From positions 124,001-188,000 of the forward strand of contig NIVC01000164.1 of the NCBI GenBank assembly GCA_002269645.1: a stretch of 64,000 nt of DNA, given 5' to 3'. Source of the stretch: Macrostomum lignano. Lineage: Eukaryota. The translations under genes and the position numbers were made by a program. A model generated the notes under the pieces. The model saw nothing but the letters and a program-made list of their open reading frames with translations, was not told the DNA's origin and did not search any database. Position 1 is the stretch's first letter, and every line of letters starts with the position of its first letter. Shown piece after piece: positions 1 to 64,000 of the stretch.

Positions 1-678
1 CACCTTCTGTGTCTTTTAGTATGAACTCATTCACAAAAAAGTATGAACTGAGCACAAAAGGATCCTAGTCATTTTGTCAATTGGCGTTTTGTCAACTGGC
101 TATTTCGTCAACTCGGTTTTATCACTGGTTGTTTTGTCAACTAGCCAATGAAATGATCTCAAACCTCGGTCACTTTGTCAACTGGCCAACAGGGAGTTTC
201 CCAACATTGGTCACTTTGTCAACTGCCAATAAACTAGGCCTACCCCCACAGCCACAAAAAAGTAAAACTGAACCCTTTATCTCATTTTTGCATAGCATCA
301 TTATTAGCAATGGTTTCTTAATAAACTGATAGTGATAGATTAGAATATATGGCCCTATGGGAATAAATTGGCATAAACATTAAAAAGATTATTGCCAAAT
401 ATATCCTATAGGCCCTAGCCATGATAATTGTGGCTTTTGGAATTGGGATTGCTTATACTTTGACAATAGTTATATAGTACTATGATAAACAAAGAGTTTA
501 GTCCTTACAATAGGGACTCTAGTGAGATTTTGATATTTATTTGCTAATTTAGGCATATAAAAATCATTGTATATTAAAGCTACTCATATTAATTTTGTAT
601 TAATAATGTTTTGGAATTTACCTTGCTGCTAACTGTCTCATGGATTTAAGTTGAAGGCCATAGCATTGCTAATTAGAA

Positions 679-13469
<12,791 letters not shown>

Positions 13470-13794
13470 GATAACTATGTAATCTGTGTAATATATGAAT
13501 ATGTTAATAATTATTATTGCAATAATAGCTTGCTGCTAACGTGTGATTCTACTACAGACACAGATAGGCGTCCATCAGTACCTTTGAAATTGAGCGTATA
13601 TTTTTTATTTCTTTATTTTGTTTTTCTTTGCTTAACCGCTTGATCAATTCTAACTTTATCTCCTCATGTGCTTCTAGCTGTACTGTGCTTAATTATAAGT
13701 TTGATTTTTCAATGTTGTCTCACCGATTTGATAGTGCTGACTTCTGCTTGTCTGTATTTTTGTATGTCCTCTGTTCCTCTTTTTATGTTTGTAT

Positions 13795-13928
13795 TTTGTC
13801 TGTCTGTCTGCCTGTCTGTGTGTCTTTCTGTCTGTCTGTCTGTCTGTCTGCCTGCCTGTCTGTCTGCCTGTCTGTCTGTCTGTCTGTCCGCCTGTCTGTC
13901 TGTCTGTCTGTCTGTCTGTCTGCCTGCC

Positions 13929-13961
<33 letters not shown>

Positions 13962-13964
13962 GCC

Positions 13965-14005
<41 letters not shown>

Positions 14006-14056
14006 GGCTGTCTGTCTGGCTGTCTGTCTGGCTGTCTGTCTGTCTGTCTGCCTGCC

Positions 14057-14087
<31 letters not shown>

Positions 14088-14123
14088 GTGTCTGTCTGCC
14101 TGTCTGTCTGCCTGTCTGTCCGC

Positions 14124-14155
<32 letters not shown>

Positions 14156-14160
14156 CTGCC

Positions 14161-14191
<31 letters not shown>

Positions 14192-14227
14192 GTGTCTGTC
14201 TGCCTGTCTGTCTGCCTGTCTGTCCGC

Positions 14228-14285
<58 letters not shown>

Positions 14286-14315
14286 TTGTGTCTGTCTGTC
14301 TGTCTGTTTGTCTGC

Positions 14316-14353
<38 letters not shown>

Positions 14354-14370
14354 GTCTGTCTGTCTGTCTG

Positions 14371-14403
<33 letters not shown>

Positions 14404-14450
14404 TTCTGTCTATCTGTCTGCCAGTCTGTCTGTCTGTCTGTCTGTCTGGC

Positions 14451-14494
<44 letters not shown>

Positions 14495-14510
14495 AGTCTG
14501 TCTGCCTGCC

Positions 14511-14549
<39 letters not shown>

Positions 14550-14586
14550 GTGTCTGTCTGCCTGTCTGTCTGCCTGTCTGTCCGCC

Positions 14587-14630
<44 letters not shown>

Positions 14631-14646
14631 AGTCTGTCTGCCTGCC

Positions 14647-14679
<33 letters not shown>

Positions 14680-14720
14680 GCCTGTCTGTCTGTCTGTCTG
14701 TCTGTCTGCCTGTCTGACTG
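13795..14720. repeat. (TCTG)n microsatellite
   Basis: About 930 bp with TGCC/TGTG interruptions. Confidence 0.97.
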
Positions 14721-15676
14721 CCATTTAGCCAGCCGATATATTGCTAACCAGTTAACTTATTTTTCGAATTTCTTTCTTGGCCAACCTTCATGCCGGCATA
14801 GTAGTCGAACATGGGAGAAGATTTCATGTATAATACTATTGAAATGTTGTAAAATTTGCAATTACTTCGCTGTCCTGTCAGTCATCTGCAGCCCTTCTTC
14901 AGTGCTAAAATCTGCGCTAAGCCTTAAAAATGTGTTTTTTTCATCAACTGTGTTGTGCGCTGTGTCAGGACAGCAGTTTTAATAATTGGACCAAAATAGT
15001 TGTAGACAGGGCTACATTTACTACAGTTTAATGTCTGATGCCGTGCGGCATGCAGGTAACATCATCCATCTGGCTGTGCGGTTAACAGTTATTACCGAAT
15101 TTGTGCCAGTTAATTTCCTCCTTGGCTGTTTTTAATAATATATACAATTTTAATAGTAGTAACTGATTATAATTATTATTAACTCTTTTTGTTGTCAAAA
15201 CGTCGCTTGTTGTTGCTATGCAATGTAAAATTCCTTTATAACAGCTGATTCCCTTCACGAGTAATAACTTACTATTGCTATTTTAATAAGTAGCAAATGT
15301 TGTGTTTACAAAGAGATTTGTAATAAACATTTCCAATATTACATTTTTATCATGTTTATGTCTCGAGCCAAAATATTTATTATTGCAATTTAACTGAAGT
15401 TTCTACTCAATAATGGTATAAAGAATCTGTAAATCTGTAAAAAGTGACGATTTATAACACTTTTGCTAATACAGTTTTTGTGTTTGAAACTGTACGAAAC
15501 TTATAAATAACATATCATATAACGGCACCCGATGCGTTAGTAACCGCATGAGCTCGTTTGAAAGTAAAGGAATTATTTGTATAGCTAATAAAATCTGTTT
15601 TTATCTTGCTGTGCCAGCCACAGCTCTATAATCGGTACTTCTGCTGTTCTGTTTCTCGGCTGCCATTCTTTGCTGG

Positions 15677-16460
15677 GGAACAGGTGATGCCACACTGGTT
15701 GAACAGGGGATGCCACACTGGGGAACAGGGGATGCCACACTGGGTAACAGGGGATGCCACACTGGGAACAGGGGATGCCACACTGGGAACAGGGGATGCC
15801 ACACTGGGGAACAGGGGATGCCACACTGGGGAACAGGGGATGCCACACTGGGGAACAGGGGATGCCACACTGGGTAACAGGGGATGCCACACTGGGAACA
15901 GGGGATGCCACACTGGGGAACAGGGGATGCCACACTGGGTAACAGGGGATGCCACACTGGGAACAGGGGATGCCACACTGGGAACAGGGGATGCCACACT
16001 GGGTAACAGGGGATGCCACACTGGGAACAGGGGATGCCACCCTGGGGAACAGGGGATGCCACACTGGGGAACAGGGGATGCCACACTGGGTAACAGGGGA
16101 TGCCACACTGGGAACAGGTGATGCCACACTGGGGAACAGGGGATGCCACACTGGGAACAGGGGATGCCACACTGGGGAACAGGGGATGCCACACTGGGTA
16201 ACAGGGGATGCCACACTGGGAACAGGGGATGCCACACTGGGGAACAGGGGATGCCACACTGGGTAACAGGGGATGCCACACTGGGAACAGGTGATGCCAC
16301 ACTGGGAACAGGGGATGCCACACTGGGAACAGGGGATGCCACACTGGGGAACAGGGGATGCCACACTGGGGAACAGGGGATGCCACACTGGGGAACAGGG
16401 GATGCCACACTGGGGAACAGGGGATGCCACACTGGGTAACGGGGGATGCCACACTGGTTG
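15677..16460. repeat. 21-22-nt minisatellite GGGAACAGGGGATGCCACACT(G)
   Basis: Direct reading; between Par-3 and FReD 3' ends. Confidence 0.95.
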
Positions 16461-16787
16461 AACATGGGATGTCACACCGGGGAACAGGGGGTGCCACAGT
16501 AGAGAGCATGAGAGATGTCATGGTTGGGAGGGGTGTCACAGTGGAGAACATGGGATAGGTCCCACTGGAGTACAAGGAAACGCCTATTATAAAACATGTA
16601 GATTAGATAAATAATCATGTCGGTCACGTGCATATATATATATTAGTATTGATTGATTATTGAAAATCATATAAAACTATTCATTTCTTATTGAGTTTAG
16701 CTGGTAGAGCTGAAATTAATACCGAATATGCATAGTTAGTCGTCTTTTTAATATACCAGCTCGTATAGTTCAAGTGCTAGTAAGCCT

Positions 16788-21021
<4,234 letters not shown>

Positions 21022-21719
21022 TTTGTTGCAAAGAAACAAAATTTCCTTGAATTCTTGCCTGTGCGGAATTTTCTGCTTATTACGTGCTGTATATGTATAC
21101 GAGTATATAAGGCTGCAGTTAGCGATGATGTTTATGAAATTAAATTAAATCAATTCTAAGAAAAGCTTTAAACAAGGGTAATATATTATATCAATTTTGG
21201 TTGTATGATTAGTCAAAATCTGGATAATACGTATATTTACTTCTCTTGCCTCTCCCTACTGAGCTAAATTTTGCTTCCGCTTTCCAGCAGCTTTAACAAT
21301 TGTCAGATTATGCATCCTTACTCTCAATAACAAGATACCGTTGTCACCTGTGATAAACACATCCGGCAACGTAAACAGAGGATGCAGTAAACACTGACGG
21401 AATGAGCATAGAATTCTAAATACTGATATTAACCTGCATTTAAATAGTCTGGATAAGGCTCTAATATCTAGAATTCTATGCACTGAGAGACTGGGGCCTG
21501 GAGAGTGATTGAAGGGTGAAGCTTAGAGACTGGCCTGGGGGAGAGGTGGGGTTTGGGAAACATTATTTTACATCAACATAGCTTTATGAATATCAATAGA
21601 ACTATAAGAAAGACACCGCAGATAAACATTGGGTCTGCCTCCTATCGAGAGCAATAACAATTTTTTGTGGTTTCCCGTCATAGTTGAGTAGTCCTTGCTC
21701 CAAGCAAGAGATAGGGGAG

Positions 21720-22030
21720 CCAAGAGACAGGGGTGCTAACCAAGAGACAGCGGCGCTAACCATGAGACAGCGGCGCTGACCATGAGACAGCGGCGCTAAC
21801 CATGAGACAGGGGCGCTGACCATGAGACAGCGGCGCTAACCATGAGACAGGCGCGCTGACCATGAGACAGCGGCGCTAACCATGAGACAGGGGCGCTGAC
21901 CATGAGACAGCGGCGCTAACCATGAGACAGGGGCGCTGACCATGAGACAGCGGCGCTAACCATGGGACAGGGGCGCTGACCAAGAGACAGCGGCGCTAAC
22001 CAAGAGACAGCGGCGCTAACCATGAGACAC
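21720..22030. repeat. 20-nt minisatellite CATGAGACAGCGGCGCTAAC
   Basis: Direct reading. Confidence 0.93.
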
Positions 22031-22799
22031 GGGGCTCAAACGTGGACAACAGAGATCCATCAAGATGCAGAGAAGACAATTAGGGACAACCTCAAATTTA
22101 AATTCCTGCTTGTGTCACTGCAGACTGCAGTAAGCGCAAGCCCAAGGCCGAAGCAGATATGCATTAAAAATGCACTCAGGATAAGGTAAGTTCTTTTTCA
22201 ACCAAAGTATATTAAAGTATCTATCTATCAAATTAAAGTGTACTAGCATTCATAGCTCCAGTGTACACATGTACTCCACAAGAAGTGTTAAAACAATACA
22301 CAGAATAGCAGGCAAAGAAAAGCATGCACTTTAATGGTCAGTAGCAGAGGCATATAGAAGCACTCAGCTCCATTTGCATTCAGTAGTCGAAGCGCTTGAA
22401 AAAAGACGGGTTTCTTATGGCTAAAGGCAGCACAACTGAAGCAATTGGTTGAATGTACACTCACCAGTGTTATAGATCGAACTCATAGCAGCGGCTTGCC
22501 ACCGCCTCCCCTTACTGGTATTGGCTCAAAACTTTTCTTTCCTTTCTGTTCTCGATCTCTACAGCTTTTGCTTTAACTGTTGTACTTGCAGCTGCGTATA
22601 CGCTGTATATAGCTACAGAATTATACTGCGCATTTGTATTTTGGAAAAACAACTAAATGCACAACAGGGCAGCTTAACTGACAAGACCTTCGCGCTGTTT
22701 TGAATTTTTACTAAGTTGTCACTATTTTATTAGCATTTCAACTTGAAAAAGTAAGTATCAATTTTATTCAGCTGCAAATACGATAGCTGCAGCTATGCT

Positions 22800-23200
22800 G
22801 GGAGATCCGTCGGTGCCGCGGTGTCCGCAGCGCGGTCCCCCCTCCGGAGAGTCCAGGAGGTGGATTGTCGCTCGCCCGGTAGGCCTTAGGTAGCGGACGA
22901 GCTGGCAGAGGTTCTCGGGCCTGAAAACGTCAGAGAGGTCCGGGTTTGGGGCGAGGTAGGTGAGCCTGTCCTGGGTAAAGGCGGGGCATTCACAGATGAA
23001 GTGCTCCGCATTCTCAACACCGGAGAGGCTGAATGAGGCTGAATCATTGCGGATTTGTTCCTGGAGCTGACGATTCCTGGCAAAACAGCCATGTCCCCTG
23101 CGGAGGGCGGGGGAAGTACAGAGGACGGCAGGGCGGGATCGCCGGCAGATGGGCGTCATGCAGCCCATTGTGCCTCTCCTTGTGCTTTGAAGCCACACAC
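22800..23200 (-). mobile_element. Degenerate 3' end of a non-LTR retrotransposon ORF
   Basis: Translation [19 protein letters not shown]...[11 protein letters not shown] resembles the C-terminal Cys/His motif of LINE reverse transcriptases; no RT core present. Confidence 0.6.
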
Positions 23201-23472
23201 TGGTGGCTGCGAGTTTTGACAACGGCCCGTTGTCTTATTACCTGATATTCACAATATACTAAATTTCTAAGATCTTTTAGAAACTAAGCTTAAAAATTTC
23301 ACTATATATATTAAAGCTAAATTTAATGAAGTTTTGAGCATGAGTTTTGAGTTTTGAAGTTAATGACCTTTGAGTATTGAGCTTACAGGTATACGCTCGT
23401 AAATGTTTGTGCGAAAAGTGCGAGCTAATGTAATAACTCCAATTCAATAATCAACGATCAAAACCAGTCAGG

Positions 23473-25236
23473 ATGGTCCAGCTGGGAAGCCGACTACACC
23501 TACTGCTACCGCCAGCGGCCCTCTTGCTACTAGCAGCAATTCAAGTCCAACATGTGAGCGGCGCCGGCGGAGGCAGTCGCGGAGACTCAGGCGACTGCGG
23601 CGAGAGTCGCTATCGAGATGAAGCGACCGGACGGTGCCGGGCCTGTCCGAACTGCGCAGATTATCTGGCTGCCATCATGCCGCCCGGAGACTGGAACGCT
23701 TCATCAATTGCAGCTGCACCGACAACTCCTGCTCACCAGGTAGTGTCCGAGACTGCCGAGCAGAGGGCCGCCAGATTTGATATCTGCGCCCGCGAGCCCC
23801 GTTGCAGAGGAAAGGAGCCCGAGCCAGGTCTGTGTAGGATTTGGAATTTATGTCTCTCCCACGACACGTCTTTTAAAACGGACCACTCCAGCCGAGGAGT
23901 CTCTCAAACCACCATCCCTCCCAAAGCAAGTCTCTCAAACCTCTCCCCAGGCCAGTCTCTCAAACCCCACCCCTCCCCAGGGCAGTCTCTCCAACCCCAA
24001 CCCTCCCCAGGCCAGTCTCCAACCCCCTACACCCCTCCCCAGGCCAGTCTCTCCAACCCCCTACACCCCTCCCCAGGCCAGTCTCTCCAACCCCAACCCT
24101 CCCCAGGCCAGTCTCCAACCCCCTACACCCCTCCCCAGGCCAGTCTCTCCAACCCCCTACACCCCTCCCCAGGCCAGTCTCTCCAACCCCAACCCTCCCC
24201 AGGCCAGTCTCCAACCCCCTACACCCCTCCCCAGGCCAGTCTCTCCAACCCCCTACACCCCTCCCCAGGCCAGTCTCTCCAACCCCCCCAGACCAGTCTC
24301 TCAAACCCCAACCCTCCCCAGGGCAGTCTCTCCAACCCCCTACACCCCTCCCCAGGCCAGTCTCTTAACCCCCCACACACTTTTATCCAGGCAGTCTCTC
24401 AACTCCACCCCTCTCCAGGCCTGTCTCCTACACCCCCCTCCCCAGGCCAGTCTCTCCAACCCCAACCCTCCCCAGACCAGTCTCTCCAACCCCCTACACC
24501 CCTCCCCAGGCCAGTCTCTCCAACCCCCCCAGACCAGTCTCTCAAACCCCAACCCTCCCCAGGGCAGTCTCTCCAACCCCCTACACCCCTCCCCAGGCCA
24601 GTCTCTTAACCCCCCACACACTTTTATCCAGGCAGTCTCTCAACTCCACCCCTCCAGGCCTGTCTCCTACACCCCCCTCCCCAGGCCAGTCTCTCCAACC
24701 CCAACCCTCCCCAGACCAGTCTCTCCAACCCCCTACACCCTTCCCCAGGCCCAGTCTTTCAAACCCCACCCCTCCTCAGGCCAGGCTCTCAAACCCCACT
24801 CCTTTCCAGGCCTCTCTCAAACCCCTCTCCACCCCAGGCCAGTCTCTCAAACCCCTTTCCCCTCTATATTAACATCAACAATCGCGCACCCATCACAAAC
24901 ACAATCGCAGTCCGCCAACTGCTAGTCCGCGACCGTAGCGACCTCGAGCCACTGGGCCTCGGCTCCGCAGCAGCTGTAGTTGGCGGAATCTGCCTCATTG
25001 CTGGAGCAGTGGTACTCGGTCGGCACCTACGTCAACGAAACCAACAACAACAACAACGGCAGCAGCAGTTAGAGCATCAAGTTGATGGGAACTCCCATGA
25101 CGCTGCCGCCGTCAAAGATGAAGCTGTGGACGACAATATCGACAATGTTCAGAGCTCAGCGGCTCTGAGTGGAGGCGGCAATGGCGAGGGCACGAGACAC
25201 AAATTGCTCGAAGACAAAGGTCAAGAGCTGGTGTGA
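23473..25236 (+). CDS. Type I membrane protein with one TNFR-like cysteine-rich module, about 226 aa, 2 exons
   Basis: Exons 23473-23827 and 24911-25236 (phase 1). Signal peptide, CGESRYRDEATGRCRACPNC..C..C, TM segment AAAVVGGICLIAGAVVLG followed by RHLRQR. The long Pro/Ser ORF tail in the track is intronic repeat. Confidence 0.7.
23915..24860. repeat. C-rich minisatellite CCCTCCCCAGGCCAGTCTCTCCAACC
   Basis: Fills the intron of the TNFR-like gene. Confidence 0.9.
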
Positions 25237-26096
25237 ACCATCGCTCAACTGATTTATTAATCCTCCATGAACATTGCAAATTTAAAACTATTTATTAATT
25301 CTATTACATTTGTACTGATATTGCTCGTATTATTAGCTACCTATTTGCACGCACGCACAGATCTGTATAATTTAGAGTCTTTTAAGCAGGTCAAATTCTT
25401 GATGGGGAATCTCAAGCTTTGAGGCAGGAACTGGAGAAAATCAGTCAATGGGAATCTCATGCATAGAGGGAGGATTTACTCGTAGGTCGAATATCTTCAA
25501 AGTCCTTTATAAAAAGCTATAAATATACGGCATCAATCTATTGAAAAATTGTAACGCGTTGGCTTAGTGGTCTCTTATAAGTCTCAAAAATATGTTGAGA
25601 TATTAAATTACCTATAATTAGGCAAAGCCAGACTATCTATACATTTATCGTTGTATACGTAATTATTAATACTTGATCTTAAAGGCTGAATCTGCAGTTT
25701 ATTTAGTTGAGTTTAATATTAATAATTTATTTTCATATTGAAGAAGCGATCAACGCATGCATGATTTGATCAAATATCATAGCGATAGCTATTTTAGGAT
25801 GGTAGGATTTTGAGCAATAAAAGGGGTTAAATAATTGTTTTAGAAAAAAAACTTTCATAGTAAAACACACGAGATTCTGTCAGTAACCAAAAAATCTGTG
25901 CAATGAATAGAACAAGCTAAACTTTCAATACATAAAGCGAGGTATTGGAATGAAAGCGAAGTTAATAAAGTCTAGAAACAATAAAGATAAGAAAACAATG
26001 ATATTTAATTGTCAAACAAAACTTAATTACAATGACTAAATTTGGGGCTTTTATCTGAATAAATGATGTGTGAGAAATAATTGGTAAGGGCCGTAA

Positions 26097-26352
26097 ACTG
26101 GGTGACAGATTATTGGAGTTGGCAAGGCCTGTACATTGAGGGTGAGAGATTATTGGGGTTGGCAAGGCCTGTACATTAAGGGTGAGAGATTATTGGGGTT
26201 GGCAAGGCCTGTACATTGAGGGTGAGAGATTATTGGGGTTGGCAAGGCCTGTACATTGAGGGTGAGAGATTATTGGGGTTGGCAAGGCCTGTACATTGAG
26301 GGTGAGAGATTATTGGGGTTGGCAAGGACTGTACATTGAGGGTGAGAGATTT
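26097..26352. repeat. 40-nt minisatellite
   Basis: GGGTGAGAGATTATTGGGGTTGGCAAGGCCTGTACATTGA, about 6 copies. Confidence 0.93.
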
Positions 26353-27236
26353 TTAAAGTTGGTAAGGTGTTAACACTGGGGAAACTATGGCAATTATTAT
26401 ATGCCATAGAAACTAATGAGGTGTGGAAGAACTTAAAACTTTCATGTGCCTCAATTTCTAATGTATTTGGTATATTTTTATACAAAAAACGTTAACGTTT
26501 TGTTATCTGTGGCCAGCTGCAGACACCAACGGATAGAAAAAATAATGAGATAAAACAATTTAAATTTGCATCATTTTATAAACCTGACGTATTGAGAAAA
26601 AAGGAAAATAGCCATGACCATAAAAAAATCTGACAAACTAGTTAAACTAAAATAGCAAATTATTGTACATGCATGCAAAAATTGTTTGCATCAAACGAGA
26701 TTCGTCCAAAACAACAGGTAAAGGCGCCAGACAAAAAATTATTGAGATATCAAGGGAATAATTAAACCAAATTATGATAATTCAATAATAACAACAACAA
26801 CAACAACAAAATACGGTGTCAAGATGGCAAAAGTTAATTCAATTAATTCAATAAGCTAATGATAAAGCACCTGTGGTATGGTTAAACGTGTAGAAAGCTA
26901 ATATTGTATGAGTTTAAAACATTGTTTCGACTGATAGCTTTTGCTGAGTAAGTCAAAAAATACGAGTACTACATGCAGATAAATGTTTAAAAATATTAAA
27001 TAAATAAATCGTCGTCTAGACTCAAGCCTGCTTCATGGTTGCTTGCATTGGCGACTTCTTGAAAAAGAAGAGGAGAGATCAAATTAGACGAGATTAGATG
27101 GAGATAGACTAGATTAGAGCAGGAAGAAAAAAAAGATAAGAAGACCGAGCAGAAAAAAAGTACATTAAGAGGGATAAGATTAAGTCAAAGGCTCAACTAA
27201 AAAACTTCATAAGACATGAGACACCCCAGTCGCGAT

Positions 27237-29746
27237 CTACTGGCCTCTCTTCACGGTGACGCGATGCCACGCGTTTCCAAGCAGACCCCGAGCATTCCAC
27301 ACCGAGCTCCATCGTTCCGGCTGTTGATTCCCATTATCGTCAACAGCTTTGCAAGCTATGGTGACACTTTGGCCAGGCTTCGGCGCTGGAACCGTCGCCT
27401 CCCAAAGGCGCCAAGCCCAGCGCTGACCGAACGGTTGATGCAAAGAATCATCTACATCGTCAGGAGCATCATCCAAGTTACACCACTGGGCCAATTGCCA
27501 CGTATTGCCGTCGTCCGTGGTCACTTCCACTCGGACTACGCCAGCTCCGGCGCCGCTGAACGCGTAGCCACGGATTTGCACAACTTCGTCTTCGTCGGCG
27601 CCGTAGCCGTCCCTGATCACGTGACCATCTGGCGGCCAACAGATTGCGCTAACCACTGGCCAATAAAGTTGAGCAGGCGCCCGAACGAAATCTTCAACAG
27701 TTGGCGTGTACAAGGATGGTTGAAACGTCTTGTAGTCGCGACGCTGCCAGAAGCTGGAGCTCTCTTGCCGGCTGAGAGCGATGCGGCAAAGCCACTTGAC
27801 GCTGCGGGCTCCGATGGCGCCTGCGATGCCGAGTTTTTTGTTTGATGGATTTCACGCTTTGGTGTTTTATACGGTTTTATCTCGTCAGAATGATTTTTAC
27901 CCTGACTCGGGGGTCGGCTATCAGAGTAAAAGCATTTTGGAGACAAATTTTAGATTAGTTACCATTTATTAACAAGTAGACGCTCATACTAAAGTACGGT
28001 ATGCTGGCAATTCAAGGGTATTTTCAAGTTATTCTCAGAGTTGTGAGGACAATTTTTTTCAGAGATTTTTAGGCTACTCTCAGATGGTTCTAAATACGAT
28101 TATACTATAGTTCAGAAACGATTCTCAGAGCGGTTTAGAGATGATGATGATTCTTATCTAGCCTAGTGACAATTTTCAGAGCTATTTCGAGATGCTTCTC
28201 TGTTTTCCGACAATTAAGACGAGTTCCAAAGCGATTTAGACACGGGTAGATTCTAGACGACTTTCAGTTTAAGTTTAGAAATGGTTCTCAAGCTTAACAC
28301 AGAGCAGTGAACTATCATAGACACAGAAGCTAATAAAGCCACTAACCAGGCACAATAACCCTCAGCGGATACCCATGATCGGCTGGTATCGCCTCTCCGT
28401 TCATCTCGTACGCCAGCAGGAGACCACGCGACTCATCAAGCGCCACTTCCACAGGCACCGAAGCGCCATAAAAGTCGCCTGTAATGCTGTCCCCATCCAT
28501 GCCTTCAAACTGCACATGCCTGTAGCCCAGTTTCCTAGCCTTATCCAAGTCTAAACCAAATAGCTTCTTCAGCACCAAATGCAGAGGCGCGCCAGTCCAG
28601 CGCGCGTTCGACACCGCAGTTTGGCGCCATTCCAGACCTCTAGCTTGACGCCATTGCGCCATCTCGTTGCGCCTATTGCCGGCGCATGCAAGCGTAACGT
28701 CGTAACTAACTCGAGGAAAATCGTTACGCAATTGCTCAACAGTAACGTTTAGACTGCGATTGACTTTCTCTTCATTAGTTGGATCCTTCAGATCCAGTTT
28801 GACCCTGTGGGAATTGGCGTCCTCGGGTAGCTTAGGCACTGGCAGATGGTTTCTAACAAAATGAATGGCATTGGGAGTGTAGTAGTGGTCCATGAGGATT
28901 TCTGGCGGTGACATCGCATTGTAAGGTCGTTTATTAATTGGCACCAGCAGAGGTGAACGTTTTGGCTCGTTGGCAAACTTGCCACCGTCGTCTGATTGTT
29001 CGGAAGCTTTGCGACGCTGAAGCTCAAGAGCATCTGCTGCTGTCAGACGGGCAATGGCGTACTCAGCTAGGATGCTCAGCACGTGCGGAGACTTGTGCAC
29101 CGCGTACAGATCCCAGAATGGTTCGACGTCTTTGCCAGCGGCTAGTAGTATCTTCTCGCCGCCTGGGTGGCTGTCTACGAAGTTGGTCACGTCGTACACT
29201 GTGTTCTGGAGTTGAAGTGAAGTAGCCTGTGGTTACCATTGATCATTACCTGTGCTCACCATTAATTATTTCTTGTACTTAAAAGATGGAACTGTACGAG
29301 TACTCAAGTATCTGTACAGTATAGTAATTATCTTACCAAGCAGCAATTACCTGATAAATAACCCAGACACCTGTCTGCAAGCTGTTGTGCTTTGCAACCT
29401 CTTCTAATGTGACACTGGGCAAATTCGCTGCATTTCCAGGCGTATCCTTTTCTTCATTATTATTATCTTTGTTAACCGCAACAGTCGCCATAGCAACGGA
29501 GGCAGCAGTGGCGGCTACAGCAGCAAAAGTGCCGCCATTTGAGCCGCTTTTTTCTTGGCGTTCCTCGTTTCCATGGCAACGGTTAACCGGGGCTTGATTC
29601 TCTCTAGTAACTGAAGATGACAAGACTCGAAGCTGAGACGGACCAGAAAATGCGTTTAGACGCTGGCTGCTTTTAGAAGCAGCAGCAAGCAGCTGGCGAC
29701 AGCATACCGCTGTCCAAGTGAGATTCTTTAGCTGACGCAAATACAT
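27237..29746 (-). CDS. SUOX: Sulfite oxidase, intact copy 1, about 612 aa, 3 exons
   Basis: Exons 29746-29351, 29205-28347, 27820-27237 (1839 nt). Targeting-like N-terminus, cytochrome b5 (VYDVTNFVDSHPGGEKILLAAG), Mo-pterin domain ([50 protein letters not shown]), dimerisation domain (WNARGLLGNAWHRV). Confidence 0.95.
29484..29580. promoter_or_regulatory. Two RFX X-box consensus matches in SUOX copy 1 exon 1
   Basis: GTCGCCATAGCAAC (29484-29497) and GTTTCCATGGCAAC (29567-29580) both fit GTHNYYATRRNAAC; function untested. Confidence 0.5.
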
Positions 29747-31797
29747 GAATTCAATGCCGGTTAAAGTGTAGAAGGTGGTCTGCTAGGAGCAAGTATTGTG
29801 GCATCTGCCTAGCTACTGATGATCTGGAAGGGTGGCCTAGCAACTGAGGGATATGGGTGGCTTAGCAACTGAAGATCTGGGAGGATGCCCAATAACGGAG
29901 GATCTGGAATGTTGGAGGCAATGAGAATTGACCTCTGAGATTTGCCCGCAATGCTTTTTCTTATAGTGCAAAGTAGAAATTAGTCAAATCTAGGGATTAG
30001 ATAAAAGCTCTTAAATCTAACTATACCTGGCTTTATCACGGTATTATTCTTCATACACAAAAATGCACCTGTTTTGCTGTACTCGTACGTCATACACTAG
30101 TGTTTCAAGCTTGAATTGGAGTTTTTGTCCATCTGACAGCTCCTTATCATTGCTACATAGTATAACTTTAAAAAAACTAGGTCAGTATTATAAGGTCAAG
30201 AGTTTTTTGGCTTTTCGTCCTTGTCTAATGTCATGAGCTCAGCCAGCGCTAACTGTAGATGCAAAGTTGTACAATTACACCCTCCCCGGAAAGACTGCCA
30301 CGCGGAGCTGCAGAGTCCAAAGTCCACACCCTTTTCTGTCCCTTTCATTGCTTCAACTACAGCGAGATTAGACTTCTAACCCGTCAGCCCACTATTAACA
30401 GAGAAACCTAGCCTTGTTTCGCGTTTTATTAGTATTTAGCTAAAGTCTCTCACCCCATGATAATAAAGCCTCGCTGGGTCTCGTCTCTCTTTTCTTAACC
30501 CAGTAAAAAAGCTTGCCTTGGTCGGCAATTAACTAAATCTATTTTACATTACTATTAGTTCAGCATTGCGGGCAAATCATCTGCGGGAAATTCCTGTGCT
30601 CTGAATGTTGGAAGTGGCCTAACAACTGAGGATCTGGGGGTTCTGGGATCTGCTATTTTGACACTTAAACATCAAGAAAATAATCAATAATGAAGAAAAA
30701 GATTACTTTTTTGACACTGAGAAGCAAAAACCTCTCATGTTTATCAAAGCACGCTGCAATGCTTTTATTTGCATCAAGATCAAGGGACAACACTTACAGT
30801 CTTAGAGCAACACATTTATATAGCAATTTTATGATCTCATTATGTTTGTATATAGTCTGAAATAGCAGCTTCATTTAAAAATGTAGTTTTCATACACCCA
30901 CCCTGTAAAAAGTGACTGCCACAGTGCGCTTACCACAGTGCCCTAGGAGTTGCTGATGAGCACTTTTCAGTCTTCTTCACCATCACCATGACATCGCTCC
31001 GGTTTCCAAAGCCAAAAGGAGTTTTTCCAGTCAATACAACTCCCATTTGCAGCCTCATACAACCTATTCCCCTAACCTTGGCGCCTTGATACTTCTTTCT
31101 CATCCTCTGTATGAAGAATATGAAGGGCTATGAGAAAGAGTATGTGAAGAGTATGAAAGGGGCGCTTTGACTAGAAAGAGTTTTCTATGCTCTGGCAGAA
31201 TGAGCATCCATCCGAAAGAAACGAAACTAAGGAGTGATTTGATGCATGGTTCTATCAGATGATAAGCAGAGCTGGTATATTATGATAAGTTATTACTTTA
31301 GTGACTCGGTACAAGTGCCCGACTTGGATTACTGTAGCTAGCTGAAATCGACAGGCGTATGGAGTCTTACACGTACCTGAGATACAGTTAGTAGGATGAT
31401 CGGGAGTCACTTTGGTGTAATAGATTTTCCACTGAAACTTGCGGTGTTGCGACATTCCTAGGTGCCTCTGTGTGGGTTGTACAGGTATCAGTATAGTAAG
31501 GTTACGCCTTGCTATACTGCTGTAGTAGCTGATGCTGCATTACTGTGGTCACAGATAGCAGGCGTCATGACGCTCTAGCAAGGGAACCACTACAGCTTAT
31601 TTTCAAAGCAACGAACAACTTAGAGTGCTTAGCAATGCCATAATCTTTGGCTGCTAACAATAAGACTAATCGCGTTGTTGATAGATTCTTTGTATTTGAT
31701 TTTAGCTCACAATACCGCTGGAACTATTGCTTTCAATTGCGATGTATAAACTGATCTATAAGTATTGGGTCCTCACAACAAGAGATCGTCTTTACGG

Positions 31798-33345
31798 TAG
31801 GGGGCGACCCAGTCCCGGGCCCGGGCCCGAAAAGTCGGGAATCCCGACCAAAATCGTGGCCCGACCCGGGCCCGGGCCCGACCCTAAAAAAGTCGGGAAA
31901 TCGGGACAAGTCTTTTTTCCCTAAAGGCACTAACCGCGTGCGAATAAGAATAAAATTATTTTTATTCACAGCACAGCACAACACTCAGTTAAGCATCGCA
32001 TCAGCACTCAAGACTCAAGCACTGCACGACTGCAGTAATAGTAATAGATGATATGATGTGAAGTAGCAATATCATTGATTTGTAGTATGCTCTTAGCGTG
32101 AGCGTCTGTGACTGTGACCGTGAGCGTCAGCCACAGCCAATTTCCACTTTCCAGGAAGATCGGATTTTTTCCAGGAAGATAAAATTAAAACATAGTTTTG
32201 CAATACTTTTTTGCAATATTGATTCCACTTTACACGCTGCAGGCTGCAGCCTAAAAGCAAAAATATGATTCTTAAAAAAGTTGATTTGTCAATTTTAAGC
32301 TTTTGTAAATAACATTTCCTATTTACATTCCAAGAAGTACCTATTAAGGGCCAAGGCTACCATTTTTCCAAGAAGTTTGCTATCTGTCAGAGTTTGTAAT
32401 CGTGTTCATATTTGTATTGTATTCGTAGGTAGTTGTAGTCGTAGACTCATAGTATCATATTCGTAATCATATTCGTTTAGGTAGGTAGGTGAGCAGGTAG
32501 GCAGGTATCAGCTAATTACTTGTATTTCCATTGTCTGTTTGCCTGTTCTGTTGAGACAGTTGAGTGTTGTGTTGTGTTGTCACTTCACTTGTGTTCTGTT
32601 CTGTTGTCTTGTCTTGTTGTCTTATTGAATACTGACTATGTACATGGCTCTTTACATTGAAGCTATGTAAAGGAACTAAAAATTCAAATAAAAGAATCAA
32701 TCAATTGATTTGGTTCTTACTTCCTTATTGCTTCCAATGCCAAGTGCCTTACACTTAATGCTTCAGCTTTTCTTCTTTTTGCTTACTGCCACTGCCAGTG
32801 CCAGCCGCACTACCGCAGTGCCTGCTTGCCTACCTCATTGCCTATTAGTGTCACTGTCACTGGCACACACACAGTACTTGTGCCACACAGTGACATTGAA
32901 TTTGAACTATTGGGTATATTGATATTTGAGTATTAAGTCTTTTAATGTAACTCTTATCTATTCTGAAGTCTTAACTAATGTATTAAATAAAAATAATATT
33001 TATTATATTATATATTTAATATATATTTATTTTAATATATTATATTTATTATATTTATATATTATTATATATTCAATATATTTATATATTATAATATATT
33101 TAATGTTTATCATATATTTATTATACATTTAATATATTATATTAGATTTAATATATCTATATATTTATTATATATTTAATAGTAATCTGCATATGCTAAA
33201 AGTATTAAGATTTATTATGATTTTTTTTCCAATTATTGAGCTGTCCTAAAGATCTTGTCCCGAATTCCCGAGGCCCGACCCGGGCCCGAGTCCTCATTCC
33301 CGGGCCCGACCCGGGCCCGACTTTGGCTGTCCCGGTCGCCCCCTA
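31798..33345. mobile_element. Non-autonomous hAT-like DNA transposon, 1548 bp
   Basis: TIR TAGGGGGCGACC at both ends, 8-bp TSD CTTTACGG (31790-31797, 33346-33353), subterminal CCCGGGCCCG repeats, no transposase ORF. Confidence 0.88.
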
Positions 33346-33415
33346 CTTTACGGTTCTTACGGGGTACGCACGTAGCGGAAAAACCCATGCGGATGAGACA
33401 CTCCCCAGTCGCGAT

Positions 33416-35964
33416 CTACTGGTCTCTCTTCACGGTGACGCGATGCCACGCGTTTCCAAGCAGACCCCGAGCATTCCACACCGAGCTCCATCGTTCCGGC
33501 TGTTGATTCCCATTATCGTCAACAGCTTTGCAAGCTATGGTGACACTTTGGCCAGGCTTCGGCGCTGGAACCGTCGCCTCCCAAAGGCGCCAAGCCCAGC
33601 GCTGACCGAACGGTTGATGCAAAGAATCATCTACATCGTCAGGAGCATCATCCAAGTTACACCACTGGGCCAATTGCCACGTATTGCCGTCGTCCGTGGT
33701 CACTTCCACTCGGACTACGCCAGCTCCGGCGCCGCTGAACGCGTAGCCACGGATTTGCACAACTTCGTCTTCGTCGGCGCCGTAGCCGTCCCTGATCACG
33801 TGACCATCTGGCGGCCAACAGATTGCGCTAACCACTGGCCAATAAAGTTGAGCAGGCGCCCGAACGAAATCTTCAACAGTTGGCGTGTACAAGGATGGCT
33901 GAAACGTCTTGTAGTCGCGACGCAGCCAGAAGCTGGAGCTCTCTTGCCGGCTGAGGGCGATGCGGCAAAGCCACTTGACGCTGCGGGCTCCGATGGCGCC
34001 TGCGATGCCGAGTTTTTTGTTTGATGGATTTCACGCTTTGGTGTTTTATACGGTTTTATCTCGTCAGAATGATTTTTACCATGACTCGGGGTCGGCTTTC
34101 AGAGACAAATTTTAAATTAGTTTATTTTGTAGAAATATTAAGTACTGGAAAAGATTGTTTTACAGGGTTGTTTATTGGAAATTCTAGGGTGTCTCAAATG
34201 TGATTCCCAGGGCGACTTTGAGACGATTCTAAGAAGAGCAGTTTAGAGACGATTTAATTATTAGATTCTCAAAACGCTTTCGGGAATCTTATGGGTAGAT
34301 TCTAGACAACTCTCTAGAATCTACAGTTTAGAAACGGTTCTCAGACTTAACACAGAGCAGTAAACTATCATAGACACAGAAGACAATAAAGCCACTAACC
34401 AGGCACAATAACCCTCAGCGGATACCCATGATCAGCTGGTATCGCCTCTCATCTCGTACGCCAGCAGGAGACCACGCGACTCATCAAGCGCTACTTCCAC
34501 AGGCACCGAAGCGCCATAAAAGTCGCCTGTAATGCTGTCCCCATCCATGCCTTCAAACTGCACATGCTTGTAGCCCAGCTTCCTAGCCTTATCCAAGTCT
34601 AAACCAAATAGCTTCTTCAGCACCAAATGCAGAGGCGCGCCAGTCCAGCGCGCGTTCGACACCGCAGTTTGGCGCCATTCCAGACCTCTAGCTTGACGCC
34701 ATTGCGCCATCTCGTTGCGCCTATTGCCGGCGCATGCAAGAGTAACGTCGTAACTAACTCGGGGAAAGTCGTTACGCAATTGCTCAACAGTAACGTTTAG
34801 ACTGCGATTGACTTTCTCTTCATTAGTTGGATCCTTCAGATCCAGTTTGACCCTGTGGGAATTGGCGTCCTCGGGTAGCTTAGGCACTGGCAGATGGTTT
34901 CTAACAAAATGAATGGCATTGGGAGTGTAGTAGTGGTCCATGAGGATTTCTGGCGGTGACATCGCATTGTAAGGTCGTTTATTAATTGGCACCAGCAGAG
35001 GTGAACGTTTTGGCTCGTTGGCAAACTTGCCACCGTCGTCTGATTGTTCGGAAGCTTTGCGACGCTGAAGCTCAAGAGCATCTGCTGCTGTCAGACGGGC
35101 GATGGCGTACTCAGCTAGGATGCTCAGCACGTGCGGGGACTTGTGCACCGCGTACAGATCCCAGAATGGTTCGACGTCTTTGCCAGCGGCTAGTAGTATC
35201 TTCTCGCCGCCTGGGTGGCTGTCTACGAAGTTGGTCACGTCGTACACTGTGTTCTGGAGTTGGAGTGAAGTAGCCTGTGCTTACCATTGATCATTATCTG
35301 TGCTCATCATTGATAATCACCTGTACTCACCATTTATACTCATAATCAACTTTTGCTCGCTATCGACAATCATTTACGCTCGCCATTAACAATCATTGGT
35401 GCACGCCATCGATAATAATTGGCAACTCACTATTTACAAATCATATGTGCTCGCAATTGATCGTCTTTGCTTGACATTGATAATCATTCGTACTCACAAT
35501 TGCTAACTGTCTGTACGCAATATTATTAATCGCCTTTGATAATCATACTCGCAACTGAAAATCACTTGTGTTTTTTATCGATAATCATGTGCTCACAAAG
35601 CAGCAATTACCTGATAAATAACCCAGACACCTGTCTGCAAGCTGTTGTGCTTCGCAACCTCTTCTAATGTGACAGTGGGCAAATTCGCATTTTCAGGCTT
35701 ATCTTTTTCTTCATTATTTTTATCTCTGTTAACGGCAACAGTCGCCATAGCAACTGAGGCGGTTACAGCGGCAAAAGTGCCGCCATTCGAGCGGCTTTTG
35801 TCTTCGCGTTTCTTGTCCCCATGGCAACGGATAACCTGGGCTTGATTCTCTCTAGTAACTGAAGATGACAAGACTCGAAGCTGAGACGGACCAGAAAATG
35901 CGTTTAGCCGCTGTCTGCTTTTAGAAGCAGCAGCAAGCAGATTTTTTAACAAACGAAAATACAG
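33416..35964 (-). pseudogene. SUOX: Sulfite oxidase tandem copy 2, disrupted
   Basis: Same exon layout (35964-35611, 35253-34400, 33999-33416). ATG of copy 1 aligns to CTG at 35964-35962; 5-bp deletion at 34450/34451 frameshifts AYEMNGE to AYEMRGDTS* (stop 34434-34432). Confidence 0.8.
35741..35828. promoter_or_regulatory. Two RFX X-box consensus matches in SUOX copy 2 exon 1
   Basis: GTCGCCATAGCAAC (35741-35754) and GTCCCCATGGCAAC (35815-35828); function untested. Confidence 0.45.
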
Positions 35965-36922
35965 AAATTCAAATGCAGTAGTTTGCCTGATAGGTGAGCA
36001 AGTAATTGGGATCTGCCTAGCAATGAGAATCTGGGAGGGTGGTTAGGATATTGAGGAATTGCGGGACTGGAAGTGGCTCAGCAATCAAGATCTGAGCGCT
36101 AGGAATGAATGTTTAGAACTGGGAAAATTTTGTGCTACATTGACACTACAACATAAATAAAATCGACACTGAAAGCAGAAAGCACACATTTTTAACAAAG
36201 CAGGCAGCAATGCTTTTATTTGCATAGCCTTGAAGTGTACTATGAAGTAATAATTAGCCAATAGTTTCTCTGTCTGTGATTTCAATTAAAAGCCACAGCT
36301 CAACAGCATTGGACAACCATGAATAGACATTGAACTGAACAGGAGCAGCACAGAAAGTGCAGTCGGGGTAATAAATAGCTTAGTGCAAATCGAGTACTTT
36401 TTAAAAAGAATTATAGCATCTTTCACGTGCAGTAGATATATGAACGATATTTAATTTTCATAGGGTTGAACTCTTAGGAAAGTATTTACAAAAATAAAAA
36501 TTCACATTGGCTCCATTACTAAGAGAGATGAAACAAAGCACTTTGCAGCACTTCATTATGAATACACAATAATTTGGTTAATTGAGTAATCAAAATCACT
36601 GTTTGTCTCTGACCATTGTTGCAATCATTCCGTCAGACGATCTAAAAATTTTAAGATATGAAATTAAGATTGCTGTTTTAATATCCAAAAGAAATTAAAG
36701 CTAGAGAGAATTTCAGATTCACGGGAGAGGTCTTCTAACTTTCCCGGAAAGATGAATTGAAGGGAAATAACCGGAATTAGGAAATTTAAACTTCAAAGAA
36801 GGAACTGGGAGGCAGAAGGGGAGAATTTCATACTCGCAAGATAGAACTAAAATCTCTCTGCAGTCATGAGCTGCCGCAGACACCGCACAAGCCAACAGCA
36901 GATAATAACAAACCAATTAAGT

Positions 36923-38318
36923 TCAAGGTCGACCGCCGTAGTAATTAGGCGGATAATAATATGGCGGCATGGCGGCATGCTGCGGCGGCACGGGCGGCGG
37001 ACCGAACGGTCCCACAGGCGGCATTGCAGGAGGCATGTTGGTAGTCCGATAAGCTGACGAGGCCTGAACAATTCTTTGATTAGAAATCTCGGTAACTTTG
37101 TCAGTTTTAGCCCGCCTAGTGTGATACAGCGCCCTGGCTTCCGTGTATTTATTAATAAACTCCGGCAGGGACATTCGCTTGGATTGAAACTGGTCCAGAA
37201 TTGAATCGCTTTTCTCTTCGGCTTCTAAGCAGGCAGATTGAAGCAGCGAGTGCAGGGTCTCAAGGGATTCGCCCTGCTGACCGCCGGATAGGCGGCTAGT
37301 GAGCTCTCGGTGATGACGGCCCAGATCTGCGGCCTCTTTATGCGCCGAGATCAGAGCTCGGCGACCCTGTTCGATTCGGGACTGCTGGCTGAGATTGTGC
37401 TCAGCCAGGCTGCGATTTGTGGCGCTCTCGGTTAGCTTGACCTCTTGCAGTTTGTTTAACTGGAGTAAAAACAAATTTAAAATGATTGCCAATGATTCTT
37501 GGAGCCAACCGGGGTGTAAATAGTTCATTTTTAGTCACAAAGGCCTACAGCAAAATCGTTCCCTGACAAGCAATGAGGCAATTCTGCCCAATCCGCTGAC
37601 TCCTGAGCACAGCGCTCATAAACACGCTCGCAAAGGGTGTACAGTGGATCTGACTTTGGAATCATCAGACATGTACACTCTCTGACTTAGACATGTACAC
37701 TCTCTGACTTAGACATGTACACTCTGACTTAGACATGTACACTATCTGACTTAGACATGTACACATGTACCTCATGGGTCATTATAGTTTGCTTTCCTAA
37801 GTATTTTCCCACTTTTTTACTGTAAGTTGAAAAATCATTTGATTTTTTTGAAATTTGAAAAATGAAGACTTTCTATTTTTTTCTACTGCTAGTAAAGCAA
37901 AATCAAGATGAACATCGTCTTGTTTCTTATTATTTAAAAAAATACAACTTACAAAATACAAAATTATTTTGTCTAAACAGCTCTTGAAGCACAAATGAGA
38001 TGACGAGGCAATATCATAATGTAATAAAGCTATAGTTACTCCCGCCGTTTACCTATTATATATTTGAATTGCACACACTATTCGTTACAGATTATCATGA
38101 AAAACAAATCTAGAAAAACTTACATCAGTATCGTCAGAGATTAAAGTTTCAATTGTTTGATCATTTAACTTCTGCAAATCTTCGCGTTCCATATTGCGCA
38201 AGAGTCCCAGAACATTGGAGTCAAAGCTGGTGCTACCGCCTCCACCACTGGATTGGCTGGTAGCAGGTGGCATTGGTGAACTGTGGCTGCCCATTGGATA
38301 TGGCTGCTGTCCATACAT
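36923..38318 (-). CDS. VPS37: ESCRT-I subunit VPS37 (Mod(r) domain), about 243 aa, 2 exons
   Basis: Exons 38318-38124 and 37459-36923 (phase 0). SATNRSLAEHNL...LEAEEKSDSILDQF...EFINKYTEARALYHTRRAKTDK resembles the VPS37 C-terminal domain; Pro-rich tail. Confidence 0.85.
37667..37765. repeat. 20-22-nt tandem repeat GACATGTACACTCTCTGACTTA
   Basis: VPS37 intron, 4-5 copies. Confidence 0.88.
37992..38053 (-). other. 62-bp 28S rRNA H69-H71-like bipartite motif, copy in VPS37 intron
   Basis: Ungapped 48/62: arms 17/19 and 22/22, core 9/21. Confidence 0.9.
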
Positions 38319-40639
38319 GATGGTTAATGGAAACCAATTCACTTGATTACAAAACAATTTATTATTGAAGTTATTGCTATATGGTTTAGAAGTACTCAAT
38401 TATGTTCTTTTTTATATCATGAATTTTAAATTAGTTTAATGTTTAGGTGCAAGTTTTGCAAAAATTGGTTGAGAACATTTTTTCTAAAATCAATCACATA
38501 CCTAGATAGCTAGAGACAAACAATTTTTAGTATATAGGAATATAAAGTAAAAACAAAAATATTTTTCATAATGTTTTTGCATTCTTGCTGTTTTTGTCCA
38601 TGCCAATGCTAATGTCTAATCTCCAGCATAGAATATAGATCATATGTTAACTATTTGGTAATCTAACTCAACTGTTTGTCTATTATTATCAAATAGTAAC
38701 AACAGCTAGTAATGAAACATTGAAACATAGTCTGGCACAAAGATTAAAATTTTTCTAGAAATAAGCAGCTGTTTTATCATTTCTTTTTTGTATTTATTAC
38801 TTCTATTGGTACTTTTGTTAGGATAGATGAATGTAGACAGTTAGGAGTTAGAAGCTTTGAATATATTTTGGTAGAAATTTTTATATATGATATAGGGGCA
38901 TTGACAAATGGTCAATAAAAATAAGATAATTGTAAAAATCCACAATAAATGCCTCAATAAGGGTCAGACTAAGAGTTCAAAATAAACAAAAAAAGAAAGC
39001 CTACAATGAAAATACAAAAAAACATTTTAAAAAGCATAGTTAAAAATTAAAAAGAAAAGGACATAGTATGGGCTCTTTAAATTATTCTATACTAAATGCA
39101 AACCAACTATAACAAGTTTTTTCTTTTCACTTTGAATATTAGCAACTCAGTTATGCATATCAATAAATTAATCAAGAAATAAACAATTAAATATTATGTC
39201 AATTGTTAAATCAAATAAATAATACCATTACACTGAATTGTCAATTTGTTTGCTTGCATAATGAATTCATAGCAGCTGCAGGTAACTGCATCCCTAGATC
39301 CAAAAAGGAGGCAAAAACCATACTCAAGAAGGTGGCAAATGCATACCAGAATGAAATTTAGGTAGTAGTTGATTGCATGCTAAAATATGACAAAAAAGTG
39401 AAACTATGTAACAGATTCATTTTTACATGCTATACTATCCATTTGTATATTAGAATGTATGCCAAGCAATGCCATAGGCAAGGGGGATAAGGGGATATAC
39501 CTCCTTGTAGGGCTGTGGGCACAGTGGATAGTGCATGTAATTGTATAAAAGTTATATTACATAATACATAAAGCAGTAGTCTTACTAGTTATATGCCTCT
39601 ATAAAAATGTCTAGCTATGTGCATATTAAATGTACAATATAATGGAATAACTTCATTTATTGTCTTCCTTGTACCCCCAATAGAGGCTATATACTATGTT
39701 TAGCCATCATATTTTAGTGAGAAATTCTAACCACTATTCTACTATCTGATTAAGAGTACTTCATCTATGCTTTTTTACTGCAAAACTGCATTATTTCAAA
39801 TAGATTTTTCAATGAATATTACAAACTGCTCATTTTTCATTGCTATTTGCTACTGTTATCTAGTTGCTGTATAACTATAATGTTTTACTATTAATACTTC
39901 CCATAAGCATAGATTTTAATCATAAATTTTCTATCTCTGGACTTTTTTGACAAATGTATATATGTATATACTAGGCCCCAAGGGCAGATTTAAAGGGGGT
40001 TGGAAAGCAGTTGCAGTTGGTCACCTTTTTCTTTTTGTGGCTAGCAATGATAGTACATATTTAAAATAAAATATATTTATTTTATTACTACCTACGCTGC
40101 TTTTTGTTTGTTAAATATAGTACCATTTTTAAAATATGCCTTTAGTGTATACAATTAGGTGATACCATATTGTCTATAATATATTTAAAAGCAAACATTG
40201 TTTATAAGTTTTTCAATACAATTTAAGCTTATGCCATTTAAGAGCTAAGTTATTTACCATTTTTAGTTATTTTTGTTTTTCCATGTGTCTATTAGCCTTA
40301 TAGGGAATGGAATCTATAGTTCAGATTATGTATTAGTATAGGCCTATGCTAGGTCTAATACTAGAAAAAAATACAAAATCTTGTTTGTATCCATAGGCCT
40401 AGTATAGATCATGCTTGGTGCACACCCAAACAAAAATTGAAAAGTTACTAATGCATGCCAAAAATTTAGTGCATGCCTACACTCTCAAATCTATGCTAGT
40501 ATTGTGACAATAAATAACATTTTTGCATTGCCACAGTAATTGACCTATATTGTGTTACATAAAGAATCCTTTTTGATAGATAATTTGGTTGCTTTTTTAT
40601 CTTACTTGTCTATATTATCTTAAGTAGAAAATTGATACA

Positions 40640-42492
40640 CATACATGCGCAACTTCTGAAATTACGCTGGCCGTGCGACTTAGTTTTCGATAAAAAATGC
40701 GACTTACCTATGAAAGAGCCAAGCAAAAACTTTAGGTAAACGGCAGGAGTAACTATGACCATATTTTTAAAGCTAAAAGCCTCGCCAGCTAATTAGTGCT
40801 GCGTGCAAATTCCGCGTTTTTATAACAGCTAATCAGTGTCATCTAGTGGCGGCATGAAGCAATTAGTAAATTGTCAGTACAGTGTAGTGAGCATACTACA
40901 AAAGTCATGATTCATGAATGTCCAGAAGTAAGTGAAGTGAATACAGTGTGACCTATAGCTCAAGAACGATTTGCTAGACGATTTGGCATGGAAGATGAGA
41001 GCCCTGATTCAGATGGCTCATCAGATGCAGAATACGAATCCAGTAGAGATACAAGCTGTGAAAACCCACAGATTTTTAAACCACTGAATTCTAATTCCCG
41101 GAACTATTTTTGCATAGATTCTAAATTTGAAGTCATGCTCATGAACAAAAACTTGTTAACAGTTAGGAAAAAGGCAAAGATGGGAGTAATGCATGTTAAA
41201 CTAAGATTTGAGGCCTTTGCAAATTCTCCCCATTCCTCAATCTTCTCATCCTCTTTTTCTTTTCTCTCTCATCCCTTATCCCTTCTCTCTTTCCTCTCCT
41301 CTCTCCTCTCTTTCCTCTCCTCTCCTATCTCTTCTGTCTCCTCTCTACATTCTTATCTCTCCTCTCGTCTCTCTCCATTCCACTCTACTCTCTCATCTTA
41401 TCTTCCCTCTCGTCTCTCTCCACTCTCTTCTCTCATCTACTCTCTTTCCTCTTTCCTCTTTCCTCTCTTCTGATCTCATCCATCATCTTTTCTTTCCTCT
41501 TTCCTCTAATCTCCTCTTCTCTCTCATCTCTTTTTCCTCCCTCAGCTTTTCTCTCCTCTTCTATCTTTTCTCCCATCGCATCGCTCGCCTCTCCTCTGTT
41601 TGCTTATCTCTAATCTTCTATTCCCTCTACTTTGAGGTAAGAAAATATGCACATATTTTTGCTGAAGATAAGAGGAGAGAAGAGGGCATTGAGGAGAAAG
41701 GGTAGAGAGAAAGGGGGAGAAGAGAGGAGAGTAGAAATGAGAGGAGAGAGAAGAGGGAAAAGGGGGGAGAGAGAGGAGGGGAGGCAAGGTAGAGAAGAAG
41801 AGAGAGATGAGAGTTGAAGAGACACCAACCTTGCTAGTTAGGAAGTTTCAAAGAACCCAAGGGGCGAGGGCCAGATAGAGGGGCTTCGCGAGCCGGAGTT
41901 TGCCAACCCCTGCTCCAGAGTTTAAGAAATCAATGGGAAACTGTTGACGTGGGCTTCTGATTTCAAAGATCTTGTCTGTGGTTGAAGGCTTCTATTCTGT
42001 TTTTGCTCTCCTGCCACACTTGCACCTACTACCCCCTGATTGCCTCTGATTGTGACTTACTTCCCTCTTATTGCGACTTAGTTGCTTCTTTTTGCGACTT
42101 ACCTAATCCTTTTGCGACTTAGCTGATCCTTTTGCAACTTACCTGATCCTTTTTGCGACTTACCTGATCCTTTTTGCAACTTACCTAATCCTTTTGCGAC
42201 TTACCTGATCCTTTTTGCGACTTAGTTTGCTTCTTTTGCAACTTACCTGATTCCTGTTGCGACTTACCTGATCCTTTTTGCGACTTAGTTTGCTTCTTTT
42301 GCTTCTTTTGCGAATTGTTTTTCTTTTGCTTCACCATTTTCCCTGAACTGCTCTTTCTTTCACTTTCCTCTTGCCTTTCTTGGTTCTTGTGTTTTTCTGT
42401 TTTTGGTTGACTCAATTTTGTGACTTACCACTGGTCAGCCACGATTTACGGTGGCCGGATCAGCCAGGTCGGCCAGCAGTTGCGCATGTATG
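40640..42492. mobile_element. Non-autonomous hAT-like DNA transposon, 1853 bp
   Basis: 15-bp perfect TIR CATACATGCGCAACT, 8-bp TSD TTGATACA (40632-40639, 42493-42500), GCGACTTA subterminal repeats at both ends. Confidence 0.85.
40735..40796 (+). other. 62-bp 28S rRNA H69-H71-like bipartite motif, copy inside hAT-like element
   Basis: Ungapped 49/62: arms 21/22 and 16/19, core 12/21. Confidence 0.88.
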
Positions 42493-42844
42493 TTGATACA
42501 CATAAACATTTGTTTAAATGCTATGTTACAAGCTTAAAAAATAGAAAGCTTGAAATTTACACTTCAAAAAAAAACTTTAAAAAATATTTTTTTACTTATA
42601 AGTAACACTAACTCTTTTGCATGATTCTATAAAGTGGACACTAGATGTGTATGTATACTACAAGTATTTTCTTAAGAATCTTGTACACTAACTATACATG
42701 CCAACTTTTGGCATGCAAGGCCAATATATGCCCAAATGTTTTTCTGTGGGTTTGTATATTAGAACTAAAAATATGTCATTGACACAATGTTTCTGGTGTG
42801 TCATATACACCAAGATAAATGATGCTGAAAAATGGCAAGTACCC

Positions 42845-44185
42845 TTGTTGTACATGGATGCATGCAAATTTGGCATCAAACAAATTTGGCAACAGAAATT
42901 TAACATGGAAAAATTTAGCTAAAGCAAATTCAGCGACAATCAAGGCAAATTTAACAACATCTTTTTATAGCTTAAGACAAGTTAATGCAAATTACATATA
43001 ATAAAGGCTTTCTCAAAATGCTGGTAAAAGTTTATAAATGTAAAAAATGGCTGCAAAGGAGTGTTAAAATAACCAAAAAGTGTGTTGTTACAATGGATAT
43101 CCTGCATATTTTGAGAGTATGGTATATCTACAATGTACATAGTATATGGGGACCACTTGAAATTTTAAAATTGTCATTTTTCTTTGCATGGCATATTTTT
43201 GCAAATCCCTTTCTCCAACATTGTAACCAATGGAAAGACCTTATTAGGTATATAAGAAAATTGTTTTTCTCATTTTTACAAGTCTCAAAGGTCTTTGCTT
43301 ATTACAAGGCTCCCAACCTTAAATTAAAAAACATTTCTTGGAAGGCAGTGCTTATCCCCACGGTACCGTAGGAATAATTTCTGTCTTATTCCAACGGTAC
43401 CGTGCGAATAATTTTCTGCTTATCCGCACGGCACACTGACGAGATAGCTGCCCTATCTTCTACATATGCCGTGGGAAGTTTAGTACATACGATTTGAGTG
43501 CAGTATAACAACTTTGTTGAATTATTGTTGAATAAGTATACAGAAGGGTATCAGTAAAGCAGAATAACACGCATTTACACATGCATATACTAGTCTAGAA
43601 CTGATTTGAGTTTATACATCAAGATCAACAGCTTCTTAGTATCCTCAGTTCAAATTCCCTTTCAATAAGCTATAAACTATTCACGCACAGCATATTATAG
43701 CAGATAGGGCAGCTAGTAAAGCAGAGGGAATAAAGCAGAGGACGTGTAGGGCAGCTATCTTGTCAGTGTGCCGTGCAGATAAGCAGAAAATTATTCCCAC
43801 GGCATATGTAGAAGATAGGGCAGCTATCTCGTCAGTGTGCCGTGCGGATAAGCAGAAAATTATTCGCACGGTACCGTTGGAATAAGACAGAAATTATTCC
43901 TACGGTACCGTGGGGATAAGCACTGCCTTCTTGGAAAGGACTTGCAAAACTCACAAGGATTAATGATAGATAAAACAAACTCAATTAAAAGGGAAAGCTA
44001 ATATGCATTGAAGAATACCATTGCATTAAAGTAATTATCTAAATTATACACAATTTTTCCTTTTATTAATTGTCGCCAAATTTGCCTAGATTGTTGCTAA
44101 ATTTGCTTTTGTTAAATTGGTCCATTGTTAATCTCTGTCACAAATTTGTTTGTTACCAAAATTGGTTAGCACCCATTGTACACTA
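42845..44185. mobile_element. Older degenerate inverted-repeat element hosting the Mutator-like MITE
   Basis: About 42845-42960 and 44070-44185 are diverged reverse complements with repeated CAAATTT motifs; no TSD identified. Confidence 0.5.
43344..43927. mobile_element. Mutator-like MITE, 584 bp
   Basis: 134-bp perfect TIRs (43344-43477, 43794-43927) starting GGCAGTGC; 9-bp TSD TTCTTGGAA (43335-43343, 43928-43936). Confidence 0.88.
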
Positions 44186-45255
44186 GGAAATCTCAAGATA
44201 CATGTCACATTTTCACCTTCCCAACTATAAAATAGAATAACAATAAAATAAATTCTCTGGGATTCACAAGGCACAATCCAAAAATTCCTTGGGGAATTGA
44301 TTCTCTAGTGCTGATAGAGTGATAGGCCCTACCATAAACAAATTCTCATAGCTGCACTGGCCAAATCTTTTCTTCATGGCTAGCAGATAGTAATATGTCT
44401 TCTTTACTTCTATAGTTTTGTGTAGGCCCCTACCAAATTATTATAACCATAATTTTGGTTGTATTGCCTATTGGCCATAGACTGCTAGAAGCTTTAAGAG
44501 ATCAGGTACGTTATAACAAGTTTTGAAGCATAAAGATAGTGCTAATCAGGCTTAAGTCCCTTAAAATTATTTATTCTTATTTAAAATATAGTCCATAGAT
44601 TAATTTTGTGTAGTCAATTACTCAAAATAATTTAACTAACAAAAATTAACATTTTCCAAAACCTATGCAATTAGGAACATACAGGTCGCGCATTTTTGAG
44701 ATACAAGTCACAAAAAGGACCAGCACAATGAGTAGATATTCAGGTTCAGACATCCAGCCCGAGGCCCACGTCAATTGGCCAGCAAAGCTTAGATGAGAGT
44801 TAAAATACACACTTTCAAGTTTCAGTTTCAGGGAAACCTTTTTGCTTTTAAATAAAAAACACTTTCAAACAAGGTGTTTGACCCTAATAAAAAGATACAG
44901 TTTTACTTTAAATGTTTAGTTTTAATCTTTATTCAACAAAACTACGACTTGAGTACCTCCTCAAGTTTTATAGAGTTTACTTTTTTGTTAATCAGGACCT
45001 TTTTTTTAAATTTTGAAGTTTCATGGAAAACTAATGTAACTCCGAATCACTGATCACCGTATATAGTGCAATATTTTTAACTCTTAGAAATAAAAAAATA
45101 TTTGCGCCTACAAAGTCACAAAAAATTTTCTGGTTATTCTTTGCCGCTTCTAACACTTTATAGTATTGCTATACAGCAGAGCAGTATTATTAGCGTTAAG
45201 ACTTAAAGTTAATACTTATTAATATTATTAATAATAATACTTGACAAACTCAAAG

Positions 45256-48200
45256 ATGTCTGATAACCAAAGACCTTCCAACAATGGACACGGTCACATA
45301 ACGGCTTCATTAAGTACAGGTTTGACGTTACAAAACAATGCTCAAGGAGGAGCACACTCTCGATGGATTAAACTTAATGTTGGTGGCAAAACATTTGTTA
45401 CAACCCGATCAACATTATTGCAGTACAATGAATCTTTTCTAGCAAGACTTGTTCAAGAAGATTCTGTCTTGAAAAGTGACAAGGTATTTTTTTACTGCAT
45501 AAACTTTATTATATTTAGTTGTTTTCACCTATAATTAACAATTTGTTGTGTTTTTTGTGTGGAATAGGCCTAACTATGGTCATTTTCTATGAAACAGATT
45601 TAAATAGGCCTACAAGTTTTATTTTACTAATATTTTATATTATAAAATATTAATATTAAATTTTAAAATATTAAAATATTAATATTTTAAAAGTTGCAGT
45701 ATATGGCAGGAGCAAACTTTTTTGATAGGAATAGTTTTGGCGTATAGCGCAAGCAAACTTTTTTGATAGTGTTCTGCCATAAGGAAGGTCCATATACCGT
45801 AGCCGTAGCCGTAGGCAAAACTATGGCTTATTCCAATTCTCTGTATTCCGTAGCCATAGGGACCCCAATATTACCATATTCCCATAGTTCCCATAGCCAT
45901 AGCCATAGTTTTAATAAAAAGTATAGAAAACAAAATATTTTGAATCAAGAAGATAACCTCCTTTGAAAAGAACTATGACAATATGGTAATATTGGGGTCC
46001 CTATGGCTACAGAATATGGAGAATTGGAATAAGCCATAGTTTTGCTTATGGCTATGGCTACAGTACATGGACCCTCCTTACAGCGGAACACTACCTTAAA
46101 CAATTGCAAATTAAGTTAGAAAATAAAAGAAACACTTAATTGCCTTTGTAAGATTATATTTCGTCTTTTTTCAGCAACAATAAATTGTTATTGAAAGTAC
46201 TAATGCTGAACTTTTTTACATTAAAAATTAGTTTGCTAGTGTTTAATTGTACTAATTAGCCTAGGTATATTTCAAGAGTTTCTAAGTTAACATTAATAAC
46301 TATGGCTATGGGAATCTACGGAATGTGACAACAACTACCATATTTCCATATTTGTAGCCATAAGAGCAGCTAGCTACTATAGGCATATCCGTAGCTGCCA
46401 TAGGCACCTTATTTTACTATATTTGCCATAGCATAGGATCCTGTAGCCGTAGCTACGACTATGGCAGAACACTATTTTTTGATAAGATATGTTCCAGCAC
46501 ATGATATAATCAAATTTTTTTGATAGGATTCATTCTAGTGTAGACGTGCCATGATCTTGACTATGGTGATATATTTGCTTTTATGCTTGCTTATTTCTTT
46601 ACCCCCCATTGCTGCTTGGTTAGCAAGATTTGATAGCCTTTGCTATTATATCATTATTGTGTCTATACCATAGTGCGGAAGGATGGATATATGATGGAAA
46701 TTTCTGTCATACACAAGGATCACCTGTCGTACATATCATACATCACTCTTTTTTGGGGGTGCTATATTGTACACAAGTCAAACATCAAAAAGTATTTTTT
46801 CATTAACCATAGTTTGTAAGTCATTTCCATATTTAAAACTCATTCATTATGGCACTGTTGCCAATGAAAGAAAAATCACAAACAAAATTCATGCATAAAA
46901 AAACTTTTATATTTGTTTTGTTTTCCTAACTGATGTGCATTGTGTGCAGTCAGTAAATAACAACATAATTGTTGTTTTACTTTGCACTTTCTAGAAAATT
47001 AGAATATATTTATATTTATATTCATGTTTATTCCTATCATACCCTATTGTATACTAGTAGTACCATTTTCAATCCCCATCCTACTGTCGTATAACAAGTC
47101 AAATTTTTTTTATTAAAGTTTTATTGTATACAGACATCCTTCTGCACTATGGTGTCTTTATTAAAGGCAGGGGGGTTGTGTGCACCCTGGCGCACTTTAA
47201 GCGACATAGGCACACAACCGGCGAGAGGCATTACTGCCCATTCCGCCGACTCCCCTGAGCAGGCACACAAGCGCGCGGATACGTACGCAGTCATACGCAC
47301 AGGCACACACTCACACAGGAGTGTACAGCGACCCTAACTTTATATTATCGTTAGGCATGTACACTTCACTGCGCCTTGGGGGGTTGGCTCTCAAGGCCGT
47401 TAATTGCACGAGCAGAGCCAAGCCGAGATTCCAATTCAGCCCCAAATTAATGTGACTGCACTTGGAATCGAGCCTGGGTCGCTGGCACACCAGAGCAGCT
47501 GCGCTACCGCTGGGCTATGGCCCCCTACTATGGTGTCTATAGTCCAAAAGAAAATGTATTGTTTCAGTTTTATCAAATTGTTAAATGTGGGAAAGATTTA
47601 CTCAAGCCTATATTCTCAAAGCTTAGCAGATTTTATACAGGTATGAATAATGTGTGTGCAAGAATACATATAATTAAACAAACTGTATAGTATAAGCATA
47701 GTCTTCCTCCAATGTGCAAGTTATTCTTATAAGTCTTCTTATAAACAAGACTGTTTTGTGCTAATGCACATTTGTGCTAGAAGACTGTAGTTGTTAAAAT
47801 TTAGTCTATTGAGCTTAGCACTTAGTCCAACAGGTGCAAAATTTTTGTATCATTGACTGCTTTGTGTTGAACTATCAACCAATCCAATCTGAGTTAAATT
47901 TCTTCTCATTGGCTAAAAAAGAAATGTTGCTGTCTGTGGGGTGCATTCAAATAGAAGACATATATGCACAAGTATACATAACAATTTAGGTAAAGAACAA
48001 TTATTACATTTGTCTGCTCTAGAAAGTCAATTTAAATAAAAACAAATTTGTCAAATGCTTGTTTTCACATTTGCTGTTGTGATATTTGGTATTTGGTATT
48101 CATTACTTATGTTTAATTTTTCTAGTCATTTTGTAAGCTTCTATGGGTTATTTAGCTTTCATTCCTTTGTAATTAAAAATATATTTTTTAAATGAAATTA

Positions 48201-48963
48201 TGAATGAATATGACTATCTCCTAAAGGCCCACTTATTAGTGATTATTCTATTGACCTTGGCTATTCCTTTACATTTATGATATGCATTTTTGCTACCAAA
48301 GATATATGATAGGATCCCAAAACTAGAGATAGGACAGGATCCTAATCCTATCAATCGCAATCCTAAAAATTCTAACTTATGAATACTAATTTACAACTAA
48401 ACCTGTGCCACCACCTTACATTTGTTCAGGATGAGCATGGTGCATTCCTAATTGATCGCGATCCAAAGTACTTTGGCATTGTGCTGAATTACCTGCGCCA
48501 TGGCAAGCTAATTATGGGGGCCAATCTTAGCCTTGATGGCGTACTAGAAGAGGCCGAATTCTACAACATCACCAGCCTCATTAGTCTGGCTAGAAAGCGT
48601 CGAGAAGAACAAAACCGTCTTGGCAATTCTGGTTGTCCATTGTGCGGCCGGTCCAGCCGGCCAGTCTATCGGGTGTTCCAGTGCTCAGAAGAGGAGCTCG
48701 CGCCAATGGTCAGCACTATTAGCGATGGCTGGAAATTCGAGCAATTAATCAGCACCGGTAGCAGTTATAATTATGGCAGCTCAGACGATAATCATGGCGA
48801 ATTTCTCTGCGTTGTTAGCCGCGACTGTTCGCTGCCACACTCGGCCAGTTCGGACGATTCGGCCGCTAATGGTGGCGGCGCTGGTGGCAGCGGAGGCGGC
48901 GGCGGCGGCAGTGGCGAAGGTGATCGAGGATCCCTGCTGCTGCAGAGAGGGTCGCGAACCTAA
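45256..48963 (+). CDS. KCTD5: BTB/POZ protein of the KCTD2/5/17 (insomniac) family, 2 exons
   Basis: Exons 45256-45483 and 48430-48963 (phase 0). [18 protein letters not shown]...DK|[27 protein letters not shown] and C-terminal [30 protein letters not shown]. Confidence 0.92.
45767..46474. mobile_element. Non-autonomous hAT-like element in KCTD intron, 708 bp
   Basis: TIR TAGTGTTCTGCCATA, 8-bp TSD TTTTTTGA (45759-45766, 46475-46482); internal inverted repeat 45767-45890 vs 45970-46095. Confidence 0.8.
47158..47526 (-). mobile_element. SINE family A copy in KCTD intron
   Basis: Reverse complement of 18204-18560; 12-bp TSD ACTATGGTGTCT at 47146-47157 and 47527-47538. Confidence 0.9.
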
Positions 48964-49265
48964 ACAGTTTACAATTTATCGTGTCCAGCAGTTGATTCTG
49001 TGTGATTTTTTTGTGTCAAGTCGGATATTTCAGGGCAGAATTTGTCTATGGTGAAACCCCTATTTGGCGCTATGAAAAAAGAGCAAAATCTATTAACATG
49101 TGAATCGTCTGGCACAGGGCCAGATAGAGAACCTAGCGCATTGACTGCGGATCAGAGTAGGGAGAATAGAGAAGATAGTGAGGAGATTAAAGAAGAGAGC
49201 TGAGAAGAGGTACAAACCTTGAGCGGGTCGGATTGCTATTGTAATGTATTGGAAAGAAAGTACTA

Positions 49266-49327
49266 CTAATTAGACGACGAGGCAATAGCCTTTACATATA
49301 CAGCCCTATTTACTCCCACCTTTTACC
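49266..49327 (-). other. 62-bp 28S rRNA H69-H71-like bipartite motif, copy downstream of KCTD
   Basis: Ungapped 45/62: arms 18/19 and 18/22, core 9/21. Confidence 0.85.
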
Positions 49328-49747
49328 CTCAAAATTATTTAGAAACCCCGTGTACAGGAATTCTTGGCTGTAATTTTCTTAATTAGTCTAAAGCATAGTC
49401 TGAGTTTGATTTCACTCCAACACCAGAGCTAATTTGAAAGCCCAGCTAATTTCCAGATATTATTATTGTTATTAACTGAAATTCTCGTATTATTTTGTTT
49501 TCACATTTTATTTTCAAATTAACGAATCGTAACTTTTGTACCTTTCTGTTGGGCTTCAGCTTCACAACGAGGCGTAAAAATTTCCGTATTTAAAAAAATT
49601 CTGATCAAATCCTTTTTGAAGCGAAGTTCAATGAGATTTTTTATAACAAAGTATTACGTATTGAAGTTGTTTCTCGCTCATTTACCGTAACTGATGAATT
49701 ATCTTTCCACTTTGAAAAATAAAGTGGTTTTTTTACAAACTGAAATA

Positions 49748-50960
49748 TTCTGAGGTGTTAGCGGCGCCTTCTGAAGGATTCTGAGGTGTTAGCGGCGCCT
49801 TCTGAAGGATTCTGAGGTGGTAGCGGCGCCTTCTGAAGGATTCTGAGGTGTTAGCGGCGCCTTCTGAAGGATTCTGAGGTGGTAGCGGCGCCTTCTGAAG
49901 GATTCTGAGGTGGTAGCGGCGCCTTCTGAAGGATTCTGAGGTGGTAGCGGCGCCTTCTGAAGGATTCTGAGGTGTTAGCGGCGCCTTCTGAAGGATTCTG
50001 AGGTGTTAGCGGCGCCTTCTGAAGGATTCTGAGGTGGTAGCGGCGCCTTCTGAAGGATTCTGAGGTGGTAGCGGCGCCTTCTGAAGGATTCTGAGGTGGT
50101 AGCGGCGCCTTCTGAAGGATTCTGAGGTGTTAGCGGCGCCTTCTGAAGGATTCTGAGGTGTTAGCGGCGCCTTCTGAAGGATTCTGAGGTGGTAGCGGCG
50201 CCTTCTGAAGGATTCTGAGGTGGTAGCGGCGCCTTCTGAAGGATTCTGAGGTGGTAGCGGCGCCTTCTGAAGGATTCTGAGGTGTTAGCGGCGCCTTCTG
50301 AAGGATTCTGAGGTGTTAGCGGCGCCTTCTGAAGGATTCTGAGGTGGTAGCGGCGCCTTCTGAAGGATTCTGAGGTGGTAGCGGCGCCTTCTGAAGGATT
50401 CTGAGGTGGTAGCGGCGCCTTCTGAAGGATTCTGAGGTGGTAGCGGCGCCTTCTGAAGGATTCTAAGGTGGTTGCGGCGCCTTCTGAATGATTCTGAGGT
50501 GGTTGCGGCGCCTTCTGAAGGATTCTGAGGTGGTTGCGGCGCCTTCTGAATGATTCTGAGGTGGTTGCGGCGCATTCTGAAGGATTCTGAGGTGGTAGCG
50601 GCGCCTTCTGAAGGATTCTGAGGTGGTAGCGGTGCCTTCTGAAGGATTCTGAGGTGGTAGCGGCGCCTTCTGAAGGATTCTGAGGTGGTAGCGGCGCCTT
50701 CTGAAGGATTCTGAGGTGGTAGCGGCGCCTTCTGAAGGATTCTGAGGTGGTTGCGGCGCCTTCTGAAGGATTCTGAGGTGGTTGCGGCGCCTTCTGAAGG
50801 ATTCTGAGGTGGTTGCGGCGCCTTCTGAAGGATTCTGAGGTGGTTGCGGCGCCTTCTAAAGGATTCTGAGGTGGTTGCGGCGCCTTCTGAAGGATTCTGA
50901 GGTGGTAGCGGCGCCTTCTGAAGGATTCTGAGGTGGTTGCGGCGCCTTCTGTAGGATTCT
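49748..50960. repeat. 31-nt minisatellite TTCTGAGGTGGTAGCGGCGCCTTCTGAAGGA
   Basis: About 39 highly homogeneous copies. Confidence 0.96.
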
Positions 50961-51689
50961 CATCTGCTCAATCGTTATGTAAAGAAGAAAAAGGACAAAT
51001 GACAAGAAAAAAGAAAAAGAAAGAAAAATGATGTCATGCAGTTATACCCATAAACTTCCTAGATAATTTGACACCTATCACGTTTCCATTGACTTTAACC
51101 GTCCTTTATACGTTGATTTTTTGCTTATCAAAACAGGCCTAAAATATTTAATCACACATTTGTTTATCAATCGTCATGATTCGATGCTATTTAATATCCT
51201 GCGCATACTACTTATTCCTGCTAGCTACTTATTATTCCGATCATACTCTGTCTAATATTAATTTGGAATCACATGCTTTTTCTAGTTTGCAAAATGGTTT
51301 ATTTATGTAGCTCTTAGTAGCCTACAAAAATGATGCGCTTTCTTAGTACTCTATGTGTTAACATGTTATAACAATCAATTAGTAGTTCATCGACCCGTGC
51401 TTGATATAATCTTTGGAATATAATTTGATTTCTATCTAAATAGAAAAGCCCTCTCGTGCCTCTACTTATATATTTTCATACTTTGCTATTAACTTATTTA
51501 ATATATTTAATATATTCTATGCATAGTTTCTAACTTACCTACAAACAAATTTTAAAAAGATATTTGCTTAAAATTATTTTTATTTTTTCTTGAAAATGTG
51601 TATTAAAGTCTTAATCCTATTCGGAGAATTTACACTACTCGGGTGAATAACATCAGTTGCTCTTGTCAAAGCTCTCAGATTTGTCTTTC

Positions 51690-52672
51690 AAAAGGATAAT
51701 CTCCTTTGAGATTCTTCTCTAAAAAAAAATTTTCTCTCTTGAGACTCTTCTCTGAAAAGGATAATCTCCCTTGATTCTTCTCTGAAAAGGATAATCTCCC
51801 TTGATTCTTCTCTGAAAAGGATAATCTCCCTTGATTCTTCTCTGAAAAGGATAATCTCCCTTGATTCTTCTCTGAAAAGGATAATCTCTCTTGAGATTCT
51901 TCTATGAAAAGTATAATCTCCCTTGAGATTCTCTGAAAAGGATGATCTCCCTTGAGATTCTGCTCTGAATAGGATAATCTCCCTTGAGATTATCTGAAAA
52001 GGATGATCTCCCTTGAGATTCTGCTCTGAATAGGATAATCTCCCTTGAGATTCTCTGAAGCATAATCTTCCTTGAGTTTCATCCAAGAAAAAAATAATCT
52101 CCTTGTGATTTTTTTCTTCTCTGAAAATGATAGTCTCTCTTGAGATTCTTCCCTGAAAGGATAATCTCCCTTGAGATTCTTCCCTGAAAGAATAATCTCC
52201 CTTGAGATTCTTCTCTGAAAAGGATAATCTCCCTTGAGATTCTTCTCTAAAAGGATAATCTCCCTTGAGATTCTTCTCTGAAAAGGATAATCTCCTTTGA
52301 GATTCTCTGAAAAGGATAATCTCCCTTGATTCTTCTCTGAAAAGGATAATCTCCCTTGAGATTCTTCTCTGAAAAGTATAATCTCCCTTGAGATTCTTCT
52401 CTGAAAAGGATAATCTCCCTTGAGATTCTTCTCTGAAAAGGATAATCTCCCTTGATTCTTCTCTGAAAAGGATAATCTCCCTTGATTCTTCTCTGAAAAG
52501 GATAATCTCCCTTGATTCTTCTCTGAAAAGGATAATCTCCCTTGAGATTCTTCTCTGAAAAGGATAATCTCCCTTGAGATTCTTCTCTGAAAAGTATAAT
52601 CTCCCTTGATTCTTCTCTGAAAAGGATAATCTCCCTTGATTCTTCTCTGAAAAGGATAATCTCCCTTGAGAT
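51690..52672. repeat. 30/32-nt minisatellite GATAATCTCCCTTGA(GA)TTCTTCTCTGAAAAG
   Basis: Ends about 420 bp upstream of the boule ATG. Confidence 0.94.
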
Positions 52673-53094
52673 ATGCCATATAAAGCTCCAAAGGAAAGAC
52701 CTTTATTTAAGATTCGTCCGTCAAACGCAGTAAAGAAGATTTTTGAGTAAAGAAGAAAATTTTGAGAATCGTAGCGATATAATATGGCTCTACCTTCGCT
52801 GTTCATGCTGTAAGAGTCGCTTACGTATGTTGGGTATAATAAGTACTTGCGCACTGAAACCAATGATGTGTCATGCTTGACATAGTTTGTTTATGCGATA
52901 ATGGACTCCAACTGTGTCCAGTTGGCCCCATAGACAGGATGAGCAACTGTTCGCCACAGCTGGGCAGCTGAGCTCGGGCCGCGCGGGACCGCTCGATCTG
53001 GCTTATCAAGTTAGTTATTAGGTTTTAAGAGAAGCGCTGGTCGTCAGTCAGAAATCTTGCTCTCATCGAAGCGTATTCAACGGAAGTACCCGCC

Positions 53095-54153
53095 ATGGCC
53101 ACTGATGTTGCAACGTCGATGATTTTGTCTCCGGTTCGATCGCAGCCAGCTTCGCCGAAGCCGCAGCAGCAGCAGCCGCAGCAGACGCCTCAGCTAGAAA
53201 CTGTGATTGAGAATCGCATTTTTGTGGGCGGCATTCCGTCGCATGCGAACGTGAGCGAGTTGCGCGCCTTCTTGGCTGAGAAGTTTAACAAGGCTGAGAT
53301 CAAGGATATAAAGATTATCTCTGATAAAACCGGAGTCTCAAAAGGCTACGGATTTGTCACGTTTGAAACTCGTGAAATGGCCCAGGCGATATTGAACTCG
53401 TCCGAGTATGACAACATCATATTCAAGGATCGCAAGCTGAACATATCCAAGGCTGTTAAGAAGTTGTCTACCAAGATGGAGCACGGTAACAACAGCGGAA
53501 GCAGCGCTGGTGGTGCTATTGATGGGTCGGCAACTGCTACTGCCTTTCTACCGGATTCTGCTACGGCTGCGCCAGTGCAGTACCTGCTTTACCGCCGGCC
53601 AGACTCGGGTCTGCCTCAGCTGCTCACGGCTCTGCCATTTGGCTACTGCACGCCAATCTATCTGGGCGGCGCTCCTCAGCTGCCGTTGTTCTCAACTGCC
53701 GCTCCCGGCGTTGGCGCCGCCCAGATCATTGCTGCGCCAACTGCCACCGCCGCCGCTTCCACGTCAACTTCGAACGTCTGCCCGACGGTGGCCTGTTCGG
53801 CGTCTGCTCTGCAATGGCCAACCGCAGCAGCGCCATTGGATGCTGTGTCGGCTTCGGCTGCTGCCCAGCTGCTTGCCTCCAGCCTGCCCTCTTGCTTGAC
53901 AACCACGGCCAACAGTTCAGCTGGCGGATCGGGCCCGACCGCCGCGGCCGCTCCAGCCGTGATCGGGCAGAACGGTGAGCTGCTCTACTATAGCCTGCCT
54001 GCGCTGGCCGCCGCCGCCGCCGCCGCCGCCGCTGCTGCGACAGCTTCGTCGACTAGCAACAACAGCACCACCCAGGCCCATAGTAACGGTGGGTCGTCGG
54101 CCGGTCACGGCGAGTACGGAGCCATCTCCGACCCTAGAAGCGGCAGCAGCGCT

Positions 54154-54187
<34 letters not shown>

Positions 54188-54603
54188 CAGATAATGGCAA
54201 CGATTCCCCCATCTCGTCCATTGATAACGGTATCTGCAGTGGCCTGGGAATCTACGGCATCATCGGTTCGCCTATGCAGCAGCAGCAGCAGCAGCAGCAG
54301 CAGCACAGTTATAAATCTGTCGGCAGTTTCGATTTCCTTGGTGGCAATTTCAGCAGTCCACCAACTCCGTCGTGCTGCTATTCATCCAGCAGCAGGGCTG
54401 GTAATGTTAATAGCGGCAACTCTGGCTCATCATCTTCGGCCTCATCCGTGCTGTTTAACCAGCTGCAGCCGCAGGGACAGCAGACATCGAAGTCGCAGCA
54501 GCAACAGCAGCTGCTGGACTGCAGCGAGCTGCTCTTTGGCAGCATTGGTCCGTTTGGTGAACCATCTCGTCACGAGTTCAAGCTTCTGGACCATCGCTTG
54601 TAA
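53095..54603 (+). CDS. boule: Boule/DAZ-family RRM protein, intronless, 502 aa
   Basis: Single ORF; RRM NRIFVGGI...IISDKTGVSKGYGFVTFET...FKDRKLNISKAVKK is the DAZ/Boule signature; long low-complexity tail. Confidence 0.8.
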
Positions 54604-56029
54604 AGGATGGAGCTGCAATTTCGGATGGACTAATTATTTGTCAGGTGAAAAAAAAACATGTCCCAGTGTTCTAATGTTTGATTCGTGATATAGAGTGGAG
54701 TGAAAACATCAGATTGAGAGGCTGTTATTGAAGGTCTGCTCGTGCGGACAGTTGTCTGGGATGAGCGCGAGTTCTTATGCACCCGCAGTCTTTTACACGA
54801 GTATAGGAAAACCGAAAAGTCTGTTCATTTTTCTGTCTTTCTTTCAAACATTTTTCCAACTTTCATATTTTTATCCCAAGAAGTTTATTTCTTAAGCGAG
54901 GACAGTCTGGAAGCTGAGTATAAAGATCCAGGGTGCCGGTGACTTGGTGCGTTTCCGCTGTAGTTGCCGTTTAAATAAGATTTTTGCGTTCTTAAGCAAT
55001 GCGCAATAACTACTATAGGCTTCCTTAGTATTACAGTTCGTCGACTTTGCTTGCTCAACCTTGCACTGTTTGCGTTTATTTGCCAATATTATAGTTTTCA
55101 TTTTTTGTAATATTCCAAGTCTTCAATTCTGTGTTTGGAAGCCTGCCGCAATCCGGCGCGTTCAGTTGTCAGATTTGACCAGATTCAAGTCCCAGTTTGC
55201 TGTTTCAACCTGCTAAGCTACTGAGTTATGAAAATGCGTAGCTTATACATAAATATTGCTTAAAACACTGTTAATTTTCATTGCTAAACCCTACTTTGCA
55301 ACAATCTCGAACAAGAATCTGTTATTTGCCAAATGCTTTTCCCTAATGGCGAGGATGTGCTGTTTTATTTATTTTTTGGCTGACCAGCAACTCTCCCGAT
55401 GATCAACCATAAATTTGCCGCAATTGGTTTTATCTGGTCGATTGAGTTTCATTCAGTGTTGCAATATTTCGCTTTTGTCGGAGGCCGTGACAAACAAGCG
55501 CGCTCTATTTTTGCGTTTGGTTTTTCGCCTTTTAAATTTGAAACAAAATTTGCGCCGTTCTTTTCTCACCTGCTTGCAGCCGCTTCCGTGCTCTCCTACC
55601 AACCCTTTTTTCTGAAAAAGCACTCACCAACGATTTGCTGTCAAACCTACTTGTTGCGCACAGGGAATTCAAGTCAGATACTTCTATACTAAGTGTACCG
55701 CTAATATATATTAAACATTAATACCTCAGATAAAATACAACGCAAATAACCTTACCTAATAAGCAGATAAAGAACTGCTTCTTAAACTCAACTACACACA
55801 CTATACCCAAGCACAGAGTTTAATTGCTTCATAATATTTTTCTTTTTATTTTACTTTGATGCCAATGCCACACTAGCCTAGACTACTTGTCAAATTGATA
55901 CGAGTATTTTGATCGCTTAATACCTATAAATTTATGCGTTAAATGAAAACGAAGAACCTTATATTCATTAAGGTCGTATCCTTAAATTAGTGTCATTACG
56001 CACAATACCGGTAATTCGATTAGGCAAGC

Positions 56030-56252
56030 TTTTTATTACACCTGCCCTATGGGATGTGCAACCGACTGTGGGTGCCCCAAGGACTGGGGAGTCCCCAGCT
56101 AATGCTGGCACCCATTGCACAGCTGGGTGAACTGAAGCGATGCAGAGTTAAGTGTCTTGCTCAAGGACACCAAGTTGTTTTAAGTGGGATCAGGAATCGA
56201 ACCCCCGACCTTTCAGTCGTGAGTCCGACGCTCTAACCATTTTAGGCTACAA
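56030..56252 (-). mobile_element. SINE family B copy with internal deletion
   Basis: Reverse complement matches 3106-3420 (head, CORE-like body, GGGCAGGTGTAAT end) but lacks the GAACAGCC...GGCTGAGC segment. Confidence 0.8.
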
Positions 56253-56386
56253 GGAAACGGAACCACATTGATACACGCATGCGACCAGTGTATTGTGCGG
56301 GTGGGTTCCCGAACAAACAGCCAATTTTAGATATTGAAAATACAGCGTATTTATGCAACAAAACTGAATCAGTTTATTCTGCGTAT

Positions 56387-57655
56387 TCAGGCCGGGTTAG
56401 AACACAGCACAGACCTCAATGCTGTCCTGAAGCTGGTGAGGCAAACATAGTATACGAAAGTTCGTCCGCATAGTAGTTGGTGAGGCACGCAAACTGCAGT
56501 CGTGGAGTACAGTAGCAATAATCCTGAGTGCTCCATCCACTCCGAGACGCATTGGCGGTTCGTTGTCTCAGGAATCAGATAGTCACTGCTTTCCTTCCAA
56601 GTAGCCATGAATATCTGACATGCCAAGCAAAGCGCAATAACAGTCAGGAGCACGGCGTGAAAAGCAGCAAACAAAGCCGCCGATAGCTGGCGTCGGGTTG
56701 CCCGGGAACGCGTTGATGATATGCCGCTCCGGGAAGACGCACTGGCGGCAGCGGTGGGGTTCGGACACAGCGTGTCCACTGAAGCAGTGGTTGTAGCAGC
56801 GGTGGGAAATGAAGCCAGAGTGCTAATAGAAGCGCTTGGTACAACAGATGATATCGCTGTAACGGCAATAGCTGTTGCATTGGTTGTTGTGGCTGCGTTG
56901 TTATTCGAGGACACCGATGACATTGGCAAGCCGCGTTGAGTGGTTGACACTGTCGCTGACAGCTTTCTTCGGCGTCGGCTTGAGGCTGTGTAACTGGCGA
57001 GACTGAGTGCAAGTCCGGTGCACAGCAGCGTCACTGTCGCGGCCGCGTGGCCAACTATCAACGGGGGTAACCGCGGTTCACTCTTCGACTGTCGCAGCAA
57101 ATCCTGTGCCATGCTGCTCACTGCCAGATGTGTCAGATTGATTGGCGTCAAATATGCGACGGAGGCGTTCTTAATAGCCAAAATGGCGCCCCCAATTAGG
57201 AGAGCTGCGGCAGGTAATCTGGCACTGTTCAGAACTCGTCTGTCCTCTAATAGTCGAGCGGCAGCCAGGCGTTGAAGAGCGGCAACTGCACCAGCGAGCA
57301 GGATGAACTCTGTGCAGGTTGCATAAACTGCAGCGTGCAGAAGTCGCAGCGGCGAAGGCAAAACAAACGAAGCTGTGGTAGCTGACAGGAGGACTCGAGC
57401 AGAGTCCAGCTGCATGCTGGCGTAGATGCCGACGTTGGCGATGCCCGCGGCGGTGTAGGGCAGCTTGGCTGCTGGGCGCATGACCTGATCGCGGGACAGG
57501 GCGACCAGGTTGATGCCAACCAATAATAAGCCAATCAGGCCCACACCGCCATTGAGTCCAACGGAGCAGGCCGCAATCCAGGATGGCTTCAACTGGACAA
57601 GATCGCACGAGTTAGGCGCGGTAGAAGTTGAATTTTCGTCGGCAGAAGAAAGCAT
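56387..57655 (-). CDS. Orphan multi-pass membrane protein, 7TM/GPCR-like topology, 422 aa
   Basis: Single ATG-initiated ORF with about seven hydrophobic segments, QRL at the end of TM3 and a long Ser/Thr/Ala loop between TM5 and TM6; no family recognised. Confidence 0.55.
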   Translation of the reverse strand: MLSSADENSTSTAPNSCDLVQLKPSWIAACSVGLNGGVGLIGLLLVGINLVALSRDQVMRPAAKLPYTAAGIANVGIYASMQLDSARVLLSATTASFVLPSPLRLLHAAVYATCTEFILLAGAVAALQRLAAARLLEDRRVLNSARLPAAALLIGGAILAIKNASVAYLTPINLTHLAVSSMAQDLLRQSKSEPRLPPLIVGHAAATVTLLCTGLALSLASYTASSRRRRKLSATVSTTQRGLPMSSVSSNNNAATTTNATAIAVTAISSVVPSASISTLASFPTAATTTASVDTLCPNPTAAASASSRSGISSTRSRATRRQLSAALFAAFHAVLLTVIALCLACQIFMATWKESSDYLIPETTNRQCVSEWMEHSGLLLLYSTTAVCVPHQLLCGRTFVYYVCLTSFRTALRSVLCSNPA

Positions 57656-58432
57656 TGCAATTCAGACTAATGTGGTTGCTGTATTTCACAACCATGTAGA
57701 GGCTTGATACCTTTAATTCTCAACCACACTAGACAAGGATATGACGGCTGTCTGACCGAGGCCTTGGTCAGTGAAAAAATTGTATTGAGGGATTTCTTCT
57801 ACAGTTAGGAAGAGGATGTGTTATAGGAAGGACGAACAAGCAAGACAAGAGCCGATTGGAGAAGAAGATCAAATCAAACAGCGATGGCCGCCCTATTGTA
57901 GGATTCCTCGCGCACGCAGCTGAGCGTGAGAACGGCGAGACGGTGAGTAGAAGGGAACGCACGCAGGAAGGAAGAGTTTGAGAGGCGGGCGGGGGACCAC
58001 CCTCTTGGGTGTGGCAGCTTTCCATCCAAGTGAAACGAAGGTAAGAGCAGAGAAAACGATAGACAAAATCTAAGCTCCTGATGCTCGATGCGGAGAGGGA
58101 GCCGGTAGGAAGGAATCTGCTGGCTAAAAATGGGTCTGTCCATGTAGAGAAGCTCAAGCTTATGTTGTGAGCTGAAGTGGGTTCGTCAAGCTTGTTGAAT
58201 ATGCTGAAATGACTGACGCATGCAACTGAGTGACTCATGGGGGCGAGGGTACACACTAATTAATTAGAAACATTAATATATATACTGTAGAATGGGAAGT
58301 TTTCCAATTAAAATTCTAGCTCTCATCAAATTTTTAGAAAGAGAAATCGATTAATTATTAAACTATATACTTGCATTTTATTTGAATCTTTGAGGCGATA
58401 GAGGGACTTTGAAAATTTCCTATGAACATTCC

Positions 58433-58697
58433 CGTGGGTTCGATTCCCGATCCCACTCGGAACAATTTGTGTCCCTGAGCAAGACACTTAACTCTGCATT
58501 GCTTCAGTTCACCCAGCTGTAAAATGGGTGCCAGCATTAGCTGGGGTAATTTAGGCTGTGAGTGGCGACCCCCCAGTCCTTGGACTGAACAGCCGTACGC
58601 AGCCTTCAGATGCGCCGCGCAATAGCTGCGGCTGAGCTGTCGGTTGCAAATCTGCTCATTAGTTCAGGTGCATGTAATCAATTGTTAATTATTATTA
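58433..58697 (+). mobile_element. SINE family B copy, 5'-truncated
   Basis: Starts at the B-box GGGTTCGATTCC; body near-identical to the 3' part of the 3106 copy. Confidence 0.85.
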
Positions 58698-60117
58698 GAA
58701 ATAAATATATCAGCTGATCCTGTGCTGAAAACACACGATTGTGATCACAAGAATTAAGAAGCAAGAGTTTGTGGTCGCAAAAAAAGCAGTGGCAAAGTCT
58801 TACGGTAAATTATTCATAAGACCTAGCAAAGCGAAGCGTTTAATACGGAACGAATCCTGTCCGCTCGACTCCATGAATAGTTTAAGGCGATTTTTTTAAT
58901 GACTTTTAATAAAAAAAAACTGTCAGGCTGACCGGTTCACAATAGACATTAATTATTTTTTAGTTGACTTTGTGCTGAGCATTCACAAAAATTGACGTGA
59001 TCCCTAAGCATACGTAATAATACGTAATAAACATGTTAGATTACCTAAAAGTATTGGCAGAAATACAAACGAAATTTTCCGAAGTCTATGCAACTCGATG
59101 CATCTTTGATAGCCTTAGCGATATTAGGGTGGTACTTTTAGTCTAGAAAAGAAGGTTCGAATGGAGAGTTTCGAAATAAGCTTTTAGCTAATTAAAACAA
59201 GCGCATGGACTGCGCGAGTCTCATTAGCCTGTTAGTTCGAGAGTCGAATTGTCAAAGGACGACAAAAATAAGAAGACCCGAGGGACTCTCGGCCAAAACC
59301 TGCCTAATTAACTTGAAGAGTGGAGAGCTATAGAAGGCTAGTGAAAAGGGGACTTAGCGCTGTCACGCGTAGATAATCTAGCTAGCTAGCTACTACAGAG
59401 CCAGGTATTGAGTTACCTGCACGAATCTAAGCTATTATAATGGGTAGGCGACTGCAGTCACACTCTGCGTGACTTCACAAGCGGATGTTGAAGGCAAAAA
59501 TTATTATCCGACTATGAATATTAGCGATTTGAAAGTACAATGCAAATTTTAAGGAATTCGTCGTTTAAACAAAAGTGAAAACCTCAGCGTTCGAAGTAAT
59601 TAAAGCTACATCGAAAGTAATCGTACCTTTATAGAAACTGCTGCGTGCGGTCCTTAAGCTGGCATGCGCGGGTTCTAAGGGGTAGCTATAGGCATATAGG
59701 TAGAAATACGGCCGTAGATTTTGTGCACATTTTAGTAATAATGCTTACAGAAAATTTGACCGACGAGCAAAACTGTAAAAGGAAAACACAGTTAAATTAC
59801 GTCATTCAGGTAGCGTGACGCAGGTAAATCCATCGATAACGCACGGACTGACTCAGTAGCTTATTGGAAACTGACAAAATCAGGAAACAAGGGCGTGGTC
59901 GAGACGGCTTATTTGTGAGTCCCTGGCACACCCTTCTGAAAATATAACAGTAAATCTGCGGTCAGCGAAGCGAGCACAGAAAAAGGTACATTGCAATAAT
60001 AGGAAAACAAGTATGGTAGCTTTTAGCAGTGGCTTTTCGTTCACGATTGAAAATTTTACAGTAGCTGGTTGTGGCTAGTGAAACTATCAAAAGGTCGACT
60101 GATCAGACCTCGTCAGG

Positions 60118-63783
<3,666 letters not shown>

Positions 63784-63854
63784 CTGTTGATAAAACGGTA
63801 CGGTTTGTTATCTGCGCTTGCTTGTAACTGTTTTAAAATTAAATACATACAGAA

Positions 63855-64000
63855 GGGGTGCAGCTACAGAGAGGGCGCCAGATACAAGAGGCGGGAGCTA
63901 AAAGGGGGCGCCAGCTACAGAGAGGGCACCAGCTACAGAGATGGCACAAGCTACAAAGGGGATGCCCAGCTACAGAGAGGGCGCCAGCTACAGAGAGGGT
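63855..64000. repeat. About 18-nt minisatellite GGGCGCCAGCTACAGAGA
   Basis: Mx intron; runs off the window end. Confidence 0.8.

What the first reader, a model, noticed from the sequence alone, without database searches (positions are those of the whole stretch)
37992..38053. Dispersed 62-bp 28S rRNA mimic: conserved arms, fixed spacing, R2/I-PpoI target core erased in every copy
Seen: four unlinked copies (6520, 37992, 40735, 49266) align without gaps over exactly 62 nt to the conserved LSU segment GGTAAACGGCGGGAGTAACTAT-GACTCTCTTAAGGTAGCCAAA-TGCCTCGTCATCTAATTAG (reference from memory). Arms match 147/164 (90%; here 17/19 and 22/22). The 21-nt cores match 40/84 (48%) and differ from one another. 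Flanks are unrelated, with no other rDNA nearby, and both orientations occur relative to host genes. Known: this core contains the I-PpoI homing-endonuclease site (CTCTCTTAAGGTAGC), the R2 retrotransposon insertion site and the Pokey TTAA, and closes helix 69/71. Inference: passive rDNA debris should decay uniformly and gain indels. Two kept arms 21 bp apart (two helical turns) instead suggest a bipartite binding site or cleavage-resistant decoy for an rDNA-targeting or domesticated R2-like protein. An alternative is a scaffold with a variable 21-nt guide, or an rRNA-pairing RNA. Four loci in 64 kb would imply a very high-copy family that I do not recognise as described.
Basis: partly seen in the sequence, partly recalled or inferred. 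Interest (0 to 1): 0.92.

Follow-up and report, generated by a model that had tools for sequence, protein, structure and literature searches.

The report
Dispersed disarmed copies of R2 target
The flatworm Macrostomum lignano carries scattered copies, about 62 bp long, of the piece of its 28S rRNA gene where R2 jumping genes land; each copy has well-kept flanks but a wrecked or deleted cutting site, and they look like decaying relics, not working genes or protein decoys.

Summary
It is incomplete, though. The window comes from Macrostomum lignano and holds six loci, not four. Three or four units sit in one Par-3 intron, with cores of 12, 13 or 52 nt, so the spacing is not fixed. The cores were not replaced: they are still more 28S-like than chance (p=5e-5). 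The loss is concentrated in the 9 bp just upstream of the R2 nick. That stretch is at chance-level identity in four units and deleted in three.

Comparison of the three homeologous copies of the locus argues against present-day function. The arms change as fast as their flanks, and c4 has lost 3 bp from one arm. Copy c3 is missing from both homeologs because it rides inside a 1.85-kb transposon with terminal inverted repeats. I found no RNA structure, snoRNA boxes, target-site duplications, terminal repeats or poly(A).

Best reading (about 0.4): these are relic ectopic copies of the R2 target that survived only with the nick site disabled. They spread by local duplication, hitch-hiking and genome duplication.

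Main rival: a tiny retroposon mobilised by R2-lineage enzymes through conserved 28S-derived ends. How the first copies left the rDNA is not shown. A genome-wide census and the species' own R2 and rDNA sequences are needed.

The parts
37992..38053 (-). Unit c2 (the finding). It is a 28S-like unit, arm1 22/22, core 21 nt (9/21), arm2 17/19. It lies in intron 1 of the VPS37/Mod(r) gene, 70 nt downstream of the 5' splice site, and reads 28S-sense relative to the host gene.
   Evidence: The gene model is confirmed by an exact protein match to PAA89109.1. The unit is present in both homeologs with a single change, G(-25)A in L004.
6520..6581 (-). Unit C. Arms have 3+3 mismatches and the core is 21 nt (10/21). 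It starts 32 nt inside the Par-3 intron and reads 28S-antisense relative to the host gene.
6671..6763 (-). Unit B. Arm1 has 1 mismatch and arm2 has 3, with 52 nt between them. It is best read as two fused units, B1 (about 6711-6763) and B2 (about 6671-6716). Each lacks 9 nt at about -9..-1 of the 28S core.
   Evidence: (nhmmer E=6.6e-7).
6792..6852 (-). Unit A, the most decayed. Arms have 5+3 mismatches and the core is 13 nt, with 9 nt missing around the nick. It extends 8 nt further upstream into 28S (CAAGC-CG).
   Evidence: (E=2.2e-5).
40735..40796 (+). Unit c3. Arms have 1+3 mismatches and the core is 21 nt (12/21). Similarity to 28S runs on to about 40803. It lies 92 nt inside the left end of a transposon and is absent from both homeologs.
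49266..49327 (-). Unit c4. Arms have 4+1 mismatches and the core is 21 nt (9/21). It lies 303 nt downstream of the KCTD stop codon. It is present in all three homeologs, where it has gained 4 substitutions and a 3-bp deletion in arm2.
40644..42492 (.). 1.85-kb non-autonomous DNA transposon that carries c3. Terminal inverted repeats are ACAT(ACAT)GCGCAACT / AGTTGCGCATGT(ATGT). The target-site duplication lies within TTGATACACAT (6-11 bp; the exact limits are ambiguous). There are ten TGCGACTTA subterminal repeats. The unoccupied site is intact in homeolog L004.
6488..6886 (+). 399-nt intron of the Par-3 (multi-PDZ) gene. More than half of it consists of units A, B and C.
   Evidence: the best annotated relatives are PARD3.
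37460..38123 (-). Intron 1 of the VPS37/Mod(r) gene, host of c2. It also holds a 22-bp tandem repeat at 37667-37764.

Best explanation
These are relics: a small family of dispersed DNA copies, 62-70 bp long, of one segment of the 28S rRNA gene. That segment is the landing site of R2 retrotransposons, from about -35 (once -44) to about +30 around the R2 nick. They are not genes, and nothing indicates that selection maintains them today.

Shown:
- They derive from 28S along their whole length.
- They spread passively in three ways: by local duplication inside one intron, as cargo of a DNA transposon with terminal inverted repeats, and through the recent genome duplication.
- Since that duplication they have decayed at about the rate of the surrounding DNA.

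Inferred:
- Each copy began as a near-perfect ectopic R2 target. The arms carry only ordinary decay of 5-20%.
- A copy with an intact upstream recognition motif and nick site at the right distance is a substrate for an R2-type endonuclease. Such copies were either cut and misrepaired again and again, or were lost once an R2 inserted into a gene.
- What survives are copies whose 9 bp upstream of the nick are deleted (A, B1, B2), which also breaks the critical motif-to-nick distance, or are mutated beyond recognition at unchanged length (C, c2, c3, c4).

Not shown: how the first copies left the rDNA. My best guess is a reverse-transcription product of the R2 type, because the copies lack target-site duplications, poly(A) tails and terminal repeats.
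For: Origin from 28S:
- Arms are 90% identical to 28S. Cores are 48% identical against 27% for shuffles (p=5e-5). The reference sequence is verified.
- Only this rRNA segment occurs in the window.

Damage centred on the nick:
- The R2 nick lies between core positions 13 and 14.
- Identity to 28S is 10/16 at -13..-10, 11/36 at -9..-1 (chance level) and 19/32 at +1..+8 (p=0.008).
- Units A, B1 and B2 each lack 9 nt at about -9..-1.
- The RASIN motif TTNANNT is broken in every copy. A(-3) is changed in 4 of 4, and T(+1)->A, the change that abolishes R2Bm cleavage, is present in 3 of 4.
- R2 5' junctions typically show deletions of upstream target and added nucleotides.
- The RUM-to-nick distance is critical for cleavage.

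No present constraint:
- Among the homeologs the arms have 4/79 variable sites plus a 3-bp deletion, against 17/503 in the flanks.
- Arm substitutions are of all types.

Passive spread:
- c3 lies inside a transposon insertion bounded by terminal inverted repeats and a target-site duplication. The insertion is absent from L004, where the unoccupied site is seen, and from L005.
- c2 and c4 are present in all three homeologs.
- A, B and C are neighbours, and A and B share the 9-nt loss.

Other points:
- There are no target-site duplications beyond chance, no terminal repeats and no shared flanks.
- R2 elements exist in flatworms, including families that are not site-specific.
Against: - No R2 element or rDNA of M. 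lignano could be examined, so an active R2-type endonuclease in this lineage is assumed, not shown.
- Nicks are normally repaired accurately, and breaks repaired by end joining give indels. Four copies with about 50% substitutions at exactly 21 nt are therefore not what simple misrepair predicts.
- The core edges are also 40% diverged, four times the arms, so the damaged zone must be about 20 bp wide.
- Since the genome duplication the core of c2 has not changed at all, so no hypermutation is going on now.
- Some derived states are shared between copies: A at -36 in C, c2 and c3; GTGC instead of GTGA at the 3' end in B, c2 and c3; C(-7)A in c2, c3 and c4; and AA at -1/+1 in C, c3 and c4. This points to descent from common non-rDNA masters, which favours the retroposon rival, unless these changes are convergent.
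- The sample is six loci in 64 kb.
- The exit route from the rDNA is unknown.
Confidence: 0.4

Rival explanations
1. A minimal retroposon of the R2 lineage. On this reading the 62-nt unit is the mobile entity, or the 3'-terminal module of a non-site-specific R2-type element. Its 28S-derived ends are what the reverse transcriptase needs: a downstream arm to anneal or prime, and an upstream arm for the 5' junction or ribozyme P1. The ends therefore stay 28S-like in the active masters while the middle drifts. Inserted copies then decay neutrally.
For: - The arms are conserved across copies whose cores differ at near-chance level.
- Inserted copies show no constraint, as expected if selection acts only on the masters.
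- Derived states are shared between copies.
- Target-site duplications, poly(A) tails and terminal repeats are absent, as in R2-type integration.
- The 3' end is nearly constant and the 5' end slightly variable (-35, -36, -44).
- Precedents exist. Processed R2 RNAs can start up to 36 nt upstream in 28S, and junction variants are then inherited. Flatworms have non-site-specific R2 families, and some fish R2 elements carry 28S-derived sequence in the 3' UTR. A small RNA tag is enough for R2Bm reverse transcription.
Against: - No unit is joined to R2-like sequence, and there is no RT open reading frame in the window.
- There is no stable RNA fold of the kind R2 proteins recognise.
- Known non-autonomous R2 derivatives (SIDEs) keep a ribozyme and a 3' UTR and insert into 28S.
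- Loss of 28S identity is graded and centred on the nick. It is not uniform across a freely drifting middle.
- c2 and c3 share flank states but have unrelated cores (7/21).
- Three or four units in one 399-nt intron look like local duplication, not separate insertions.
Confidence: 0.22
2. One reading: a host-maintained two-part DNA site that binds an R2-type or domesticated rDNA-binding protein but cannot be cut, acting as a decoy or regulatory site.
For: - The upstream arm holds the RUM, and the specified bases A-31, G-27, C-26 and A-22 are kept in 5 of 6 units. 9 of 10 substitutions fall on tolerated positions.
- The RASIN is destroyed in all units.
- Four units keep the 21-bp spacing.
- The units cluster in introns.
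Against: - Spacing is 12-13 nt in three units.
- The arms change as fast as the flanks among the homeologs, and c4 lost 3 bp of arm2.
- The RUM pattern weakens to p=0.06 once the G/C mutation bias is allowed for.
- The downstream arm is dispensable for the first nick by R2Bm, so conservation of both arms is not explained.
- One unit is transposon cargo.
- Hundreds of perfect sites in the rDNA would swamp any decoy.
- Selection cannot hold many sites that are each nearly neutral.
Confidence: 0.07
3. Small RNAs that pair with 28S rRNA: intron-encoded RNAs resembling box C/D snoRNAs with two long antisense arms, together with their pseudogenes. Alternatively, sense RNAs that soak up snoRNAs.
For: - In the Par-3 intron all units are antisense to 28S on the transcribed strand and are clustered, as snoRNA paralogues are.
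- From general knowledge of rRNA modification maps, both arms cover known 2'-O-methylation sites.
- Unit B has a C-like UGACGA and a CUGA directly after the 22-nt antisense arm.
- There is a weak SNORD2-like hit on unit C (E=5).
Against: - C and D boxes and a terminal stem are absent in five of six units.
- Nothing reaches the Rfam thresholds.
- Folding energies are no better than shuffles.
- c2 is sense to 28S relative to its host gene.
- Arm substitutions do not preserve wobble pairing in either orientation.
- The core is homologous to 28S, so the whole unit is a copy of 28S and not a guide placed between boxes.
Confidence: 0.06
4. A scaffold carrying a variable 21-nt guide, with constant handles and a programmable middle.
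For: The arms are constant, the cores are variable, and four cores are exactly 21 nt.
Against: - The cores are decayed 28S, not novel sequence (p=5e-5).
- No core matches anything else in the about 150 kb available.
- Core length is 12-13 nt in three units.
- There is no RNA structure.
- The cores are identical among homeologs and show no sign of diversifying change.
Confidence: 0.02

Closest known systems
The canonical R2 target site in 28S rDNA (RUM + RASIN; Wilkinson et al. 2023, PMC10499050)
   Same: The sequence is the same over -35..+27. The RUM (-34..-22) is essentially intact in five of six units, and the RUM-to-nick distance is kept in four.
   Different: The units sit in introns and intergenic DNA, not in rDNA. 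The RASIN cleavage motif is destroyed or deleted in every unit. No R2 is inserted in any of them.
rDNA orphons and dispersed rRNA pseudogene fragments
   Same: These are also non-rDNA copies of rRNA gene sequence that decay neutrally.
   Different: Here only one segment of about 65 bp occurs. It occurs repeatedly, with nearly the same ends, and it decays non-uniformly around the R2 nick. Ordinary fragments come from random parts of the rDNA and decay evenly.
R2 SIDEs and other internally deleted non-autonomous R2 derivatives (Eickbush & Eickbush 2012, PMC3414825)
   Same: These are also short elements whose RNAs are bounded by 28S sequence and depend on the R2 machinery.
   Different: SIDEs keep the 5' ribozyme and the 3' UTR (hundreds of bp) and insert into the 28S site. 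The units here have neither part and are dispersed.
Non-site-specific R2 families of flatworms (R2NS-1_SMed, R2NS-1_CSi) and fish R2 families with 28S-derived sequence in the 3' UTR (Kojima et al. 2016, PMC5035012)
   Same: They show that R2-lineage elements can insert outside rDNA in flatworms, and that 28S-derived sequence can become part of an R2 element.
   Different: Those are full LINE elements with open reading frames. No R2 sequence adjoins the units here. The fish 28S-like segment lies upstream of the canonical site inside the 3' UTR.
SINE28 and other transposable elements that carry rDNA-derived modules (review PMC10946416)
   Same: These are interspersed repeats that contain a piece of 28S.
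   Different: SINE28 derives from the 3' end of 28S and has a SINE architecture. The review lists no element that carries the segment around the R2 site.
Gene-fragment cargo of DNA transposons (Pack-MULE-like capture)
   Same: Unit c3 sits as cargo 92 nt inside a non-autonomous element bounded by terminal inverted repeats and a target-site duplication.
   Different: This applies to only one of the six units. The superfamily of the carrier is undetermined (target-site duplication 6-11 bp).

Membership tests
Functional R2 target site | Upstream recognition motif (RUM; consensus A-31 WWW GC NNN A-22 for R2Bm) | tested here: met
   The specified bases are kept in C, B, A, c2 and c3. c4 has C(-26)T. 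Caveat: the consensus comes from a silkmoth R2, not a flatworm one.
Functional R2 target site | Cleavage motif RASIN (T-6 T-5 N A-3 N N T+1) | tested here: not met
   A(-3) is changed in 4 of 4 units with a 21-nt core, and T(+1) is changed in 3 of 4. The region is deleted in A, B1 and B2.
Functional R2 target site | Fixed distance between RUM and nick | tested here: inconclusive
   The distance is kept in C, c2, c3 and c4. It is 8-9 nt shorter in A, B1 and B2.
Box C/D snoRNA | C box (RUGAUGA) and D box (CUGA) next to a terminal stem, with the guide ending at D or D' | tested here: not met
   By reading, only unit B has a C-like UGACGA and a CUGA after the guide, and its stem is at best 3 bp. 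Rfam gives nothing at gathering scores, and the best hit is SNORD2 at E=5.
Box C/D snoRNA | Intronic, on the transcribed strand of the host gene | tested here: inconclusive
   A, B and C fit this. c2 is on the opposite strand, c3 is in a transposon, and c4 lies downstream of a stop codon.
MITE / class II non-autonomous element | Terminal inverted repeats and a target-site duplication | tested here: not met
   The two arms are not inverted copies of each other. No terminal inverted repeats surround the units. No flanking direct repeat exceeds chance.
SINE | Internal Pol III promoter (A and B boxes or 5S type), a LINE-derived or A-rich tail, and a target-site duplication | tested here: not met
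   No A-box or B-box match was found by inspection. ARAGORN was not run. There is no A-rich tail and no target-site duplication.
R2 SIDE / non-autonomous R2 | HDV-like ribozyme at the 5' end, R2 3' UTR at the 3' end, and insertion at the 28S site | tested here: not met
   The unit is only 62 nt, has no fold better than shuffles, and its insertion sites are introns. The species' own R2 was not available for comparison.
rDNA pseudogene fragment (orphon) | Continuity with neighbouring rDNA and uniform decay | tested here: not met
   Similarity stops within 0-8 nt of the unit ends. Decay is strongly non-uniform (p=1.4e-12).
Host-maintained binding site or decoy | Purifying selection on the arms at orthologous or homeologous loci | tested here: not met
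   The arms show 4/79 variable sites plus one 3-bp deletion, against 17/503 in the flanks, across three homeologs of c2 and c4. Statistical power is low at 2-5% divergence.
Any of the above | The species' own 28S has the canonical core | not testable with these tools
   No M. lignano rDNA was reachable. The segment is taken to be nearly invariant among animals (stated in PMC3774820).

The most novel reading that the evidence does not exclude
The units are a new kind of dispersed element linked to R2. One version: they record an R2-type endonuclease attacking stray copies of its own target, with damage confined to about 20 bp around the nick and the binding arms left intact. The other version: they are the smallest known non-autonomous retroposon, 62 nt long, which an R2-lineage reverse transcriptase mobilises solely through 28S-derived ends.
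Probability: 0.3. Interest if true: 0.8.

Novelty: new variant of a known kind. Interest (0 to 1): 0.5.

Why it matters
R2 is the model site-specific retrotransposon and is being developed for gene insertion, so what happens at off-target copies of its site is a practical question. If these units are stray targets that survived only once disarmed, they are a natural record of R2 off-target activity and of which target positions matter in vivo. If instead they are a 62-nt element moved by R2-lineage enzymes, they would define the minimal sequence such enzymes need. In either case the family escaped the published repeat annotation of this genome, which discarded families shorter than 200 bp (PMC5730564). 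If the census shows only a few dozen neutral fragments, this is a minor curiosity of a repeat-rich genome.

Tried and rejected
- Chance or artefact: rejected. In 100 shuffles neither arm reached its observed number of matches, and mutated versions of the units are present in three homeologous contigs.
- A larger repeat around the units: rejected. MAFFT and blastn with short words find no shared flanks.
- General scatter of rDNA debris: rejected. Only this segment gives hits, though most probes were written from memory.
- RNA hairpin or miRNA-like fold: rejected. z-scores are -0.6 to +1.4 on both strands.
- Rfam families: none found.
- Terminal inverted repeats or target-site duplications around c2, c4 and A-C: none found.
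- Cores as guides: no matches elsewhere.
- Spliceosomal intron-like unit (AG|GTAAAC...TTAG|): dropped, because c2 and A end in TTTG and several units are antisense to their host gene.
- Pol III A/B boxes, hammerhead motifs and Helitron ends: no match by inspection.
- R2 ribozyme cleavage at -36 as the cause of the 5' end: not supported for flatworms, since the planarian R2 is reported to cleave at -28.
- Searches outside the window for the family: metagenome contigs with a pattern that excludes the true core gave 0 hits, and viral contigs gave 0.
- More M. lignano DNA: only homeologs of window 27-64 kb could be fetched.
Full report
**Source of the window.** A 502-aa open reading frame in the window (53095-54603) is encoded on contig NIVC01000164.1 of assembly GCA_002269645.1. 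That is the Mlig_3_7 genome of the flatworm Macrostomum lignano. The protein belongs to the same 90% cluster as boule-like protein 2. The window also holds a Par-3-type multi-PDZ gene, two sulfite oxidase genes, a VPS37/Mod(r) gene, a KCTD gene and a dynamin gene. The genome is rich in repeats and recently duplicated. Its published repeat annotation discarded families shorter than 200 bp.

**The observation.**
- The 28S reference recalled from memory is correct. It matches an 84-bp R2 target duplex printed in a 2024 preprint.
- The counts are exact: arms 147/164, cores 40/84, and this copy 22/22 and 17/19. The arm/core contrast gives Fisher p=1.4e-12.
- Neither arm reached its observed number of matches in any shuffle.

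Read on the minus strand, the 399-nt Par-3 intron (6488-6886) holds three units.
- Unit A has a 13-nt core.
- Unit B has 52 nt between its arms. It is better read as two fused units with 12-nt cores.

A profile search finds these six loci and nothing weaker. Spacing is therefore not fixed, and the copies are not all unlinked.

**The cores.** The cores were not replaced by unrelated sequence.
- Their identity to the 28S core is 0.48, against 0.27 for shuffled cores (p=5e-5).
- They also resemble each other (0.42 against 0.29, p=0.0015).

The whole unit is therefore a copy of 28S whose middle has diverged about five times more than its ends. Flanks are unrelated. About 1.5 kb of other conserved rRNA stretches, written from memory, give only chance-level hits. 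The ends are nearly but not exactly constant: unit A continues 8 nt further upstream into 28S and c3 about 7 nt further downstream.

**Mapping onto R2 biochemistry.** Pre-cleaved oligonucleotides in a 2026 kinetic study place the R2Bm first-strand nick at TTAAGG|TAGCC, between core positions 13 and 14. With that numbering the unit runs from -35 to +27.

The cryo-EM study of R2Bm reports the following.
- An upstream motif (RUM) lies at -34..-22, with consensus A-31 WWW GC NNN A-22.
- A cleavage motif (RASIN) lies at -6..+1, with consensus TTNANNT.
- The distance between the two is critical.
- The sequence downstream of +6 is not needed for the first nick.

In the units:
- Identity to 28S is 10/16 at -13..-10, 11/36 at -9..-1 (chance level) and 19/32 at +1..+8 (p=0.008).
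- Units A, B1 and B2 each lack 9 nt at about -9..-1. All seven units therefore lack a recognisable stretch just upstream of the nick.
- A(-3) is changed in all four units with a 21-nt core. T(+1)->A, the change that abolishes R2Bm cleavage, is present in three of them.
- Inside the RUM, 9 of 10 substitutions fall on W or N positions. The p-value is 0.006 if all sites are equally mutable, but only 0.06 if mutation is confined to G/C sites. This is suggestive at most.

**Test of constraint.** M. lignano carries three homeologous copies of this region. I retrieved them through the boule-like, KCTD and VPS37 proteins.
- c2 is present in all three, with one change in 62 nt, at an N position of the RUM.
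- c4 is present in all three, with four substitutions and a 3-bp deletion in arm2.
- Pooled, the arms show 4/79 variable sites plus the deletion, against 17/503 in the flanks.

At this low divergence the test cannot prove neutrality. It does argue against strong purifying selection, and c4 is plainly decaying.

**Copy c3 is transposon cargo.** c3 is missing from both homeologs. The window carries 1,849 bp (40644-42492) that contig NIVC01001835 lacks, and the unoccupied site there is intact.
- The insertion has terminal inverted repeats (ACATGCGCAACT...AGTTGCGCATGT).
- It has a target-site duplication within TTGATACACAT.
- It has ten TGCGACTTA subterminal repeats.
- c3 lies 92 nt inside its left end.

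At least one unit therefore reached its present place as cargo of a DNA transposon after the genome duplication.

**Readings I could exclude or weaken.**
- RNA structure: folding is no better than shuffles on either strand.
- Known RNA families: Rfam finds nothing.
- snoRNA: only unit B shows anything like C and D boxes. Orientation relative to host genes is mixed: A, B and C are antisense to 28S in the Par-3 transcript, while c2 is sense in the VPS37 transcript.
- Base pairing: arm substitutions are of all types and do not preserve wobble pairing.
- Transposon hallmarks: there are no target-site duplications, terminal inverted repeats or A-rich tails.
- Guide function: the cores match nothing else in the DNA I could reach.
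- Other collections: searches of metagenome and viral contigs for the same architecture found nothing.

**Best explanation (confidence 0.4).** The units are relic ectopic copies of the R2 target.
- The arms carry ordinary decay of 5-20%.
- The middle was destroyed because a stray copy with an intact RUM and RASIN at the right distance is a substrate for an R2-type endonuclease.
- Such copies are either scarred until they resist cutting, or are lost.
- The survivors either have altered spacing (the 9-nt deletions) or have a heavily mutated nick region at unchanged length.

This accounts for the damage being centred on the nick, for the deletions, for the lack of present constraint, and for cores that are unrelated even between copies that share flank states. 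R2 5' junctions are known to carry deletions of upstream target and extra nucleotides, and flatworms have R2 elements.

Weak points:
- R2 was not shown in this species.
- Misrepair that yields only substitutions over about 20 bp is unorthodox.
- The route out of the rDNA is unknown.

**Main rival (0.22).** The unit is itself a minimal retroposon, or the 3' module of a non-site-specific R2-type element, whose 28S-derived ends are required for mobilisation.
- Precedents: R2 RNAs can begin up to 36 nt upstream in 28S, and junction variants are then inherited. Flatworms have non-site-specific R2 families, and some fish R2 elements carry 28S-derived sequence in their 3' UTRs.
- In favour: derived states shared between copies, and the lack of target-site duplications and poly(A) tails.
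- Against: the graded loss centred on the nick, the absence of any adjoining R2 sequence, and the clustering of units in one intron.

The host-decoy, snoRNA-like and guide-scaffold readings receive 0.07, 0.06 and 0.02.

**Verdict.** The link to R2 is supported by the sequence. The proposed function is not. I rate it a new variant of a known kind (dispersed rDNA-derived repeats), with moderate interest that depends on a genome-wide census and on the species' own R2 and rDNA sequences.

Noticed in passing
window 40644-42492: A 1.85-kb non-autonomous DNA transposon. It has 12-16-bp terminal inverted repeats, a 6-11-bp target-site duplication and ten TGCGACTTA subterminal repeats. Inside are an orphan 161-aa open reading frame (40988-41473, no Pfam hit) and a CT-rich tract followed by a GA-rich tract. 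It is present only in this homeolog, so it moved after the genome duplication. The superfamily is undetermined.
   Followed up: partly
window 40022-43079 against L005 7578-7579: Homeolog NIVC01000434 lacks a 3.06-kb block that contains the transposon above plus about 1.2 kb of flanking DNA. That flanking DNA is present in the window and in L004. No clear target-site duplication is visible at the junction, so this could be a deletion or an older nested insertion.
   Followed up: partly
window 49740-50960 and 51690-52672: Two satellite arrays: a 31-bp unit in 39 copies (97% matches) starting about 410 bp from unit c4, and a 30-32-bp unit in about 32 copies. They produce long spurious open reading frames on the minus strand (50285-50575 and 51688-52863).
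   Followed up: no
window 37667-37764: A 22-bp tandem repeat in 4.5 copies (AGACATGTACACTCTCTGACTT) lies in the same VPS37 intron as c2, about 230 nt from it.
   Followed up: no
window 28342-29199 and 34432-35247: Two tandem sulfite oxidase gene copies (Cyt-b5 plus Oxidored_molyb domains) lie on the minus strand. UniProt entries in the VPS37 protein cluster (P0070, P0073) are sulfite oxidase-VPS37 fusion models, probably annotation run-ons.
   Followed up: no
window 53095-54603: A single-exon gene for boule-like protein 2 (macbol2). Three homeologous copies in the assembly are at least 90% identical; the window copy is 97% identical to P0003.
   Followed up: partly
window 45488-45513: A 26-nt AT-rich stretch is 85% identical to a conserved 18S segment (blastn E=0.002 with a probe written from memory). 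It is probably chance, and it is the only other rRNA-like hit.
   Followed up: no
L003 6471-6532 / L004 258-319: In the third homeolog, unit c4 has lost GTC from arm2. The stretch from arm1 position 18 to core position 1 differs in all three homeologs (AAATAGG, AAACACA, AGACAGG), a local cluster of changes denser than in the flanks.
   Followed up: partly
window 6518-6582 (+): A weak Rfam match to SNORD2 (15.7 bits against a gathering score of 37, E=5) covers unit C in the orientation antisense to 28S. I judged it to be chance.
   Followed up: yes
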